This document shows positions 1 through 64,000 of a stretch of 64,000 bases of DNA, one piece after another. Positions within the stretch are counted from its first letter, which is position 1. Each line of letters opens with the position of its first letter. The translations under genes and the position numbers were made by a program. Source of the stretch: an uncultured archaeon (GTDB taxonomy: Archaea; Asgardarchaeota; Lokiarchaeia; Sigyniarchaeales; SOKP01); assembly GCA_964486045.1 (NCBI GenBank), contig CAZALK010000003.1, positions 64,001 to 128,000 of the forward strand. The letters run 5' to 3'. The notes beneath the pieces are model-generated. The model did not search any database. It was not told the DNA's origin and was given only the letters and a program-made list of their open reading frames with translations.

Positions 1-936
1 TTCATCTCTATCCTGAACAAACTTTAGAGCAGCTCTTGGTAATTCTAATAAAAAAAAGCAAAATGGACACCTAAATACAGTTTCTTTATATTCTGTTTTT
101 TTCGCCCACATTGCGGCACACGATAAATGCATTGCCCTATCGCATGATGGACAATACCTACCCTCGCTGTAAAAGTCTGAGCCAGTAAGAAGAGCTTTAA
201 CAGAATGACAAATGTTACATTTATCTTTTCCTCTACCCTTTCCGCTCATCATTAACCTCATTTCTAACAAATTAGGCCGTCTTAATGGTAATGCGATTTC
301 ACTCACCAATGGAGCAATTTCTTCCTTTTTTTCAGGAGAAAAATAATCGATAGTTTCCCTTACCTCTTTTTTTGAAGCAAAAGCTTTTCCTGCATTAACT
401 ATTTCTTTAGTATTATTAAAAAAACCAAATTCTCCTCTAGTTTTTTGGGTAATTCTTTTTATTGTATTTTCTTCAAATCCTTCAATTCCTCCCAACTGGC
501 AAGCGTCAATGTAAACACCCAAGCCCTTTGCAATATTTACCATTTTATCTAATCGATCTTTATCAAATACTAACTTACTATCAGTTATAATGAGAATTCG
601 TGGAATTTTTCCACCTATTTTCCGCATTTCTTCAACTAAGATTTGTAGAGCAAATGCGATTCCTTCATGCAATATTCCCCTTCCAGAAATTTGAATAGTC
701 TTTAAAGAATTTATTAATTTCTCCTCCTCGTAGGCGAAACCAACTAGTTTATGTGAAGTCTCCCCAAAAGAAATTACCGAAATTCTGTCCTTCATATCGA
801 TTGTTAATTTTGATTTGATGAAGTTTTTCGCTGTTTGAAGCCCTGCAGCTAACCGACTTGGTTTAAAATCCTTTCTGAGCATTGACCTCGAAGTATCAAG
901 TAAAATTACTGTATCTTCAATTTTTATCTCTGGCAC
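1..936 (-). CDS. vWA-domain protein (Ssl1/p44- or Rpn10-like) with C-terminal C4HC3 RING-variant zinc finger; runs off the left edge
   Basis: Not in ORF track; translated by hand from GTG at 936: VPEIKIEDTVILLDTSRSMLRKDFKPSRL...RILIITD...KCNICH...YCPSCDRAMHLSCAAMW...FRCPFC. DxSxS MIDAS motif; open to base 1. Confidence 0.85.
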   Translation of the reverse strand, partial: MPEIKIEDTVILLDTSRSMLRKDFKPSRLAAGLQTAKNFIKSKLTIDMKDRISVISFGETSHKLVGFAYEEEKLINSLKTIQISGRGILHEGIAFALQILVEEMRKIGGKIPRILIITDSKLVFDKDRLDKMVNIAKGLGVYIDACQLGGIEGFEENTIKRITQKTRGEFGFFNNTKEIVNAGKAFASKKEVRETIDYFSPEKKEEIAPLVSEIALPLRRPNLLEMRLMMSGKGRGKDKCNICHSVKALLTGSDFYSEGRYCPSCDRAMHLSCAAMWAKKTEYKETVFRCPFCFFLLELPRAALKFVQDRDE

Positions 937-1057
937 GGTTTCTCCAAAATTCTCTTATTATCAGAAATTAATAAAATAATAATAGTAAAATCTTATAAAT
1001 TTCTATATTCTATAAATCAAGGTGAAAATATGAATAAAGATGTTATATTAACAGATA

Positions 1058-2407
1058 TTACTTTAAAAAATTATAAGCAAATAATGTATATACTTTCACT
1101 GAGTTAATAAAATCTCGAATTTCTATATATTCATTTGTTGTATGAGCAGTTCTGGCACTTCCAGGGCCAAAGAGAATTGTAGGAGGACAATAACCTTCAT
1201 TTCTTAAATAGTGAGCATCCGCAGAAGGGGGATAAAGAAAATAAAACGGTTTCTTCTTGTAGATGTCAGCTACAAGCTGATGTAAAAAATTTAAATCTGT
1301 AGAATTTTCCCAACCTTCCCAATACGAACCTTCTGAAGCGTTGATAATCTCCAAATAGACAAAAATGTCTTCAGGATTTCCTGTAGGTTCATCTCTAATA
1401 TCAAAACCTACTTCTTTTTTGATAAGCTCACTTAAGCCATTTATGATATCATTTTCTTTTTGTCCCGGTGACAATCTAAAATCGATTGTAGCTTCACACC
1501 TATCTGGAACAACATTATCTTTAATTCCCCCTTTAATCAAAGTTAAAACTTTTGTGGATTTTATTGCATCAAGAAGGGTTTTAAGCAATGGTTGTTCATT
1601 TAGAATTCTATTAAAGACATCTTCATTAACAAATGCGTCGCTAACTAATTTTTTCAACTGTTCCTTCTCAATTGGTGGTTTTACATACTGTATATATTTA
1701 TCAAGTTCACCTAATTTTTCTATTATTTTACTCATCATAGATATTGCATTTTTCCCTAGAGTAGGTAATGCTGCATGAGCGGAAATACCATTAGTGACTA
1801 CTTTCACTAACATACGACCTCTTTCACCTAAAATTATTGCTTTTGGTAAAGGACTGAGACCCGTAGGTTCCCCAATTATACAAAAATCTACAGAAATGTC
1901 CTTTAATTTATTATCCAAGCACCATTTGGTACCAAGTTTTCCATTAGTTTCTTCATCTGAAACGGCATTTAGGAACAGAGTTCCAGATAACGTTATTCCT
2001 AATTTTTTTAAGATCTTTAACGTTATAACCATTGCAGCTAGCCCTCCCTTCATATCAGTAGTACCTCTCCCAAAAATCCGTTTCCTTTTAATTGTTGCAG
2101 AAAGAGGGGGCATTTTCCATTCCTCTTCGGAACCGGGGGGAACAACATCCATATGCCCATTAAATAATAGATTTTTACCTTTAGAATCTTCATTCAATGT
2201 AGCTATTAAATTAGCCCGATTATCACCAAAAGGAAAAATTTCACAATTGATACCTACCTCGTTTAAATATTGTTCAATCATCATCGCTACATTTTTCTCG
2301 TTGCCCGGTGGATTGTAAGAATTTGTTTGAATCAAATCCCTTAGAAATTCGATATATTCCTCAGTATTATCTTCAATTTCTTGAATTATCAATTCTTCTT
2401 CCAACAT
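1058..2407 (-). CDS. M20 family metallopeptidase/deacylase (ArgE/DapE-like)
   Basis: FNGHMDVVP, GRGTTDMKGG, DEE, IIGEPT and AHTTNE motifs. Confidence 0.95.
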   Translation of the reverse strand: MLEEELIIQEIEDNTEEYIEFLRDLIQTNSYNPPGNEKNVAMMIEQYLNEVGINCEIFPFGDNRANLIATLNEDSKGKNLLFNGHMDVVPPGSEEEWKMPPLSATIKRKRIFGRGTTDMKGGLAAMVITLKILKKLGITLSGTLFLNAVSDEETNGKLGTKWCLDNKLKDISVDFCIIGEPTGLSPLPKAIILGERGRMLVKVVTNGISAHAALPTLGKNAISMMSKIIEKLGELDKYIQYVKPPIEKEQLKKLVSDAFVNEDVFNRILNEQPLLKTLLDAIKSTKVLTLIKGGIKDNVVPDRCEATIDFRLSPGQKENDIINGLSELIKKEVGFDIRDEPTGNPEDIFVYLEIINASEGSYWEGWENSTDLNFLHQLVADIYKKKPFYFLYPPSADAHYLRNEGYCPPTILFGPGSARTAHTTNEYIEIRDFINSVKVYTLFAYNFLK

Positions 2408-2847
2408 CTTTCCCTTTATTTTATTTATATTTATTTATCAATTACGACAGGATTAAAGAAATGGCTTACTGTAGTGGTGTCTGTTGCATGCTAGGTTTGA
2501 AAAATTTAATCACGGAAGAGAAAATAGCTTCATAATAGGTAGATATAATTAAACTTATCTTAAAGAATTTTCCCTAACTTTCTTCAAATCTCTCCTTTTA
2601 TTAAAATAAGTTCACTACTCTTCCTTTTCTTTTTTTTTTCCTTCCTGTATTAATGCCAAAAATCTTTTTTTAAAGCATGAAACAGAAACCACCAAAGATT
2701 TTTTTTAATTATAGAATATGTTATAAAAAAAAAAGAAGTTATATCTTATATTGAAATTTAAAGTCAAAAAAGAAAGAATTGAGGAACAAATGTAGAAAGT
2801 AAGTGTTAAAAACTATAATATTATAAATTATTATGGAGGAGTAGAAC

Positions 2848-3324
2848 TTGAAAAGTACTAAAAAGTTGGGACAACCAATTTCATCTAAAACAGGAGAACC
2901 ATTAAAGCCGTTTATAAAACCGAGGGATACATTACTACGAGGGATCATAATTATTAACTTTGGATTTTTTATGTGGTTGATAGCATATATAGGGGGAAAT
3001 AATTTTACTGACCCGTTAATTTTTTCATTTATTATAGGGTGTGTATTGATTTCTCGTGCAAAACTTGGCAATAAACATGTGCTGGCTCACCAAATAATCA
3101 TATTAATAAGCGATATCTTTACATTTATTATGGGATTTGTTTTATCAATATACTTTTGGTCAGCACCTAATCATCTATTGTTCATGATAATGGGTATTAT
3201 AATCATTATAGTACTTACCTTGGTCTCCATTATTCATTGTTTATATTGGCTCGTGAAGTTGGAGAAATACAAGGTTAAAAATGAAGTCTTTAGAAGAGAT
3301 CGTAACTCTATTATTTATGAATAA
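2848..3324 (+). CDS. Hypothetical 4-TM membrane protein
   Basis: TTG start after GGAGG SD; four hydrophobic segments. Confidence 0.75.
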   Translation: MKSTKKLGQPISSKTGEPLKPFIKPRDTLLRGIIIINFGFFMWLIAYIGGNNFTDPLIFSFIIGCVLISRAKLGNKHVLAHQIIILISDIFTFIMGFVLSIYFWSAPNHLLFMIMGIIIIIVLTLVSIIHCLYWLVKLEKYKVKNEVFRRDRNSIIYE

Positions 3325-3621
3325 AATATTACTAAATCAGCGGTCGATGCTATTTTTCTCAAGATATTTGCGGAAGTGAAGAAAAATCAGCAAACAGAGG
3401 AATGTTTGAACAACCATGTAGAAGAAAATGGGGGCTTCGCGAGGAAAATGGCACAGAATATATATATGGTGGTTTTAGAGGTAATTTTAGAGAACAATAT
3501 TCTTATTAAATAATTATTTTAAATTTTATACAAGTATAAGATATAAATAATTTATTGTAGTGTTAAGTATTTCTTTTTGAAATTTGATACTTGTAAAAAA
3601 TAATTAGAAATAATTAGAGTG

Positions 3622-3646
3622 AATGAAAATCGTTTAAGCATAATAA
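3622..3646 (+). repeat. 25-bp direct repeat, copy 1 (copy 2 at 4694-4718 inside the wHTH gene)
   Basis: aatgaaaatcgtttaagcataataa occurs exactly at both positions. Confidence 0.85.
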
Positions 3647-3792
3647 TAATAATAGAAAATAAAAGTTATAAAACAAGTTATATTTTTTCTCCAATTTAAT
3701 CTTGTATTGTTAGATAAGTGCACCTTAAACTATTATAAACCGTGCCATTTATCATTATATGACTGTAATCAAAAGGTAAATTGTGAAAGAGA

Positions 3793-4398
3793 ATGAACCT
3801 GAAGAGAGTTAAGATTAAGAACAAAATAATGTCAATTTCTACTAGTATATCTTCTTTTTTTATTCCAATTTTTCAGTACGTTCCCTGTTTATCTATATGG
3901 AGAGGCATAATGAGTGTTCCATTAATAACTTACTTAACCTTCTTCTTTCAAAATCCCAAAATTCTATCTACTGACTATTTTTTTTTATTTGGAAATCATG
4001 GCATTTATTTTATTATCTTTGGTTTCTGGTTTTTTATAATCTCATTAATATTTCAATTAACTCATAGAAATCAGTTAATTCGAACCGGACCATATAAGTA
4101 TATAAGGCACCCTCAATATCTTGCTTTCATTCTTATGACCTTTGGAATGACATTAATAGTGTTTCAGACAACCCCAGTTGTCGAATTTAATCCCTTTCAT
4201 CTTGAAGGTTATACCATTATCTTCTATACTTGGATCGGTGAAGTGTTAGCGTACATAATCTTAGGAAAGATTGAAGATTTTGCATTGAAAGCTAAATATG
4301 GTGATGAATTTATTGAGTATAAAAATACAGTATTTTTTTTGTTCCCAACCATAAATTTAAAGAAAAATGACCCCAAACATAGAATTGAGAAAGAATAA
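3793..4398 (+). CDS. Isoprenylcysteine carboxyl methyltransferase/PEMT-family membrane methyltransferase
   Basis: LIRTGPYKYIRHPQY motif; E..L..KYGDEF.EY C-terminus; TM helices. Confidence 0.85.
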   Translation: MNLKRVKIKNKIMSISTSISSFFIPIFQYVPCLSIWRGIMSVPLITYLTFFFQNPKILSTDYFFLFGNHGIYFIIFGFWFFIISLIFQLTHRNQLIRTGPYKYIRHPQYLAFILMTFGMTLIVFQTTPVVEFNPFHLEGYTIIFYTWIGEVLAYIILGKIEDFALKAKYGDEFIEYKNTVFFLFPTINLKKNDPKHRIEKE

Positions 4399-5104
4399 AC
4401 CAGGTAGCAATTTCAATTACTTTTATATCTTAAAATCATTACTCATAATTTCTTCATTAATTTTATTATTTATCATTTTAGTTCAACTTATTAATTTAAG
4501 TTTATATGAACAACTACCAGCCTTTAGAAAAATAGATAACCTCGAATCAATTACCATTTCTATTCTAATAACCGCAATCTTTTTAATCTCTGCTCTGACA
4601 TTACTTACGTTAAAAGAATTTAGAAGCTATATAATAAGGAGAAAATATATTCAAAACAGTAATTCTTATTTATCTCTTACTAATATCTTTGAAAATGAAA
4701 ATCGTTTAAGCATAATAAATCAAATCCTGGAGAATCCAGGGATTCATCATAACGAATTGCTACGAAATTGCAATTTACAAAAAGGTCAATTACGATGGCA
4801 TTTAGATGTATTGCTAAAATATCATATTATAAAAAAAAAAAAATATGGGCAATTTATTATATATTTTCCGATTACAACCTCGTTTGATGCTAATGAATAT
4901 TTAGGGAATCTTATTACAAAATCAAAAACTACTTTGGAGATCTTAAATATTATTAAAGAAAATCCAGGAATTAATTCTTCTGAAATAGCCCGAATTCTAA
5001 GCCTTTCTCGTAATACTATAAAATATCATATTGATAAATTATCAAAAGAGAAACTGGTTATATTAACCAAAAAAGGTCGTGAAATAGAGTTACATCCTAT
5101 TTAA
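4367..5104 (+). CDS. Membrane-anchored transcriptional regulator (2 TM + tandem winged HTH)
   Basis: NPGIHHNELLR...LRWHLDVL and NPGINSSEIAR...IKYHIDKL wHTH repeats after two TM helices. Confidence 0.85.
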   Translation: MTPNIELRKNKPGSNFNYFYILKSLLIISSLILLFIILVQLINLSLYEQLPAFRKIDNLESITISILITAIFLISALTLLTLKEFRSYIIRRKYIQNSNSYLSLTNIFENENRLSIINQILENPGIHHNELLRNCNLQKGQLRWHLDVLLKYHIIKKKKYGQFIIYFPITTSFDANEYLGNLITKSKTTLEILNIIKENPGINSSEIARILSLSRNTIKYHIDKLSKEKLVILTKKGREIELHPI

Positions 5105-5110
5105 CTTAGT

Positions 5111-5662
5111 TTGTTAATTAAATTTAGAGTGTTAAAAATTAAAATTAAAAATTTTATTTGGATATTGCCATTAATTGGCGGACTTCTAACGCTCATAGCA
5201 ATTTTTACCCCAGCAGCTTATAATTTTGAGAGTAGTGGGCACTTAATTTTTTGGATGTGGGGTTGGTATGATAGATTAGGCATATGGGATTATTGTATGG
5301 TAAAGGGATTAATTTCTGATCCGTTGATCCTTAATATTGGAACTATTTGTACTGTATTAATAATAGTTGTTGCATCCATCTTCGTCGTTAACAGCATTTC
5401 AGCGGCTTTGATATTTAGGAAAGGTAATAGGTTTACCAAAATTGTATTATGGGTATGGTTTTTAAGTGGAATTTTATTTATTATAGCACCAATCTTTTGG
5501 ATGGCAATGGTACAAATTTTTCCACCATTTTCACCAATTCCTGTTGGTAGTGACCCTCCTCTTAATTTTTGGAGGATATTTTTTCCAGGCTGGGCAATTA
5601 TAGCCCCAATTTTAACTGGTGCTTTATCTTGTGGCACTATTATTTTGTCACGGGTGGAGTAA
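5111..5662 (+). CDS. Hypothetical 4-TM membrane protein
   Basis: Four hydrophobic segments; W.WG loop; directly downstream of the regulator. Confidence 0.75.
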   Translation: MLIKFRVLKIKIKNFIWILPLIGGLLTLIAIFTPAAYNFESSGHLIFWMWGWYDRLGIWDYCMVKGLISDPLILNIGTICTVLIIVVASIFVVNSISAALIFRKGNRFTKIVLWVWFLSGILFIIAPIFWMAMVQIFPPFSPIPVGSDPPLNFWRIFFPGWAIIAPILTGALSCGTIILSRVE

Positions 5663-5841
5663 ATCCAATTACAAATGAAAAAATGGATGATACTACTATT
5701 TCAAGAAGCGATATTGTTGGTGTCCCTGATTTATCCACGAAAGCAATCACAGGATCAAATACCAAGTTTATACAGAAAAGTAAAAAAAGCTTTTATATGA
5801 TTGTTGTATTCATATTATCTACTAAATGAGGGTGAAATTAA

Positions 5842-8010
5842 TTGAGAAAAAAATATAGATTAAATCTATTAATAATTGTATTAATTCTATCGTTTCTTTT
5901 TAGTTTCAACAATATTACTCAAAATTACACCAATCTTAGAGATCCTAACGAAGTTGCTAGTGCTGGAGCGCTCAACACTCTTATCGTTGGAACCATGTAT
6001 GGTCCAGTTGACCTTGATCCAATAGTGGCTTGGGATAGTGCGTCATTTGCTGTAATTGATCAAGTAGTTGAGGGTTTATTCGCATATGATTTAGGTGATC
6101 CTGATATGGCATTAATACCGCGACTTGCCAGCGCTTTTGGTACATGGAATAGTGGGGCTACTGAATATACTGTACCCCTCAGAACGGGTGTTACATTTCA
6201 TGATGGAACAAACTTTAATGCTGCTGCTGTTGTTGCTCACTGGGATAGAATTGCCTGGGCTTTAAACAGTACTGGCACTAACACAGTTGGTATAACTCAG
6301 GTAGCTGAGTTATATAAATTTCCAGATGGTACACCTATTGTGAATAATGTCACTGACAATGGTGACAATACCGTAACTTTTTACATAAATGATCCCTTTG
6401 TACCATTTGTATCTCTCTTATGCTTCAGTGCTTCATATATTCAGTCACCTACATATACAGCTACTTTGACAGATTATATTGATACATCTATTGAGATCAT
6501 CGTCGGAACGGGACCTTTTGTTTATGATTCATACGAAGCTGGTGTCGAAGTACTATTTCACGCTTTTGATGATTATTGGAAAGGAAAAGCGAACATTAGT
6601 GAATTAGTTTTTAAAGAAATTGTTGATCCAATAGCCAGAAACAATGCATTACTGGCGGGAGATATTCATTTTTTATCATCCCCTTTATCAACTATGATAG
6701 ACGCTTTCAAGGCTCATCCTAACATAACTGTGTTAGATGCCGGAAAAAAAAACGCAATTACACAATATCTTGGGATGAATAACAATAATATAAATAAGAC
6801 CTTCAGAGAGGCAATTTCATATGCAATCAATTATTCATATATAATCGATGAACTTAGAGAAGGTAATGCTGTCAGAATGAGATCTCCTATTCCAGAAGGA
6901 ATTATGTTTTCTAACACCACATTTGACGTACCGATTTTAAACCTGACACATGCAAGATTGGTAATGCAATCTATGGGATTTGGAGTAGGTTTTAACTTAT
7001 TTGCCGATACTGAATGGATAAATCAGAAAGCCACTGCTCCATTTGCAACATTTAATTATACTTATAATATTGGAAATACGTTGAGAGAAGATTTATTGAT
7101 TCTACTACAAGATAATCTCGGAAAAATTGGAATCAACGTAACCGAAGCTGGTATGACATGGGGAGATTTTATTTACTCGCTCTATGAAATCGGTGGTCGA
7201 CATAGAGATCATTTAGAACTTTATTTCATTGGATGGGGTCCTGATTATAATGATCCAAGCAACTTCATCAATCCATTGTTTACAAATAGATCTGTAGCTT
7301 CTAATGGAGTAGATTATAATGGTTACCTTGCAGCAATAGAGGATGGTAGAGATCCATTTGACCAGAATGACAATGTTCAGCTCTTAATGGAAGCGGCTAA
7401 TATCGAAACCGATCCAGTAGCAAGAGAAGCCATGTATGACAGAATTCAAGAACTTTTGATTGAGCGAGATTTTCCATGGGCTTTAGGTTATGTTTCAAAA
7501 ATATATCATGCTCATCATGTCAATTTAACTGGATTTCAACAAAATGCTTATAATAAGTTAGATTTCTATTCTTGTCAATGGGACTATTATAATCCCGCTA
7601 TTATACCAATAGTTGATTCCCTCTCTATTACTACTCCTGATAGCTCCAGTTCATGGGAAGCAGGTACTATTCATTCTATTGCATGGACATCAACAGGTAG
7701 TATCACAAATGTGCAAATTGAACTCTATATTTCAGGAATTCTTAACTTAGTTCTCACTTCGGGTACCCCGAACGATGGTGAGATATCATGGACAATTCCA
7801 TCTGAACTCACGAATTCTACGTTTTATCAGATAAAAATCACTGATTTGTCTAATTCTTCCACATATGGTTATAGTGATTATTTTGCGATATACGATCCCG
7901 CTATTACTGAAGAACCTATTCCAGGATATAGTCTCTACTTCCTATTTATGATACTAAGTATAGTCTCAGTGGTTCTGATAAAAAAGCAGTATAAACATTT
8001 AAAAAAATAA
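5842..8010 (+). CDS. ABC-type peptide/nickel solute-binding protein (family 5) with Ser/Thr-rich Ig-like domain and IPGY-TM C-terminal sorting signal
   Basis: LDP..AWD, VTFHDGT.FNA, GTGPF, GWGPDY.DP motifs; signal peptide; C-terminus IPGY-hydrophobic-KK. Confidence 0.92.
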   Translation: MRKKYRLNLLIIVLILSFLFSFNNITQNYTNLRDPNEVASAGALNTLIVGTMYGPVDLDPIVAWDSASFAVIDQVVEGLFAYDLGDPDMALIPRLASAFGTWNSGATEYTVPLRTGVTFHDGTNFNAAAVVAHWDRIAWALNSTGTNTVGITQVAELYKFPDGTPIVNNVTDNGDNTVTFYINDPFVPFVSLLCFSASYIQSPTYTATLTDYIDTSIEIIVGTGPFVYDSYEAGVEVLFHAFDDYWKGKANISELVFKEIVDPIARNNALLAGDIHFLSSPLSTMIDAFKAHPNITVLDAGKKNAITQYLGMNNNNINKTFREAISYAINYSYIIDELREGNAVRMRSPIPEGIMFSNTTFDVPILNLTHARLVMQSMGFGVGFNLFADTEWINQKATAPFATFNYTYNIGNTLREDLLILLQDNLGKIGINVTEAGMTWGDFIYSLYEIGGRHRDHLELYFIGWGPDYNDPSNFINPLFTNRSVASNGVDYNGYLAAIEDGRDPFDQNDNVQLLMEAANIETDPVAREAMYDRIQELLIERDFPWALGYVSKIYHAHHVNLTGFQQNAYNKLDFYSCQWDYYNPAIIPIVDSLSITTPDSSSSWEAGTIHSIAWTSTGSITNVQIELYISGILNLVLTSGTPNDGEISWTIPSELTNSTFYQIKITDLSNSSTYGYSDYFAIYDPAITEEPIPGYSLYFLFMILSIVSVVLIKKQYKHLKK

Positions 8011-8540
8011 AAACTTTTTTTTTTACTTTCGTTACAACATTTCATTGATTAACTCTGATCTTTTCATCCGCTTCTGTTATCAACTCCATCAAGTTTAACT
8101 TAAAGCATAAATCTGCTTATAAAGAATTATTAGAGCTATTAAGGATTCATTTAATAATTGGAAACTCTTTCATTAAAAATTTTTTTGAATTATTTTAATA
8201 TTTCATAATCTCGTATAAAATTAATCTAATCTTTAATATCTAGCAAAATGTAGAATTATATCTTTATTATGATAAATAAATTTAATTGAATAAAGAATTA
8301 ATGTTTTAGAACGGTTAGATTAAAAAAAAATAGAAAATGGATCATAAATTTTAAGAAAAAACTCCTTGAAAAAAGTTACTAGATCCTCGAAAAGTAACAT
8401 CTTTTTTCTGCTTAATTTTTACTATAGGAATTATAACCAGATTAATTAAACCTCCCTCATGAGAGGCATTTCGAGCATTTACAAGTGAAGATTTAGACTG
8501 GTCTTCTAACTCCCTAAAAGCAGGTGCACAGAAAGGTTAT

Positions 8541-11500
8541 ATGAAAAAGATTGCCGAAGCATTCTATAGGGAACAAATCTTAAGCGTTTTTGAAGAAGCA
8601 AAGGGGAATCATCAAGAATTGCAAAAGGTTAGGGAAAATATTGTTAAAGCCGTTCAATGGAATTTACTTAAGAAATTATCATTAAGTAGAACTTCTATAA
8701 AATTAGGTAGTCCTATAATTCATACTCTTGGGAATTCAGTCGATGAGCAAAACTCCATATTTAATGGTTTATTTGATAATCTAAAACAGCTTGTAGGTAA
8801 TAAGAAGATATTTGCCGAAGATCAAGACCAAATTGATGGAGGAGCGTTATTTTCGATTTCAGTACTTCAGTGTCTTTTGGATGCTATAGCTTCGTTTGCA
8901 ATTAAGTCTGATGGTATTGTTAATAAGCTTTTCCGTTTCAATACAGCCCTACAGTCTATTCAGGGTACTGAGTTTGAGAACGTTCTAACTCTTGAGATAT
9001 TACCAAGAACAATTCTCTCATATTATGATGCAAAATATGATAAAATGATTGATAAAAACGGGAAAGAAGTTGATCACCGCGAATTGTGGAAAATTCATAC
9101 TCAGACTTCAAGGGAATTAAAAAGTAAACTTTTTGGACCGGCAAGCTATTTTTCCAAAAATGATTATGGTTTATTCGATGTTTTTGGTAGGCAGTATCTA
9201 ATTCGGGGTGACCAATTAATAATTGTTGGAAATATTGCCAAACATTCTAAAGAAGATAGAAGTTTTACATTTGAGCAATCTATGATAGGTTTAGATGCAT
9301 TCAGAAATGTCTATGACACATTATTGGAGGTAGCAGACGATCCTAACAAGTTTAACCCTGATAAGACCACAATTAGAATTAATTTTAACAGTCCTATGTT
9401 TAATCGCGAACTAAATAATATTGAAGCTTTTATCGATGTTGTTTTAACTGACTTGATGAAAAGAGGTAGTATTGGTCAACAAACTGTAGGGGTATCTGGT
9501 CAATATGATACAAAATGGGCCAAATTGTCAAAATCTGATGTAATTAAGTATTATACAATTAACGCATTAAATGAATTGTTACAGAATGTAGAAGGCTACA
9601 TTGGTACTACTCCTGTAGAGAGTAATCTTCTTAAACATTCATTTAGAAAGATGCTTCTGAAAGTGGATTCTAATTTCATAGAGACCTTAAAAAACGATTT
9701 ATTTAAAAAATACAGAATAAATAAAGGAGATATTATAGATTTAGATAATTTTATTCGCAATAAAGTTGCTGGGAATGTTGAACATTACTATGGTGCTTAT
9801 TTAGGGAATGATGGAAGTGTTAAATACGGTTTAGTACTTGGTGCAGTTATAGAGACATATTTACCTGGAGCTTCTAATGAACAAGTTTCAATTTATAATA
9901 TAAAAGATTCCCGATTTGATTCAAGTAATTTGGAATCTAATAAAGATTATGATAAAGAGACAGGAAATTTGTTGGGTCCATACACATTTGCTTTCAAAAT
10001 CAAGGATAACAAGATTACTTATCGGTTATATAAAGTAAGATCAAATCTTAAGTTAGAAGGCGGTTGGCAGATTGGGATCCCAGATTTAGAGACAGGAGAG
10101 ATTATTAGTGTTATAATTACTGATGGAAATGGACGCAAGCTATATGGCAGAATAAAATACGAAGGCTATAGTATAACAGAGAGAGTCGGTGGGGTTCATT
10201 GGTGGCGTTCAAGTAGTATGAAGTCTATAAAAGAGAATAATTATATTAGGAATCTTAAAGGAACAGGCGTAGGAGATTATAGTGGTATACGAGTCATAAA
10301 CGCCATGTTCACTAGATATGGGGATATGAACCAAATAATGTGGGTGACTACAGATTTGATAAACCCATACCTAGATTTTGACTTTTCGCACGATTTTTAC
10401 ACTATACTCTACAAGAATTTTCCTATACCTTCCAGACGACCGAAATCTGGAATTATTAATATGCTTCCATTCTTACGGCAATTTCCGATCACTGCGGATA
10501 TTTTAGCGAAAGAATCGAGTATGCGAGATTTAGTACTAACGCATATTTTCGATATAGCCCAAAAAATTATTGATCATAGTGGACTCTCAGAATATTTACC
10601 AGTATATGATAATATACTCAAAGTCTTAAACGCGTATGAAGACAAATCTGGTGTTATACATTTGGGACCAGGTTATAAAGAATTGAGCCATTTATTTAAA
10701 ACAGTTATTGGTAGTAGTGCTTATAGCTTCAGTTTCAATAATTTTAGGGATGACATCGAAGATATTAATCACTTGACTTACAATAAAGACCAATCCTTCA
10801 AGGATTGGTTAAAAATAGCTTTGGATCTTTATCAAAACTATCAATTACCCTCTAGGGGGAATTCTGATCCCGTCCTAAAGGCATTAGATGAAAAAATTAG
10901 GGCAGAAATTTTCGATTCAATAGGCAATAATAAATTCGTTAAAGGAGGTGTGCCAAGAACATTCTCTGATGGAGATGATTTCTTACAAGGATACGACGGG
11001 CATGAAGATAAAGTGTTAATAGAAGAGATCATTTCTACAACTACCAATCTTTATGGAGGCTTTACTTTATCAAAACTTCTTACAGGTTCAATCTTCGTTC
11101 AGAATGGAAGAGTACAATTTGCATTACTAACTTGGGATTCTTTATTTAAAGCACATAAAAACGCAGGATTAGTTAATGAGCATCTTAATGTTAAATTCCC
11201 CAGTTCCACTTCTTATACCACTGCTCAAAGTCAGGTTGTTGATGAAATGATACTTCGACCTAGTATTGAAGTTACTATTAAATACGGTGTAAACGAGGAA
11301 GTAGAATTTATTCAAATCCCTCATATTCCTACTGATTACTGGGATCCAAACATCAAAAGTCAAAATGAAGTTAGTATCGAAAGTTTAGATTTAACCAAAT
11401 ACTCTAATGGGTTATCTAATCTATTATTAAAATATTGGGGAAAGAAGCAGCGTTCTCAAATTGTTTATAGAACTCAGAGGGCTTATGGAAACCGATTAGT

Positions 11501-12512
11501 TTATAATGTCTTATTTGAAAAATACAAAGAACAAATTGAAAATAATATCGCTGATGATGAGACACAATTTATTTATCTAAATGTAATAGGTCAGTTATTA
11601 TATCAATATATTTATTACGGACATGGTCCAGCTTTAACGAATTATAGAAAAATGTTCCAAAAGTTTTTGGTAGATGGGGGAAAGGAAACACTTGAATTAT
11701 TAGGATTAATACCTTTGCCGACGATTAATGGAATCAATTTTAAAGAAATTATATTAAGCGACCTTGATTTACGTAAATGGTATGATGATGGTATAGTTGA
11801 TATAATGCATAATTCTTTAACACCTATTGGAGTTGTGAGTGTTAAAGAATACAGTGCGAAGGAAATAATTAGAAATCTAAATGAGCCAATTTCGAGTTTT
11901 GGAAACTCTTTAAAAAATTTAGCTCTTAGATTTGGAAAACCATCTAAAGGTTCTAAGAAAATATATATCATCCCCCAAGGCATCACTTCTGGTGGATTGG
12001 GACAGTATTATGAAATCCCCAATCAGTTCATAGCAGCAGCAAATAAAATAGTTAAATTGAATAATAAGGATTTCTATTCTTGGGAAATTGATGGGACAAA
12101 TAACGGTGATAACTTAGTTGGCTTTAATAAGCATTATAAAGATGTTGTAAGAGCCTTTCTTGAAGGGTATAAAACATTATTTATTTTTGCTGCTATCGAA
12201 TCTGGTGGTGAGGTCACTCAAATTGAGGGTATAGGCTCTCTCAATATATTATCTGGTGCTCTATTACCTTCTGAATATGCCGATGATTATACAAATCAAT
12301 TAATAGATGGTTATTTCAATTCAGATAATCATTATCATTCATTGGAAGGCATAACATTCTACGATAGTGAGTTTTATAGCAAAGAAAATAAGTATAATAT
12401 CATAAATATCATGAATTCATTTAGAGCATATAATTCGTATACCGTTCCCTTTTCTAAATTTAATAAATATCAAGAAGCTTGGAACTTAATCAATTCCATG
12501 TTTTCTTTTTAA
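8541..12512 (+). CDS. Large orphan protein (1323 aa); N-terminus probably decayed
   Basis: Uninterrupted 4-kb ORF with no recognisable motif. The same frame continues upstream to ATG 8337 through three stops. Confidence 0.75.
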   Translation: MKKIAEAFYREQILSVFEEAKGNHQELQKVRENIVKAVQWNLLKKLSLSRTSIKLGSPIIHTLGNSVDEQNSIFNGLFDNLKQLVGNKKIFAEDQDQIDGGALFSISVLQCLLDAIASFAIKSDGIVNKLFRFNTALQSIQGTEFENVLTLEILPRTILSYYDAKYDKMIDKNGKEVDHRELWKIHTQTSRELKSKLFGPASYFSKNDYGLFDVFGRQYLIRGDQLIIVGNIAKHSKEDRSFTFEQSMIGLDAFRNVYDTLLEVADDPNKFNPDKTTIRINFNSPMFNRELNNIEAFIDVVLTDLMKRGSIGQQTVGVSGQYDTKWAKLSKSDVIKYYTINALNELLQNVEGYIGTTPVESNLLKHSFRKMLLKVDSNFIETLKNDLFKKYRINKGDIIDLDNFIRNKVAGNVEHYYGAYLGNDGSVKYGLVLGAVIETYLPGASNEQVSIYNIKDSRFDSSNLESNKDYDKETGNLLGPYTFAFKIKDNKITYRLYKVRSNLKLEGGWQIGIPDLETGEIISVIITDGNGRKLYGRIKYEGYSITERVGGVHWWRSSSMKSIKENNYIRNLKGTGVGDYSGIRVINAMFTRYGDMNQIMWVTTDLINPYLDFDFSHDFYTILYKNFPIPSRRPKSGIINMLPFLRQFPITADILAKESSMRDLVLTHIFDIAQKIIDHSGLSEYLPVYDNILKVLNAYEDKSGVIHLGPGYKELSHLFKTVIGSSAYSFSFNNFRDDIEDINHLTYNKDQSFKDWLKIALDLYQNYQLPSRGNSDPVLKALDEKIRAEIFDSIGNNKFVKGGVPRTFSDGDDFLQGYDGHEDKVLIEEIISTTTNLYGGFTLSKLLTGSIFVQNGRVQFALLTWDSLFKAHKNAGLVNEHLNVKFPSSTSYTTAQSQVVDEMILRPSIEVTIKYGVNEEVEFIQIPHIPTDYWDPNIKSQNEVSIESLDLTKYSNGLSNLLLKYWGKKQRSQIVYRTQRAYGNRLVYNVLFEKYKEQIENNIADDETQFIYLNVIGQLLYQYIYYGHGPALTNYRKMFQKFLVDGGKETLELLGLIPLPTINGINFKEIILSDLDLRKWYDDGIVDIMHNSLTPIGVVSVKEYSAKEIIRNLNEPISSFGNSLKNLALRFGKPSKGSKKIYIIPQGITSGGLGQYYEIPNQFIAAANKIVKLNNKDFYSWEIDGTNNGDNLVGFNKHYKDVVRAFLEGYKTLFIFAAIESGGEVTQIEGIGSLNILSGALLPSEYADDYTNQLIDGYFNSDNHYHSLEGITFYDSEFYSKENKYNIINIMNSFRAYNSYTVPFSKFNKYQEAWNLINSMFSF

Positions 12513-12653
12513 TTTTTTTTGTTTTTTATTGTAATTTGATGACAATTTTTCTTAGATAAAAAAGTTTATTTGTTTAAATTTTAACGAGTGTATACATTTA
12601 AATTAATAAATCATCATTTATTTCATTAGACGTGTTTAAAAGTCGAAAGCATT

Positions 12654-13733
12654 ATGAAAGAGTTTAAAATAAATGAATTTTTATCATTGAGATTAGAGGA
12701 TAATAAGGCCAATATTTATGTTGACAATGAATTATTTAGGCAATGTAAGTTCTTATTGATTAATATTCCGATTAAGGATGTAGATACATTTGATGAAATT
12801 GGGTCTATTGATGAAATTGAGATGAGATCTGATCGTTCATTAGAATTCAGGGAGCCTGCTAAGATAAATATTCCTCTTGAGACTGAGTTTTGGGCTCATT
12901 GCTCAAATTTACAAGTTTGGTATGAGAATAATTATGACACATGCCTTTTACATAGTAATTTAGCCTTTCCACTCCTAAAAAGATTAGAAAAAGTTGGGGA
13001 TCCGCTTGCAAAAAGAAGATTTAAGGAAGAGATAGCCAAAAGATTTGAGGGAGGGTATTTTCCTACGATCTATTTTCTATTAGAGGAAGGGTATGACGAA
13101 TATCTTTCGAGGGAAGAATTATTTTTAAGTTTATTAGGACAAGATGAAGAAGCAGAAGAAAAGACAAGAATTATTCTAGAACTGGAAAGATTGATAAACG
13201 ATAAGTTTCATATCGAGGATTTTCTTAATGGCGAATTTAATGGGATTAAAATAGTGAATCATAGAGTCATAGGATTATCAATTGCGCATACAAATATAGA
13301 AATGCTTCCAGAATCTATAGGCAATTTCAAGTATCTAAAAAAGATCTTTATAGATTATACTAAACTAAAAAAGCTTCCAGGGGCATTTAAAAATCTTAAA
13401 TCTCTTGAATTTCTCGACATATCTAATAATGAACTAAATGAAATTCCCGAATCTATTTGTGCGTTAAACACGCTTAAAAAACTTATCATGTGTAATAATA
13501 AGATAATAACAATACCAGAATCTATTAAAAATTTGAAGTCTCTTGAACTTTTAAATCTAGGAGGGAACAGAATCAAGGTTCTACCTGACTCTATTATGGA
13601 AATTCAATCACTTAAGGATATCTTTTTAGAAGATAATGAATTAATCTCACTTCCAGAATCTATAAGAACTATGAATTCTTTGAAATCTTTGAATGTAAGA
13701 GGAAATGAACTCTTGAAATTAGATAAGGGCTGA
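12654..13733 (+). CDS. Leucine-rich repeat protein with Lokiarchaeia-type N-terminal domain
   Basis: EFWAHCSNLQVW.ENNYDT.LLHSNLAFPLLK N-domain, then about 6 23-aa LPESI..L..L..L....N repeats. Confidence 0.92.
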   Translation: MKEFKINEFLSLRLEDNKANIYVDNELFRQCKFLLINIPIKDVDTFDEIGSIDEIEMRSDRSLEFREPAKINIPLETEFWAHCSNLQVWYENNYDTCLLHSNLAFPLLKRLEKVGDPLAKRRFKEEIAKRFEGGYFPTIYFLLEEGYDEYLSREELFLSLLGQDEEAEEKTRIILELERLINDKFHIEDFLNGEFNGIKIVNHRVIGLSIAHTNIEMLPESIGNFKYLKKIFIDYTKLKKLPGAFKNLKSLEFLDISNNELNEIPESICALNTLKKLIMCNNKIITIPESIKNLKSLELLNLGGNRIKVLPDSIMEIQSLKDIFLEDNELISLPESIRTMNSLKSLNVRGNELLKLDKG

Positions 13734-13958
13734 ACTTTTAATATTAGAGTAAATTGCAATTAAATTAGCACGATTATCTCCAAAAGGAAAAAGTTCACAG
13801 TTAATATTTGCATCCTTTAAATATTGTTCAATCTTCAATGCAACATTTTTTTCATTGCCAGGGGGATTGTAAGATTCAGTTTGAATCAGATCTCTAAAAA
13901 ATTCAATATATTCCTCAGTATTATTTTCAATTTCTTGGATTATTAATTCTTCATTCAA
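13719..13958 (-). pseudogene. Truncated 5' copy of the M20 peptidase gene (first ~68 codons)
   Basis: 56/66 aa identical to the N-terminus of 1058..2407; homology stops abruptly at about 13755. Confidence 0.92.
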
Positions 13959-14122
13959 CGCTTTACCTCAAGATTTATTGTTCTTATTTTAATTTTAAAG
14001 AAAATTCGATTGCTATAAATATTTTGTTATATGGCAATCTAACTGATAGATTTAAAAATTTAGGAAATTTTAATACTTTTAAATGATTTTATAATCAAAA
14101 ATTAGGTTTCACGGTTATTTTC

Positions 14123-17100
14123 TTGATTCGACAAAAAAAAGAGATTAAAAGAATAGTCATTGTCGTAATTTTTATTACATTTATTTTAATAACCAATTTC
14201 CACTTTCTTAATCATTCCAATCTAATAGATGAAAATAATGACGAAAATCAAGGATTAGAGATTTTTCCTAAAACTTCTGATCTTAATATAACAGATTTTA
14301 TTCTTGGTAGTGGAGACGACCAAGATGTTAGAATATATGTAAATAACGAATCTAGCAATTTAAACGATAACGAAGATTTTTTCGATATTCCCTCAATTCC
14401 TACAGACGATATGTTTCTCACTTATGGTGATTTTAATTTCACATTTCAAAATAATTACACAACAGATTACATTCTTGAGGATGACACTGCTTTAGATGCA
14501 GCAGATTTCATATCCTTTGATTTTGATGAGGATCCATCCAATTCAGATTATATTCCGGGAGTTGGAACATCAGTTATTGGAGGATCGTTCAGCGATTTAG
14601 TTGACAGTTCAAATTCAACCAACCTGTGGTTACAATCAAATGCCACAAATAATATATTAAATTTTACAATAAAAGCAAATTATACAGATGAAACTTATAC
14701 AAACATAGGGGTGATCAATGGTAATGTAGAGTTCGATAGAACTGATATATTAGCTCTAATTCTCTCATTACTTTTTGACCTTACTCTTGATGCTAATTTG
14801 ACAATAAGAATAAAGGATTATACACAACCAACTTGGGTTAATTTGACTGATCCAATTCTGGTTAATAGTAGTATAGGTATACAGGAGATTAACCGTAAGA
14901 TTATTAATGAAAATTTGAATTTCATTGATTTATCAGATGTTTGTTATTTACAATTCTTTTTTGAGAGAAGTGACCTTGCTTCATTTGATGGCCGATTCTA
15001 CAACTTAGAATTAGAATCAACCTACGCATTTGATCTACCTATAACTAATAATAGCTATGTCGCTTTAGAATTTGACTTAAAGGGGGAAAATTCGACTGTA
15101 AATGGATTTAATGTTTGGATAAGGACCTTAAATTTGACTCAGGCGGCAATAACACAACTAAATATTACACTGTATAGAGCAGATGGTACTTTAGTTCGAT
15201 CAGGTGGGACAGGTGGGAGTTTACGAGGTACTCAGTTAAACCCAGATTACAATGAACCGATAGATCCAATATTATTATTAAATTATACTAAAGACAACAT
15301 TTCCTATTTTGAGTTTAATACTTCTAACACTCAAAATCTAAACCTTTCAAATTACTTTGTTGTGATAAAATCAAATAACTCAAATGAAGTGTACAGTCTA
15401 GTAACTTTGCCCTATATTGATTATACCGCAGATGGGATAACTGAACACCAATTAATAACTACAATCAATGATGGAATTAGTTGGTCATTAGCTAAAAAAC
15501 AAGTAGATACTACCATTTCAACATACCCTTCAGGTCAATTAGATGCTAGTCCTTTTAGGTTGAACGTCACTAGAGGATATATGCCATCAGATTTTATATA
15601 CAATGCTACCAATACACTAAAAATTCAAGATATTCCAATAGAAAATTTAGAAATTAGCTCCTATCCATATAATGAAAGTTCTTATTTAACTTGGGGATTA
15701 GGGAGATGGACTAATACCTTTATTGAACCAATTGAAGATACTCTCGCAAATGAATTTGAAGTTTACTTACAATGGAATAAAACTGTTATTGAGGGTTTTA
15801 AATTCAATGTTACTTATTCTATAAAAGCTTATTGGATTGTAGGCGCTCAAGCATTTTATAATGCAACTTATAATGAAAATCCTGAATGGAATTTAGAGTT
15901 CGATTTTGATAAAAATAATTCAAAATTCAATAATTGGGATTTTTTTGAATTTTGGTTTGTTTATCCTAACTTCATGAATGCTCATAATTTGACAAATCCA
16001 AATGGAGAAGAGTTTCTTTGGTTATTAGAACAAGAATCAATTTTAACAGAGAATCCAACTATGTTTAAACTTGTAATTAATGAATCTTATTCCAGTCTTA
16101 ATGGTTCATACACACTTAATTTAACGAGTTACAATTTCATTCAACAGATTCACAGTTATATTAACTATAATGGAATTTTATCAGAAACAGTTGGTTTCAT
16201 GTATGGAGATAACATATCGATTAGCCTTGATATCCAAGACCAGAATCTTGACGCCCCTATAAGTGGTGATGCAAACGTTACCCTTTTTTACCCAAATGGA
16301 ACTAAATATCCTGGAGCGATATTGTTTGATTCAACAGGAGATGTTGATGGATCAGTATTATCTTACGATTTCAATAACAACACGATTCTAGATTTGACAG
16401 ATGCGGTTACAGTTTTTGGGGAATATAAATTAGGAATCCTTTGGTTAAATGGTTCCGCCTTAGGATGCAAAAAGATAACTTTATATATTGATTCATACGA
16501 TCTCGATTTATATAATTTAACCTATTCTTCGAACCTAGGGACTAATGTTCTTATTGGAGAAATAAATAATAAGGTATTTCAAAATTACACAATGTTAATT
16601 GCATCAATTAACGATACAACAGGTATCCCAAATCCAAATTTTTATGCTATAAATAATTCAAATATCAATCAAGAATATTCTTATAATTTTGAAGGATGGG
16701 ATCTACCCATTTTGCTTGAATCATTTCTGCAAAGTGAAAATATCTTAAACCCGAATGAAATTATCAACTTTAAGACAACAATTCAAAATGCACACGAAAC
16801 GTTCAATTTAACTATTAAAATCCTTACACAAATAGTATCTTATCTCAATGAAGATTGGATTATAGCTGAAAATTCTTCAAACTCAATTACATTAAATTCC
16901 TCCGGTTCCCCAAATGATAGTTATGAATTTGACTTTAATCTTACAATTCCAAATTTAAATATAGCTACACAAACTTGGATGGGTGTAAATGCACCTATCA
17001 GATTAGGGGGTGCAAAAACAATAGTTACTTTATATATCGAGGATAACGTTGCAGGGATATATAAAAGTCCTGAATTCTCACTTTTAAGTAATAAAACAAG

Positions 17101-18256
17101 TGATAATTTTGAGGGTTATATTCTTGGTTTGACAATTTCTGAAAAGATCACAAGTCGAAGCATTTTATATGAATTTGACAGAGACGAATGTATTTACTTT
17201 CCAGATAATTCATCATTTTTAGTTAATATCATTGATGAAAATTATGTTAGCAGTTATAGACAATTCAATGACGAATTTTCTATAAAACTTAATAGTATAT
17301 TTACAAATATCACTATTGAACCAAACTCTCCCATCAAAGGTCAATCAATAAATTTTAGTTCAACTTTAACTACTGAATTTGGAGTAGTGTTATCAAATAA
17401 AAATGTCACTTGTGAGTATTTTGACTCGAGTTCATGGGTAGAAATTGCTACAGGTATAACTGATTCCAACGGTCACGTTACCTTTAATATTGACACTATG
17501 GTTATCGATTTTGAGGATGATTTGCAATTACAATTATCTTGGGATGGGGATATCATAAATGGAGTTTCAAAGAATGCTTTCATAAATATTTTGCATGAAA
17601 CAAACGGCATTTCAATTTTAGTTAGCCAGATTGATGTTTTAATATACAGAAACAGACTAACAACAATAAAATACATTCTAAGTAATATAGGAGACTCTGA
17701 CTTAAGACTTTTTAACATTACAGTGGATATTGAAAATAATTTACAATATACAACCGTAGAAATAAATTATGTTGAATTAAATTGGTTCTCTTCTGGAGAT
17801 AACACAGATATAATAATTGAAATTTCAATATCAGAAGTCAGCCAACTTCAAGTTAATTTTACAATTACAGCCCAAAATGTTATTACAGGAGAAATATTCA
17901 CTTTCTTCAAGGAATCTTCTTATGCCGTTTTTGATCCTCCAATAACAGATTATGTAATTGAGTTTTTCATGTTTACTATAATTGTCATTTTCGGTATTAT
18001 TTGGCTTGCAGCAATAATCTATACTCGTCGAGTAAGGAAAAGAATTGAAGAACCGGTTGAAGTTCCGTTGAGAAAACCGAGAAAGGGCAAATATATAATG
18101 GTATCCGATCTTAAAAAACCAACTCCAGAGAAAAAGGTTCCCAAGAAAAAAGTAGAACAAAAAGAAGTCAAACCAAAAAAGACGACAGACTTAGATTCCT
18201 TGTTAGAAGAAAGAGGCTTAGCTGAAAAACAAAAAAAGAAAAATTCTAAAAAGTAA
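14123..18256 (+). CDS. Large cell-surface glycoprotein, single C-terminal TM, Lys-rich cytoplasmic tail
   Basis: Signal peptide, dozens of N-x-S/T sequons, beta-rich composition, TM near residue 1280-1300. Confidence 0.8.
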   Translation: MIRQKKEIKRIVIVVIFITFILITNFHFLNHSNLIDENNDENQGLEIFPKTSDLNITDFILGSGDDQDVRIYVNNESSNLNDNEDFFDIPSIPTDDMFLTYGDFNFTFQNNYTTDYILEDDTALDAADFISFDFDEDPSNSDYIPGVGTSVIGGSFSDLVDSSNSTNLWLQSNATNNILNFTIKANYTDETYTNIGVINGNVEFDRTDILALILSLLFDLTLDANLTIRIKDYTQPTWVNLTDPILVNSSIGIQEINRKIINENLNFIDLSDVCYLQFFFERSDLASFDGRFYNLELESTYAFDLPITNNSYVALEFDLKGENSTVNGFNVWIRTLNLTQAAITQLNITLYRADGTLVRSGGTGGSLRGTQLNPDYNEPIDPILLLNYTKDNISYFEFNTSNTQNLNLSNYFVVIKSNNSNEVYSLVTLPYIDYTADGITEHQLITTINDGISWSLAKKQVDTTISTYPSGQLDASPFRLNVTRGYMPSDFIYNATNTLKIQDIPIENLEISSYPYNESSYLTWGLGRWTNTFIEPIEDTLANEFEVYLQWNKTVIEGFKFNVTYSIKAYWIVGAQAFYNATYNENPEWNLEFDFDKNNSKFNNWDFFEFWFVYPNFMNAHNLTNPNGEEFLWLLEQESILTENPTMFKLVINESYSSLNGSYTLNLTSYNFIQQIHSYINYNGILSETVGFMYGDNISISLDIQDQNLDAPISGDANVTLFYPNGTKYPGAILFDSTGDVDGSVLSYDFNNNTILDLTDAVTVFGEYKLGILWLNGSALGCKKITLYIDSYDLDLYNLTYSSNLGTNVLIGEINNKVFQNYTMLIASINDTTGIPNPNFYAINNSNINQEYSYNFEGWDLPILLESFLQSENILNPNEIINFKTTIQNAHETFNLTIKILTQIVSYLNEDWIIAENSSNSITLNSSGSPNDSYEFDFNLTIPNLNIATQTWMGVNAPIRLGGAKTIVTLYIEDNVAGIYKSPEFSLLSNKTSDNFEGYILGLTISEKITSRSILYEFDRDECIYFPDNSSFLVNIIDENYVSSYRQFNDEFSIKLNSIFTNITIEPNSPIKGQSINFSSTLTTEFGVVLSNKNVTCEYFDSSSWVEIATGITDSNGHVTFNIDTMVIDFEDDLQLQLSWDGDIINGVSKNAFINILHETNGISILVSQIDVLIYRNRLTTIKYILSNIGDSDLRLFNITVDIENNLQYTTVEINYVELNWFSSGDNTDIIIEISISEVSQLQVNFTITAQNVITGEIFTFFKESSYAVFDPPITDYVIEFFMFTIIVIFGIIWLAAIIYTRRVRKRIEEPVEVPLRKPRKGKYIMVSDLKKPTPEKKVPKKKVEQKEVKPKKTTDLDSLLEERGLAEKQKKKNSKK

Positions 18257-18305
18257 ACTTACTAACAATCCTTTTACTTATTTTTAAAAAAAAGGATTTA
18301 TAAAA

Positions 18306-18674
18306 TTATAAATTTGATATTGAAATTAAGTTTCTCTTTAATAATGCAAGAGAACTTCTTCCGTCCGAACCAGCCAAAGCTATTAATGTATTCTTTTCGG
18401 AACCAACCAAAACAGCAAATCCATTTTCAAGTTCAATCGTGGTTGTTTTTAAACCGCCTTTACCCGTATCTTTACCAAGTGCATTTGAATCCTTGATTAT
18501 GGCAACACAGGCCTTTGCAATTTTACTATGATCCATATCTGTAATAGTTTGACCAATTAAAACCTTCCCTTCCGAATCAGTTGCTATTAAACCTTCACAT
18601 TCAGGAACTATATCCATTAATTCTGCTAACTTCTTCTCAAGAACTTTTTTATCTACCATAATAGAGTATCCCAT
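18306..18674 (-). CDS. Roadblock/LC7 domain protein
   Basis: L.ELMDIVPECEGLIATDSEGKVL...TTIELENGFAVLVG pattern (alpha-beta-beta-alpha-beta-beta-beta). Confidence 0.8.
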   Translation of the reverse strand: MGYSIMVDKKVLEKKLAELMDIVPECEGLIATDSEGKVLIGQTITDMDHSKIAKACVAIIKDSNALGKDTGKGGLKTTTIELENGFAVLVGSEKNTLIALAGSDGRSSLALLKRNLISISNL

Positions 18675-18955
18675 AAAATAATTTCAATAGTTTGGAATTC
18701 TGAAATTGGTTAAGAAATTATCTTAAATAAGTATTAGTTAAAATATATCGTTTAAGCAATTTAAATTTATCAAATAATATAAAAAAAGAGTAAGTGAAAA
18801 AAGTAAAAACCATCATAGTAAAATATTTTAGCCTAAGGGAACTTTTTTAATTGTAGTTTGATTGTAAATTTATTTAGTAATATAAATTTTTAAAAACCCT
18901 TAATCTATTATTATAATATAAAAAATTTAGAGTTTTCTTAAAGGTGTAATTTATC

Positions 18956-19252
18956 ATTATAAATCGTCAAGAAGTTAAAAATATAATCCGTCGTTTCGAA
19001 GAGAGGGAGGGAATTCGCGGCGTCATTATTTGCGATTCCAGTGGGTTGCCAATTGATTCGAATATGAAAATAGATATTAGTGAAGAAGTAGCTGCTTACG
19101 TGACATCACTTATCGGGAAAGGAAGACAAGTAGTTGAAGCCTTAGATGAAGGAATTTTGAAATTTATAAGATTAGAGACTGCGGTTGCCGGTGAGTCACG
19201 TGAAGTAATGGTGGCTTTGGAAGAAAACCTAATTTTAATAATTATGAAGTAG
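18956..19252 (+). CDS. Roadblock/LC7 protein resembling dynein light chain roadblock; non-canonical start
   Basis: ORF extends upstream of the tracked TTG 19046: IINRQEVKNIIRRFEEREGIRGVIICDSSGLPI...LKFIRLET...EVMVA; upstream stop TAA 18947. Confidence 0.85.
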   Translation: MINRQEVKNIIRRFEEREGIRGVIICDSSGLPIDSNMKIDISEEVAAYVTSLIGKGRQVVEALDEGILKFIRLETAVAGESREVMVALEENLILIIMK

Positions 19253-19389
19253 AAAAACAAGTTTTCCTTCTTTTTAATATTTAAATTCTTCAAAATAGAG
19301 AAATACTGTAATAATATCATCCACACCTCTTTATTATTTCGTATTTTATCATCTTTTGATTAATACTTTTTTAAGATGAAAATCTCTAT

Positions 19390-20031
19390 TTAGAGAAAAT
19401 ATTTTTTATGTGGATTTTGTTTCCTCTCTTCTCCCACAGAGGTAACATCACCAGAGTAGGAATGACCTGAAAATATAAGAAAATTATCTGTGATTTCAGG
19501 ATTATACATTATTTTATTTTTAATGGATGAAAATAACTGATTTGGGTTTCCCCCCCCGAAATCCGATCTTCCTATGCCACGACAGAAAATTAAATCACCA
19601 GTAAAGATTATCCCATCTATTTCTTGACCGTTAAATTCTTTTGGATCTTTTGAATAATAACAGAGGGAATCGAGAGAGTGACCAGGGGTTTCTAAGACAT
19701 GTAAGGTATATTCCCCCACGTTAATAGTATCACCCTCTATCAACCCTCGATTATCCCTACCTGCAGAATATCTTCCCCATTTATATCTCGATTTATGAAA
19801 CATTATAGGAATGTCAAAGTAGTTTGAAATTACACCAACATTTCCGGTGTGGTCTTCGTGTCCATGAGTCACAAGAACCGCAATTGGTCTAACATCCAAT
19901 TCATCAACTGCATTAATTATTTTCTCTGCCTCAGCACCGGGATCAACAATTACAACTTCTTTAGTGTTTGGTGACCCGAAGATGTATGTATTAACAATGT
20001 AAGATCCAACAACTAATCTTTTTAAAATCAC
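19390..20031 (-). CDS. MBL-fold hydrolase (glyoxalase II-like)
   Basis: THGHEDH, TPGHS, FTGD and GH motifs. Confidence 0.92.
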   Translation of the reverse strand: MILKRLVVGSYIVNTYIFGSPNTKEVVIVDPGAEAEKIINAVDELDVRPIAVLVTHGHEDHTGNVGVISNYFDIPIMFHKSRYKWGRYSAGRDNRGLIEGDTINVGEYTLHVLETPGHSLDSLCYYSKDPKEFNGQEIDGIIFTGDLIFCRGIGRSDFGGGNPNQLFSSIKNKIMYNPEITDNFLIFSGHSYSGDVTSVGEERKQNPHKKYFL

Positions 20032-20162
20032 ACTAAATCTACTTCTTTCTAAAATTAGAACTTAAAATATTGGTTAACCTATAATTTTTTATATTTCTTC
20101 AATTGATATCTGTTCTATGGAATTACTCTTATCAGCAAAAAATTGACAGAACCAGCTCCACT

Positions 20163-20807
20163 TCAAACAAAATAATTTCTAAACATATTCATTTGCCTTT
20201 CTTCTCCTACTGAGGTGCTACCCATATGGCCTGCAAAAATTAGGAAGTTATCGGTTATTTCAGGATTAAGCATAATTTTATTTTTAATGGATGAAAATAG
20301 AAGGTTTGGGTCACCTCCTCCGAAATCCGACCTTCCAATGCTTCTTCGAAAGATTAAATCACCTGTGAAAATAACTCCATCAATTTGAATCTCATTATAC
20401 TCTTTAACATCTTTTGTAAAGAAACACAACGAACCAGGAGAATGTCCTGGAGTTTCTAAGACATTTAGTATAATTTCACCTATGAGAATGGAATCTCCCT
20501 CATTTAGCCACCTTTCTGCTTGTTTTTGATGATATAACCCCGAATCGTATTCCTTTTTATTAAACATTAGAGGAATATCAAAATATCGTATAATTTTTCC
20601 AACACCTCCTGTATGATCGAAGTGTCCATGACTTAACAGGATACTAATTGGTTTTACATCTAGTTCTTCTATAGATTGAATAATCCTACTTGAATCTCCA
20701 CCGGGATCGATAATGACAGCTTCTTTAGACTCAGATGACCCGAATATATATGAGTTCGTGCCAAGTGGTCCAACAATTAGCTTTTTTAAAATCAAATTAA
20801 ATTCCAC
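20163..20807 (-). CDS. MBL-fold hydrolase (glyoxalase II-like), tandem paralog
   Basis: SHGHFDH, TPGHSPG and FTGD motifs; C-terminal half near-identical to neighbour. Confidence 0.92.
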   Translation of the reverse strand: MEFNLILKKLIVGPLGTNSYIFGSSESKEAVIIDPGGDSSRIIQSIEELDVKPISILLSHGHFDHTGGVGKIIRYFDIPLMFNKKEYDSGLYHQKQAERWLNEGDSILIGEIILNVLETPGHSPGSLCFFTKDVKEYNEIQIDGVIFTGDLIFRRSIGRSDFGGGDPNLLFSSIKNKIMLNPEITDNFLIFAGHMGSTSVGEERQMNMFRNYFV

Positions 20808-20840
20808 TTCTTTAAGGATTGAATATAAAATAAAAAGGGA

Positions 20841-21122
20841 CTAATTTTTTACTAAATTGTTTATTTCTTTCAGTTTATTGTAAATGTCCAAACCCTTCTC
20901 AGTTAACTTAATGTATTTAACCTTATTACTGTTTTCAATCTCTATTAGACCTTTTCTTATAAGATCTTCTTTAACACGAAAGAATGAGTTATAGTAGGAA
21001 AACTTATTTAACTCATTATAGAATGCATGCTTATCTAATTTATTGCCATTTTTCGTAAGCACAAAAAAAGTATCTTTGAACCCTTTCTTTTTAAGCAAAC
21101 TAATTAAATCTTCAAATATCAT
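20841..21122 (-). CDS. Small winged-HTH protein
   Basis: L..KGLIE...KYIKLTEKG..I wing motif. Confidence 0.8.
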   Translation of the reverse strand: MIFEDLISLLKKKGFKDTFFVLTKNGNKLDKHAFYNELNKFSYYNSFFRVKEDLIRKGLIEIENSNKVKYIKLTEKGLDIYNKLKEINNLVKN

Positions 21123-21193
21123 TTTAAAGCTCCTATACCTAAATAAATGGGAAGAAAAATTTTAACTAAATTGTAACTGAGAATTAAAAAGGA

Positions 21194-21393
21194 TTAAAAA
21201 ACCTTGTGATTTAATGCTATTATGTTTTATTAGCTGTAACTTTAGTTTAAGTTCTCAATTAAATTAAAAATATAACTCAAATTTTTTCTTTATGTATTAG
21301 TTGAAGATAATTTTAGAATCAAGAAGATCCCCAATTCCAAATGTTTTAAAGTAGAATAGAAAGCAAAAAATTTTTAAAAAACCTTGTGATTTA
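21194..21393 (-). promoter_or_regulatory. Duplicated 20-bp element (BRE/TATA-like on minus strand), 180-bp spacing
   Basis: ttaaaaaaccttgtgattta at 21194-21213 and 21374-21393, each followed about 20 bp later by gc(t/a)gtaacttt. Confidence 0.6.
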
Positions 21394-21687
21394 CATAATA
21401 ATCTGTTTAGGAGGCAGTAACTTTTAATTTACTTTTTATGGAATTTGTTTTTAATTTTACTTCCCTCAAATGCAAGTATCATGAATATCTAAACTATGTT
21501 CAGTCTGAGATTCAATTATCACTAGGAAAACTAGATGGATTTTCATTCTTTGTATTGTATTCTAAACAATGTTCAATTGTTAATAGATGTTTCCGATTTA
21601 TTGGAATTTCAGGTCATTTAGTGTTGTTTAGTAGAATGGGATCCAAGTGGGAAAGATTTATATAGTAATATTTCCATTTAATTAATA

Positions 21688-21887
21688 ATGAAAAAAGAAA
21701 TAATAAATGAACAAATCAATAGAGATGGTCAAGAAAACTTACGTATTAGTTCAGTTCTACTAACAAATATTTTTAGTGAAGACCAAAAATAATGTTTCTT
21801 ACATTAAATCCTTCTCATATAATAGAGAAAATGCTAGAAACCTTCATTGAGGGGAAACCCGGAAATTCTAGACATTATAAAATTTGA
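21688..21887 (+). other. Two overlapping short ORFs (34 aa + 31 aa, TAATG junction) or one frameshifted small gene
   Basis: ATG 21688-TAA 21792 and ATG 21792-TGA 21887, behind aaagatttatat BRE/TATA. Confidence 0.4.
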
Positions 21888-21965
21888 TCTTTTTCCTTTT
21901 TTATCAATTTTTTTTAATTTTAGCGATAATTTCTTAATATCTAGTCTGTTTTAATTATTATATCT

Positions 21966-22862
21966 ATGACTATTGATTCCGTTGACATAGTTATTTTAGG
22001 TCATTTTGCCAAGGATATTATAGAAGTAGATGGTGTAAGTAGTACTAGTATAGGTGGTGCAGTATATTACGGCGGAATTACTGGGAGTCATATGGGTCTT
22101 AAAATCGCAATTATTACAAGACTTAGAAAAGAAGATTTCGAATTTTTATCAATTTTCAAAACAAATGGTGTTAAATATTACGCTTTTCCTTCTGAGGAAA
22201 CATCCGGCTTAAAAAACATTTATTCCTCAAATAACATGGAATTTAGAAGCTATGAGCCCCTCGGTTTTGCGGGGTTGTTTAAACAAGAAGAAATTATCAG
22301 TATAAATTCAAAATTTTTTGTAATTGGTCCAATTACAGCTGGAGAAGTAGATTTAGAATTACTAGAATATCTAAAAACAAGATACTCTGAAAATTTGTGT
22401 TTAGATATACAGGGTTTTATTAGATTTAGAGATAATAAAAAAGTTTTTTATTCTCCCCTAACCCTTAAAGAGAAGAAGGTGATCATATCAAACATCAACG
22501 TATTAAAAGTTGATCAAACTGAAGCTGAAGTACTAACTGATCAGAAGAATATTGAGAATGCCGCCAAAAATTTACTTAAATTAGGCCCAAAAGAGATTCT
22601 TATTACTCATGAGGACGGAATTTCTATCTTTGGAAATAATTTTTCATATAGCTTTTCATGGAAAAACAAAAGCTCAATGGGAAGAACCGGTAGGGGTGAT
22701 ACTGCATTTATTAGTTATATAGGATCTCGCATTACAAAAAATCCTAGACAATCATTGAAATTTGCAGCAGCACTCACATCTCTTAAACTAGAAACTCCTG
22801 GGCCATTTAGTTTGCCACTTTATCAGGTAGAAACATTAATTAAAAAAGAATATTCTGATTAG
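21966..22862 (+). CDS. PfkB/ribokinase-family carbohydrate kinase
   Basis: GG..YYG N-terminal motif; RTGRGDTAF anion-hole motif. Confidence 0.9.
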   Translation: MTIDSVDIVILGHFAKDIIEVDGVSSTSIGGAVYYGGITGSHMGLKIAIITRLRKEDFEFLSIFKTNGVKYYAFPSEETSGLKNIYSSNNMEFRSYEPLGFAGLFKQEEIISINSKFFVIGPITAGEVDLELLEYLKTRYSENLCLDIQGFIRFRDNKKVFYSPLTLKEKKVIISNINVLKVDQTEAEVLTDQKNIENAAKNLLKLGPKEILITHEDGISIFGNNFSYSFSWKNKSSMGRTGRGDTAFISYIGSRITKNPRQSLKFAAALTSLKLETPGPFSLPLYQVETLIKKEYSD

Positions 22863-22865
22863 ATC

Positions 22866-23618
22866 ATGAAAATAGGAGGAATCCTTGATATATCAACAAA
22901 GGATATCCCACATAAATCAGCTATGGTTTTATTTACTGTAGGGTGTAACTTTAAGTGTGAATTTTGCCACAATAAGTACCTTTTACAACCAAGTGTTGGG
23001 AGAGAATATAATATCAAGGAATTGATTAACAAAATAAGTTCCAATTTACTGGTAAGCGGAGTAAGTATTACTGGAGGAGAACCAACACTACAAAAAGAAT
23101 TACCGGAATTATGTATAGAAATTAAAAAAATTGGCAAATATTTAAGCATCGATACAAATGGGTCAAATCCCTCTGTCATAAAAGCTATTTCTCCTTCTAT
23201 TAATAGGGTTGCATTAGATTTAAAGGGAACATTTGAGCTAAAAAGTTTAGAAAAAATTACTGGTGTAAAGGTAGATATAAGTAAAATTAGAGAAACTTTA
23301 GAGTTCCTTAAATCTCAAAAAGATATAGAGTTTGAAATACGTACTACTTATGTAGAAAGCCTATTATCTTCAATTGATATTGAAAACATTATTAACACTC
23401 TCAGAGAATCAGAATTTTCAGGTAATTTTGTTCTTCAACAATACCAATTTTTTAATGGGGTAGGGGAAAAATTTAAACAAATTTTCTCCAAACCCGAGCA
23501 TGATACGCTAGTGAATATCTTGAGACCTTATAGAGATTTAGAAGCAGAACTTCCATTTAAAATATTCCTAAGGGATGAAATAGTTGGATATTGTGCTATT
23601 AATGAAATGGACAATTAA
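22866..23618 (+). CDS. Glycyl-radical activating radical SAM enzyme (NrdG-like)
   Basis: GCNFKCEFCHN, ITGGEPTLQ, DTNGS and EIRTT motifs. Confidence 0.9.
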   Translation: MKIGGILDISTKDIPHKSAMVLFTVGCNFKCEFCHNKYLLQPSVGREYNIKELINKISSNLLVSGVSITGGEPTLQKELPELCIEIKKIGKYLSIDTNGSNPSVIKAISPSINRVALDLKGTFELKSLEKITGVKVDISKIRETLEFLKSQKDIEFEIRTTYVESLLSSIDIENIINTLRESEFSGNFVLQQYQFFNGVGEKFKQIFSKPEHDTLVNILRPYRDLEAELPFKIFLRDEIVGYCAINEMDN

Positions 23619-23621
23619 GAT

Positions 23622-23848
23622 CTAATTATTATTTGTTGGTATTGATTTCATTTCTATTTTTGATTTCATTGCATAGAAAACTACAAAACCACATAATACA
23701 ATAATTACTTGGATAAGAATGACTAAGAAACTAAAAGTAAACAATAATGCGATACAGATAATTGAACCTAATAGTGCAACAATTAGTACCCATCTAATAT
23801 TTGGCTTTAATTTAAATTTAGTTTAGGTTTTTTCTTAGCTTCTGTCAC
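23622..23848 (-). pseudogene. Small 2-TM membrane protein with 1-bp frameshift near 23822
   Basis: AAGGAG SD, GTG TEAKKKPK, then shifted frame KFKLKPNIRWVLIVALLGSIICIALLF...VVFYAMKSK to TAG. Confidence 0.55.
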
Positions 23849-23983
23849 TTCAAGGTCGCTCCTTGTTATAAATTATCTTGCATTAACTTATATAAAAAGA
23901 TATATTTTATGATTAGTAAATCAACTTAAAATAAGGTTATAGAATTTCAAAAAATTTCAATTAAAAATAATTTAACTCTAAAG

Positions 23984-24292
23984 GTGATAATTGTAGATCC
24001 AAAAAATATTTTTGATGATCAGGAATTTCTATTAGAAACCCCCGTGAAAGATTTAATTTATAATTCAAGCAATTTTAAGATAATACGAATCTCTCTAAAA
24101 AAAGGATTAGCAATCCCCTCACATCAGGGTTCGCATATTGTTGTTTTCTTCGTCTTGAAAGGAAAGGGACTTTTTACGTCTGGTTCCGGGGAGGTAGAAT
24201 TAAGTGAGAATGATTATATTTCAATAAGTGAAAATGAACCAAGGGGGATCAGAAGTTTGGAAGATTTAGTTGTCTTAGCTATTCGTGATTAA
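23984..24292 (+). CDS. Cupin domain protein
   Basis: IPSH...VLKGKG.F...L...DYI cupin pattern. Confidence 0.85.
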   Translation: MIIVDPKNIFDDQEFLLETPVKDLIYNSSNFKIIRISLKKGLAIPSHQGSHIVVFFVLKGKGLFTSGSGEVELSENDYISISENEPRGIRSLEDLVVLAIRD

Positions 24293-24316
24293 ATAATTGA
24301 TTTTAAGTTAAGCTTT

Positions 24317-24832
24317 TTACTTCAATTTTTCAGGTCGTGCTATACAAGGTTGATGGATATGTTTGTGCTTTTTAACTTGTTGTAATCTTAATTTTCTTCT
24401 GTTTTTAGCTTCTTCAAACCTTCGTTTATCATCTTCAGTTATTAAAATAAGTTTCGGGACAAGTGTTGGTTTATCATTTTTATCTAAAGCTACAAAAGTT
24501 AAGTAGGCAGAACCAACATGAGTGTGAGTGCCTGTTCTTAAGCATTCTGCCTCTATCCTTACACCAATCTCCATAGAAGTATTTGAAATATAGTTTAATG
24601 AGGCTTTTGCAAAGACCAAGTTTCCGACATAAACAGGCGAGATGAAATCCATTCTGTCCAAACTAGCTGTCACTATATTACTGTGTGTGTGCCTTGCTGC
24701 TACTATGGCACCCGCTTGGTCGACTAATTTTAAAATATATCCTCCGTGAACATTTCCAGCAACGTTAGAATGTTCAGGCATCATTACTTGAGCAATTTCA
24801 ACTTTTGAATCCGCAACTTTTTTACTTTCCAT
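24317..24832 (-). CDS. Acyl-CoA thioesterase (hotdog, YciA-like)
   Basis: N..GNVHGG.IL...D; FVALD...P motifs. Confidence 0.92.
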   Translation of the reverse strand: MESKKVADSKVEIAQVMMPEHSNVAGNVHGGYILKLVDQAGAIVAARHTHSNIVTASLDRMDFISPVYVGNLVFAKASLNYISNTSMEIGVRIEAECLRTGTHTHVGSAYLTFVALDKNDKPTLVPKLILITEDDKRRFEEAKNRRKLRLQQVKKHKHIHQPCIARPEKLK

Positions 24833-24874
24833 TTTAAATTCCCCAATATATATAGTTAAAAAGAAAAAACTAAC

Positions 24875-25138
24875 CTAAAATAAAAAAGGAATAATAGTGC
24901 TTAAATAGATTATTAAAATGATTGATGCAACAATGAGTACAGCAGTCATCACCAGGCTTTGCTTCCTTACCTTTCTCGGGAATTTTTTTTGACAATTCGC
25001 ACAGTTAACAGCAGGAGCATTATTTCTCTTGGAAAATCCATGTATTATGTGATCTTGGCATAAAGGTTTTCCACATATAGCACAATTAGAAACAGCATCC
25101 TTCTCACATTCAGCGCAAGTTTCCACAGTCATTGTCAT
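24875..25138 (-). CDS. Zinc-finger protein with C-terminal TM anchor
   Basis: CxxC..CxxC..CxxH..CxxC followed by hydrophobic tail. Confidence 0.75.
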   Translation of the reverse strand: MTMTVETCAECEKDAVSNCAICGKPLCQDHIIHGFSKRNNAPAVNCANCQKKFPRKVRKQSLVMTAVLIVASIILIIYLSTIIPFLF

Positions 25139-25243
25139 TATCTACTTATTTCAGATTAAATCTAAGTCATAAATATTCATTTATGATTATAAACACTTGG
25201 TTAATAAGGAATAATAATTTTGTTTTTATAATACTCCGACTGT

Positions 25244-27055
25244 GTGTATATTATAGTGAAGAGAAGAGAGAAATTAGCTGATGGTATCAAAAAATTAAGG
25301 AACAGAATTGAAAAAAAGCGATTATTTAAGTATATAGGAATTATGTTCTTATCTTTGAGCATAATTTTAACGGTAATTTCTGTTTCTCTCGCCTTAGTTT
25401 TAAGAGATCAACAACTTACTTATTTCAATGATGAAAATATTGATGTGGAGTCGATTTCATTAGAGATGCGAGATGGAATTGTTATTAAAGGACTTATATA
25501 TATAGACAAGAATTTAAAAGAAAATGTTACAAATTCAATTCCCACTATCTTGCTTCTACATGGTATCAACGGAAGAAAAGAACATAAAACAGGAATAATA
25601 TATCAATATGTTAAATTGGGTTATGCTGTAATTTCAGTAGAACAAAGAGGTCATGGAGAATCTGGTAGCCCTAGCGGATTTCTTTCTAAAGAGCCTGATG
25701 ATATGATTGAATTGATTGATTATATTGGAGCAAATTATCAGTATGCAAATACAACTCATATGGGGTTGCTAGGCTATTCATATGGTGGTGGAATTGGTGC
25801 GATCTTGCAAGCTTTAGAAGATAGAATTCATGCTGTAGTTCTTTATCATCCATTAGCCGATCTTGGAAGCTTAACTACTAGAATTCCACTTCGATATCTG
25901 ATTGGATCAACCATAGCTGTTCCGAACATCGATAACATTCAAGATGGTTATGAACTCGCGAACGAAAACAATACCCAAAATCTGTTGTTGTTACAAGGTT
26001 TAGCAGATAATGTAATAACTCCAGCAGACACTGAGAATTTTTATGAAAAAATAAATCCTGCTAACAGAACTGATATCGTCTTAAAAGAGAGGCCAAATCT
26101 AAATCATGAAGGAAATGAGAAAGACATTACATCTTTGAAAATGGCTATTGTGTGGTTTGAGCATTTTTATGAAAAACAAACGATTAATATTACTAACTTA
26201 GAAAATGAAATTAATTCCATTAGTTTATTTGATTACGCTTTTCCTAGCAATATGATTTCAGAAGATTTAGTTATCATCTCAGCTATCATTTTATTCATGG
26301 GATTGAGTTCATTGGTAGTTAAATTTAGAATTTTGCCATATTGGGACAAACTTCCTATGAAAAAGGACGTCGACAATTCTCGAGAGGGCAAAGAAAGATA
26401 TAAAAAAATGATAATCTATCGCACTACAGGTTATATGGGTGCATTATTAATCACGGGAATAATTTTTTTCTTATTTAATCAATCTTTCCTTTATGGATAT
26501 TTCATATTTTTCCCTTTAATCTCAATACCTATTATGCTTTTTATACCCAGTGAATTGCATTCCAACTGGAAGGAAGAATGGAGAAATTGGATAAAAAATG
26601 ATTTAATCTCCTTTTTATATTCGCTTTCAATAGTTATTGTCCCTACTGTATACTTTTTACTATTGTATAATCTAGTGGCTGGATTAACAATGAGTTTTAC
26701 AATTCCAATTTTTAATATTTCTTCTTTACCCTATTTAGTTCTTGGATTAGGTTCTGGAATTATGGACTACTTATACTTACGAGAAATGAAGGGTCGTCAT
26801 GCTATGATTCTTATGATAATTCGACCTATTACTATTTTGATATTTTTAGGCTTTGTCCCACTTCCTCCCTTCCCTATTTTAGGAGGTATTATTTCTCACG
26901 TATTATTTATATTATTAACTGGAATTATTTTATATTATATTAGAAGCCTTGTCAAGCTTTTAGCTAAATTTTATAAAAACAGTTCTTCTCTTTATTTATT
27001 AGTCATGCTACCCTTTGTAATCTTTTATATGCGAGTCTTTTTTAGAATTATATAA
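25244..27055 (+). CDS. Alpha/beta hydrolase fused to multi-TM domain
   Basis: LLHG, RGHGES, GYSYGG nucleophile, G..D, H; about 8 C-terminal TM helices. Confidence 0.88.
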   Translation: MYIIVKRREKLADGIKKLRNRIEKKRLFKYIGIMFLSLSIILTVISVSLALVLRDQQLTYFNDENIDVESISLEMRDGIVIKGLIYIDKNLKENVTNSIPTILLLHGINGRKEHKTGIIYQYVKLGYAVISVEQRGHGESGSPSGFLSKEPDDMIELIDYIGANYQYANTTHMGLLGYSYGGGIGAILQALEDRIHAVVLYHPLADLGSLTTRIPLRYLIGSTIAVPNIDNIQDGYELANENNTQNLLLLQGLADNVITPADTENFYEKINPANRTDIVLKERPNLNHEGNEKDITSLKMAIVWFEHFYEKQTINITNLENEINSISLFDYAFPSNMISEDLVIISAIILFMGLSSLVVKFRILPYWDKLPMKKDVDNSREGKERYKKMIIYRTTGYMGALLITGIIFFLFNQSFLYGYFIFFPLISIPIMLFIPSELHSNWKEEWRNWIKNDLISFLYSLSIVIVPTVYFLLLYNLVAGLTMSFTIPIFNISSLPYLVLGLGSGIMDYLYLREMKGRHAMILMIIRPITILIFLGFVPLPPFPILGGIISHVLFILLTGIILYYIRSLVKLLAKFYKNSSSLYLLVMLPFVIFYMRVFFRII

Positions 27056-27120
27056 CACAAGTATCAAAAAACTTATTTAATCTATTTTTAAAATTAGTAT
27101 TTAGATGTTGATGGTAATAT

Positions 27121-29520
27121 TTGATTTTAGATAATAGCCTTAAAAGAACCTCGAGATTGAAAAATAATCTCTTGTCTAGTAAATATGAATTATGCATCGA
27201 ACGTTCGAAATTTTTCACCAAAATTTACAAAAAATTCCCTAATGATCCCGAAATCTTAAAGAGAGCTAAGGCTATAGCTCATACTTTAAATTACATGACC
27301 ATTTTTATTAGAGAAGATGAACTACTTGTTGGTAATGAAACCAGTAAAAATTTAGGAGAGAAAATCAACCTCGACTTATACTCCTATGACGGAACTCTAG
27401 ACAAACGCACTAACATTAAAAAATACGGAAGGCGAAAATTACAACCATTTTATATGGAAGAAAATGAAATTGACGATCTCCTAGGATTAATCCCTTTCTG
27501 GAAAGGAAAAGCTCTTTATAGTGATATAATCTCTAAAAGAATTTTAGATGAGAAATTAGTAACAGGAGTAAGTAGAATTGCCCTTGCAACCCCAAATATA
27601 GCTATTACAAATGGAACTAATGAAGGTCATATTTGCGCGGGATATGAAAAACTGCTAAAATTGGGATATAGAGGCATCCTTAAAGAAGCAGAGTCTCATC
27701 AATCAAAGTTAGAATCAGAGGATTTTGATTATCAAGAGAAGTATGATTTCTATGAAGCTGTCAAAATTACCTATACTGCTGCTATTCAATTTTCAAGGAG
27801 ATTCTCAGAGTTTGCATACAAAAAAGCATCTAATATAATAAATGATCAGAGAAGGAAGCAACTCGAGATTATTGGAGAGATGATGGAAAAATTTACTAAA
27901 GATACTCCAAGTTCTTTCTACGAGGCAATCCAATTAATTCTGTTCACCCAGAACATAATCAATATAATTTATCAACGAAGTGTTGTGGCTTTAGGAAGGT
28001 TAGATCAAATTTTGTGGTCATATTACAAGGAAGATTTAGAAAAAAATGTGATCACAAGAGATTTTGCATTAGAACTGATTGAAGAATTAAATTTAAAGCT
28101 AACATGGAATGTAACATTGTTGCCAACAGAATATACTACAGTAGCAAATGCGCTTGGACAAAATACCCAAACAATAACAATTTCGGGTTTAGACAAGAAA
28201 GGAAATGACGCTACAAATGAGATTTCTTATTTATTTCTTGAAGCTTATAAGAACCTTAAAGCCCTTACTACAGATCTCTCTATAAGAATTCACAATAGAA
28301 CTCCAACCAAATTTATAAAAGAAGCATTAAAAGTATTTCGATCTACTTCAGGAATTGCTTTTTACAATGACGAGATAATTATCCCTGCAATGAAAAAAGC
28401 GGGATACATGATGGAAGATGCTATTAACTATGCTATAATTGGATGTGTAGAACCTACGAGCCAGGGTAATACTTTTGCTGCTACAGCTAGAATGTACATG
28501 AACCTACCGGGCGTTTTAGAGCTTACATTAAACAATGGATTTTGTAACTTAACACAACAAATAGGTGGTCTTGAAACAGGAGACCCTAGTAACTTCTTAA
28601 CATATGATGATTTCTACTCAGCTTTTATCAAACAGTTACAGCATAATATTGAGAAATGTGTTAAAGTCGCAGAGATCGGAGATAAAGAGACAGTTAAGTT
28701 TTTCTCCCAACCGTTTGTTTCTGCCATCATTGATGGGTGCATGGAAAAAGGTAAAGATTATACTGCGGGGGGAGCACGATATAATTTCTCCTCAATTACT
28801 GCATTTGGATTTGCAACATTGGTAGATTCAATGTTTAATATTAAAAAGATAGTCTATGAAGAGAAAGTCATGACTTTTCCCGACTTTATTCAAATTTTGA
28901 ATTCTAATTTCAAAGGGCAAGAAGAACTAAGACAAAAATTAATACATAAATATTGTAAATGGGGAAATGATGAAGAAGAAATAGATCGACTTGCAAATGA
29001 ATTGTGGGATTTATTCTGCTCTGAGGTAGTAAAACATAAATGTTTAAGAAATGGTAGATATAATCCGGGAGCATATTCTATGGGAATACACGTTATAGAG
29101 GGAATGTTTACAAAAGCTTCTGCTGACGGGAGAAAAGCTAATCAACCGTTATCAAATAGCCTTTCTCCTGTAAATAATATGGAAAATAATGGCCTTACTG
29201 CCGTTTTAAATTCTATATCAAAGTTGAATTATGAACTGGCTATAAATGGGGTTGCAGTTAATGTGAGATTACATGGACAAAATTTTTCAAGAGAAGAACA
29301 TATTGATAAATTCTGCCATTTGCTCAAATCCTACTTTAAATCAGGAGGGGTTCAACTTCAACCGACAGCAGTATCATCTGAAATTCTTAGAGATGCTCAA
29401 AGCCATCCTGAGAAATATACAGATTTAATTGTAAAGGTTGGAGGATATAATGCAACTTTCGTGGATCTTGGAACCCCGATCCAAAACGATATTATTAACA
29501 GACTAGAACATAACCTTTAA
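27121..29520 (+). CDS. Glycyl radical enzyme (PFL2/dehydratase-like)
   Basis: I...ELLVG, GRLDQ, GCVEP Cys loop, ADGRKA, HPEKY.DLIVKVGGY Gly loop. Confidence 0.93.
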   Translation: MILDNSLKRTSRLKNNLLSSKYELCIERSKFFTKIYKKFPNDPEILKRAKAIAHTLNYMTIFIREDELLVGNETSKNLGEKINLDLYSYDGTLDKRTNIKKYGRRKLQPFYMEENEIDDLLGLIPFWKGKALYSDIISKRILDEKLVTGVSRIALATPNIAITNGTNEGHICAGYEKLLKLGYRGILKEAESHQSKLESEDFDYQEKYDFYEAVKITYTAAIQFSRRFSEFAYKKASNIINDQRRKQLEIIGEMMEKFTKDTPSSFYEAIQLILFTQNIINIIYQRSVVALGRLDQILWSYYKEDLEKNVITRDFALELIEELNLKLTWNVTLLPTEYTTVANALGQNTQTITISGLDKKGNDATNEISYLFLEAYKNLKALTTDLSIRIHNRTPTKFIKEALKVFRSTSGIAFYNDEIIIPAMKKAGYMMEDAINYAIIGCVEPTSQGNTFAATARMYMNLPGVLELTLNNGFCNLTQQIGGLETGDPSNFLTYDDFYSAFIKQLQHNIEKCVKVAEIGDKETVKFFSQPFVSAIIDGCMEKGKDYTAGGARYNFSSITAFGFATLVDSMFNIKKIVYEEKVMTFPDFIQILNSNFKGQEELRQKLIHKYCKWGNDEEEIDRLANELWDLFCSEVVKHKCLRNGRYNPGAYSMGIHVIEGMFTKASADGRKANQPLSNSLSPVNNMENNGLTAVLNSISKLNYELAINGVAVNVRLHGQNFSREEHIDKFCHLLKSYFKSGGVQLQPTAVSSEILRDAQSHPEKYTDLIVKVGGYNATFVDLGTPIQNDIINRLEHNL

Positions 29521-29593
29521 ATTTTCAAAAGAGTTTAAATCAAAAAAATTGAATTTATATTTAGCAAGATTAGCTAAATAAAATCTTCAAAAT

Positions 29594-30091
29594 TTGCCAA
29601 ACTGTTATTTTTGTAAGGATAAAATGGATGATATACCCTATAGATGTACTTTCTGCGGTATGGTCTTCTGTGGTACCCATCGATTACCTGAAAATCATGA
29701 GTGTCCTTTTGATTTAAAGGGAAAATCTGTGATAATGGATTCATCACAACAATCTCAGGTGTTTTACCAGGATGCTTTAGATTTTATGGATAAAGATTTA
29801 TCGATAGCAAAGATTTACGAGTTTGTAACAACTAATCAGATGAATAATATGGAAGCAACAGAACTTTTAGCTCATTTTTTAGACAATAGTGAGGAGGTCG
29901 ATGTTAGAATAAATGGTATTATGGCTTTCAAAGTTTTAGAGTTAAAAAATAAAGAAGTTTTCAATATTCTCGAGAGCTGTATCCTATCGGATGAAAATCC
30001 AGAAGTAAAAAATGCAGCGTTAGAAGTTATTAAAGATCTTTTTCCAAGGAAGAGTAAAGACATTTTAAATTGGATTAAAAAACATAAATAA
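29594..30091 (+). CDS. AN1-type zinc finger + HEAT-like repeat protein
   Basis: C..C...PYRC.FC...FC..HRLPENHEC; VR...I.A and DENPEVK.AA helical repeats. Confidence 0.85.
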   Translation: MPNCYFCKDKMDDIPYRCTFCGMVFCGTHRLPENHECPFDLKGKSVIMDSSQQSQVFYQDALDFMDKDLSIAKIYEFVTTNQMNNMEATELLAHFLDNSEEVDVRINGIMAFKVLELKNKEVFNILESCILSDENPEVKNAALEVIKDLFPRKSKDILNWIKKHK

Positions 30092-30183
30092 AAGTCTAAG
30101 CTACAAAAAAATAATCTAGATTTAATGGAAAGAATATAAAACATTCACTCTTTTTATAACTTAAAACCATATAGTGAATTATT

Positions 30184-31011
30184 ATGGATATAACTTACGA
30201 TTTAATGTCTATAACATCTCTAACAGCAGCAAATACTACTGGAAAGGGTCGTGGTAATGCAGGAGGGATAGCATTGCGAAATTTCTGCATTGCCATTGAT
30301 AGTACTATGTATGTTAAGACCGCAGAAATAATGCGTCAGAATTTAGAGAAAAATTTTGATATGCCAGTTAAATACTTAGTAATTACTCACTATCACGGAG
30401 ATCATATATTTGGGATTAAACCGTTTAAGGATGTTTGCGTCCTTAGTAGTGAATTAACTTCAAAAATCATGCTAAATAATGAAACAAAATCTCGATATCA
30501 AGTTTTCATAAAGGATTTGGCAAAAGAAGGACCGATAGGTGAGGATATCGAATATATTGTTCCTAATCTTCTATTTACAGATAAATTATTAATCCAAGAT
30601 GATGATCTGCATATAGAGATTTACCATACAGGAGGCCATACAGCGGGTTCCAGTTTTATTTCCTTCCCTCATGAGAAGGTTATTTTTGCAGGAGATTTGA
30701 TATTTGAGAATACTTTTCCTTATGCAGGTGATCCTACGTGCGACCCTGAACTTCTAATTGATGCTTTAAAGAAAATGCAGGAGATTAATGCACAGATATA
30801 TGTCCCAGGTCATGGACCTATTATGAAAGGAGCTAGTTCATTAGATCGACACATTAAATTTTATAATGAATTTAGAAACATAATTAAAGATGCGATAAGA
30901 GATAAAACAACTGCCGCAAAAGTTTCTGTTCCGGACGTTTTTGGAGAACCTGATGCAGGCCGTAAAAATATGACTGTAACTCATTGGTTAAACTTCTATA
31001 AAAACAAATAA
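30184..31011 (+). CDS. MBL-fold hydrolase (cyclase-like)
   Basis: THYHGDH, GGHT.G, FAGD and VPGHG motifs. Confidence 0.9.
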   Translation: MDITYDLMSITSLTAANTTGKGRGNAGGIALRNFCIAIDSTMYVKTAEIMRQNLEKNFDMPVKYLVITHYHGDHIFGIKPFKDVCVLSSELTSKIMLNNETKSRYQVFIKDLAKEGPIGEDIEYIVPNLLFTDKLLIQDDDLHIEIYHTGGHTAGSSFISFPHEKVIFAGDLIFENTFPYAGDPTCDPELLIDALKKMQEINAQIYVPGHGPIMKGASSLDRHIKFYNEFRNIIKDAIRDKTTAAKVSVPDVFGEPDAGRKNMTVTHWLNFYKNK

Positions 31012-31029
31012 GGAAAAGAAGAAAATTAT

Positions 31030-32307
31030 TTATTCATTAATATTATTTATTTTTTCCCTAATTTCTTCCATTTTTTCCATATTATCATAATCAATATGTC
31101 TAATGTTAGTGAAAAAATAGGGGAATATCGTTATTAAAATTCCAATGAGAGCGCATAGCAGATATAGAAATGATATTCCTATAATCTCACTTAATGTGCC
31201 TGCCAAAATAGCTCCTAAAGGCGAACCAATCATCATTAATGTACTTAATATAGAAGAAACTCTCCCCATTTTATCATGAGGAACTGTAATTTGAACAACC
31301 GTCATTACAATTATGTTTATTACCGGCATAATGAACCCCATTATAAATGCTCCGATACCTATCAGAGGATAAAAACCAATTGGAGCAAGGGCATATATTA
31401 AATAACCAATATTTACTACAATCATTCCGATAAACAAAATTCTCATTTTATTTTTCCATCGTTTCTTAAAAAAAGGGATCAATGCGCCTAAAATCATTCC
31501 TCCCTGCATAATCATTTGGATGATTGCTAACGCAAAGTTATCGCCACCGTGTATATACTTTATAAAAAATGTGGCTAGAACCATTAAAGGTTGCGTCAAC
31601 ATGGTTAATAACATCGCGATCAGCATAATTGTTAGAAGTCCAGGAACATTTTTCATTACTTTAATACCTTCCTTAAAATCTTTGACAAAGGATTTTCTTT
31701 CAACATGATCCTTGCTAATTTGAAGCGGAGGTAATTTTAGAGTTAAAAGAGGAACAAGCGCAATAAAGAAAGTAATTACATCTATCCAGAGAATATATTT
31801 TATTTCAACAAAAAATAATAAAGTTGCCCCCACTCCTGGTCCTATAAATTGTATGATACCTATAAATAAGTATCTTATACCATTGACTTTCCCTAGCTTA
31901 TCTTGTGGAACCATAGATGGTAAAATTGCCATCACTGTTGGTTGATGAAAGGCTTGACATATACTTCGAAACCCAAGGAATATAAATACAAGCCAAACTT
32001 CTGCTGAATCTAAGATGAAAAATATTGTTAAAATAATCGTTAAACACGCTTGCAATGAATCTACAACTAAAATTATCATCTTCCGATTGAGCCTGTCTGA
32101 AATAACACCAGCAAAAGGGGTTATGATAAGTAAAGGAATCAGGTTAATCAAACTTGCCAAGGATAACATTAATGGACTTTTTGTTACGTCAGTAATCCAC
32201 ACAAATATTACAAAATAGACAATTAATGATCCTAATAACGAAAATAATTGCCCAAACCAAAATTCCATATAATTTCTTAGGCTTTTCTGATTAACTGTTT
32301 CTTGCAA
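31030..32307 (-). CDS. MFS transporter (MefA/DHA3-like)
   Basis: GQLFSLLGS, AGV.SDR.NRK, MGRVSS; 12 TM. Confidence 0.92.
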   Translation of the reverse strand: MQETVNQKSLRNYMEFWFGQLFSLLGSLIVYFVIFVWITDVTKSPLMLSLASLINLIPLLIITPFAGVISDRLNRKMIILVVDSLQACLTIILTIFFILDSAEVWLVFIFLGFRSICQAFHQPTVMAILPSMVPQDKLGKVNGIRYLFIGIIQFIGPGVGATLLFFVEIKYILWIDVITFFIALVPLLTLKLPPLQISKDHVERKSFVKDFKEGIKVMKNVPGLLTIMLIAMLLTMLTQPLMVLATFFIKYIHGGDNFALAIIQMIMQGGMILGALIPFFKKRWKNKMRILFIGMIVVNIGYLIYALAPIGFYPLIGIGAFIMGFIMPVINIIVMTVVQITVPHDKMGRVSSILSTLMMIGSPLGAILAGTLSEIIGISFLYLLCALIGILITIFPYFFTNIRHIDYDNMEKMEEIREKINNINE

Positions 32308-32497
32308 TTAAGTCTATCTCACAAATTTTTCGCTTTAATTTTCAAATATTTCATTAAATTTTAAAATTATTATCAAAAATGGTTCGGGAATTTCCAAATA
32401 AAACCATATTATTATAAAAAGAGATATAAATGCTTAAAGTGAATCTACTATTTCTATTATTGTTTTTAAGAAATCTCTGGGCACTATATATTTATTC

Positions 32498-33775
32498 TTA
32501 TTTATAGATGTTATTTATTTTTTCTACTATAACTTCAAAATTATCAAAATCCACATGGCGTATTTTTGTAAAACGCCAAATTGAACATATAATTAATAAT
32601 CCAATGACCCCGCTAAATAGAAAAACAATTCGAATCCCAATTAAATCGGCAAGAGGTCCTGAAATAATAGTTCCTAATGGGAACATCGCCATTGATAATG
32701 ATTGGATTACGGAGGAGACTCTTCCCATCTTATCTGGAGGAACAGTAGTTTGTATTATCGTCATATAAATTGTATTTACAACTGGCAAAATAAATCCTAC
32801 TATTCCTGTTCCTACCCATATTATTGAAAAGACCCTCGTCGGGGTAAAAGCTAAAACCGAGAACATTCCCATCAAAACCAACAAACCCGAAAAATAGATG
32901 GTTACCTTATGTTCCCATTTCTTCTTTAATGTAGTCACAACTCCTCCTAAAATCATCCCCACATTAAGGCACACCATGATAAGGGCCAAATCAAAAGCCG
33001 TCCCCAAATGAGTTTGGCTAACATAGAAAGGTAATAAAACATTAATAGGGGAAACTAAAAAATTAAGAAATATGTCCAAAATCAGAAGAATTACCAATCC
33101 AGGGATCAGTTTGATTACTGTAATCCCCTCCTTGAAATCTCTCTTAAATGATGTGGGTTCCTTTTTTTCACTTATTTCAGCTAAGTTTCTTATACTAGGT
33201 ATTTTAATTAGTAATAAAGGAACAATAGCAATACAAAATGTAAATACATCAAGCCATAGAATTACTTCGAGGGGAAAAAATATATAAAGTGTCGCTCCTA
33301 TTACAGGTCCTATAAGTTGTATTAAACTTGTAAATAAGGAACTTACCCCATTTATTCTACTTAGTTTATCTTTAGGAACCATTGTGGGAACAATAGCACT
33401 TATGGCAGGCATATGAAATGCTTGACATACTCCCCTCAAACTGTTTATCAAAATAACTACTATAGGATTTGCAATACCAAAATAAAATAAAAAAATAATC
33501 CAAACCGTTACTAACGCTTGAAAAGAGTCTACGATTGCTATAAGTTTTTTACGATTCCATCTGTCTATTAGCACTCCTGCAATTGGAGTAATTAAAACAA
33601 TTGGTAAAAAATATAAGAAGGTACCGAGTGAAAGGAAGAAAATACTACCTGTAATCACTGTAATCCACCATGTAATAGCGAATTGAACTACTAGCGAACC
33701 CATGAGTGAAACTAATTGCCCCGACCAAAAAAAGAGATAACTCCTAAATGTATTATTATTTGCTAATTCTTCCAT
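32498..33775 (-). CDS. MFS transporter (MefA/DHA3-like)
   Basis: GQLVSLMGS, AGVLIDRWNRK, MGRVSS. Confidence 0.92.
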   Translation of the reverse strand: MEELANNNTFRSYLFFWSGQLVSLMGSLVVQFAITWWITVITGSIFFLSLGTFLYFLPIVLITPIAGVLIDRWNRKKLIAIVDSFQALVTVWIIFLFYFGIANPIVVILINSLRGVCQAFHMPAISAIVPTMVPKDKLSRINGVSSLFTSLIQLIGPVIGATLYIFFPLEVILWLDVFTFCIAIVPLLLIKIPSIRNLAEISEKKEPTSFKRDFKEGITVIKLIPGLVILLILDIFLNFLVSPINVLLPFYVSQTHLGTAFDLALIMVCLNVGMILGGVVTTLKKKWEHKVTIYFSGLLVLMGMFSVLAFTPTRVFSIIWVGTGIVGFILPVVNTIYMTIIQTTVPPDKMGRVSSVIQSLSMAMFPLGTIISGPLADLIGIRIVFLFSGVIGLLIICSIWRFTKIRHVDFDNFEVIVEKINNIYK

Positions 33776-33819
33776 ATTATATCCCCTAATTATCTAAAAA
33801 ATAGATTTTTAAAAAAATT

Positions 33820-35106
33820 TTAGATTGTTAAGCTTTCTATTTTTTCATTGATTTTTTCCATTTCACTTTTACTATCAAGGTCTACTTTCCTAATTCCTGT
33901 AAAACTCCAAAAAGCTATAGTAATAACTACTCCCGCTAATCCACCGAAGACAAACAAAGCTTGAATTCCTACTAAAAGTGCTAGGGGCCCAGAAATTAAA
34001 GAACCAATTGGTGATATCGCGGAAGAAAATGCACTATCTATTGAAGAAACCCTTCCTAATTTATCTGCAGGCACTGTAGTTTGAACAAATGTTTGATATA
34101 GTGTGTTTATTATTGGTAAATTAAACCCAAGGATTATACCGCCTATTCCCATAATAATAAATGAACCTGAAGGAGCCAGGGCAAAAATTATATACCCTCC
34201 CAAAGCCACTAGTATACTCACAAAAATTATCCGAATTTGTTTGTTCCATTTTTTCTTTATCATTGTGAATATAGCTCCGGCGATCATTCCTCCTGTAAAA
34301 GTCATCTCAACAAACGCTAGATGTCCTACTCCTCCTCCATGATTAATAATAAATAAAGGCATGAGAGTGGTAGCCGGTGTTAATATAAAATTAAGAAACA
34401 TCGATAATACTGCCATAATAATTAAACCGGGAACCATTTTTATCGTTTTAATACCTAATTTAAATTCTTTTAAAAAAGAAATCTTTTTAGCATCATCTTC
34501 AGAATGATTCAACTGTTTTACTGAGGGAATTGAAATCGCTAATAAAGGTACCAATGCGATAAAAAATGTGATTATATCTACCCAAAGTATTAGATACATG
34601 GATAAAAACACTAGTAACAGAGCCCCAACAAATGGCGCTAGGAGTTGAACTACACCTGTAAATAAAAAGTTGATTCCATTAATTTTGGTTAACTTATCTT
34701 TAGGAACCATTGTAGGAATGATTGAATTTACCACGGGTACATGGAATGCTTGAAATATACTCCGTATACCGATAAAAACCAATACAACCCCTATGTTTCC
34801 CAAACCAAATTGAAACATAATTATTAGTAAAAATGTCGTAAATGCCTGTGATGAGTCTGCAACTAAAATCAATGTCTTCCTATTCACTTTATCTGCAATA
34901 ACGCCGGCAATAGGCATAAACAATGTCATCATCAGTATAGATACAAATGTTGAGATTGCAAGTAAAATTTCGCTGTCGTAGACATCTGCAATCCACCAAG
35001 TTATCGCAAAAAATACAACCATAGAGCCAAGTAATGAAAATAATTGTCCTGACCAAAAAAATAAATAATTCCTAAAGGTCGTTTGATCTGCTAATTCCTC
35101 CATCAA
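33820..35106 (-). CDS. MFS transporter (MefA/DHA3-like)
   Basis: GQLFSLLGS, AGVIADKVNRK, LGRVSS. Confidence 0.92.
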   Translation of the reverse strand: MMEELADQTTFRNYLFFWSGQLFSLLGSMVVFFAITWWIADVYDSEILLAISTFVSILMMTLFMPIAGVIADKVNRKTLILVADSSQAFTTFLLIIMFQFGLGNIGVVLVFIGIRSIFQAFHVPVVNSIIPTMVPKDKLTKINGINFLFTGVVQLLAPFVGALLLVFLSMYLILWVDIITFFIALVPLLAISIPSVKQLNHSEDDAKKISFLKEFKLGIKTIKMVPGLIIMAVLSMFLNFILTPATTLMPLFIINHGGGVGHLAFVEMTFTGGMIAGAIFTMIKKKWNKQIRIIFVSILVALGGYIIFALAPSGSFIIMGIGGIILGFNLPIINTLYQTFVQTTVPADKLGRVSSIDSAFSSAISPIGSLISGPLALLVGIQALFVFGGLAGVVITIAFWSFTGIRKVDLDSKSEMEKINEKIESLTI

Positions 35107-35133
35107 ATATCCCCTATAATATTCACGTTTTTT

Positions 35134-36267
35134 CTATACATTTTTTATCCTCCATTTTCCTTCCTCATAAATTACAGCATCATCTGCTATGATTTTTGAA
35201 CCAGGTACTTTCATATCCTTAAGTATATCCCAATGAACTGCAGATTTATTTGTTCCCCCACATTCTTCAAAACCATTACCTAGAGCAAGGTGTATTGTAC
35301 CACCAATTTTTTCATCAAATAACATGTTTTTGGTAAACTTTGTAATCCCAAAATTCGTACCAATAGCAAATTCTCCAAGTTTATTAGCATTTTCTATCTT
35401 TAATAGTTCTTTTAGAAGAGATTCACCTTTTTCTGCTTTTAAGATAGATACTTCACCTTCTTTAAATTCTAAATATATGTCTTCAATTTCTCTCCCGTAA
35501 TATATCCCAGGATACGTAAATCTTATATGACCATTTGCAGAATCCTCAATAGGGCTCGTAAAAATCTCTCCAACAGGTAAATTACTCTCACCACAAGCAT
35601 TTTCCCATTTTCTCCCCTTTACATTAAATGTTAGATCTGTGTCCTCTCCAATTACCTGGATTTTTTCAATATTATCTAAGTAATCAGTAATCATTTCTTG
35701 CTCTTTTTTCATTTTTCGCCATTCTTCAACTGGATTCTCTTTATGTAAAAATAAGCTTTTAAATACAAAATCCGAATATGAGAAAAGATCCATGTTGGCC
35801 TCCTGAGCATTCGCTTGACTAGGATAAGGAACAATAACCCACTTCATCTCCCCGCTAGCAGCCCGATGATCAAAAATCTCCATTAATTCTACTCGTTCCG
35901 GTGCTGAAGTTAATTTTACCATCTTTTCAGGCTCAATACCACTATATTTACGTGTATTGTAGTCTGCTCGAATTTGAATTAGACGATCAAATTTCTTTAA
36001 CATTGTTTTTTCACCATCATCTACGAATGATAACTGCTCATCAGATGCGTGTTTTAAGAAAAGTTCTCGCATCCCTTCTAATGTTGGAAGTGCCATAAGA
36101 TGAGCACCAGCTCTAACTATCTCAACATTTAATGCTAGAAATAACTCTCTTGCCAAACTGGGCCCTATAAGAGCCACTTGATGCCCTTTCTCTATCTCAA
36201 GTGAATACTTAATTACAATCTTTGCAAGCTTTTCATAATTATTATTGTACATATTTCCACCAATCAC
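35134..36267 (-). CDS. Aminopeptidase, M29 family
   Basis: NLP.GEIFTSP, LGEFAIG, LFDEKIGGTIHLALG and N.SAVHWD motifs. Confidence 0.92.
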   Translation of the reverse strand: MIGGNMYNNNYEKLAKIVIKYSLEIEKGHQVALIGPSLARELFLALNVEIVRAGAHLMALPTLEGMRELFLKHASDEQLSFVDDGEKTMLKKFDRLIQIRADYNTRKYSGIEPEKMVKLTSAPERVELMEIFDHRAASGEMKWVIVPYPSQANAQEANMDLFSYSDFVFKSLFLHKENPVEEWRKMKKEQEMITDYLDNIEKIQVIGEDTDLTFNVKGRKWENACGESNLPVGEIFTSPIEDSANGHIRFTYPGIYYGREIEDIYLEFKEGEVSILKAEKGESLLKELLKIENANKLGEFAIGTNFGITKFTKNMLFDEKIGGTIHLALGNGFEECGGTNKSAVHWDILKDMKVPGSKIIADDAVIYEEGKWRIKNV

Positions 36268-36297
36268 TTTTGTATTTTTTTTTTTCCTTTTTTATTC

Positions 36298-37218
36298 TTA
36301 TAGGGTGTCTATTACTTCATTTAGTTTTGAAATTACTTCTTCAGGAGTACTTGTGAAATTAAACACTCCTGCATCTAAATCCAAATCACCATCAATCCCT
36401 TCAGCTGCTAATTCATAAATTATATTTTCGGCTTCTTCCTTAGAAATTTCAAGCGCTTGAGATAGTTTTTCAATGGGGAGTGTTTTTTGAAGCTTTATTA
36501 ATCCTTGGATTCGTTTTTTAATCCTCTCTTTTTGAGCCCCATTCTGAGATTTTTCAACCTTAACTTTCTTAGATTGCTTCTTAAATTTACGGTCTAATTC
36601 CCTGCCTAATTCTTCTATCCCCGAATTTTCTACTGCATGTTCTATTTTTGCCCCCATCTTTTCCATTTTTCGTCCCCATTGCTCTATTTTTGCGATGTCA
36701 CCGATATTATTTTTGACAAATTTCATCGATTTTCGAACTAGCTCTGAAACTGAAGCTCCTAAACCATCAGCCCAATCTCTCCATTCTTCACTCATCTCAG
36801 GGTCAACCGAGATATTAATTCTTTTTACTGCTTTTTCCACTTTTTTTCTAACTTTTTTGTCAAATTTTGCTTCATGCCCTTCAATTTTCTTTTTAAGACG
36901 TTGTAGCTTCTTATTTGCCTTTGTGACATGCTCTCTTGCATCATCTCCATGATGCTCTAACTCTCCTTTAATTTCTCCCAGTTCTTTAAGTAAATCATTT
37001 CTTTCTTCAATCAGATCTTCCAAATCGTCCTTTAAGTCTTCTTTAATATCATCAGCTTCTTCATTTAAATCCTCTATTACATCCTGTAAATTATCATGGA
37101 TATCCTCTAATTCATGCTTAAGTTCATCACGAAGGCTATCTATTTTCCATTTTACCTTCCCACCATCATCTTTATTTTCTTCTTTTTCTTTCCTCTCTTC
37201 ATCTTTCGACATACTCAT
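36298..37218 (-). CDS. Coiled-coil + ribbon-helix-helix + PCI-like winged-helix protein
   Basis: Acidic heptad N-half; RINISVD...W...A...G.SVSELVR RHH; LPIEKLSQAL.IS.EEAE.II.EL...GI.G.LD...GVF.F C-terminus. Confidence 0.7.
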   Translation of the reverse strand: MSMSKDEERKEKEENKDDGGKVKWKIDSLRDELKHELEDIHDNLQDVIEDLNEEADDIKEDLKDDLEDLIEERNDLLKELGEIKGELEHHGDDAREHVTKANKKLQRLKKKIEGHEAKFDKKVRKKVEKAVKRINISVDPEMSEEWRDWADGLGASVSELVRKSMKFVKNNIGDIAKIEQWGRKMEKMGAKIEHAVENSGIEELGRELDRKFKKQSKKVKVEKSQNGAQKERIKKRIQGLIKLQKTLPIEKLSQALEISKEEAENIIYELAAEGIDGDLDLDAGVFNFTSTPEEVISKLNEVIDTL

Positions 37219-37226
37219 TCCTCCTT

Positions 37227-37940
37227 TTACATATCCTCTTTATTTATTTTTCTTGGTAATTTTAAATCTACAGCAGAAATTTGAACAGCCCCATGAGTTA
37301 AAATAGATTTTTCGTCTATTTCTATCTTATCTACATAATAAACTGTTCCCATTACCTCCGTACCTCTACCAATTTTTACGATTCGACCTTTAACATCTTC
37401 TTCAACTAGGGTTCTTATAAGAATGATATTATTATTAGCATTAACGCTTCCATGCACTTTACCAGGATGTTTAAAAACATTTCTACCTCTTAAGGCTCGT
37501 CCTCGACCTATGAACACGCTATTTCCAGTGACGTCTCCATAAATTGTTGTAGATCCCGTAATATCAATAGTGTTTCTTGATAAGAGATCACCTTTAACGA
37601 TAAATGAACCTGAAGATCTAATTCCTTGAAGAGCTTCTACATTGTTTCCTGCTCTTAAGGAACCTGAACTTGAAAATGCACCTTTAACAAAAATTCCCCC
37701 TTCTACTCTAGATGAACCAGACGATGTTGCAATCCCATCACCATGAATAGCTCCCATAAGTCTAAATGACCCTGACGATCTAAGATCTCCATGAACCGTT
37801 AGATCTCCTGATCCCCGAAAAGAACCAGATGATTGAAAATTTTTACACTCAAAATTTCCATCAATTCTGGCCGAACCCGATACGTGCAAATCGTCATCAA
37901 TTTTTCCTGCTGAAAGTCTTCCTGACCCAGAAATTCTCAT
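37227..37940 (-). CDS. Bactofilin-like (polymer-forming cytoskeletal) beta-helix repeat protein
   Basis: Repeated ~18-aa SSGS.R..G.....G units; V.G..VKIG.G..V..V.Y ending as in Bacillus YhbE/F-type proteins. Confidence 0.72.
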   Translation of the reverse strand: MRISGSGRLSAGKIDDDLHVSGSARIDGNFECKNFQSSGSFRGSGDLTVHGDLRSSGSFRLMGAIHGDGIATSSGSSRVEGGIFVKGAFSSSGSLRAGNNVEALQGIRSSGSFIVKGDLLSRNTIDITGSTTIYGDVTGNSVFIGRGRALRGRNVFKHPGKVHGSVNANNNIILIRTLVEEDVKGRIVKIGRGTEVMGTVYYVDKIEIDEKSILTHGAVQISAVDLKLPRKINKEDM

Positions 37941-38048
37941 ACTTATTATACCTCTTCTTGTTATAACTTCTCGATTTAATTATTATTTTTGTTATTATTA
38001 TCATTATTCTTTGTAAGAATTTTAAAAAAAATATTTGATAAATTTAAT

Positions 38049-38126
38049 CTAGTACCTATACATTAATTTTGAATAGGTATTGGCTTTTACTCGCTCCAAA
38101 TCTTCATAACTTTTTGATTTTTTCAT
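38049..38126 (-). CDS. 25-aa small ORF MKKSKSYEDLERVKANTYSKLMYRY
   Basis: Strong SD GGAGGT (38135-38140) 8 nt before ATG; hand translated. Confidence 0.65.
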   Translation of the reverse strand: MKKSKSYEDLERVKANTYSKLMYRY

Positions 38127-38245
38127 GATGTTTTACCTCCAATTTTTTTGGTTAATTTTTTTTAGGTTTTTTTTTTTTGAATAATTATTTGATAATTTTT
38201 ATGACTGTGAACGTGAATACACTTTTAAAAAAAAAGAGTGTGTAA

Positions 38246-38320
38246 TTATTGAATTCTATTGACGTAATACATATTTTTGATAATTATTAATTCCTTCTCA
38301 TCTAATCTTTTTCTATTCAT
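38246..38320 (-). CDS. 24-aa small ORF MNRKRLDEKELIIIKNMYYVNRIQ
   Basis: SD GAGGT (38328-38332); TTTATA box near 38400-38407; followed by hairpin and T9 tract. Confidence 0.6.
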   Translation of the reverse strand: MNRKRLDEKELIIIKNMYYVNRIQ

Positions 38321-38738
38321 TTTTTTAACCTCTTATTTTTTTTTTCAGTGTGTTTTTTTATTTTTTTGTTGTGTACTGATCTATAATTAGTGTGTATCAT
38401 ATATAAATGTTTTGATTTGAAAAATGATGTGAAATGCGTTTTGATGGGCGATATTGATTTCTAATACAATTTTAATGAATTTTAGTGTCTGAGAAAAAGG
38501 TGTGGAAAAAGTTTGTGTATTGAATATTAAAAAATAGTTGAGTTTTTTAAAAAGAAGAAAACGGGGCTTGAGAGCACATTTTTTGCGGTGTGTATAGTTG
38601 TATAAAAATATTAACTTCTAGTTAATTAAGAAATATCACAAAAGAGCAAATTTATTTAATATTTGAAAATATCTTTAGAAAATAGGGAAGGGAAATTAAT
38701 TAGAGGATAATTTGGGCTATCATTGGATTTCGCCCTCT

Positions 38739-38760
38739 ATTAAACTCTATAGAGTTTAAT
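38739..38760. repeat. Perfect 22-bp palindrome
   Basis: attaaactctatagagtttaat equals its reverse complement. Confidence 0.85.
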
Positions 38761-39126
38761 CTCTCCCTGATTATTTTATTTCAGCTCAGATTTCTTTTCC
38801 CTTCTCTTCTTGGAATAAAATACGGATTTTCCCACTATAATACCAGCCTATGCGATTTTTGTATCAATTTGGTTTGTAGATAAAAGAGGATTTTAGCCCT
38901 CTTCTCTCCCTATTCATTTTTTGTCTGTAATCTGATAAATAATTTTCTAATGGAAAGTTTACACAAAGTCTTAGACTTGTTTTAGACTGAATAGTGAAAT
39001 TTATCCTAATCCATTTTGTCTTGATTTTACGAGGTAGATTAAAAATAGCAAAATTAAGAGGCAGTAAATCAGAAGTAGCATTAAGTTAAGAGTCTTATTA
39101 TTTTAAAATTTTTGTTACAAATATTC

Positions 39127-39546
39127 TCATGGGAATTTTTGCGAATTTTGAAACGCTTTTGCTTTCTGTAACAATTTTTTAGCGTTATCATATGTTAAAC
39201 GTCTGAATGCTTTATGAAATGTCAACCAGACGTAATCTTCATGCTCATAACTTATTTTAACATCTTTAGTGTTAGCTTTGATAAGGTAACAATTTACGTA
39301 CTTATGAATCCTCTGACCTTTAAAAGTAAAGGAATATTCGTATTTTTCTTTGAATCCTTTTATAATTATCGCTTCAGTAATACTCGTCTCTTCTTCTAAT
39401 TCCCTTAAAATTGTTTGCTCATCAGATTCATTTTCTTCTATATGACCTTTTACAAATTCCCAATGACCTAAGCCATATTTAAGTAGTAAATATTCATTTT
39501 CATTATATACGATTGCTGCAACTGAAAATTCTTCTTTTAAATTCAT
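39127..39546 (-). CDS. Nudix hydrolase, Ap4A hydrolase-like
   Basis: GHWEFVKGHIE.NES...LREL.EET Nudix box; SYEHEDY.W. Confidence 0.9.
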   Translation of the reverse strand: MNLKEEFSVAAIVYNENEYLLLKYGLGHWEFVKGHIEENESDEQTILRELEEETSITEAIIIKGFKEKYEYSFTFKGQRIHKYVNCYLIKANTKDVKISYEHEDYVWLTFHKAFRRLTYDNAKKLLQKAKAFQNSQKFP

Positions 39547-39671
39547 CTTTACCCAAAATTATTCAGTGATTACAATAGATCATTTTTTAAATCCTTATAT
39601 TTTGAAATAGTTTTCTAAATTAAAATAATATAAGCAATTATTCACATTCAGTATAACTTTTTGATTAAAAA

Positions 39672-40454
39672 TTGATAAAGCATATCAAAGATAAGGAATC
39701 TTTACATAATCGATTTATGGAAGATATTTATTTATTTGCATATCATATTGGGGACCTTGATGATTTCTACTTTTCAGATTGTACATGGTTTGGGTTAGAA
39801 GAAAACGAGCAATTAAAAGAAGTGATCTTATTATATACAGGTTTAAAAGTTCCTACACTCCTAGTATTTGGATCACCCGAGAAAATACCTTCTTTAATCG
39901 AAGGGATAATTGAAAAGCTTCCTGATCAGTTCTATTGTCATTATCAAGAGGATTTTCATAAATATTTCGAGTCAGATTATCAAATGACGTTTTTGGGAGG
40001 CCACCTGAAGATGAAATTTGAAGGAGAATTTGCTAAACTCTCTATTATTGATACAAATGGAACTTTCCAGCTTAACGAAGATAATGAGCCAAATCTTCTT
40101 TCATTATATCAAGCTGCCTATCCTGATGGTTATTTTATACCATACATGTTAAAAACAGGTAAATATTATGGAGTAGAAGCTGAAAAAAAAATAGTATCTA
40201 TTGCAGGAGTTCATGTTTTCTCTTCATTATATAACATAGCTGTTTTGGGAAACATCACTACACATCCTAATTTTCGAGGAAGAGGTTTAGCAAAAAAATG
40301 CATTGTACGATTGTTGGAATCGTTTAATGGAGTAATAGATCATATTGGGTTAAATGTTAAGAAAGATAACCTGATTGCCCTTAAATTATATGAGAAATTA
40401 GGTTTTAAGGTTCATTCTACTTACAAAGAGGCACATTTTGAAAGAATTTCATGA
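39672..40454 (+). CDS. GNAT acetyltransferase (FR47-like)
   Basis: THPNFRGRGLA; N..A.KLYEKLGF. Confidence 0.92.
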   Translation: MIKHIKDKESLHNRFMEDIYLFAYHIGDLDDFYFSDCTWFGLEENEQLKEVILLYTGLKVPTLLVFGSPEKIPSLIEGIIEKLPDQFYCHYQEDFHKYFESDYQMTFLGGHLKMKFEGEFAKLSIIDTNGTFQLNEDNEPNLLSLYQAAYPDGYFIPYMLKTGKYYGVEAEKKIVSIAGVHVFSSLYNIAVLGNITTHPNFRGRGLAKKCIVRLLESFNGVIDHIGLNVKKDNLIALKLYEKLGFKVHSTYKEAHFERIS

Positions 40455-40681
40455 AAGTATATACAAAATTTTTCTTTCATTTTTCAATTTAGTTTAAATT
40501 CTTGATTTTTTCTTAAAAAATATCTTTTAAAATCTTAAAGAGCTCCTATAATAGGATGTTTATAGATTTAAAAGGTCCAGACAAATCAATAATAAACAAC
40601 ATAAACAAATGAGAGATAAATAATTAAAGGATTATGAGAATATTTTTTAATAACAATTAATACTATTAAAAGTGATTCTAA

Positions 40682-41314
40682 GTGCCCATAACACCAATGC
40701 ACTATCCTGTTGCTTGGGGGCTATCGAAACTCGACAAAAGGCTGAATTTACCAGGATTAATTGTTGGGTCTTTCATACCCGATATTGAAGTTCCTATTTT
40801 ATTGTTTTTCTTTTCTGGAACGCTTCCTGATCATTTTGTTCTGCATAGTTTAATCGGTGCATTTACAATAGGAACTTTCATCTCGATATTTGTAACGGTT
40901 TACTTGTATCCACTTCTAACTTCTCTGCTCTTTCATCTCGATAAAGCAAAAATAAAAGGAGTATGTAGATTTTCACCGAGTTTAGCATTATCATGTATGC
41001 TTGGGAATTTATTCCACATTTTTTTAGACATCCCAATGCATCCATTCAATCCTGTTTTATGGCCATTTGTTGATCCTTATAGCATTGTAGGTATATTAAT
41101 TCTAGTTTTTGCAGTAGAGGGAGATATAGCTAGGGGATTTTTATATGCGAGGATTTTAGTGAATATTCTGATGATTACATTCATGGGAATACTACTTGCT
41201 ATCATCATTGTTAAAAACAGGAAAAATCTATGGGAGCAAATTTTAGTAGGTAAAATCCTTTCGAAACCTTTGAAGGAGAATAATAGTACCAAAATCAGAA
41301 GTTTGGAAAATTGA
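40682..41314 (+). CDS. DUF4184-like membrane-bound metal-dependent hydrolase
   Basis: P.TP.H, GS..PD, HS and H...D motifs. Confidence 0.8.
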   Translation: MPITPMHYPVAWGLSKLDKRLNLPGLIVGSFIPDIEVPILLFFFSGTLPDHFVLHSLIGAFTIGTFISIFVTVYLYPLLTSLLFHLDKAKIKGVCRFSPSLALSCMLGNLFHIFLDIPMHPFNPVLWPFVDPYSIVGILILVFAVEGDIARGFLYARILVNILMITFMGILLAIIIVKNRKNLWEQILVGKILSKPLKENNSTKIRSLEN

Positions 41315-41425
41315 AAGGTTACTATAATTTTAAAAAATTTAACAGGATGGTAAAAAATAAGATTATCGTGTTATCTTCTAAAATTTTAAAAAAAAATATA
41401 GGATTAAGAGAAAGAAAAAGGAAAA

Positions 41426-42505
41426 TTATTGTACGAAAGTTGCTGCATTTTTCAATGCTTCTTCTGCGTCCTTTATAACTGTTGTAATGATGTCCGATAC
41501 ACTCTCGATTTTATTTATTACTCCGATACTTTGACCCAATAAAACTCCTCCGTTTTCCATATCGCCTTGATAAGCAGCAAAAGCTGCTCTTGCATCTTTT
41601 CTTAATTCTTCGGCAAGGTCTTCCTTTGAAATTGCGGTACGGTGGTCTCCTAATGCATTTTCCTCAGCTATTTTTTCTTCTTTACTTTTAACTAAGCCTT
41701 TTTCAAGAGCATATTTATTCTTCCAATACCTAATCGTTCCTAAGCTTCCCGTCCTTATAATAGTATCTTGAGCTTTAGCTGGTGGTACAACACCTTTATA
41801 ATTTTCATGAAATTCACTGTCTTTAGATGCTATAAATCTTGAACCCATCGCAACTCCCCCAGCACCTAAAGCTAATGCTGCAGCCATACCTGCTCCGGTG
41901 CCATATCCTCCGCACGCGATTTTCGGGACATCTGGATGTTTTTGCTGTACTTGCTGTAATAGAACTAACCCACCAACTTTTTCATAAGATTGGTGACCCC
42001 CACCTTCAAAACCGGTTACAACAAGGCCGTCGCAACCTGCAGCCACGCATTTGTTCGCCAACCAGAGCGCAGGGGCAACATGGAAGTGTTTTATATTCGA
42101 ATTTTCCCTTAGTTTCTGAAAATCCTTGTTTAGAGGCATTCTTGATGCAGAACCCGCACTTGTAAGCGCATATAAACATTGTTCTCGCAATTTTGGGTTT
42201 CCCATAATATGTTTTGAGGTTTCAGAAATTAAATTATCGCAATTAACAGTATTTCTTGAAGTTCTAATATTAAACCCAAAAATCCCACTGGTATGCTCGA
42301 CTACGTAATCAAGATTTTTTTTCATCGCTACTATCGCATCTGGTTCCCTGCCATCCATTGATTGGTTTGCATGAGAGATCATTCCAAGTCCACCCTCTTC
42401 TGAGACCGCAATAGCTAGTTCAGTGGTTCTAAAAGGGCCCATTGCGGCGTTTGCAATTGGATGCTTAATTCCAAACATTTCAGTAATATTTGTTTTTAAT
42501 GTTAT
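41426..42505 (-). CDS. Nitronate monooxygenase/FabK-like flavoprotein (probable ATA start at 42505)
   Basis: PI..A.M, G.EGGGH, IACGG, MGSRF; upstream LKTNITE matches paralog N-termini. Confidence 0.9.
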   Translation of the reverse strand: MTLKTNITEMFGIKHPIANAAMGPFRTTELAIAVSEEGGLGMISHANQSMDGREPDAIVAMKKNLDYVVEHTSGIFGFNIRTSRNTVNCDNLISETSKHIMGNPKLREQCLYALTSAGSASRMPLNKDFQKLRENSNIKHFHVAPALWLANKCVAAGCDGLVVTGFEGGGHQSYEKVGGLVLLQQVQQKHPDVPKIACGGYGTGAGMAAALALGAGGVAMGSRFIASKDSEFHENYKGVVPPAKAQDTIIRTGSLGTIRYWKNKYALEKGLVKSKEEKIAEENALGDHRTAISKEDLAEELRKDARAAFAAYQGDMENGGVLLGQSIGVINKIESVSDIITTVIKDAEEALKNAATFVQ

Positions 42506-42614
42506 AATAAATCACCTTCTATTCTAATTAAATTGTAACCTAAATAAAATTAATTATTTCTAATTTTAATTTCCCTCTGAAAAAACTGTACTATACTGAA
42601 ATTTTTTAATGACT

Positions 42615-42986
42615 TTATTTCTTTGAGACTTTATTTATATCTTCATTAGTTATCTCTGGCCAACAAAACATTTCTTGTTCTGAGACAGTAGCAATCTTGA
42701 TTGCTAACTCTGCATCAAAAAGACCACGATCAATAATTTCTCCCCAGAGTTCCAACACACCATTAGCCTCCATTGGGATGAGATAACTTTCTTTTCTATT
42801 TCTTACAAATATATACAGTTCATCACTTGAATAAAGATCGCCTGTTTGAAAACATACTCGAATTACATTCTTCCACTCAAAATGATCTTTCCAAGATTCC
42901 CCTCCAGGAGGTTGGACGTCTCTATATACATAAGTATCATTAAATGTGACAGTATACCAATCTGATAAACTACTCATTTGTATCAA
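42615..42986 (-). CDS. Hypothetical protein (possible PH-like fold)
   Basis: 123-aa ORF co-oriented with neighbours; F.W..VIRV pattern. Confidence 0.65.
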   Translation of the reverse strand: MIQMSSLSDWYTVTFNDTYVYRDVQPPGGESWKDHFEWKNVIRVCFQTGDLYSSDELYIFVRNRKESYLIPMEANGVLELWGEIIDRGLFDAELAIKIATVSEQEMFCWPEITNEDINKVSKK

Positions 42987-42997
42987 TATAGTTAGTT

Positions 42998-43474
42998 TTA
43001 TTTTGTAGAAATCATATCTTTTGGAATTTTAACTGCGATAACTTCTCCTTGAACACATAGTATGCCTTTAGTAAATAATTTTACTTCTACTATTACTTTT
43101 CTCTCCTTAATTTCTTTTACACTCCCAATTAACTCCAGTTCTTGATTAATTGGGGTTAGTTTTATGTAATCGACATGAACAGAGGTGATTACATATCGTA
43201 ATTCAGGTTGTGTGCCCATTTTCCGTCCTTCTGATTTGTAAGCAGCAGCAGTTCCGGTTCCATGACAATCAATTAAAGATGCTAGTAATCCGCCATACAC
43301 ATACCCCGGAAAAGCAGTGTGGTATGGTTTTGGTGTAAATCTGGCAATACTCGTATTTTCATCATCACTCCAATAACTTTTAATTCTCAATCCATTATCA
43401 TTCAATCTTCCACATCCATAACAGTAACTCAGTTGATCTGAATAATAATCTTGAAAGGCTTTTATTTTCACCAC
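42998..43474 (-). CDS. PaaI-like hotdog thioesterase
   Basis: CYGCG..N..GL; PGYVYGGL.ASLIDCHG. Confidence 0.9.
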   Translation of the reverse strand: MVKIKAFQDYYSDQLSYCYGCGRLNDNGLRIKSYWSDDENTSIARFTPKPYHTAFPGYVYGGLLASLIDCHGTGTAAAYKSEGRKMGTQPELRYVITSVHVDYIKLTPINQELELIGSVKEIKERKVIVEVKLFTKGILCVQGEVIAVKIPKDMISTK

Positions 43475-43555
43475 AAATCTCCTAATAAAATAAGTTTGAT
43501 GGTTATTTTATTAATTTGAATTTTACATCAAGAAATCTACCCATATTAAAAAATC

Positions 43556-43909
43556 TTACTTTTTATAGTAGTCAAGAACTTTAAGAGCAAATCTGCTTAA
43601 TACTGTTGCTGGTCCGCCCCCCATTTCAATTGCTACTTCTAATGCTTCAATTATTTGGTTATCAGATGCCCCAGAATTTAATGCTTCATTAATATGCCAT
43701 TCCATAAAAGATTCACAATTGATAATTACAGAGATACCGATAGCAATAAGCTCTTTATACATTTTGTCTAAATAATTATCTTTGTAGGTGTTCCTCTCTA
43801 ATTCAAGAAAACTTTGATATACTTTTGACTTTTTATTTAATAAAAACTCATGAGCTTCTTTCCTACCAGAAAGGATTCTCTCAATTTTCTCTTTATCTTT
43901 TTGGTCCAT
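43556..43909 (-). CDS. Carboxymuconolactone decarboxylase/AhpD family protein
   Basis: KELIAIGISV..NCES.M.WH..EA...GA....I.EA...A..MGGGP. Confidence 0.9.
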   Translation of the reverse strand: MDQKDKEKIERILSGRKEAHEFLLNKKSKVYQSFLELERNTYKDNYLDKMYKELIAIGISVIINCESFMEWHINEALNSGASDNQIIEALEVAIEMGGGPATVLSRFALKVLDYYKK

Positions 43910-43979
43910 GATAATTAAAATAATTCAAAATTCTTATAGAAATCTGTTTTCGATAATCAAAATGGTATAATATTCAAAT

Positions 43980-44555
43980 TTGAACTTAGTATTTTCAATA
44001 ATATTTTTTACCGATATTGATAATAATTCTATTGATATACTTTTGGTGGTACACAATAATATTAAGAAAAAACTGGTTTTTCGTATCAATCGCAATAAGA
44101 AATCGAAAAAAAAAAATGTAACCGATTTAGATCGGGGTGAAATAGTAAAAAAATTAAACGGTCGAACTCTTATGGTTTATTTTGTACTTCTAAATAAAAA
44201 ATTCATTGGTGTGCGCGAGTTACAGCGGCATTTAGAACTTTCTAGCCCAAGTGTTGCAAAGTACCATCTTGAGAAATTAGAAAATTTAAATCTAGTTGAG
44301 AATAGAAATGGCGTATATCATCTTAGAAGAAAGGCGGATTTGCCATTATTAACTTCATGGGTTTTGATAGGAAAACAGCTTATCCCAAGGGTTATTTTTG
44401 CGGCCTTGTTTTTTACTTTTCTTTTTATTGGTTATTTATTCTTTGTTTATACCTATTGGAATAAAGATAGCTTATTTGTTATATTGTTTGGAATAGCAAT
44501 CATGATTTTTGTATGGATGGACGTGATCTTACAATTCAAACATAAACCGATATAG
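43980..44555 (+). CDS. Winged-HTH regulator with two C-terminal TM helices (true start probably downstream)
   Basis: GVRELQRHL.LSSPSVA.YHL.KL motif, then 2 TM. Confidence 0.85.
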   Translation: MNLVFSIIFFTDIDNNSIDILLVVHNNIKKKLVFRINRNKKSKKKNVTDLDRGEIVKKLNGRTLMVYFVLLNKKFIGVRELQRHLELSSPSVAKYHLEKLENLNLVENRNGVYHLRRKADLPLLTSWVLIGKQLIPRVIFAALFFTFLFIGYLFFVYTYWNKDSLFVILFGIAIMIFVWMDVILQFKHKPI

Positions 44556-44684
44556 TGTAAAACATAACCTTCATTAATATCTCAGCGTAATTTCTGTAAA
44601 ATCATCCACTGTTCTAAACTGTAGTATAATAAATTCTGGTGATATAATGTAATATGTAAATGAAATTGAATTAAGAGAAAAAAA

Positions 44685-47600
44685 ATGAATAGAAGCAGAA
44701 AAGGCAGTATCTTCTTATTATTGATATGTATTCAATTTTTTTTGATGGGTTTTAGCGTTATGGGAACCAGTTCCTATAATGGAAATGAGCAGGAAATTCC
44801 TCAAGGACAAAAAATTAAAAGTGACACCATGTCACATTCATCTCCTTACTATTTTCCTACTAATAAATCATCCCCATTGATGACAGACGTATCAGAGGGG
44901 TTAGATTCTGATAAAAATCCCAAACTTGCTAATTATTATTACAATAATGATTATGTCTTAACACTCAATTTAGATAAGTCAGTTCTTACAATTGGTGAAA
45001 CTCTTACATTAAATTTAGGTTTAACTTGTAATCTATCTGCGTCACCAGGAAAAGTAATATCAGTAGAAATCTATGAAGGATTTTACCGCAATTATTATTA
45101 CTACTATCCTAATTATTATGAGTCTGGAACTCCAATATATACAGAAGATCTTACAACTAATGCAGACGGTCAAGCTTCAATGACGTTCTCATCCACTACA
45201 TCTGAAGGGATGTATACGGTTTACGCCTATACAGAGGATAGTCGAATTTATAAAGATTTTACAATTGGTGAAGCTGGTATATTCTACAAAGGACCAAGAT
45301 TTTATAAACCCAACCAACATTACAGCGCTGCTGTTCATGTTGTTAATCTCACTGACTTTTCAGGTATGCCCTTAGCGTTTTTTAATTATTCAATTTCTTA
45401 TTATCTATATTCTTCTTCGAGTTGGAATATTTTAGCAGCAGACCAAGTACAGACAGATGATACGGGGTATGCGGTTTTAAATACTGACATCCCTTTGGAT
45501 GCGGATAATTATAATGTCCTTAGATTAACCATATCCACTCTTGATGGTAAAGCAGAATATCAAGCCTTTTTATATGAGAGTTGGGATTATTACTATTATT
45601 GTATGTGGGGAGGTCAGCAAAAAACTATTCAGGAAAAATTTCAGTATGTAGTAACAGCAGATAAAACCATTTACAATCCTGGTGATATTGTTTTACTAAG
45701 AGCATTAGTAATGCAATACTCATTTATGAACGAAACAAAAGTTGCGTTGCAATATACCCCAATTTCCTTAATAATCTATAATCCGGATGAATTTGCTGTA
45801 TTTTGGACAGATATTGCTACTGATGAGTATGGAATATTGTCTTTTAATTTTCCGTTAGATGAAGATTGTGAGCTTGGAAATTATGGATTCGAATTTAGTT
45901 ATTCAGGTGAAACATATAGGTACAATATAAAGGTTGATTATTACGTTAAACCAGTTTTCAGAGTGGAAATAGATACAAATGAGAAGGATTTTTATTCTGC
46001 TAATGAAAAATTATTTGAAGGTTTTGTTTTTGCATCTTATTACTTTGGTCAACCGGTAGTAGGGGCATCTGTAGTACTCACAATTCAAAACCATTGGGGG
46101 GAGATTAAAAAAGTAATAGAGGGATACACGAATGGTGAAGGCAGATTTTATTTTTCAACAAATTTACAACTTATCCCAGATCTAGATTATTCTTTTAACG
46201 TACAAGCTGAAGTAACAGATATTTACGGAAGGAGTGCATCCAGTGAAAAAACCTACACCCGTATAAAAGAATTATATGCTTATGGGTACTTAACTGATTG
46301 GGCACCTCATCCTGATGATACTTTAGAATACTATTTCTACGCATTTCAGTACGTTATGTCTGATTGGTATTGGATGTATAATCCTTTAGCAAATATATCA
46401 GTCAAAATTGAAATCTTAGGAATCGCAAACTATCCCTTCCCTTTAGTGTTCAATTTTAGACACTTGATTGCAACATATTCTAAAACAACTAACATATTTG
46501 GATCAGGGAAACTGGAATTTAACTTGCCATTAGCTATTATTAAGATTTACAATCTTTTTGAAATTAGGCTAACAATTAGTTTAGAGGATGGACGAACTTC
46601 AACCTCCTCATATTATTATAGATATAAGAAATACAGTTTGGATATTAATATTATAAATTCTACTTTAAATCCAGGTAATATCCTTGAATTTGAAGTCACT
46701 TTTAAAGATGTTCTGACTGGTTATTCTAGCACAGGTGAAGGTAAAATCTATATTTATGACGCTAATCATCAATTGATAGGTCAAGTTAGTGATTTTATCT
46801 CTGGGAGTAAAACTTATAATTTTTTAATACCAGATTCGTCTCCTGAAGGGAGGTATTATATTTATTCTTATGTTTATTCCCGCCCTAATCAATATTATGG
46901 TGGATTTAATTATCATTCCGCACATGAATCCTTTATTGTGGGAAGTCTTCAATCTATATCAATTGTTTCCAATTTTAGTAATTCTGGAACTTATTATGAT
47001 AAAATTATTGTTCAGATTGGTGACGTTATAGAGATTAATGGTACATCAAACGTAACAGCCAATATTCAGCATTACATGGAAATCTATAAGCGCGGATTAC
47101 TTTTTTCGTTTCCGTTAGAAGTTATTAGCAATAATTTCTCGCATATTTTGTCAGTTCTTCCAGAATACGCTCCTGATTTTACGATAATTATATATACAAT
47201 CTCTGATTCAGGAAAGCTTTATGAAACTATCCTAACGGTTCATGTTGAGTATGCTTATAGCTTAAATCTGTCAACAGATAAAGAAATTTATGAACCTGGA
47301 GATCTAGTAACTCTTACGATAACACCATCGGAAAATACTACTTCAGTTGTTGCACTTTCATTTATTGACAGTGCTGTACTTGATGTAGAACCCGAAGATG
47401 ACTCTGAATTAGCATATTTTACAAAACGTCCCTATTCAGCATATATTAGCTCAGGAAGCTCATGGGGATTTGGATTCAGTGCTGAAAGTTATTGGTGGTT
47501 TGGTTATGGAAGGCCTTCAGGAGGAATTCGTTATTTGGAAGTCAACGATCAAGTATTCTTTTTAGATAGCTACTATGCAGGATCATTAGAATCACGGACT

Positions 47601-50600
47601 GACTTCAAATCTGATAGTTTTTCGTTCGATGAATTAGTCTCTAATTTTGAAACAGAGATTAGAAAGAATATATCGGAGTCAGCAAATTGGATGCCTAATT
47701 TAATAATATCAAAACCCACAGAAATTACCTTTAAACTACCCGATAATATCGGAGAATGGACTATTAGAGCTGTGTGTAATAATATTTTTAAGGACTCAAA
47801 TGCCATTATTCTATGGGGAGATGTGGTAACTAAACAAATTAAAACCTTTTTGCCATTTTTTGTTGAATTCGAGATACCTGAACCAGTTTTTCAAGATGAT
47901 ATCCTAAGCGTAAAAGGTTATATCTACAATTATATTGGAACCGATGTTTATGCTACAGTTGCGATTAGTGCCCCTGAGCTTATTATATTAAATAAAGACG
48001 TTCAAGAATTATATATCCCTGATGGATTTGTTTCTGAAATAGAGTTTTCTGTATATTGTATAAAACCTTACTCCCAGAATATCACTCTTTTAGTTGTTAC
48101 AGAATCTGGGGGAGTAAAGTATTCAGATGCAAAGCAGTTGACTACTTATATCAAACCCAATGGTATAGAAATCATTAATAGAACAATTGGTTTTTTAAAT
48201 GCAACTGATGGGTCACTCCTCCTAAATTATACAATTGATCCATTAGCAATATATCATAGAGAGACATTAGCTTTATATACAGACCTGATGGACATTTCTA
48301 TTGATAGTTGGCAATCTCTTATCGGGTACCCCTATGGATGTATAGAGCAGACAATATCTAAGACAATGCCAACTGCTTTAATATTTAATTATTTAAATCA
48401 AACTGGGCAACTCACTAATAATTTAGAGCAAGAAATGACTCTAATGATATTAGAAGGGCTCAGTCGAATTTATAACTTTCAGCATAATGATGGTGGTTGG
48501 GGCTGGTGGCGAGATGATGCGTCTAAAATTATTATGACCTCTATTGTCATATCCGCATTAAACCAAATTGAAAAAGTTGGATTTCAAATTAATCAATATA
48601 TCTTGAATAAAGGAATTGATTATTTAATTGCCCATCAACAACCGAATGGTGCCTGGGATTTTCAGGAATATTCTTCAAATACCTTGGAAGCTACGGCTTT
48701 TATTCTAAAAGCACTCATAAGTTCCAATAACATAACCACCGAAATGAACACAGCTATTAATAACGCAATTGGAAAATATACAAATTTATGGAATGCTGGA
48801 GATATGCAGAGTTCTTATGGAGCATCTCTTTTTTACATCGCAACTAAAGCTAATATTTATGAAAATATCACTCTAAATAATGTTTTAATCCAATTTATTA
48901 AAGATAATTTTGTAGCTGAGGACAATACAATATTTTGGGAAAGCGATATAAATAATATATGGTATTGGAGAAAATTAGGGAATAAAGTAGAAATTACATC
49001 ATATGCCACATGGGCTCTTGCAATGGATGATTATATTAGCAATTACGCTCTTATCCAAAAAGCTGTAAGGTTTTTGTTAGATCAACGTAATCGCTGGGGA
49101 TGGGGATCAACAGCTGATACTTCAGCTGCGATTGCAGCATTAACCGCAATTAATGGGGTTATGATTGGAGGTGGATTTATTGATTTCAACGGAACTATTT
49201 CGGTAGTAGTTAATAATTACACACCACCTCAACATTTTTTAAATTTTACAGAATCTAATAATTATCCTGACGAAATTCTGTTATACCTTGATAATCTTGA
49301 AACTGAAATAATTAATACAATAAATATCACACTTGAGGGTTTTGGTAATATTTGCTATATTTTTGAAAGCACACAAATATTACGATCAGATCCAAAAATA
49401 GAGATTCCGGAGATTATTGAAGTTTCTCAGAATGAACAATTCTATTTTTATTTAGAATTCTCTGAAATTGATGAAAGAATGCCACTCGTAGATACTACAA
49501 TATCATTACTTAATATCCCTCAAAATTTCTACGATTCAGAAGCAAATTATACGATTTTTAACCCACTCATTCTTAATGGGAGTAAAGTGTATTTTCCTTT
49601 AATAGCACCAGACATAGAAGGTGATTATTTCTTAGAAGGAGTTTCAATATTAGGTTATATTCAATACAATGATACTTCAACTAATTCTTCACGATTACAA
49701 CCTTTTCAGAGAACAGTAGGACCTACAATTATACGTGTTGGAGCAAAATCGCAATCCTTATTTCCAATGATCAATTCAATTAATGCTTCAGGATCAGGAC
49801 AACAGATTTTATCTCTAATAAAAGAAATTTCTAAACAGAAATATCTAATTTCAGGAGAATTAATAAATATAACGATAAAAATAACTAATAATGGAGATGT
49901 GCGCCAATTTTATGTTGTAGATGATGAACAGCCTACAGGCACAGTTTTCATACCTGATTCTGTTGAAATTTCAGGCAATTATTCTGACTCAGAAGTTACT
50001 CATGAAATATATTCATCTGGAATTCATTTCTTTTTCCCTATTTTAACCAAAGGAGCTACTGAAATTACATATCAAATTCAGGTAAATAATATTAAAAATG
50101 CATATTCTGGTCAATGCAACCTTTGGGGCATGTATGATGATACGTATATCTCTGCAAAATCTATCGTATTGGAAAATATTCCAAGAAAATATTTTACAAG
50201 CAATTTGGTTTATCAAGATTTATTACTACCATCAATTTTAAATGCTAGTGTACTGCAAAGTTTTAAAACTCCGAATATTGAGCTAAGAGTTAATGTCCAA
50301 GCAATGGATAATAACATTATACACAAAATTCGGGTCATCTTTTCACAAGATTCTGGTTGGAGGGCTCAAACTCTTTATTCAATGAGAGATCAAGATGATT
50401 TTTCAATTAACATTACTGATCTTAAAAACATTAATTCTATTGTAACACTGTTTATAGAAGTCTCTGATATTTATGGTAACACAGCCACTTTGATTTTACT
50501 ACCAATAAGGATAACCATTTATGAGCTCATTCCATATCTAATAGTTGGTGCAATTGTGGGCTTTTCCCTCGGAATCGCAAGTATATCTTCAGTTCTTTAT

Positions 50601-50699
50601 AAAAAATTTGAAAAAAAGAAGCAAAGAAAAAAAAATAACCTACTTGAGAAACCAGAAGAAAAATTTTCATTTGAATCTTCTAAAAATGAGAATTTTTGA
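44685..50699 (+). CDS. Alpha-2-macroglobulin family thioester protein, membrane-anchored
   Basis: Signal peptide; DK.IYNPG MG2; Y.KP.F.V; LPDNIGEW.I.A; YPYGCIEQT; Q..DGGWGWW; W.ST.DT; C-terminal TM. Confidence 0.95.
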   Translation: MNRSRKGSIFLLLICIQFFLMGFSVMGTSSYNGNEQEIPQGQKIKSDTMSHSSPYYFPTNKSSPLMTDVSEGLDSDKNPKLANYYYNNDYVLTLNLDKSVLTIGETLTLNLGLTCNLSASPGKVISVEIYEGFYRNYYYYYPNYYESGTPIYTEDLTTNADGQASMTFSSTTSEGMYTVYAYTEDSRIYKDFTIGEAGIFYKGPRFYKPNQHYSAAVHVVNLTDFSGMPLAFFNYSISYYLYSSSSWNILAADQVQTDDTGYAVLNTDIPLDADNYNVLRLTISTLDGKAEYQAFLYESWDYYYYCMWGGQQKTIQEKFQYVVTADKTIYNPGDIVLLRALVMQYSFMNETKVALQYTPISLIIYNPDEFAVFWTDIATDEYGILSFNFPLDEDCELGNYGFEFSYSGETYRYNIKVDYYVKPVFRVEIDTNEKDFYSANEKLFEGFVFASYYFGQPVVGASVVLTIQNHWGEIKKVIEGYTNGEGRFYFSTNLQLIPDLDYSFNVQAEVTDIYGRSASSEKTYTRIKELYAYGYLTDWAPHPDDTLEYYFYAFQYVMSDWYWMYNPLANISVKIEILGIANYPFPLVFNFRHLIATYSKTTNIFGSGKLEFNLPLAIIKIYNLFEIRLTISLEDGRTSTSSYYYRYKKYSLDINIINSTLNPGNILEFEVTFKDVLTGYSSTGEGKIYIYDANHQLIGQVSDFISGSKTYNFLIPDSSPEGRYYIYSYVYSRPNQYYGGFNYHSAHESFIVGSLQSISIVSNFSNSGTYYDKIIVQIGDVIEINGTSNVTANIQHYMEIYKRGLLFSFPLEVISNNFSHILSVLPEYAPDFTIIIYTISDSGKLYETILTVHVEYAYSLNLSTDKEIYEPGDLVTLTITPSENTTSVVALSFIDSAVLDVEPEDDSELAYFTKRPYSAYISSGSSWGFGFSAESYWWFGYGRPSGGIRYLEVNDQVFFLDSYYAGSLESRTDFKSDSFSFDELVSNFETEIRKNISESANWMPNLIISKPTEITFKLPDNIGEWTIRAVCNNIFKDSNAIILWGDVVTKQIKTFLPFFVEFEIPEPVFQDDILSVKGYIYNYIGTDVYATVAISAPELIILNKDVQELYIPDGFVSEIEFSVYCIKPYSQNITLLVVTESGGVKYSDAKQLTTYIKPNGIEIINRTIGFLNATDGSLLLNYTIDPLAIYHRETLALYTDLMDISIDSWQSLIGYPYGCIEQTISKTMPTALIFNYLNQTGQLTNNLEQEMTLMILEGLSRIYNFQHNDGGWGWWRDDASKIIMTSIVISALNQIEKVGFQINQYILNKGIDYLIAHQQPNGAWDFQEYSSNTLEATAFILKALISSNNITTEMNTAINNAIGKYTNLWNAGDMQSSYGASLFYIATKANIYENITLNNVLIQFIKDNFVAEDNTIFWESDINNIWYWRKLGNKVEITSYATWALAMDDYISNYALIQKAVRFLLDQRNRWGWGSTADTSAAIAALTAINGVMIGGGFIDFNGTISVVVNNYTPPQHFLNFTESNNYPDEILLYLDNLETEIINTINITLEGFGNICYIFESTQILRSDPKIEIPEIIEVSQNEQFYFYLEFSEIDERMPLVDTTISLLNIPQNFYDSEANYTIFNPLILNGSKVYFPLIAPDIEGDYFLEGVSILGYIQYNDTSTNSSRLQPFQRTVGPTIIRVGAKSQSLFPMINSINASGSGQQILSLIKEISKQKYLISGELINITIKITNNGDVRQFYVVDDEQPTGTVFIPDSVEISGNYSDSEVTHEIYSSGIHFFFPILTKGATEITYQIQVNNIKNAYSGQCNLWGMYDDTYISAKSIVLENIPRKYFTSNLVYQDLLLPSILNASVLQSFKTPNIELRVNVQAMDNNIIHKIRVIFSQDSGWRAQTLYSMRDQDDFSINITDLKNINSIVTLFIEVSDIYGNTATLILLPIRITIYELIPYLIVGAIVGFSLGIASISSVLYKKFEKKKQRKKNNLLEKPEEKFSFESSKNENF

Positions 50700-50901
50700 A
50701 ATCCATTCACAGTTCTTCATTTTGAACTAATCCTAAATCTTATAAGGACATGAGCATCATAGTTATTTTTGGTGGTATTAAGACCAGAATCTAAATATAG
50801 TCTAAGAGTCCATTAAGAGTTCCTATTCTTAAACTATATATTAAATCCTTGGAATATTAATATTATAAAAAAACAAAAAAAACAAAAAAGTGAAAAAAAA
50901 A

Positions 50902-51123
50902 ATGACCCAAGCTTATGAAGAAGTAATGGAAATGAAAAGTCTTGAAGTTGAAGAGATTGAACAACCTGAAGTTCAAGAATCAATAGAAAGTGAAGTTGAT
51001 GAACTCCTTGGAGATTTAAATCCAAGATATTTTGAGGAAGGTTTTTCAATGAATGAAGCAAAAGACAGAATCGAATCAGCTAAAGCTTATTCGGATTTTA
51101 GCTTCAATACATATGGATTTTAA
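50902..51123 (+). CDS. Small acidic protein (73 aa)
   Basis: Glu-rich ORF with A-rich leader and downstream T-tract; ends DRIESAKAYSDFSFNTYGF. Confidence 0.7.
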   Translation: MTQAYEEVMEMKSLEVEEIEQPEVQESIESEVDELLGDLNPRYFEEGFSMNEAKDRIESAKAYSDFSFNTYGF

Positions 51124-51416
51124 ATAATTTTTTCTCTCCTTTTTAATTTTATATAACAATTTTAAATAATAAATGTATTATCCAATTTACCCCCTATGAG
51201 GATATCAAGTTTTGTAAATATTCGTCTAAAAAAAAAGATTAAATCAAATCAAAAATATCCTTATTTTGAGTCTATGGACATTAAGAATCCTTAAAATTTT
51301 TGAGATAGTTTAAATTAAGTTTATTGTATTTCGACTTTTTTTAGAATTTTTATTAAAAAAAGATCGACAAAAAATTAATTTTAATAGTTCTGCAGACTTA
51401 TTCAACTCACTAAAAG

Positions 51417-52460
51417 GTGATTTATAAATTGATTGAAACAAATATAACTAAAATGTTTGGGATAAAACACCCAATCTTCAGTGCTCCAATGGGACCTTTT
51501 TACACTCGTGACTTGGCTTTAGCGGTATGTGAAGCAGGTGGTTTGGGTGTGTTGTCTAATGTTAACATAGTAGGGACAGATCCTGTAAAAGAACACATAG
51601 CTAGCATAGAATACATGATTGAACACACTGATAAACCATTCGGGCTTAATTTTCTTACTTCTCGGAATAATCGAGGAGTCAAAGAAATGGTAACGGATGT
51701 ACCTAAAATGGTTATGAACAATCCAAAGATGAGAGAACAGTGTGTGTACTGGTTAACTTCAGCTGGTTCTTCAAAAATTTTACCTTCTTCTAAAAATTGG
51801 CAAGAATTAAAGGAAAAATCGGAAGCAAAACACTTTCATGTAGCCCCCGCTTTATGGTTAGCACAAAAATGTGTGGATGCCCAAGTAGATGGAATTGTAG
51901 CCACGGGTACTGAAGGAGGAGGCCATCAATCTTATGAAAAAGTCTCTACCATGGTTTTATTACAACAACTTAATGAAGCTTTTCCAGATTTACCCAAGAT
52001 AGCATGCGGAGGTTTTGCTACTGGAGAAGGTTTAGCTGCCGCCTTATCACTTGGAGCAGGAGCTATAGCTATGGGATCGCGATTTATTGCTTCAAAACAA
52101 TCGGAATTCCATGAAGCCTACAAAGGGTTAATCCCTCAAGGTAAACCACAAGATACAGGGCTTTTCACTGGATCATTCGGTCCTATTCGCCTATTCAAAA
52201 ACAAGTATGCTTTAAGCCACCCCGCACCTCAAACTAAAGAAGATATGATAGCCTATGAAAAATCGTTAACACCTGAGGTATTAGCACGTGATGCAGGCGC
52301 TTATGATAGAGTTTATAATGGGGATGTTGAAAATGGAGCAGTTCTGCTAGGCCAATCAATCGGTATTATTAATAGTATTGACGATGTGAGAGACATTATT
52401 GATCGGGTAGTGAAAGGGGCAGTTGCTTCAATAAAACGTAACCAATCTAGGCTAAATTAG
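51417..52460 (+). CDS. Nitronate monooxygenase/FabK-like flavoprotein
   Basis: PIFSAPM, GTEGGGHQ, IACGG, MGSRF; close paralog of 41426..42505. Confidence 0.92.
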   Translation: MIYKLIETNITKMFGIKHPIFSAPMGPFYTRDLALAVCEAGGLGVLSNVNIVGTDPVKEHIASIEYMIEHTDKPFGLNFLTSRNNRGVKEMVTDVPKMVMNNPKMREQCVYWLTSAGSSKILPSSKNWQELKEKSEAKHFHVAPALWLAQKCVDAQVDGIVATGTEGGGHQSYEKVSTMVLLQQLNEAFPDLPKIACGGFATGEGLAAALSLGAGAIAMGSRFIASKQSEFHEAYKGLIPQGKPQDTGLFTGSFGPIRLFKNKYALSHPAPQTKEDMIAYEKSLTPEVLARDAGAYDRVYNGDVENGAVLLGQSIGIINSIDDVRDIIDRVVKGAVASIKRNQSRLN

Positions 52461-52509
52461 GGAAAAAGGCATTTATTTCTTGATTTTTTTTTTTTTTTCT
52501 TTATGAAGA

Positions 52510-52944
52510 TCAAAAAGTAAATCCTTTTAATTTTAAAATTTCTTGTTTTAAATCGGTAGGAATGACCGCTTTTTTTTTTTCCTGATAATTATACCATACT
52601 ATATGAGCCCCCCCTTTAGCGGCTATTCGATTTAATTTTTTACTCATTATAGAATGGTGTATTATTATTTTAGATTCCTCAACACCTTCAATTTTTGCAC
52701 CAACATAAATAATGTCTGGGTATGTTAATGGTGCTTTATAGATGCAATCTTGATACGATAAAATAGGCGCGATAAGGGCTGTTGTAGGTTCTTTATAAAC
52801 ATTTAATAATTCAAATAATGCTATCCGTGAACTTTCGAAATATCTATAATATACTGTATTATTAACATGCCCCCTGGCATCCATATCTCCCCATCGGACG
52901 GGCATCTCCAATATTATAGGGAAATCTTTTAAAATTTCGGTCAT
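52510..52944 (-). CDS. Acyl-CoA thioesterase (4HBT/FadM-like)
   Basis: VRWGDMDA.GHVNN.VY.RYFE..R. Confidence 0.92.
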   Translation of the reverse strand: MTEILKDFPIILEMPVRWGDMDARGHVNNTVYYRYFESSRIALFELLNVYKEPTTALIAPILSYQDCIYKAPLTYPDIIYVGAKIEGVEESKIIIHHSIMSKKLNRIAAKGGAHIVWYNYQEKKKAVIPTDLKQEILKLKGFTF

Positions 52945-53020
52945 ATCTTAGTCTCATATCAATTAATTATCAAAATAAATAGAAATTATGCTTTAAAAAT
53001 TAGGAATAAATAAAAAAATT

Positions 53021-53992
53021 TTATAAAATTGTTTTTAACCTATTGATAACATCTTCAGCTTCTTTCATTATACGATCTAATAACTCTTTAGCGGTAGGAA
53101 TATCCTTAACTAAACCTACACCTTGACCGCATGAGACAATACCTACGTCCAAATCGCCTTCTTTGTACATTTTTCTTGCGTTTTCACCCGAAGCTACTTT
53201 TATTATTTCTTGGAGTGGTGCTTTTTGAGATTCTAATTCAAGGATTTTTTCAGCAGCTTTATTCTTCCAGAATCTATGAGAGTTCCGAATACTTCTCATA
53301 GCGATTGTCGTGTCCGTTTCCGTTGCTTGAACAAAAGCTTGTTTTAGGTTATCATGCAAAGGACATTCCTTAGTCGCCATCATTCGAGTTCCCATTATCA
53401 CTCCTTCAGCACCAAGTGCAAGAACTGCAGCAATACCCCGACCATCGGTAATTCCCCCCCCAGCGATTACTGGAACATCTATAGCATCTACAACACTAGG
53501 TGTCATCACAAGAGTACCAATGTCTAGAGTTCCTGTTGCTCCACCATTTTCATATCCAACTACTGTAATAATATCAGCACCCAAAGAAGCACCTGTTTTA
53601 GCATATCTGACACCTGCGCACTTATGAATCCAAGTAGCGCCACCGTCCTTAAATTTAGGGACCAAATCTGCGGGCGCTTTATGACCACTTGTTTCGATTA
53701 TTTTCACACCTTCATCAAGAGTCGCGCCAACATATAGTTCCAATTTCTCTTGTGGCATCATGGCAGGAAAAAGGTTTATGTTTACAGCAAAAGGTTTATC
53801 AGTTAGTGATTGTGTTTTTTTAATTGCTTCCCGTAACTCATCAGGTGTTTGGTAATTTGCACTTGCCAATACTGCGCAAGCACCAGCATTACTTACCGCA
53901 GCAACAAATTCAGGATTGGAGATATTAGCCATCGTCCCAGAAATTATAGGATATTTACAACCTAACATTTCAGTTACTTTCGTTTTAATCAT
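53021..53992 (-). CDS. Nitronate monooxygenase/FabK-like flavoprotein
   Basis: YPII.G.M, PVIAGGGI.DGRG.AA.LALGAEGV.MGTR. Confidence 0.92.
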   Translation of the reverse strand: MIKTKVTEMLGCKYPIISGTMANISNPEFVAAVSNAGACAVLASANYQTPDELREAIKKTQSLTDKPFAVNINLFPAMMPQEKLELYVGATLDEGVKIIETSGHKAPADLVPKFKDGGATWIHKCAGVRYAKTGASLGADIITVVGYENGGATGTLDIGTLVMTPSVVDAIDVPVIAGGGITDGRGIAAVLALGAEGVIMGTRMMATKECPLHDNLKQAFVQATETDTTIAMRSIRNSHRFWKNKAAEKILELESQKAPLQEIIKVASGENARKMYKEGDLDVGIVSCGQGVGLVKDIPTAKELLDRIMKEAEDVINRLKTIL

Positions 53993-54125
53993 GAGTTTTC
54001 CCTTTAAAATTAGTTAATTATAGATTAATATTTCACCATTCGATTTATATTTCATTAAAAAAAATATATAATCATTACAAATATTAAAAAATTCAAGATT
54101 CTATAAATGGAGGTTAACGTTAAAG

Positions 54126-54959
54126 ATGGATTACAAATTAATAATTTTTGATGTTTCTGGTCAGATAGCAACTATTACTCTCAACAGACCAGAGCGTCTT
54201 AATGCTTGGACTTATGAGATGAGCATTGAGATATGGGATGCGTTAATGAAAGTAGAAAATGATCCTAATTTAAGAGTGACAATAATCACTGGTGCTGGGA
54301 GAGGATTTTGTGCTGGAGCAGATTTATCGAGTGGTGGTACAACATTTGATGGATCTAATCGCCCTCGTGAGGAAGATGAAAGAAGGAGACGCGAGGGAAG
54401 CCTAATTAGGCGATATTTCTCATTAAAAAAGCCTGTCATTGTGGCAATAAACGGACCTGTTGTTGGAGTAGGAGTAACATTCATATTACCATTCGATATT
54501 CGAATCGCCGCTGAGAGTGCTCGTATAGGAATAGTATTTAATCGACGGGGTGTCATTCCAGAGATTGCCTGTCCCTGGATTTTACCTAGAATCATTGGAA
54601 TTAGTAAAGCTGCTGAGTTAATGTATACTGGTAGAATTGTAAATGCTAAAGAAGCTCTGGAATTTGGACTAGTAAGTCGAGTAGTACCTGACGATAAACT
54701 TATGGATACTGCACGAGAGATTGCTGAAGAAATATTGTTAAGTGCTCCTGTAAGTGTTGCTCTAACAAAGAGCATGTTATATCAATTCCTTACTGAAACC
54801 GATATTGATAAAGCAGAAAGGATAAATCATCAGTATTTTGGGTGGACTGGTACACAACCTGATGCACGCGAAGGAGTAGTCTCTTTCCTTCAAAAAAGAA
54901 AACCTGAATGGAAATTGAAAGTACCTGGAGATTTACCAGATTTTTTCCCGTTAGAATGA
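54126..54959 (+). CDS. Enoyl-CoA hydratase/isomerase family
   Basis: ITLNRPERLNA, FCAGADL, KPVIVAING..VG.G and PE motifs. Confidence 0.95.
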   Translation: MDYKLIIFDVSGQIATITLNRPERLNAWTYEMSIEIWDALMKVENDPNLRVTIITGAGRGFCAGADLSSGGTTFDGSNRPREEDERRRREGSLIRRYFSLKKPVIVAINGPVVGVGVTFILPFDIRIAAESARIGIVFNRRGVIPEIACPWILPRIIGISKAAELMYTGRIVNAKEALEFGLVSRVVPDDKLMDTAREIAEEILLSAPVSVALTKSMLYQFLTETDIDKAERINHQYFGWTGTQPDAREGVVSFLQKRKPEWKLKVPGDLPDFFPLE

Positions 54960-54999
54960 ATTTATTCTGGAAAAAAAAAAAATTCTTTTTTTTGGCTGA

Positions 55000-55404
55000 C
55001 TATTCTCTTGATTTATTATAATAATTGTAAAAATATAGATTGAAAACAATTAGTATGATTAAAATTACATTATAACACCAGATAACAATTATGGATATTA
55101 TCGGTGCAGGAATAAAAATCAAAACAATAATATTTAGGATTGAAATCATTAATTGCCAGGTAATTATAAACCCAAAAATAATTTTTATATGTTCCCATTT
55201 CTTTTTCTTAATTGATAATAAGGCGAAAGATGAAATAATTAAGAAAGTTCCTCCGAATACCCAAGAATGATAAGGATCGTAAAATGGCCATTGAATAAGA
55301 TATAAATATGCATATGGGATTACCAGATATAGGAAAGCGATTATAAAACCTACAATAGCGTTTATTACTAATAAGATTTTCATACTTTTTGTTATTTCTA
55401 CCAT
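55000..55404 (-). CDS. Hypothetical 4-TM membrane protein
   Basis: Hydrophobic ORF with WP.YDP loop. Confidence 0.75.
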   Translation of the reverse strand: MVEITKSMKILLVINAIVGFIIAFLYLVIPYAYLYLIQWPFYDPYHSWVFGGTFLIISSFALLSIKKKKWEHIKIIFGFIITWQLMISILNIIVLIFIPAPIISIIVIWCYNVILIILIVFNLYFYNYYNKSRE

Positions 55405-55458
55405 TTGTTTTTCATCTCATTTTGTTTTATTCGTCTTAATTAGAATTATTTTACAAAT

Positions 55459-56580
55459 TTATAGTGTTGCAGGTAAAATGTAAGAATCTAGCAAATATAA
55501 GGCAAAATTGAATTGCAAATTCATACCAGTGAAAACAACTACTAAATTCTCTTCAGGAAACACATTGATCTGCTGTTCACCATATCCCAATGCTCGGAAA
55601 CTATCATAATCTGGTGTAATCCACCATTGATACCCATACTCGGTATTTGGACCGATAATAATCTTTGAAGTAGTTGACAATTTAACCCAATTTCGTGATA
55701 TTATCTGCTTTCCTTCCCAATTACCCTCCTTAAGGAATATTTGCCCAATTTTGGCCATATCTCGAGCGGTTATAAACAGTCCATCACCGCCTGCAGCTAC
55801 ACCTTGTGGATCCACGAGCCAATTCGCATCCAAAATAGACAATGGTCCAAATAAGTATTTATTAGCAAAATCAATAGTAGACATATTAGTTGCTCTTTCC
55901 AAAATTGCTGTTAGTAAATGGGATGCACCGGTATTATAATTAAAAACGAGACCCGGAGCTGAACTCATTTGTCTATTAAGAACAAATTCGACGTGATCTT
56001 CACTTGCTTTCCATGTATTATATGGATTTCGATTATCTTCGTACGGGTAATATTCAGGCCAAAATAAACCCGTTGTCATGGTTAATAAATGTTCAATTGT
56101 CATTGATTCCTTCTGAGCATTAATATTTGTAATGTTTTTATCAGGAAAGTAATCGAGGACTAATTCATTTATACTTTCAATATATCCCTTATCAATAGCA
56201 ATTCCGATTAAGGTAGATGTAACACTTTTAGAAACGGAATATACTCTAAAGTTATAATCTTTATGAAAAAACTGCTCATACCATTCAGTCACAATAAAGC
56301 CATTTCTTATTACGAGTATACTATAAACATAATAATTCTGATTTTCAACATCATTCAACATATCTCTCAACACATCTGAATCCATTTGAACAAGTTCAGG
56401 TATTATCGTATTCCAATATTCTGCCGAATTAATTCTTGCTAAAAGAACCCATCCAGGAAGAACCCCCCCGGTTCCAAGAATTATGATTATAATTGGGATC
56501 CCTATTTGTTTAAACCTGTTCTTATCATCTCTTGACATTTTCGGTAAGATTGATTCTTTTGAGAAAGATTTTTGATGCAA
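55459..56580 (-). CDS. Beta-lactamase-like serine hydrolase (AmpC/6-aminohexanoate-dimer hydrolase family), N-terminal TM
   Basis: SVSKS, HLLTMTTG, F.YNT and YGYQWW motifs. Confidence 0.92.
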   Translation of the reverse strand: MHQKSFSKESILPKMSRDDKNRFKQIGIPIIIIILGTGGVLPGWVLLARINSAEYWNTIIPELVQMDSDVLRDMLNDVENQNYYVYSILVIRNGFIVTEWYEQFFHKDYNFRVYSVSKSVTSTLIGIAIDKGYIESINELVLDYFPDKNITNINAQKESMTIEHLLTMTTGLFWPEYYPYEDNRNPYNTWKASEDHVEFVLNRQMSSAPGLVFNYNTGASHLLTAILERATNMSTIDFANKYLFGPLSILDANWLVDPQGVAAGGDGLFITARDMAKIGQIFLKEGNWEGKQIISRNWVKLSTTSKIIIGPNTEYGYQWWITPDYDSFRALGYGEQQINVFPEENLVVVFTGMNLQFNFALYLLDSYILPATL

Positions 56581-56780
56581 TTTTATTTTGTAGGTGAGTG
56601 AAATTTTGTATTAGCATATAATAATTTTATTTACAAATATTTGACAATTCAAAATAAGCGAAAAAACAGTTGTAGATTATGATTCATCAAACCAAAACAG
56701 ACATAAAATTGCATGAAAAAACTTTATTAGTTTTATATACTATTGATTTTAGGATTAACTTCAAGACAAGGTAGATTAAA

Positions 56781-57482
56781 ATTCCCGCTCAAAGAACTTC
56801 AAGAAAGTTGTCATTACTTTTATTAATCTTAGTTATATTAGTAGGGGTTGTTATCTATCAAATTGTAAATGTTTTTATTTTTTATAACACGAGTGAATTT
56901 GGCACTCATAGGGGCTATACTATAAATTATAGTCAAGGTTCTGGGAGATTGCGCGTAGATTTTATACTAAGCCATGACAAAGAGGATGATTTTTATGGAG
57001 ACATACTCTTACGAGCGACTTCCACTGGAGATGTAGAAGAAATTGGAGTAACTTATTTTACTTGCGACGTTTTTGTGGATGAGCTATATAGATTTACTAG
57101 AACAGGAATTATTATTGATCCATTAACAACTTATCAAAGTACGTTTTATGTTCTTGGTATCGGTAAGGGCACTCTTACTACATGTGAGGGTAGAGTTGAT
57201 GTATCCTTTAATGTTAATAATATTATTCAAAATGAGACAATTAATTTTGAAATAGCAATTATAATGCCTGTTGATCTTGCGCAAAGATTTTTTGAGCATA
57301 ATTTGACAGGAGTTGGGATTGAAGTTGCTCTTATCATCGCCCTGGTAGCTATTTTCGCTTTAATATCAATGACAATTAAAAGGTTAAGATACGAAGTTGT
57401 GTACCCAGAAAAGGAGAAGAAAAGAGATGAGAAATTCTGGAAATACATTCGGGAAAAAGCAGAAGAACAAAAACAGGCATGA
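56781..57482 (+). CDS. Hypothetical 2-TM membrane protein (ATT 56781 or TTG 56808 start)
   Basis: N- and C-terminal TM with beta-rich ectodomain; AAGGT SD lies before ATT. Confidence 0.7.
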   Translation: MPAQRTSRKLSLLLLILVILVGVVIYQIVNVFIFYNTSEFGTHRGYTINYSQGSGRLRVDFILSHDKEDDFYGDILLRATSTGDVEEIGVTYFTCDVFVDELYRFTRTGIIIDPLTTYQSTFYVLGIGKGTLTTCEGRVDVSFNVNNIIQNETINFEIAIIMPVDLAQRFFEHNLTGVGIEVALIIALVAIFALISMTIKRLRYEVVYPEKEKKRDEKFWKYIREKAEEQKQA

Positions 57483-57898
57483 AAAAAGTAGCTAGAATTA
57501 GTATAACAGAATTTAACTATATCATAAGACTTTAACGGGGGGTTTTTTCGACAACATAACTCCCCCTTAGCAAGGTCATAAAGATATATATTATTCGATA
57601 TCTATAAGTTCATAACGTTCATTATGAATTTCGAGAAGATGTATTGTTACTTAGATATATAATACTATTGGTAGATTAACAGCGATATGAAAAGACACTA
57701 TTAGTAATAACAGAATTTATACTAAAATAGAAGTTGGTTTAATTGACGCATTGAAATATTCCCTCATAGAGTAATGAACAATAATACAGAAGCAATGGAT
57801 TCCTTCGAGTGTTCATTAATATCTCCTCTATTTTTCTACTTTTTAATAATTTATACTTGAAAATAATAATAGAATAAAAAAAATATTAAAAATTAACC

Positions 57899-60800
57899 TT
57901 AAGATACAATTATCAAACTTTCTTCAGAAGTATAGATAGTTATACTATCAACAATTAAAAGCCATTTAAATCTGATGATGATATCAGTTGTGTAACTATT
58001 AACAAATCCGCTTAAGATTATTCCTTCACCAGAATATAGAGTAGTGTTAATTAAGGTAAAATTAATTCCTGAGTAAAGACCATAGTTGAAAGTGGCATTT
58101 TCCAGAGGGTAAAGATTTGGGGAAACTGAAATGTTAAAATTTCCTCCTCCTTCTCTGTAAAGCGATAGATTTACTTGTACACTGAGTCCCGGAGCTAAAA
58201 GTGTTTCATTAAAATTCTCGAGTTCTATTCTAAAGCTTGCAAGATCGTCAGGTAAAATCATCGAATTTTCCAAATTAAAATTGTAAATAATAGGTACTAT
58301 GTTGACAACTACAGTTATGTTGTTTGAAGTTGAATTTCCAAAGATGCTTGATGCATTTATGTAAAATTCGTAGTTACCAGATCCTAACTGTGAGATTGAA
58401 TAAGTAGTTTGCGAATTAGACAAATCTGGAATGAATAGGCTATTATTTCTATAGATTGAATATGTTTCTGCTTTATAAGATTCAGTCCAACTCAATACAA
58501 AATTCCCGTCAATGTCCGGATTATCAGCATTAGTTGTTAATATAAATGGCCTAGAAACGCCTATGATTTCTGTGTTTGAAGTTCTATTTCCAATATCATT
58601 TGAAGCTTCTATGTAATAAGCGTAGTCTCCTGTTCCCAACTCTGAGATTAAATAAGTAGTTTGTGAGCTAGGCAAATCTTGAATTAATAGGCTATTATTT
58701 CTATAGATTGAATATGTATCTGCTCTCAGAGATGTAGTCCAATTCAATACGAAGTTCCCGTCAATGTCCGGGTTATCTGCATCAGTTGTCAATATAAACG
58801 TCCCAGGTCCAATGTTACCTACATTATTATACGCTTCAATAGCCTCTGATCCATATCCTACATTCCTAGTGAAAGCTTCTACAAATCCTGCTAATTTTAA
58901 CTGTTGTAAACCTCCAGCTGTACTATATGTTGGGATATAATAGTAAACTGAACCTCCAAGAGGATATAAAAGAGTATTACCGTTTCTGGCTCCAGAAATT
59001 AAAGAAATTTCTTGTGTTGCTTCAGTTTCATATGTATCCCTTGCTGTTTTAGGGCCAATCAAGTTTTCAGTTGAGTTCCTAGTATGATAAAAAATAGCTT
59101 CCCCAAAATTCGTACCATGCCTTATAACATACATTCCGGCTAGAGTCCTTGCTTCTGCTCCTCTATACTCCACTAAATCTAATCCCACATACTCTATCCC
59201 GTCTCCAAGGTTCGTCTCGATATAGAAGAGATCTCCATTTTCTGGTCTTTCATGAAAATCGTCTCCTCTCTTCCATGTCGTTAAATCTTGGACGTGATAC
59301 TTGTAATTTGCTTCTAACTGTAATTCGAACAAGCTTTCAGGATATCTTAACTGGCTTTTTAACCAATCTGGAGCAACTTTCCAATCGTAAACTTTCGTGT
59401 AATATTCCCAAAGAGGATATGTCGGATCTGAGCTTGCATCAATTCCTTCTAAACTGGGATTTTCATAAAATTCTATATTGCCCGTTTTCACATCAATTAA
59501 ACTAATTCCTAAAAATCGTAATATGGGAGAATTTGCATATGATCCAATATTTATTGTTGTGAAAATTGAAACTGCATAATACACCTTTTGTTCTTCAGTG
59601 TCAAAAACTAAATAGGGATCATAATCTATACTTAATTGAGGTAAAAGTATGTTTCTTACACGGTTTTTCACATTTCTATTAATTAAAAATTCTTTTCCAC
59701 CTGCTTCAAAGACATAACCCCATAATCCTAAATTTACTGTATACCAGAATGCATCTAAACCTGCTAGTGTCCCGTCTGGATCACCCTCATAAACAAACTT
59801 ATTGTTAGGAATTCCGCCACTCCATTGAGTCCCGAGGAGGATAGAATTATCATAAGCGCCTAAACCTCCACTAGATTCTTGTTGTTCTATAAATTTCGGA
59901 CTCTCAGATTCACCGAAAAATATTGGATAATCTTCTGGGATATTGAAAGTTGTGCTTACGTTGACTAGTTGTCCGGTAAATGTATCTAATGCTAAGAATC
60001 CCTCAACATGATCATATAACTCAGTATTTGTTTTTACTGGATCTCCCGAAAATTGGGACATTCTAATAGTTTTCGGAGCTACCCAATATTCTGATCCATT
60101 TATATAAACTATATCTGAATCTGCTAAACCTTCAAATGTCGTACCTATTTTTGCTGCTAAACTTTGCACTGCAAAATCTTGATCAAATTGTCGAATACGT
60201 GAGATCATTTGGGTATCATTTTCAGGATTAGATGATAGTGCAAAATTTTCAATGGAACGTTCTTCAAACATACTTAATCCTGCAGTTGCTCGTGTCCACT
60301 CTATTTCCCTTTGGATTTTTTTTGTCCATTGATATTCAGAATAAACTGATTCATTACTTATTGTTATCGCTGGACCTAAGCTAAAAAACGCTGGTAATAA
60401 TATAACGATAATAATTGCAGTTGCTAGTATCCCCATCTTTATACTTCTGGGATTTATTATCATCCCTTTAGTAGGATTTCGTGACAATGTTATGCGTCCG
60501 TAAATATATACTGAAATACCTAATACTGTGAGAATAAAAAATGCTAAAATTAGAGACCACATTTGCATTACTTGAATCCCATCTAAAGCAAAGGAAGGTA
60601 ATGTAAAGAAAATCAAACCAAAAATTAAGCCACTCATTATCAATGCGTTTGTAGCTATATTAAAATCATTTCTTTTCAAATAATAGTTACTTGCGATGTT
60701 GAGTATCAATCTGAAAATAAAAACTCCGAAAATAAAGTAGATCAAAGGCAAATACAATCTCGTATAGACGAAAATAAATTCAATATTCATGTTATTGGTG

Positions 60801-61468
60801 TTTAAAAGCACATCAAGGGCATCGGTAAATATAGTAAGTGGTGATAATGATATTTCTCCATTTTCAAATAAATACAAAACCCATGAGAACTGACCATCAA
60901 AATCAAGTACCATACCTATAAAATAAAACATTATAAATCCGGCTGTCCACCAGAAAATTAAAGATTTTATCCGAGAAGGTTTACCAAATCTTAACCGAGT
61001 ACCGATTATCGTTAATAGATTACGATTGGGTGGTAAGCTCATTATTATGCAGCCAATAATTGCCCCAGTTAAAGCTGTCTTATTAAGAAGGAAATTAATT
61101 GACCAGAAATTTAGAAAGTAAAAATCATAATAATTCAACCCACCAGCCTTATTCGCGTAGAGTTGCGCATTTAAATAAATTGGTCCGAACCATGCAGGCC
61201 AGAACCAGAAGAACGATAAAATTACGATGATAATCACTATAGCAGGAATAATATATTTGAGATATTTTTTCACACGTGGTTTCTTTTTAAACCAATTAGA
61301 TTCTAGAAACTTCCTTCTATGAGGTTTATATGGAATTTCATCATTATCGAGCTCTCCTCGTTCTAAGAGCTTAACTTTCTGTTGTATTTCATATTTTCTA
61401 TTTGCTTCTTGGCAATCTTCGCAATAATGATTAAATTTCTCATGTTTTTCACAGGATTTTTTTACCAT
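57899..61468 (-). CDS. UPF0182-family membrane protein with duplicated FN3-like C-terminal domains
   Basis: Multi-TM N-half; TR.TAGL, Y.H..G, DPYLV, LRYPE.LF..Q and KYH motifs; two 84-aa repeats. Confidence 0.85.
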   Translation of the reverse strand: MVKKSCEKHEKFNHYCEDCQEANRKYEIQQKVKLLERGELDNDEIPYKPHRRKFLESNWFKKKPRVKKYLKYIIPAIVIIIVILSFFWFWPAWFGPIYLNAQLYANKAGGLNYYDFYFLNFWSINFLLNKTALTGAIIGCIIMSLPPNRNLLTIIGTRLRFGKPSRIKSLIFWWTAGFIMFYFIGMVLDFDGQFSWVLYLFENGEISLSPLTIFTDALDVLLNTNNMNIEFIFVYTRLYLPLIYFIFGVFIFRLILNIASNYYLKRNDFNIATNALIMSGLIFGLIFFTLPSFALDGIQVMQMWSLILAFFILTVLGISVYIYGRITLSRNPTKGMIINPRSIKMGILATAIIIVILLPAFFSLGPAITISNESVYSEYQWTKKIQREIEWTRATAGLSMFEERSIENFALSSNPENDTQMISRIRQFDQDFAVQSLAAKIGTTFEGLADSDIVYINGSEYWVAPKTIRMSQFSGDPVKTNTELYDHVEGFLALDTFTGQLVNVSTTFNIPEDYPIFFGESESPKFIEQQESSGGLGAYDNSILLGTQWSGGIPNNKFVYEGDPDGTLAGLDAFWYTVNLGLWGYVFEAGGKEFLINRNVKNRVRNILLPQLSIDYDPYLVFDTEEQKVYYAVSIFTTINIGSYANSPILRFLGISLIDVKTGNIEFYENPSLEGIDASSDPTYPLWEYYTKVYDWKVAPDWLKSQLRYPESLFELQLEANYKYHVQDLTTWKRGDDFHERPENGDLFYIETNLGDGIEYVGLDLVEYRGAEARTLAGMYVIRHGTNFGEAIFYHTRNSTENLIGPKTARDTYETEATQEISLISGARNGNTLLYPLGGSVYYYIPTYSTAGGLQQLKLAGFVEAFTRNVGYGSEAIEAYNNVGNIGPGTFILTTDADNPDIDGNFVLNWTTSLRADTYSIYRNNSLLIQDLPSSQTTYLISELGTGDYAYYIEASNDIGNRTSNTEIIGVSRPFILTTNADNPDIDGNFVLSWTESYKAETYSIYRNNSLFIPDLSNSQTTYSISQLGSGNYEFYINASSIFGNSTSNNITVVVNIVPIIYNFNLENSMILPDDLASFRIELENFNETLLAPGLSVQVNLSLYREGGGNFNISVSPNLYPLENATFNYGLYSGINFTLINTTLYSGEGIILSGFVNSYTTDIIIRFKWLLIVDSITIYTSEESLIIVS
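58300..58798 (-). repeat. Intragenic tandem duplication, 252-bp period
   Basis: FILTT(D/N)ADNPDIDGNFVL.WT.S..A.TYSIYRNNSL starting at 58798 and 58546. Confidence 0.9.
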
Positions 61469-61556
61469 AACTGTCCATCTTTTTATTTTGATATAAAAAT
61501 TAAAGACTTACTTAATTAATAAGAAAGATAATAGAATAAAAATTTGATTAGTAGAT

Positions 61557-62450
61557 TTAAGAAGTATTAATTTCATTCCTCTCAAAACCCCATTTTCTTA
61601 AGATTTTTTCAGCATTTGATATAATATTATCGATAAATTCGTTAATTGTAGTTTCTTCAGTTACATGCCCGACACTCATGGAACCAATAGGGCTGTCACG
61701 CAGCTCAAGATGGAAAATTTTCTTGTGAAATTTTTCATCAAATATATCTTGATGTAATACTTGATTTTTCCAAGATTCTGAAGCCGGACTTTCCTTTGTT
61801 GCCATGATAGAACTCCCAAAGCATACAGCATCAGCCCCCATTGCTAAAGCTGCAAGAAATCCCCGTGCATCGCCAATGCCCCCCGCTGCTATTAATGGAA
61901 TTTTAATTAGCTTTCTAGCCATTGTCATATTAATTAGTGTAGTATTTTGAGTTGGATTTTTAAATCCCGTACCCTCTAAGCCTACAATGGTTACCGCATC
62001 AGCACCTACTCTCTCTGCTGAAATGGCATGTCTTACTGTAGCGCTTTTATGGAACCATACACAACCAGCATTATGTACTCTTTCCCCTATCCTCGCAGCT
62101 TTATAAGCTGAGGTAGTAATAACCTTAACTCCTGCATCTAAAGCGATATCTACAAAGTCAAAATACGATTCTTCAGATTGAGATCGTCCACTCCTCTGCC
62201 TAACTTGAGGAGGCCATACTGTAAAATTCACACCGTAAGGCTTATTTGTCAATTGTTTCATCTTATCAATTTCTTCTTGAAATTCTTCGGGTGTCTTAAA
62301 ATTCAATGCTGTGATGATCCCTAATCCTCCGGCGTTAGAAAATGCTGCAGCAAATTCAGCCTTCCCTATTATTGCAAACGCGCCCATTATAATTGGATAT
62401 TCAGTATTCATCATTTTCGTTATTTTGGTAGTCCAAATCATTTTTATCAC
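61557..62450 (-). CDS. Nitronate monooxygenase/FabK-like flavoprotein
   Basis: YPII.G, AGGLG, PLIAAGGIGDARG..AALAMGA. Confidence 0.9.
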   Translation of the reverse strand: MIKMIWTTKITKMMNTEYPIIMGAFAIIGKAEFAAAFSNAGGLGIITALNFKTPEEFQEEIDKMKQLTNKPYGVNFTVWPPQVRQRSGRSQSEESYFDFVDIALDAGVKVITTSAYKAARIGERVHNAGCVWFHKSATVRHAISAERVGADAVTIVGLEGTGFKNPTQNTTLINMTMARKLIKIPLIAAGGIGDARGFLAALAMGADAVCFGSSIMATKESPASESWKNQVLHQDIFDEKFHKKIFHLELRDSPIGSMSVGHVTEETTINEFIDNIISNAEKILRKWGFERNEINTS

Positions 62451-62524
62451 GTTTTAAGATTTATTTTTTTAATTACTAATTCTTGTGGTTTAGTTTTTTT
62501 ATCCATTTTTCATGGTAAATTTTA

Positions 62525-63457
62525 CTATTGTCCTGAAATTGAATCAACATTTTTAAAAATACTCTTAAGTTTTGCTAAATCATTCTCAGGAAGTGATGGT
62601 TTTAAAATAGACTCAAGATTAGCTTTCATATGATCAAGATTTCCTGTACCAGATAAAATAACATGGGTTCCAGGTTCGTAACGACAGAACCTATACGCTG
62701 CATCAACTAAATTTACCGCTCCTCCTTCTTTTATAAGAAATCCGAGGGGATCAGATCTGTCAATCTCATTGGGATTTAATTGCTTTTTTTCAATTAATTC
62801 ATCGATGCACTCTTTAAGTCTTTTTGGTCTGCTAAGAGCAAGTCGGACAGCAAACATTATCAAAATACCGATATTTTTTTCAATAGTTTTTGCTAGAATA
62901 TGATTTCGAGCAGATTGGTTCAAAATATTAAAACCTACCATCATTACGTCCCATATATCGTCTTGTAACGCTCTTTCTAGCATAGAATGGTTGGGATCGG
63001 GGTTGAAACGTTCAGTAATCCCTATATAACGAATTTTACCTTCGTCTCGTAGATCAAGAAGTGTTGGTACAATTTCTGAATAAAGATAATCATAGTCTTG
63101 TAAAATTACCCCATGAAGATGATAAATATCAATATAGTCAGTACTAAGGTTATTAAGGCTTCTCTCAAGGCTTTTTAATACATCTTTTGGTTTAATTGTG
63201 CCCCAAGTTGATTTTTTAGTTGATATTATTAAGTTTTCGCGATCAAATCCTTTGATTGCTTGACCAACAATATTTTCAGTTCTATAGACTTCTGCGGTAT
63301 CAATGAAATTTATTCCAGATTTTAAAGCATGCTTAACTATCGCAATAGATTGTTCTTCAGTATTTCCTGTGGTTTGACCGATGCGACTAGGACCTCCGCA
63401 ACCTATCCCCATCACACTTACATGTAAACCTGTCCTACCAAGTGTAGTATATTCCAT
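62525..63457 (-). CDS. Aldo/keto reductase
   Basis: LGRTGL.VS.MG.G, GINFIDTAEVY, SL..L.TDYIDIY.LH. Confidence 0.95.
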   Translation of the reverse strand: MEYTTLGRTGLHVSVMGIGCGGPSRIGQTTGNTEEQSIAIVKHALKSGINFIDTAEVYRTENIVGQAIKGFDRENLIISTKKSTWGTIKPKDVLKSLERSLNNLSTDYIDIYHLHGVILQDYDYLYSEIVPTLLDLRDEGKIRYIGITERFNPDPNHSMLERALQDDIWDVMMVGFNILNQSARNHILAKTIEKNIGILIMFAVRLALSRPKRLKECIDELIEKKQLNPNEIDRSDPLGFLIKEGGAVNLVDAAYRFCRYEPGTHVILSGTGNLDHMKANLESILKPSLPENDLAKLKSIFKNVDSISGQ

Positions 63458-63588
63458 ATTATCTGTTGCAAATTTCTTTTTATTTATGGAAATTGAAGCA
63501 TCTATTTTATAGTTTAACGTTAAAGTAAATTAATTAACTATACTTAATTTTAGTTTTTAATGAATAATCACATATTAAAATGATTTAA

Positions 63589-64000
63589 ATGGAAGGACAA
63601 GTACAATTTGAAGATTTAAATTTAGAATATGGTTACACATGTATGCCCGATAGATTACATTACTTTTCTAAAGAAGAAAACGATTTTCGGATGGAAGTTC
63701 GCAAATGGTGTAAAGATAACATTGAACCTGTTGCCACTAAGATAGATCGAGAGCGGAATAAAGATTTAGCTGTAGATACGGTTAGAAAAATGAAGCCTTA
63801 TTTAAATATTTTAATTCCCGAAGAACTAGGAGGTTTGGGTAAGGGAGTTCTATACCGTGCAATATTTGGTGAAGAATTAACTGCTTTTAATTATGCTATA
63901 GCAACAATTTTTGGTGCATCCTCATGCTTATTTGCGGCACCTATTATTGAATATGGAACACCTGAACAAAAGGAGAAGTATTTATCAGGGATTGCTGATG
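63589..64000 (+). CDS. Acyl-CoA dehydrogenase (partial, runs off the right edge)
   Basis: Hand translation: FRMEVRKWC...IPEELGGLG...EEL...IIEYGTPEQKEKYL. Confidence 0.9.
   Translation, partial: MEGQVQFEDLNLEYGYTCMPDRLHYFSKEENDFRMEVRKWCKDNIEPVATKIDRERNKDLAVDTVRKMKPYLNILIPEELGGLGKGVLYRAIFGEELTAFNYAIATIFGASSCLFAAPIIEYGTPEQKEKYLSGIAD

What the first reader, a model, noticed from the sequence alone, without database searches (positions are those of the whole stretch)
2201..13958. Integrase-free ~11.5-kb island inside an M20 peptidase gene that brings its own replacement 5' end
Seen: the first ~68 codons of the M20 gene occur twice in the same orientation (about 2201-2400 and 13755-13955; 56/66 aa identical, many synonymous changes). 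The right copy has its own start and SD and faces the divergent 14123 gene, but is cut at codon ~68. Accessory genes lie between the copies and no recombinase is present. Inference: foreign DNA from a related lineage entered using the M20 gene as a homology anchor (homology-facilitated illegitimate recombination), or this is a decayed gene-restoring integrative element. The intact gene would then be a chimera. The shared stretch attaaattagc.cgattatc.ccaaaaggaaa marks the boundary.
Basis: partly seen in the sequence, partly recalled or inferred. Interest (0 to 1): 0.78.

Follow-up and report, generated by a model that had tools for sequence, protein, structure and literature searches.

The report
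Gene-start-swapping insertion in Asgard archaeon
An 11.5-kb block of accessory genes entered a peptidase gene of a Loki-type Asgard archaeon and brought a new start for that gene, leaving the old start stranded; it is one of about 30 such scars in this genome, and most likely the work of the host's own recombination rather than of a mobile element.

Summary
The duplication is real: codons 1-68 of an M20 (ArgE/DapE) gene occur twice, 171/204 nt and 57/68 aa identical, with mostly synonymous differences. Forty congeners have the empty site. A 99.8%-identical strain, assembled separately, carries the whole island, so it is not an assembly chimera. The stranded copy keeps the native divergent promoter, so it is the resident start. 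That the intact gene is a chimera is supported by position and trees but not statistically proven. No recombinase, transposase or recognisable nuclease was found. The cargo is a patchwork of Lokiarchaeia genes and fragments, and the last gene is cut at the joint. The same gene-restoring layout occurs at about 30 other genes (34 restoring against 4 wrong-way; pooled dN/dS 0.15). Three that I tested are empty in relatives. The best reading is one-sided, homology-anchored capture of a relative's DNA by host recombination; single-crossover integration of a circle is the main rival. The mechanism class is known from bacteria; a 5'-end case and this density in an Asgard archaeon are less familiar. 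This scan had already noted the genome-wide pattern on other contigs.

The parts
1058..2407 (-). Intact M20 ArgE/DapE-family deacylase, 449 aa; probably an incoming 5' end on a resident body
   Evidence: PF01546 + PF07687; TIGR01910 over cut-off; trees
2202..2415 (-). Left repeat: incoming 5' end (codons 1-68 plus ribosome-binding region); weak similarity continues to about 2437, then non-native sequence
2446..2535 (+). Short fragment resembling a heterodisulfide-reductase A cysteine motif, directly upstream of the new start; weak match, family name from my own knowledge
   Evidence: blastx against the genome's own ORFs, E 0.002
2620..2689 (.). 70-bp dispersed repeat, three 93% copies elsewhere (C11 twice, C19)
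2848..3324 (+). 158-aa protein, membrane-like by sequence; 94% nt copy on C14
3336..3479 (+). Internal 48-codon fragment of a core gene on C1 (81% aa); U32-peptidase-like by my recognition, not tested by HMM
3793..4398 (+). ICMT/PEMT-like membrane methyltransferase
   Evidence: PF04140
4367..5104 (+). Winged-helix regulator with a hydrophobic N-terminus
   Evidence: PF13412, PF24266
5111..5662 (+). 183-aa protein, membrane-like by sequence; 92% nt copy on C22
5842..8010 (+). Family-5 solute-binding protein with an Ig-like domain and a Loki-CTERM tail
8541..12512 (+). 1323-aa ORF: C-terminal region of a Lokiarchaeia giant-protein family (homologous open frames of 3,382 and 12,779 aa); no known domain or fold
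12654..13733 (+). LRR protein, apparently cut at its 3' end at the right joint
   Evidence: 6 aa after the last LRR core against 16-224 aa in 20 paralogs
13734..13755 (.). Non-homologous joint between cargo and resident M20 codon 68; no match of this stretch elsewhere in the genome beyond chance-level words
13755..13958 (-). Right repeat: stranded resident 5' end, codons 1-68
13959..14122 (.). Native divergent intergenic region (presumed promoter), 88-94% identical to the empty-site region of nine close relatives
14123..18256 (+). Conserved 1377-aa gene of unknown function that faces M20 directly in relatives

Best explanation
A linear DNA fragment from a related Lokiarchaeia lineage carried an M20 allele with accessory genes just upstream. 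It paired with the resident M20 gene and crossed over by host homologous recombination near the conserved metal-binding motif (about codons 81-91). Its other end, broken inside the LRR gene, was joined without homology to resident codon 68. The result is an additive insertion: a working chimeric M20, 11.3 kb of cargo, a stranded 68-codon start, and an untouched promoter for the 1377-aa neighbour. Shown: insertion into an otherwise empty site, which copy keeps the native flank, purifying divergence of the two copies, no detected recombinase, recurrence across the genome. Inferred: linear donor, crossover position, uptake route, and that selection keeps only events that restore the target gene.
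For: Empty site in 40 congeners; only G000 of 54 genus genomes shows the short copy. Native intergenic region stays with the fragment. pS 0.48 against pN 0.09. In the codon 1-68 tree the fragment lies outside a 97/92 clade that holds the intact start, while the gene body groups with L105, the closest backbone relative, and G022. Donor-type states at 6/6 sites in codons 56-81 and resident-type at 6/6 in codons 91-104. LRR cut at the joint. Genome-wide 34 restoring against 4 wrong-way fragments, p 6e-7; pooled dN/dS 0.145; three more islands empty in relatives; no mobility gene shared among cargoes. A neighbouring 7.2-kb intergenic insertion, absent from the sister strain, shows how a donor could gain cargo next to a start codon.
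Against: The AU test does not reject a clade of the two copies (p 0.23), and a whole-gene breakpoint scan is borderline (p 0.051) and points elsewhere. The crossover estimate rests on one or two sites beyond codon 68. No donor allele with cargo upstream of M20 was found. M20 is mosaic across the clade, which blurs the signal. In bacteria HFIR is rare and usually deletes about 1 kb rather than leaving a duplication; in E. coli, circularisation plus single crossover was about 10 times commoner (PMC3240628). No uptake system was tested.
Confidence: 0.55

Rival explanations
1. Single-crossover (Campbell-type) integration of a circle made by end-joining foreign fragments, one tile being the 5' end of a relative's M20 gene. 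The duplication then follows automatically and nothing is deleted.
For: Cargo is a patchwork of fragments. With G013 as the reference, the fragment matches at most sites in codons 1-51 and the intact copy at 6/6 sites in codons 56-68, as a crossover inside the repeat would give. Some genome-wide repeats extend 79-350 bp into the next gene. Shown experimentally in E. coli (PMC3240628).
Against: Closer relatives (L105, L084, G022) side with the fragment in codons 56-68, and the donor-type tract seems to run past codon 68. Twenty-three of 28 repeats end within 40 bp of the gene end, which fits a donor synteny break better than a random tile.
Confidence: 0.22
2. Decayed integrative element of the SXT/prfC or dusA type, which supplied a new 5' end by site-specific recombination and later lost its integrase.
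For: Same outward anatomy. ICEs integrate in the 5' end of prfC and restore their targets (PMC5812530). One other island, on C23, holds a tyrosine-recombinase-like gene.
Against: No integrase or remnant even at E 1. No perfect core at the edge. About 30 unrelated targets with repeats of 45-580 bp. No viral contig encodes the M20 start. The island's right part has no SNP over 7 kb against the sister strain.
Confidence: 0.08
3. An older tandem pair of full M20 paralogs, followed by cargo insertion and deletion of most of the upstream copy.
For: Tandem M20 copies exist in G023 and G010.
Against: The G023 pair is far more diverged (59-60% aa to the query each, different types) and has no cargo between. 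No close relative has two copies. Genome-wide, duplication and decay predict all four fragment geometries about equally, but 34:4 is seen.
Confidence: 0.08
4. WHO-like homing: an island-encoded endonuclease cuts naive M20 alleles and repair copies in the island with a resistant gene end.
For: Yeast WHO elements give the mirror layout (PMC7282813). Earlier scan notes propose this for other loci of this genome (unchecked).
Against: No nuclease family hit in any cargo protein. The island has not spread among the relatives searched.
Confidence: 0.05
5. Chimeric assembly of two strains.
Against: Both junctions and the full island recur in a second sample (three scaffolds with 55-bp overlaps) and both junctions in Logan contigs. 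The copies are 16% diverged, too far for repeat collapse.
Confidence: 0.02

Closest known systems
Homology-facilitated illegitimate recombination (Streptococcus, Acinetobacter, Pseudomonas, E. coli; PMC3240628)
   Same: One homologous anchor, one non-homologous joint, no element-encoded recombinase, a broken donor end.
   Different: Laboratory HFIR is rare and usually leaves a deletion of about 1 kb; here at most a few codons are lost and a diverged gene-end duplication remains, at about 30 loci in an archaeon.
Insertion with long target duplication (Furuta, Abe and Kobayashi 2010, PMC2853133)
   Same: Cargo under 20 kb, a long direct repeat of target sequence, no mobility gene, empty site in relatives.
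   Different: Defined for restriction-modification cargo in bacteria, with repeats about 93-100% alike in the cases I read; no archaeal case survived that screen. Here the repeat is 84% alike with purifying divergence, and the cargo has no RM genes.
C-terminal displacement at rhs, CDI and T6SS effector loci (PMC5361080)
   Same: An incoming homologous gene end displaces and strands the old one; HFIR was proposed.
   Different: Those are toxin loci with 3' swaps and arrays; this is a metabolic gene with a 5' swap and a single event.
WHO homing elements at yeast FBA1 (PMC7282813)
   Same: Chimeric target gene about 85% diverged at the replaced end, plus a stranded fragment.
   Different: No endonuclease detected, no repeated homing or cluster, 5' rather than 3'.
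SXT/R391 at prfC and dusA-integrating islands (PMC5812530)
   Same: Entry into the 5' part of a coding gene with the target left working (supply of a new 5' end is from my own knowledge).
   Different: Those carry an integrase and a short att core; neither was found here.

Membership tests
HFIR product | Homologous anchor on one side | tested here: met
   M20 homology on the left; no homologous flank at the right joint
HFIR product | Non-homologous joint on the other side | tested here: met
   LRR cut and resident gene cut at codon 68
HFIR product | Recipient DNA lost between crossover and joint | tested here: inconclusive
   Donor-type tract to about codon 74-81 on one or two sites
HFIR product | Linear donor taken up by transformation or conjugation, RecA/RadA-dependent | not testable with these tools
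   No culture or genetics; uptake genes not searched
Insertion with long target duplication | Direct repeat over 30 bp, insert under 20 kb, empty site, no mobility gene | tested here: met
   214 bp, 11.3 kb, 40 empty genomes
Insertion with long target duplication | Restriction and modification genes in the insert | tested here: not met
   No RM family among cargo Pfam hits
Integrase-driven integrative element | Tyrosine or serine recombinase in the element | tested here: not met
Integrase-driven integrative element | Short identical att core at both ends | tested here: not met
   Edge stretch differs between copies and is a conserved coding motif
WHO-type homing element | Endonuclease gene between restored gene and fragment | tested here: inconclusive
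   No HMM hit; C-terminal model (pLDDT 83) has no clear fold match; much of the rest is poorly modelled
WHO-type homing element | Repeated homing, with clusters or spread among relatives | tested here: not met
   Single fragment, only in G000 and its sister strain among those searched
M20 ArgE/DapE deacylase (target gene) | TIGR01910 above cut-off | tested here: met
   261.5 bits against 217.6

The most novel reading that the evidence does not exclude
This Lokiarchaeia lineage gains much of its accessory genome by a frequent, integrase-free, host-encoded route in which DNA from related species is anchored in any gene end, swaps that end and adds cargo. Such a route would both enlarge the genome and keep reshuffling core-gene termini, and it runs several times denser here than in the congeners sampled.
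Probability: 0.3. Interest if true: 0.75.

Novelty: new variant of a known kind. Interest (0 to 1): 0.5.

Why it matters
How Asgard archaea gain their large, variable gene sets is open. The Asgard papers I read describe integrase elements, transposons, tandem duplication and HGT islands (PMC11529989, PMC8813620, PMC13247210); in keyword look-ups I found no mention of gene-end replacement scars, though my search was limited. About 30 scars in one genome give datable, testable records of gene flow between related lineages, with cargo that includes LRR, PCI, JAB-like and SPFH proteins. They also warn that the ends of core genes may be foreign, which matters for gene trees. The M20 island by itself carries ordinary accessory cargo; its value is as a clean, independently assembled 5' example with a well-sampled empty site.

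Tried and rejected
Recombinases: five tyrosine recombinases in the genome, none in the island, no serine recombinase. Rfam: nothing in 1-22,000. The sigma-70 promoter scan was at chance level and is not suited to archaea. Viral contigs: no M20 5' end; the scan with alignment A1 could not run. 1323-aa ORF: no Pfam, PHROG or NCBIfam hit, no usable Atlas hit, no PDB fold match for either model. My guess that its WEIDG motif is Vsr-like was not supported; absence of a match does not exclude a nuclease. G+C does not mark the island (30.9% against 31.0% on the right). The AU test and breakpoint permutation were not significant. G013 alone suggested a crossover at codon 51-52; closer relatives did not uphold it. 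Second M20 copies in G052 and G066 are distant paralogs (50% aa), not donors. The genome-wide scan only sees events that leave a fragment, and BLAST detection favours conserved pairs, which may bias dN/dS downward. Only 20 unknown cargo proteins of other islands were scanned with Pfam.

Full report
Setting. The window is C3:64001-128000 of a 5.18-Mb, 45-contig MAG. Named homologs of the M20 protein come from Lokiarchaeia/Promethearchaeota, and the contig is a public sediment metagenome scaffold.

Observation. The minus-strand gene 1058-2407 is an ArgE/DapE-type M20 deacylase. Its first 68 codons recur at 13755-13958 in the same orientation: 171/204 nt, 57/68 aa, 18 synonymous and 11 non-synonymous codon changes, no gaps; pS 0.48 and pN 0.09. 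Both copies therefore diverged while functional, and the cut is later.

It is an insertion. In 23 of 24 congeners of the first draw, M20 faces the 1377-aa gene across about 166 bp; the one exception ends at a contig edge, and in G023 a second full copy lies in tandem. Seventeen more genomes show the same layout, as do metagenomic loci. Only G000 of 54 genus genomes shows the short copy. The intergenic region 13959-14122 is 88-94% identical to the empty-site region of close relatives, whereas the sequence upstream of the intact gene loses similarity within about 35 bp. The stranded copy is thus the resident start.

It is not an artefact. A strain 99.8% identical, from another sample, carries the left junction, the middle and the right junction on three scaffolds that overlap by 55 bp; Logan contigs show both junctions too. 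Reads could not be examined.

Is the gene a chimera? In the first genome set the fragment is closer than the intact start to 16 of 17 relatives, but closer alleles split both ways. In a tree of codons 1-68 the fragment sits outside a 97/92 clade that contains the intact start, unresolved beside L105, the closest backbone relative. The gene body groups with L105 and G022. A two-panel site test gives donor-type states in codons 56-81 and resident-type states in 91-104, placing the crossover near the metal-binding motif, past the fragment end. This is suggestive only: the AU test does not reject sisterhood of the copies (p 0.23), and M20 is mosaic across the clade.

Cargo. All genes lie on the plus strand: two membrane-like proteins with 94% and 92% copies elsewhere in the genome, an ICMT-like protein, a wHTH regulator, a family-5 binding protein with a Loki-CTERM tail, the C-terminal part of a giant-protein family, and an LRR protein, plus small scraps of other genes and a 70-bp repeat. 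The LRR ends 6 residues after its last repeat core, against 16-224 in 20 paralogs, 22 bp from the joint. No recombinase or remnant was found. The 1323-aa protein has no recognisable domain or fold. The cargo looks native to Lokiarchaeia in both homology and G+C.

The pattern is genome-wide. A self-comparison found 26 3' fragments downstream and 8 5' fragments upstream of their parent genes on the same strand, against 4 in the non-restoring arrangement (p 6e-7). A second setting gave 40 against 9. Identities run from 72 to 98%, and pooled dN/dS is 0.145. Tandem duplication with decay predicts no such bias. Three further islands (C5, C8, C23) are empty in one to four of the five relatives tested. 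Cargo is heterogeneous; one island holds a tyrosine-recombinase-like gene and one a DDE transposase. The outer edge of the repeat lies within 40 bp of the gene end in 23 of 28 cases, while the inner edge varies. In 1.6 Mb from five other Loki genomes I found two events where about 9.5 were expected at G000's rate (P 0.004), so the process exists elsewhere but is denser here. I found this pattern before consulting earlier scan notes, which report it for other contigs of this genome and similar scars in other genomes. Those notes are unchecked and are not independent evidence.

Mechanism. The simplest account is host recombination with one anchor. A relative first gained cargo just upstream of M20. 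A neighbouring 7.2-kb insertion, absent from the sister strain and placed about 13 bp from a start codon with loss of 34 bp, shows that this step occurs. A fragment broken in the LRR gene then crossed over inside M20 and was joined at resident codon 68. Events that keep the gene and the neighbour's promoter survive, and 3' swaps, which need no new promoter, outnumber 5' swaps 26 to 8. A circle integrating by single crossover gives nearly the same product and is not excluded; it was the commoner route in an E. coli test (PMC3240628).

Comparison. It works like HFIR and like insertion with long target duplication (PMC2853133), and it mirrors rhs/T6SS displacement (PMC5361080) and yeast WHO elements (PMC7282813). 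It fails the tests for an integrase element and lacks the RM cargo of the Furuta class; homing is unsupported. Verdict: real, a new variant of a known kind, interest 0.5, most of it owed to the genome-wide pattern.

Noticed in passing
G000 C3:53114-60340 (L051:3114-10340), just left of the window: A second 7.2-kb integrase-free patchwork insertion in a divergent intergenic region; replaces 34 bp, leaves no duplication, absent from the 99.8%-identical sister strain. Its 646-aa ORF has a GIY-YIG-like motif by eye but no Pfam hit.
   Followed up: partly
window about 21242-21874; L116:12826-13701: The sister strain has a different segment here, an ArdC-N-like ORF with 84-85% copies on C13 and C19 of G000.
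   Followed up: no
window 14123-18256; L116: Sister-strain SNPs cluster in two short tracts of the 1377-aa gene while 7 kb of the island's right part has none, which suggests recent homologous recombination within the species.
   Followed up: partly
L031 (G022:C18): G022's M20 is 81% identical to G000's although its neighbours are only 53-78%, so the M20 body appears to have moved between species.
   Followed up: partly
L041:4370-7122 (G023) and L020 (G010): Tandem M20 copies of different sequence types at this locus; G010's second copy is cut by the contig end.
   Followed up: partly
L215 (G061:C95), L214 (G000:C10), L216, L218: The giant-protein family reaches a 12,779-aa open frame, and in four of five homologous loci an LRR gene directly adjoins its 3' end.
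   Followed up: no
L120 (G000:C5:13391-25372): An 11.4-kb island flanked by a 346-bp, 85% repeat spanning the end of one gene and the start of the next; empty in four relatives.
   Followed up: yes
L123:10150-11388 (G000:C23): A tyrosine-recombinase-like gene (42% to one on C25) inside a 3'-replacement island; may be a true integrative element.
   Followed up: partly
window 2620-2689: 70-bp T-rich dispersed repeat with three 93% copies and weaker ones; origin unknown.
   Followed up: no
L093:1-2055: A metagenomic M20 homolog (61%) with a different, same-strand gene upstream; may be a paralog or another occupied site.
   Followed up: no
window 31030-35106: Three tandem ORFs of 425-428 aa with similar hydrophobic N-termini.
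   Followed up: no

Follow-up and report, generated by a model that had tools for sequence, protein, structure and literature searches.

The stretch of archaeal DNA analyzed here (64,000 nt; the window) contains a run of six genes preceded by two unannotated micro-ORFs, all encoded on the minus strand, as are all features described below. In order, the genes encode a bactofilin-like protein of 237 aa (37227-37940; two stretches matching PF04519, 42.2 bits versus a cut-off of 27.9), a 306 aa protein with an acidic coiled coil, a ribbon-helix-helix-like motif, and a C-terminal winged helix (36298-37218; referred to as RHH-wHTH), an M29 aminopeptidase of 377 aa (35134-36267; PF02073, 267.7 bits over profile positions 3-406 of 406), and three MFS transporters of the DHA3 (Mef/EntS-like) kind (33820-35106, 32498-33775, and 31030-32307). 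Pfam searches recovered this co-oriented run as it had been described in an earlier, sequence-only reading, including the PCI/winged-helix match of the second gene and MFS_1 and MFS_3 matches above cut-off for the transporters, and the gaps between genes are mostly short (8, 30, 27, 44, and 190 nt). The efflux and hydrolase character of the locus also held. The transporters had been called MefA-like exporters; they are pumps of the Mef (DHA3) kind but not Mef equivalogs, scoring 128–195 bits against the NCBIfam Mef(A)/(B)/(C) models, far below cut-offs of 675–870, and 204–249 bits against TIGR00900 (DHA3), under its cut-off of 319.6. Besides the bactofilin, regulator, M29, and MFS genes, Pfam revealed neither a modifying enzyme nor an ABC exporter for peptides in the operon. 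Four relatives carry an inserted nitroreductase gene, for which a role as SagB-type RiPP dehydrogenase was considered (G003 and G008) and rejected, as Pfam identifies a plain nitroreductase and a cyclodehydratase is absent.

The RHH-wHTH gene is present in a single copy in the genome. Its RHH-like strand-helix-helix stretch begins at R133 and is invariant across 18 sequences, while profile support for the motif is limited to a weak NikA-like match in a short paralogue (19 bits versus 27) and the stretch is of low confidence in the AlphaFold monomer. The winged helix (residues 227–305) is predicted with a pLDDT of about 80–86. The PCI match (PF01399, 25 bits versus 22) covers the winged-helix part alone (profile positions 26-82 of 84), and the structure model contains no PCI-type helical repeat domain. 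The RHH-wHTH alignment, searched against PDB sequences, returned coiled-coil noise and nothing else.

Upstream of these genes, micro-ORF A (38246-38320) encodes a 24 aa peptide of family A with the core ELIIIK, and micro-ORF B (38049-38126) encodes a 25 aa peptide of family B, part of one superfamily with families C and C2 in which a Lys is invariant and a Tyr near-invariant. Both were found again as first described, each with a Shine-Dalgarno (SD) sequence (GAGGT at 38328-38332, 7 nt 5′ of the ATG of A; a GGAGG core at 38135-38140, 9 nt 5′ of the ATG of B), an A-rich leader, a basic N-terminus, and M-Y-Y or M-Y-R-Y close to the end. A genome-wide search found one copy of each family, which rules out a multi-copy mobile element. 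The micro-ORF peptides are hydrophilic, with a net charge of about +1 to +4 and many aromatic residues, and lack a signal peptide, a double-glycine leader, and any hydrophobic stretch. An antimicrobial-like amphipathic helix was rejected, since their hydrophobic moments do not exceed those of shuffled sequences (median fraction of shuffles equally or more amphipathic, 0.55–0.63). The combination of a leader or signal with a modifying enzyme or dedicated peptide exporter that characterizes RiPPs and bacteriocins was found in neither the peptides nor the operon. Rfam and tRNA scans of the whole window gave no matches, and a scan for sigma-70 promoters and intrinsic terminators, models not relevant to archaea, remained at shuffle level.

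The TATA box that had been noticed near 38400 lies at 38400-38407 (promoter P1) and is conserved at the nucleotide level, together with its flanks, in all 14 aligned orthologous loci. It is the sole canonical TATA box of the locus and is located upstream of the micro-ORFs. Transcription would start near A38377, within a conserved GATCA 23 nt downstream of the box; a genome-wide histogram of TATA positions was too sparse to be informative. Three TACACAC-type boxes spaced by 21 bp (38348-38396) cover the P1 start region and leader, and two operator-like TACACA(C/A) boxes belonging to the same cluster lie further upstream (38588-38594 and 38513-38519, spanning 38513-38594). Across the whole 5.18 Mb genome, at least four such boxes within 600 nt occur at this locus only, and at least three within 90 nt on one strand occur nowhere else. 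In some relatives the boxes are inverted, which points to a site recognized at the DNA level, and the RHH-wHTH protein is their candidate binder.

A T9 run (38227-38235) lies 10 nt past the stop codon of A, and a T8 run (38024-38031) follows B, so that in the window a terminator-like signal separates each micro-ORF from the structural genes. The T8 run is unusual, as the last micro-ORF before the operon is not followed by a T-run terminator in 13 of 15 loci of relatives. After non-last micro-ORFs, oligo-T runs are present in 16 of 16 cases, begin 5–13 nt past the stop codon in every one, and number two or more in 15; by comparison, two such runs follow just 3.2% of long ORFs. A hairpin had been proposed to accompany the T9 run between the two micro-ORFs. 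The T9 run stands, but the hairpin is not significant (MFE of −3.3 kcal/mol, z = −0.2, with 75 of 200 shuffles folding equally well) and is not conserved in relatives; being the only candidate, it leaves no alternative RNA structures coupling ribosome position to termination. A TACACAC box (38238-38244) lies on one side of the T9 run and an inverted GTGTA half-box (38218-38222) on the other (together 38218-38244). A conserved motif follows at 38207-38217 (TTCACGTTCAC in the window, ATCACGATCAT in most relatives); it is found 24–36 nt past the stop codon in all 16 units with a further unit or the operon behind them and is missing from three orphan cassettes. The T9 run probably terminates unit A and may also serve as the T/A-rich box of a second promoter, as suggested by the half-sites that flank it as they do the TATA box and by a motif restricted to places where a further unit follows. 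A transcript shared with the operon is likely only for the last micro-ORF of relatives, which lies 22–69 nt from the next gene with no T-run between.

These T-runs resemble known archaeal terminators. aCPSF1 binds U-tracts of nascent RNA; in Methanococcus, at least two U4 tracts give the strongest, still partial, aCPSF1-dependent termination (median about 52–55%), and a lokiarchaeal aCPSF1 acts alike in that host (PMC8716108). Internal operon terminators keep expression of the upstream gene above that of the downstream genes (PMC10450193). The module shares with both the presence of at least two U-tracts after a gene, but the Methanococcus terminators act in operons of ordinary genes, whereas in the module a micro-ORF takes the upstream place and operator-like sequences lie on both sides of the T-run (PMC8716108, PMC10450193).

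Of the 45 loci of the family, 43 have micro-ORFs of these families in the same position. Genus g20 and two genomes of family f2 have other micro-ORFs at the equivalent place, with four tandem copies in one f2 genome (G038) and two in the other (G055). Conservation upstream of orthologous bactofilin genes, which the sequence-only reading had named as the check on its proposal, was borne out. The reading frames are open in all relatives, while the other two frames contain 7–46 stops per family, and length changes are in frame. In-frame pN/pS ranges from 0.34 to 0.52 overall, compared with 0.56–1.41 off frame. For family A (eight distinct orthologues) the values are 0.34 in frame versus 1.41 and 0.56 off frame, and for family B 0.52 versus 0.95 and 1.35, although both sets were chosen by residue-fixing patterns, which lowers pN somewhat. 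Family C, with 23 distinct copies of exactly 27 codons each, gives 0.43 (dN/dS 0.29) versus 0.90 and 1.01. A strict SD core lies 7–11 nt upstream of 27 of 31 micro-ORFs, compared with approximately 15% of long ORFs and a background of 4%. The peptide families are highly divergent between genera on an unchanged architecture, and aromatic or hydrophobic C-termini recur among them. A profile search of 1.84 billion representatives gave 21 matches, 20 of them peptides of 29–56 aa from the same family and one an odd 185 aa repeat protein; the ESM Atlas search gave no usable match. In dozens of genomes the annotation lacks these genes, and where they are called they are nameless or labeled ‘hypothetical protein’. 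The comparative data indicate that micro-ORFs A and B are real, conserved protein-coding genes.

The module spans an order in Lokiarchaeia (Promethearchaeota), and one genome of the Asgard lineages with the module is a single contig of 6.04 Mb. It consists of a TACACAC-bracketed promoter, one to four micro-ORFs of 21–40 aa in variable tandem copy number, the RHH-wHTH gene, often with a bactofilin gene ahead of it, and DHA3-type MFS pumps, with or without hydrolases. Linkage to the pumps, one to five per locus, is tight and conserved. The constant partner of the micro-ORFs is the RHH-wHTH protein rather than the bactofilin or M29. The bactofilin is absent from the module in G012 and G020 and in the loci L058, L060, L070, and L089, and such modules retain their micro-ORFs; M29 is present in zero to two copies among relatives and missing from many loci, so neither is an obligatory partner. 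In two second loci (L049 and L050), the genes behind the micro-ORFs encode a short RHH-wHTH paralogue and a hydrolase, and in L072 the RHH-wHTH gene is driven directly by the same promoter. Intact orphan cassettes, comprising the promoter, a family C ORF, and T-runs, were also found (L048, L055, and the second unit of L051), with a convergent gene or nothing downstream, so these micro-ORFs are not confined to positions in cis upstream of genes to regulate. The L055 and L051 orphans share flanks and therefore represent one locus kept in two species.

We propose that A and B are small-protein genes, presumably translated, of a fast-diversifying set that heads a conserved module, and that they encode trans-acting microproteins with a dedicated, operator-controlled promoter and U-tract terminators that would hold peptide levels above those of the operon; to this reading, drawn from sequence comparison, we give about an even chance. 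Micro-ORF A would be driven by P1 under operator control, and most transcripts would end at the oligo-T runs right after the stop codon, as at archaeal U-tract terminators of the internal-operon kind, leaving the peptide in excess of the downstream products. Micro-ORF B and the operon would be expressed by read-through, from the second, similarly bracketed promoter suggested by the box arrangement at the T-run, or by both. Autoregulation of the module is probable, through binding of the RHH-wHTH protein to the TACACAC boxes. The peptides would act in trans, most plausibly on this regulator, to which position links them, or on the pump module, rather than arising merely as leader by-products. 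A role as small proteins produced in excess over the operon is more likely than an antibiotic-type leader-peptide switch. However, changing peptide families on a constant architecture would also fit upstream ORFs whose translation outweighs their product, and the constant, close spacing between stop codon and T-run (5–13 nt), which a translation-coupled gate would require, counts against action in trans.

Leader peptides acting in cis, as in the attenuator put forward by the sequence-only reading, are the strongest alternative, one we consider unlikely without dismissing it. A ribosome slowed or stalled near the end of a non-last micro-ORF would cover the U-tract and hinder termination, for example by blocking access of aCPSF1/FttA, and so permit read-through into the operon, as with TnaC and Rho or erm and mef but with no hairpins. 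The fixed placement of the T-runs, the single canonical TATA box ahead of the micro-ORFs, pumps of the Mef/DHA3 kind, recurring aromatic or hydrophobic C-termini, an architecture kept across the order while peptide families change, and aCPSF1 binding to nascent U-tracts (PMC8716108) all agree with it. The conserved peptides and the efflux locus bear out part of the earlier proposal; the attenuator is weakened because the hairpin is lost, with no other stable or conserved alternative RNA structure, because orphan cassettes with nothing to regulate stay intact across species, because the last micro-ORF mostly lacks a terminator (13 of 15 loci), and because the bracketed T9 run and the motif behind it, present only where a further unit follows, suggest a second promoter. 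Purifying selection over the whole peptide length also argues against it. A combined version, a hairpin-free, translation-gated terminator in which the ribosome masks the double U-tract from aCPSF1/FttA while the peptide also acts in trans on the RHH-wHTH regulator, seems to us more doubtful again; the translation state or an exit-tunnel ligand would then set read-through into the efflux and detoxification operon.

It is improbable that the peptides are secreted signals or antimicrobials that M29 trims, the MFS pumps export, and the RHH-wHTH protein may sense. Tandem, copy-variable, fast-diversifying small genes next to one to five pumps and a regulator, and encoding cationic, aromatic-rich products, would suit this role, but the peptides have no export signal and no more amphipathicity than shuffles, neither a modifying enzyme nor a peptide ABC exporter was seen in the operon, and M29 is often missing; the earlier suggestion of peptides processed and exported by the peptidase and MFS set finds no support. 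DHA3 pumps are, moreover, known for small molecules and not for peptides of 25–30 aa. About equally improbable is a partition-like or cytoskeletal module resembling parC-ParM-ParR, in which the TACACAC array would be centromere-like, the RHH protein the adaptor, the bactofilin the filament, and the peptides accessory. The order of repeat array with promoter, filament gene, and RHH gene fits, as does the coiled coil of the RHH protein, but several modules do without the bactofilin and retain micro-ORFs, regulator, and pumps, the short paralogue is paired with a hydrolase instead, pump linkage is tight and conserved, and the locus lies on the chromosome in one copy. That the frames are open by chance in an A-rich, non-coding leader, as the very short ORFs, A/T-rich sequence, and high nucleotide conservation of the promoter region might suggest, is hardly credible and already contradicted by comparison, with frames and SD cores retained in >40 loci, in-frame length changes, and pN/pS well under off-frame values.

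Among known systems, the leader-peptide attenuators of bacterial resistance genes (erm, including ermA with two tandem leaders, and mef/msr), together with trp and tna, are close in layout. As in the module, short SD-led ORFs there precede inducible genes, in the present case with Mef-kind (DHA3) pumps among the genes behind, a terminator signal follows directly after the ORF, and the tandem pair found here has a precedent in the two leaders of ermA. Unlike them, the module lacks alternative hairpins and uses an archaeal oligo-T run as terminator, its peptides are selected along their full length and occur in free-standing cassettes, the operon-nearest ORF is mostly unterminated, and the operon opens with a bactofilin gene and the gene of a DNA-binding protein. 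In autoregulated RHH operons with repeat arrays (ParR/parC, CopG, Arc/Mnt, and type II antitoxins), short repeats likewise bracket the promoter of an RHH-encoding operon, but here one protein joins the RHH-like motif to an acidic coiled coil and a winged helix, box binding is predicted, and micro-ORFs lie between promoter and operon. Small proteins that modulate larger partners, such as sP26 of Methanosarcina mazei, AcrZ, SgrT, and SinI, are similarly <50 aa, missed by annotation, and encoded next to or with their partner; the module peptides differ in being hydrophilic, without membrane helices, and of several families with variable copy number. In Sinorhizobium meliloti, the leader-type peptide peTrpL acts in trans to control a multidrug efflux operon (PMC7298713). 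It resembles the present case in its leader-type character, its length of at most a few tens of residues, and its link to efflux, and differs in being bacterial, in originating from a classical trp hairpin attenuator, and in acting post-transcriptionally with an sRNA (PMC7298713).

No paper describing this module was found in the literature. To our knowledge, leader-peptide control is not established in any archaeon, and in Asgard archaea hardly any work has addressed small proteins or upstream ORFs. What emerges is a compact, order-wide module with a unique operator array, a dedicated RHH-wHTH protein, fast-diversifying peptides under selection, and putative U-tract terminators at fixed distances. 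It provides a defined list of microproteins, unannotated and probably highly expressed, to seek in lokiarchaeial proteomes, and a natural setting in which to test how U-tract termination in archaea interacts with translation. If true, the translation-gated terminator would be the first case of leader-peptide attenuation to be described in Archaea. The module as a whole is probably an autoregulated circuit that controls a bactofilin as well as efflux pumps, in the prokaryotes most closely related to eukaryotes.

Two short open reading frames, each led by a Shine-Dalgarno (SD) core and an A-rich leader, lie on the minus strand of the window between a TATA box (38400–38407) and six co-oriented genes, as the sequence-only reading had described. 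Micro-ORF A (38246–38320; 24 aa) has a GAGGT core 7 nt 5′ of its ATG, and micro-ORF B (38049–38126; 25 aa) a GGAGG core 9 nt 5′ of its ATG. A T9 run (38227–38235) begins 10 nt past the stop codon of A, and a T8 run (38024–38031) lies 3′ of B. The genes behind them, spaced by 8, 30, 27, 44, and 190 nt, encode a bactofilin-like protein, a 306-aa protein with a PCI/winged-helix match, an M29 aminopeptidase, and three MFS transporters, which had been called MefA-like exporters and are of the MFS_3/DHA3 kind but score far under the Mef model cut-offs. Rfam and tRNA scans of the window gave no matches. A stretch of ~0.5 kb (38600–39126), in which no ORF is convincing, separates the outermost of the operator-like TACACAC boxes from a NUDIX gene (39127–39546, minus strand), and the upstream neighbor of the module is not conserved among relatives. 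The genome is 5.18 Mb in size with ~31% G+C and carries one copy each of peptide families A and B, at this locus only; the relatives compared belong to the Promethearchaeota, i.e., Lokiarchaeia of the Asgard group.

The proposed conservation of the peptides upstream of orthologous bactofilin genes was borne out: all 17 such loci of the genus have one to three same-strand micro-ORFs directly upstream, and pN/pS was lower in frame than off frame. Layouts comprise A+B (the window's), C+C2, C-C-C2, C-A-C2, or a lone A, B, or C, where family A is marked by an ELIIIK core and B, C, and C2 can be aligned as a single superfamily in which one Lys never varies and one Tyr hardly does. Every copy keeps its frame open, against 7–46 stops per family in the other two frames, and lengths differ by whole codons. 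Pooled Nei-Gojobori counts over 23 distinct copies of family C, each exactly 27 codons long, yielded a pN/pS of 0.43 (dN/dS 0.29) in frame versus 0.90 and 1.01 off frame; values were 0.34 versus 1.41 and 0.56 for family A, and 0.52 versus 0.95 and 1.35 for family B, both of these sets having been chosen with patterns in which certain residues are fixed. A strict SD core precedes 27 of 31 micro-ORFs by 7–11 nt, compared with ~15% of long-ORF first ATGs and 4% of control positions. An ATGGTGG conserved 5′ of the second ATG of family C is, judging from the loss of its frame in three loci, an SD and not coding. Across the window's genome, an SD-like core occurs at −18 to −3 in ~15% of long-ORF first ATGs against a 4% background, reflecting either minority SD use or many true starts that are not the first ATG.

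A search of 1.84 billion representative proteins with the B/C/C2 profile recovered 21 matches only, 20 of which are like peptides of 29–56 aa without a name or labeled “hypothetical”. Also among the matches is a 185-aa protein (P0014) with five tandem 15-residue repeats resembling the B/C peptide core, a likeness that may be due to chance. Our literature search found no paper describing this module. Within the order, profile matches are confined to one family (f1): 29 of the 52 genomes in the genus, plus a small number from two other genera. Genus members missed by the profile carry family A copies or a different peptide pair instead, and a separate B-like family of 28–30 aa is found in genus g14. 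SD-led micro-ORFs are present in 43 of the 45 family loci with enough upstream sequence; at one of the two exceptions (L072) the same promoter directly drives the regulator gene, and no micro-ORF was found upstream at L083. Outside the family, a 40-aa ORF with a double T-run behind it is present in genus g20. In family f2, one genome (G038) has four tandem micro-ORFs of 29–32 aa, and a single-contig genome of 6.04 Mb carries a pair of 24–25 aa (L086:2526–2603 and L086:2643–2717); in both, the micro-ORFs are placed upstream of the same operon and downstream of a TATA box bracketed by TACACAC. The four G038 micro-ORFs (L085:900–1411, plus strand) are nearly identical with T6–T7 after each, and the bactofilin-like gene behind them has a long poly-acidic N-terminus.

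The promoter upstream of micro-ORF A (P1) is conserved at the nucleotide level, with its TATA box between TACACAC boxes and a conserved GATCA, likely the transcription start (near 38377 in the window), 23 nt 3′ of it. These boxes are inverted in some lineages, which makes a DNA-binding site more likely than an RNA motif, and the window locus alone in its genome has at least three within 90 nt, or at least four within 600 nt. TAA is the stop codon of every micro-ORF other than the last before the operon; T-runs begin 5–13 nt past it in 16 of 16, with at least two runs in 15 of 16, while two runs follow only 3.2% of long ORFs. A conserved ATCACGATCAT-type motif lies 24–36 nt past the same stops. 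The last micro-ORF mostly has no T-run (13/15) and is 22–69 nt from the next gene, which probably makes it the operon's first cistron; the window, with its T8 run 3′ of B, is an exception. The window's T9 run has a TACACAC box on one side and an inverted half-box on the other, an arrangement like that around the TATA box, and this T/A-rich stretch may therefore double as the core of a second promoter.

In Methanococcus, aCPSF1-dependent termination is strongest with two or more U4 tracts but is still partial (median ~52–55%), and a Lokiarchaeal aCPSF1 acts alike there (PMC8716108); where an operon contains an internal terminator, the genes before it are expressed more highly than those after it (PMC10450193). 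In the simplest reading, P1 would yield much peptide and little operon. The translation-sensing attenuator proposed earlier retains some appeal: the stop-to-T-run spacing matches its requirement, the architecture outlasts the peptide sequences, and peTrpL (PMC7298713) offers a precedent for a leader peptide that also acts in trans on an efflux operon. However, the hairpin around T9, taken for a terminator, is weak (−3.3 kcal/mol, z −0.2), and orphan cassettes keep P1, a family C ORF, and T-runs intact with a convergent gene or nothing behind, one of them with common flanks in two species. Among the comparative findings, these orphans decide against a leader that works in cis only; their peptides must be kept for their own sake. 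We regard an attenuator as unlikely. The post-T-run motif is absent from three orphan cassettes with nothing downstream, which fits a role in expression of the next unit.

The constant partner of the micro-ORFs is the 306-aa protein (36298–37218, minus strand), which combines an acidic coiled coil, an invariant stretch whose strand-helix-helix pattern resembles a ribbon-helix-helix motif, and a winged helix predicted with a pLDDT of ~80–86 (RHH-wHTH). Homologs occur in 41 of 52 genomes of the genus, 29 of 42 of g14, and 6 of 14 of f2, and the gene is single-copy in the window's genome. At second loci, micro-ORFs are followed by a short RHH-wHTH paralog and an alpha/beta hydrolase. The g14 ortholog at L058:345–1286 (plus strand) carries a zinc ribbon at its N-terminus, with a stretch of ~30 Asp where the coiled coil would be. 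Other members vary, with 0–2 M29 copies and 1–5 pumps. That the peptides are processed by the peptidase and exported by the MFS set, as also suggested earlier, is very improbable, given that they have no leader and no excess amphipathicity and that M29 is dispensable. A partition-like module, for its part, is weakened by modules without bactofilin (L058, L060, L070, and L089) and seems remote.

Four genomes contain a nitroreductase (PF00881, 242 aa; L033:10659–11387, minus strand; also L037, L052, and L061) inserted between the last micro-ORF and bactofilin, its SD directly adjoining the stop of that micro-ORF. In the same interval, two genera have a small-ORF family with the motif LNPRYFEE (L043:193–312, plus strand; a 37-aa ORF at L077), which also occurs inside an 84-aa open frame of the window (50869–51123, plus strand). 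In the bactofilin ortholog of genome G007 (L041:4497–4520), the conserved N-terminus lacks any ATG, GTG, or TTG; an ATT occupies the ATG position of the others, 8 nt past a GAGGTGG core.

Where the transcripts begin and finish, which protein binds the boxes, and on what the peptides act are all inferred here. The obvious candidate for the binder is the RHH-wHTH protein, which would autoregulate its own module through the TACACAC boxes. Because the peptides of the orphan cassettes appear worth keeping for themselves, we favor, with about even confidence, the reading that the micro-ORF products are trans-acting microproteins, whose most plausible target would be the RHH-wHTH regulator or else the pump module.

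Follow-up and report, generated by a model that had tools for sequence, protein, structure and literature searches.

A membrane-anchored alpha-2-macroglobulin with an intact thioester motif, linked to a winged-helix membrane protein, as a candidate surface-defence unit of Lokiarchaeia

Domain organization and topology of the A2M protein

The stretch of 64,000 nucleotides analysed here (the window) harbours two co-oriented genes on its forward strand. The first (43980..44555, +), delineated from the ORF list and ortholog alignments, codes for a predicted membrane-tethered winged-helix protein. The second (44685..50699, +; ORF list, Pfam and homologue searches) codes for an alpha-2-macroglobulin (A2M)/thioester protein of 2004 aa. 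The latter is a complete A2M, anchored in the membrane and with its thioester motif intact, and the full domain order of the original prediction was recovered by Pfam: MG2 (aa 322-416) and MG3 (aa 420-493), together at 45648..46163 (+), the bait-region domain A2M_BRD (aa 775-900; 47007..47384, +; E 1.3e-11), A2M (aa 1005-1092) and the thioester domain, TED (aa 1199-1487; 48279..49145, +; E 2.8e-31), whose AlphaFold2 (AF2) helices form an alpha-alpha barrel. In this protein, approximately 320 aa of beta-rich sequence lie N-terminal to MG2. Further downstream, a bMG10/DUF11-like domain (49842..50174, +) was delineated from weak PF17973 and TIGR01451 matches, with the weak Pfam bMG10 match at aa 1720-1801. 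It ends with LWGMYDDTY, the point at which prokaryotic A2Ms usually terminate; bacterial A2Ms end at an MYxPE motif. The protein then continues into an extra beta domain, or stalk (50214..50504, +), found in the Asgard clade only: non-Asgard matches end around aa 1590, and VIA structural alignments run out at model residue ~1074 (aa 1843), before the stalk.

The predicted signal peptide and C-terminal anchor also hold. The N-terminal signal sequence (44685..44765, +) has a basic n-region and a hydrophobic core within aa 5-30, without a lipobox. Hydropathy places a transmembrane (TM) helix at aa 1948-1972 (50526..50600, +), present in every Loki- and Hod-clade member checked, and signal sequence and C-terminal TM helix occur together in all clade members checked. 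The helix is followed by a cytoplasmic tail (50601..50696, +) with a basic juxtamembrane stretch, KKFEKKKQRKK, and the sequence KFSFESS (50661-50681). The ectodomain contains 34 NxS/T sequons versus 21.9 +/- 4.3 in shuffled sequences.

Thioester, bait and predicted structure

The GCIEQ motif is exactly where it had been located, at 48336..48350 (+; aa 1218-1222, with Cys1219 and Gln1222). CxEQ is conserved without exception in the 47 full-length Asgard homologues aligned, and CxEQ with the surrounding YPYGCxEQT does not vary across >100 sequences with no more than 28-45% identity to one another. Such invariance argues against an inert structural envelope protein that would have kept the A2M fold without a reactive thioester. 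The large size, abundant sequons and membrane anchor of the protein would suit such a role, but its gene is patchy, being present in 9/53 genomes of the window's own genus, and thus dispensable. Absence from most genomes of the genus is a poor fit to a core envelope component, and we regard this possibility as highly improbable.

The bait had been placed at about 47440-47640, i.e. aa 919-986, in keeping with the AF2 model (pLDDT 80.3 overall), in which aa 913-977 have pLDDT <50. This predicted disorder coincides with a conservation minimum: no other part of the core is as poorly conserved as aa 931-990 (identity 0.32-0.43 versus 0.75-0.78 in the flanks), which are also rich in indels. Combining low pLDDT, conservation and alignment, we delineated the bait segment as 47421..47639 (+). 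In the alignment, its first part is aromatic and conserved (SSWGxGF..SYWW), whereas the second is hypervariable and has many indels.

The A2M model superimposes on native TEP1, A2M, A2ML1, C3 and C5 (VIA Z 32-34, rmsd 4.2-4.6 Å over ~700 residues) and on CD109 (Z 28.6, rmsd 4.2 Å, 702 residues), versus rmsd values of 14-15 Å with activated forms. Its TED matches those of C3d, C4d and C5 with Z 25-28. As the model is as near to TEP1, C3 and C5 as to A2M, the protein might serve as a covalent tag or adhesin, like complement or insect thioester proteins (TEPs). The activated thioester would then bind the surface of a syntrophic partner, a competitor or a virus, and tie it to the archaeal membrane. 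The membrane anchor and the additional stalk, on which the protein is projected, would be appropriate for such a function, and the Lokiarchaeia known so far are closely associated with partner cells. Nevertheless, the loop bearing the catalytic His/Asn of complement-type proteins, the His of which confers hydroxyl reactivity, is deleted from Asgard A2Ms. Pfam detects no anaphylatoxin, C345C or receptor-binding domain in the window A2M, and a hypervariable bait is a hallmark of broad-spectrum protease traps. We therefore find a tagging function quite unlikely.

The upstream winged-helix protein and its linkage to the A2M gene

The upstream protein had been described as a winged helix-turn-helix (wHTH) protein with two TM helices, which is borne out by its AF2 fold, Foldseek matches and hydropathy. 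It comprises 191 aa from TTG 43980 or 169 aa from GTG 44046, the latter being the more likely start given the alignment with orthologs. The wHTH domain (44163..44324, +), delineated from the AF2 model (pLDDT 80.7), Foldseek and invariant columns, consists of helices H12-23, H28-35 and H40-52 and a wing, E56-65, with an invariant SSPS..YHL.KL in the recognition helix. Two long helices, spanning core residues 88-109 and 115-137, then form a membrane hairpin with a very short outer loop (44391..44540, +; hydropathy and AF2 helices). Pfam wHTH matches (HTH_5, TrmB) are sub-threshold, with E values of about 3e-3. The best Foldseek matches are the wHTH regulators PadR, Phr, CadC, BigR and HlyU (E 0.01-0.1), and the winged helix superimposes on those of CadC, BigR, HlyU and PagR at rmsd 2-3 Å. 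On the strength of these models, the protein is most likely a winged-helix DNA-binding protein with a two-helix membrane hairpin.

Conservation of the regulator-A2M pair was confirmed. An ortholog of the regulator is found upstream of the A2M gene, in the same orientation, in 16/16 testable Lokiarchaeial genomes: it is directly upstream in 14 of them and ~1 kb away in two more, in which an AIM24 gene is inserted. Regulator orthologs (E <1e-50) are restricted to A2M-carrying genomes, and in the window's genus (~53 genomes searched) every genome that lacks A2M also lacks the regulator. No regulator homologue was found beside 160 other A2M loci. The expected lack of a PBP1C partner is confirmed as well, since the flanking genes code for NMO, thioesterase, CMD and enoyl-CoA hydratase, and none near A2M codes for PBP1C.

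The spacer between the two genes contains a 15-nt element, TGTTCTAAWCTKTAG, in 13/16 Lokiarchaeial genomes. In the window, this candidate operator reads TGTTCTAAACTGTAG (44610..44624, +) and was identified by spacer alignment and genome search. It is the sole conserved block in an alignment of four spacers, directly 5' of a TATA-like TATAATAA and ~60 nt before the start codon (ATG) of A2M, and its exact sequence has a single match in the window's genome. Degenerate copies are found in L006; genomes G131 and G132 have degenerate copies only, and the element was not found in G136. As a conserved promoter-proximal sequence, it fits putative control of A2M by the regulator. Alternatively, since it adjoins the TATA-like box, it could represent a core-promoter sequence instead of an operator.

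The cytoplasmic tail has ~37 aa in Lokiarchaeial A2Ms and 32 aa in the window A2M. It carries an acidic SF(L/I)D motif with the clade pattern [VI]SF[LI][DE]xS[DE]E, of which KFSFESS is the window variant. The strict pattern is present in 39 of 48 Loki-clade sequences, as assigned to that clade by score binning, and several of the rest have close variants of it. None of 53 Hod-clade sequences has the pattern, and their tails have a median length of 5 aa. Like the acidic tail motif, the regulator and the 15-nt element are confined to the Lokiarchaeial branch; in the Hodarchaeales-type branch, the A2M gene is unlinked, without regulator or tail motif.

It could also be envisioned that the A2M is chiefly a receptor, which would form a protease-sensing signalling device together with the regulator. 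Cleavage of its bait, or discharge of its thioester, outside the cell would be signalled by way of the TM helix and the acidic tail, and the winged-helix protein would respond by switching genes. The strictly joint gain and loss of regulator and A2M speaks for this, and the regulator has an outer loop too short for sensing by itself and is better conserved than A2M (59-72% versus 45-65% identity; MK-D1, L. ossiferum and others). The conserved tail motif is also limited to A2Ms with a linked regulator, a co-occurrence that amounts to one contrast between two clades. However, the sole conserved DNA element found is at the A2M promoter, its exact match being unique in the genome, which points to autoregulation of one gene and not to a wider response. 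Moreover, Hod-clade A2Ms exist without regulator or tail. A receptor function thus appears unlikely, albeit with several observations in its favour.

Phylogeny of the Asgard A2Ms

The window A2M belongs to an Asgard clade of ~2000-aa proteins that comprises Lokiarchaeia and a Heimdall/Hodarchaeales-type branch. Contrary to the relevance to the origin of eukaryotic TEPs envisaged originally, maximum-likelihood trees that include two eukaryotic sequences place this clade among archaeal A2Ms (Thermoplasmata, Freyarchaeota, DPANN), with CD109 elsewhere. In two trees, CD109 groups at SH-aLRT 99 with A2M_recep-bearing proteins of bacteria (Spirochaetia, Planctomycetota, Myxococcota and others). Asgard A2Ms have neither an A2M_recep domain nor the His/Asn loop, and they end in a bMG10-type domain; GCxEQTMS and GGWGWW are common to them and to prokaryotic types. 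Judging from these sequences, they are of the prokaryotic type.

Vertical descent of eukaryotic thioester proteins from an Asgard A2M would be compatible with the presence of the family in both Hodarchaeales-type and Lokiarchaeial genomes. In addition, a 99% split in a FastTree run leaves the archaeal and the CD109-plus-bacterial-RBD groups together on one side, and a clade of Asgard+CD109 is not rejected in an AU test (p 0.097, delta lnL 21). Nevertheless, to our knowledge TEPs are essentially confined to animals, and such descent therefore requires their loss in most eukaryotes. Given also the grouping of CD109 and the domain differences, we hold this scenario to be very unlikely; that the Asgard A2M was an ancestor of animal complement-type proteins is not supported by anything tested. 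CD109 had also been cited for its C-terminal anchor. As the hydrophobic end of CD109 is a GPI signal and not a TM helix with a tail, this likeness is an analogy only.

A probable tethered protease trap under putative local control

We lean towards viewing the locus as a two-gene surface-defence unit of Lokiarchaeia, in which a tethered A2M protease trap is regulated by the membrane wHTH protein. The signal sequence would direct export of the A2M, and the single C-terminal helix would keep it in the cytoplasmic membrane, with the 32-aa tail remaining in the cytoplasm. The A2M would fold outside the cell as a native-state A2M, burying its Cys1219-Gln1222 thioester. By homology with known A2Ms, cleavage of the disordered, fast-evolving bait (aa ~913-985) by a foreign protease would cause the usual rearrangement, and reaction of the exposed thioester with an amine of the protease would bind the latter covalently at the cell surface. 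As the protein lacks the His-bearing loop of complement-type proteins, its thioester would be expected to react with an amine. The membrane-fixed winged-helix protein would most likely control the A2M promoter through the element by the TATA box. It is tempting to speculate that it also reads the state or the amount of A2M via the TM helix or tail of the latter, since regulator, element and tail motif share the same restricted distribution. We infer thioester formation and protease trapping from this homology, and likewise propose DNA binding by the regulator and its coupling to the tail as inferred steps. The patchiness and dispensability of the A2M gene count against this view of the locus.

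Archaeal A2M homologues with intact CxEQ have already been published (Makarova et al. 2021, PMC8416519). The phyletic table of that work has two such proteins in Heimdallarchaeota LC_3 and none in Lokiarchaeum GC14_75, Loki CR_4, Thor or Odin, and some haloarchaeal A2M loci have an associated transcriptional regulator (PMC8416519). The window A2M resembles those archaeal proteins in its signal peptide, MG/Ig domains, TED with intact CxEQ and lack of PBP1C. That study does not describe the Asgard clade of ~2000-aa proteins with a C-terminal anchor, nor the wHTH-2TM partner, spacer element and tail motif reported here (PMC8416519). Beyond the original prediction, our analysis adds the 15-nt spacer element, the Lokiarchaeial tail motif and the Hodarchaeales-type branch devoid of regulator and tail motif.

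Among characterized proteins, the type-1 A2Ms ECAM (YfhM) of E. coli and SaA2M of Salmonella (PDB 5a42, 4u48) are similarly monomeric and membrane-tethered, with a thioester, a bait and a bMG10-type C-terminus. They also lack the catalytic His loop (Foldseek TMq 0.47-0.48 versus the window A2M). However, they are held in the periplasm by an N-terminal lipid anchor and encoded in an operon with PBP1C, whereas the window A2M has a C-terminal TM helix and no lipobox, is ~350 aa longer and possesses a stalk, a tail and a regulator partner. Human CD109 (PDB 8s3o, 9fx2, 9fx3) is likewise a monomeric thioester protein tethered to the cell surface at its C-terminal end. Yet it has a GPI anchor, a His-bearing loop and a eukaryotic receptor-binding-type C-terminus in contrast with the TM helix and cytoplasmic tail of the window A2M, and it branches with bacterial RBD-type A2Ms, apart from the Asgard clade.

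As for the regulator, ArnR of Sulfolobus and the bacterial ToxR/CadC and BcrR are membrane-bound one-component regulators. They share with it a cytoplasmic (winged) HTH domain, membrane helices and candidate control of a nearby surface-related gene. Unlike them, the window protein is small (~145-170 aa), with a minimal outer loop and no sensor domain. Small wHTH-2TM proteins such as this one constitute a large archaeal family, present in 213/400 Asgard genomes and with look-alike clusters in Bathyarchaeota and others.

Architecture of the A2M protein

The open reading frame at 44685-50699 (+) encodes an alpha-2-macroglobulin (A2M) of 2004 aa, in a window of approximately 31% G+C on contig 3 of a 5.18-Mb, 45-contig genome. 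The original prediction had described a complete A2M domain order, and the Pfam matches bear this out, as MG2, MG3, A2M_BRD (bait-region domain, BRD), A2M and the thioester domain (TED) are all above cut-off in the canonical order, with a weak bMG10 match after them. The TED, the only one in the whole genome, contains the thioester motif CxEQ as GCIEQ (aa 1218-1222; nt 48336-48350), exactly where it had been placed before, and this motif is invariant in 47/47 aligned full-length members of the Asgard clade. Hydropathy likewise agrees with the proposed signal peptide and C-terminal transmembrane (TM) anchor, with an N-terminal signal-like segment that ends ...FSVMG/TSS and a helix at aa 1948-1972 followed by a basic stretch. 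NxS/T sequons number 34 in the ectodomain, versus 21.9 +/- 4.3 in shuffled sequences.

We modelled aa 770-1940 with AlphaFold2, using 46 sequences as input (pLDDT 80.3). The model matches the native forms of TEP1, A2M, A2ML1, C3 and C5 (Z 32-34, rmsd 4.2-4.6 Å over 650-710 residues), whereas the rmsd to protease- or methylamine-activated forms reaches 14-15 Å, which argues that the predicted arrangement is the native, thioester-shielded one. Its sole long disordered stretch is aa 913-977 (pLDDT <50), and the conservation minimum of the core, which is rich in indels and has the most conserved blocks on both sides, lies at aa 931-990. Both observations uphold the assignment of a bait region between the BRD and MG7. 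The structure alignments stop at aa ~1843, and LWGMYDDTY (aa 1813-1821) corresponds to the MYxPE motif with which bacterial A2Ms end. The final beta domain at aa 1844-1940 is therefore an addition, as are the TM helix and cytoplasmic tail that follow it. A2Ms outside the Asgard clade align to aa ~970-1590 only. Of a different kind are three giant proteins of ~6000 aa (P0096, P0101 and P0197), with 20-35 tandem DUF11/bMG10-like domains that match aa ~1711-1806 of the A2M.

A probable membrane-tethered regulator linked to A2M

Upstream of A2M lies the gene of a winged helix-turn-helix (wHTH) protein with a two-helix membrane hairpin, a probable transcription regulator hereafter called the regulator, in an ORF at 43980-44555 (+) for which alignment with orthologs suggests a GTG start at 44046 rather than the TTG at 43980. 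By sequence, membership of the ArsR or TrmB families is below curated cut-offs, with 17.9 bits for HTH_5 (cut-off 22), 17.7 bits for TrmB (25.6) and 19 bits for the NCBIfam model HTH_metalloreg (55); neither the regulator nor A2M received an informative name from NCBIfam. When the regulator alignment was searched as a profile against the PDB, the matches, to ArsR-type chains, were weak only (E 0.3-0.8). The winged-helix fold itself emerges from the AlphaFold2 model (pLDDT 80.7), which has an H-H-H-wing order followed by two long helices, and for which the top Foldseek matches are CadC, BigR, HlyU, PagR and PadR (rmsd 2-3 Å over 55-77 residues, probability 0.9-1.0).

Whole-genome searches with both proteins show that their linkage is real, as had been proposed from this single locus. 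In every Lokiarchaeial genome with upstream DNA on the contig, a regulator ortholog (63-86% identical) is found upstream of A2M and co-oriented with it; the two genes are directly adjacent in 14 genomes and separated by an AIM24 gene in 2. Regulator orthologs at E <1e-50 occur solely in A2M-bearing genomes. In the Hodarchaeales-type clade, the best regulator homolog (40-50% identity) is unlinked and different genes are found upstream of A2M. No regulator homolog was found alongside 80 bacterial and 80 metagenomic A2M loci. As for the Thermoplasmata-type A2M clade, one metagenome scan aimed at it gave no match, and a second one retrieved generic A2Ms only (23-28% identity), with no regulator homolog beside them.

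The regulator belongs to a large family of small wHTH proteins with two TM helices that is present in 213/400 Asgard genomes, and look-alike clusters exist in other archaeal phyla. Around eleven unlinked paralogs, the neighbouring genes had no theme in common, except in one Asgard family. In the latter, the paralogs directly follow a protein of 631-635 aa that is predicted to have five TM helices and has no Pfam match (L101:7471-9378 (-), L103:7512-9407 (-) and L105:5093-6988 (+) in three relatives' loci). Members of the regulator family thus have a second partner that recurs.

The flanks of A2M encode nitronate monooxygenase-like enzymes, thioesterases, a CMD protein and an enoyl-CoA hydratase, and the absence of a PBP1C partner noted initially thus holds, unlike in E. 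coli where yfhM adjoins pbpC. Nitronate monooxygenase-like paralogs surround the pair at 41426-42478 (-), 51417-52460 (+) and 53021-53992 (-), together with the thioesterases. Since another locus of the same genus (L005) similarly has NMO, 4HBT_2 and NMO genes downstream, the pair is embedded in a cluster of metabolic genes whose synteny holds within the genus. A very acidic ORF of 77 aa at 50890-51123 (+), in the 700-nt gap after A2M, is not conserved behind A2M in Promethearchaeum syntrophicum MK-D1, Lokiarchaeum ossiferum or L005. Scanning the window for Rfam families and tRNAs gave no match. Further ORFs of 1189-1377 aa are located at 8541-12512, 14123-18256 and 57899-61468.

A conserved DNA element and a cytoplasmic tail motif

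Two features go beyond the first reading of the locus, a DNA element in the spacer between the genes and a motif in the A2M tail. In an alignment of the spacers of four genomes, TGTTCTAAWCTKTAG is the one conserved block left (44610-44624). It is directly 5' of the TATA-like TATAATAA, approximately 60 nt before the A2M ATG, and its only exact match in this genome is the spacer copy. The element was found in the spacer of 13/16 genomes, and one of the others has degenerate copies. We consider it a candidate binding site for the regulator, picked out solely by its conservation. A direct repeat in the spacer, GATATANTGTAA, was rejected, being not conserved at other loci, and a scan for sigma-70 promoters and terminators is uninformative for an archaeal host. 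The degenerate copies of the element are those of locus L006, from one Lokiarchaeial genus. There, an AIM24-family gene (L006:5067-5780 (-)), oppositely oriented, separates the regulator from A2M, and the TGTTCTAA core occurs upstream of A2M as two copies that are degenerate and inverted.

The cytoplasmic tails of Lokiarchaeial A2Ms have a median length of 37 aa and a conserved [VI]SF[LI][DE]xS[DE]E motif, whose version in the window is KFSFESS. In contrast, Hodarchaeales-type tails have a median of 5 aa and never contain the motif. The regulator, the DNA element and the tail motif thus go together, on the basis of one contrast between clades, the Lokiarchaeial branch having all three.

Most likely, the locus codes for a tethered protease trap that is controlled by a membrane regulator of its own. 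That A2M is inherited strictly with the regulator, the promoter element and the tail motif leads us to hypothesise that this surface protease trap is wired to gene control. It is tempting to go further and to regard A2M and the regulator as a transmembrane signalling device, the thioester protein being a receptor for extracellular proteolytic attack, although we deem this rather improbable. Bait cleavage or thioester discharge outside the cell would then be transmitted, via the C-terminal helix and its conserved acidic SF(L/I)D tail, to the membrane-tethered winged-helix factor for action at the TGTTCTAAWCTKTAG site. Thioester proteins are central in animal innate immunity and in bacterial envelope defence; if true, the signalling scenario would make one of them a sensor of protease attack on the Asgard cell.

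Comparison with other A2Ms and the question of ancestry

Earlier work described 27 A2M homologs of archaea that possess a TED and CxEQ; they came from 24 genomes, mainly of Halobacteria and Methanomicrobia, and the accompanying table counts two in Heimdallarchaeota LC_3 and zero in the Lokiarchaeota accessible at that time (Makarova et al. 2021, PMC8416519). Our literature search retrieved no paper linking 'macroglobulin' with Lokiarchaeota and none on Asgard A2Ms.

The original prediction had considered the locus relevant to the origin of eukaryotic thioester proteins (TEPs), which our results do not favour. Unlike eukaryotic TEPs, this A2M has no match to PF07677 (A2M_recep) at E up to 0.01, and in precomputed Pfam lists >100 Asgard members are devoid of A2M_recep, many of them bearing bMG10 instead. 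The loop ~110 residues past the thioester, whose His, Asn or Asp residue sets nucleophile preference, is present in CD109 as VIHSGLQGG and retained in bacterial RBD-type A2Ms, but deleted in Asgard, other archaeal and ECAM-type A2Ms. GCxEQTMS and DGGWGWW are common to Asgard A2Ms and prokaryotic types. As for membrane anchoring, a C-terminal TM anchor is found in the Asgard and Thermoplasmata-type clades, but in none of the shorter archaeal or bacterial A2Ms; the hydrophobic C-terminal end of CD109 is a GPI signal. Bacterial type-1 A2Ms (ECAM/SaA2M) have a lipobox Cys, whereas L-[AS]-[GA]-C is absent from the window A2M.

These sequence features, the missing His loop and the prokaryotic-type motifs, agree with trees of the A2M core (aa 990-1600) built with FastTree (125 rows) and IQ-TREE (LG+C20, 47 rows). 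Near-identical cluster members were omitted from the trees, as was E. coli yfaS, a pseudogene in K-12; the long branches ECAM and P0075 were omitted from the IQ-TREE run. In both trees, Lokiarchaeial and Hodarchaeales-type A2Ms form one clade with a support of 100, and its named neighbours are archaeal (Thermoplasmata, Freyarchaeota and a DPANN archaeon). CD109 (two sequences) joins A2M_recep-bearing bacterial proteins of Spirochaetia, Planctomycetota, Myxococcota, Sorangium and others (SH-aLRT 99). With only these two eukaryotic sequences, a clade uniting Asgard A2Ms and CD109 is not rejected by the AU test (delta lnL 21.1, p 0.097). An Asgard A2M as the ancestor of eukaryotic TEPs is not supported, though not formally excluded. 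As regards how eukaryotic immunity arose, these findings are mostly negative: Asgard A2Ms resemble prokaryotic ones, and CD109, the one eukaryotic TEP type sampled, sides with bacterial proteins.

Distribution among Asgard archaea

A search of 5.8 billion proteins yielded ~55 full-length orthologs of ~2000 aa with 39-84% identity to A2M. Those that are named are all Asgard proteins, from Lokiarchaeia/Promethearchaeota, and include MK-D1 (50% identity) and L. ossiferum (45%). The presence of this distinct archaeal form in two cultured Asgard archaea makes it directly testable. Further matches, at 28-31% identity, form a second group under the names Hodarchaeales, Heimdallarchaeota or 'Asgard group'. 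In our survey of 400 genomes of the phylum, the Loki-type A2M is present in 9/53 genomes of the window's genus and 9/14 of the family of MK-D1, and the second form in 20/22 genomes of one family. This spread indicates that the gene is old within Asgard archaea, yet dispensable. In one surveyed genome, the ortholog (G178:C425:11944-14410) matches only residues 1-402, 460-582 and 1769-2003 of the query and looks like a decaying copy that has suffered internal deletion; it is still preceded by an intact regulator and the 15-nt element.
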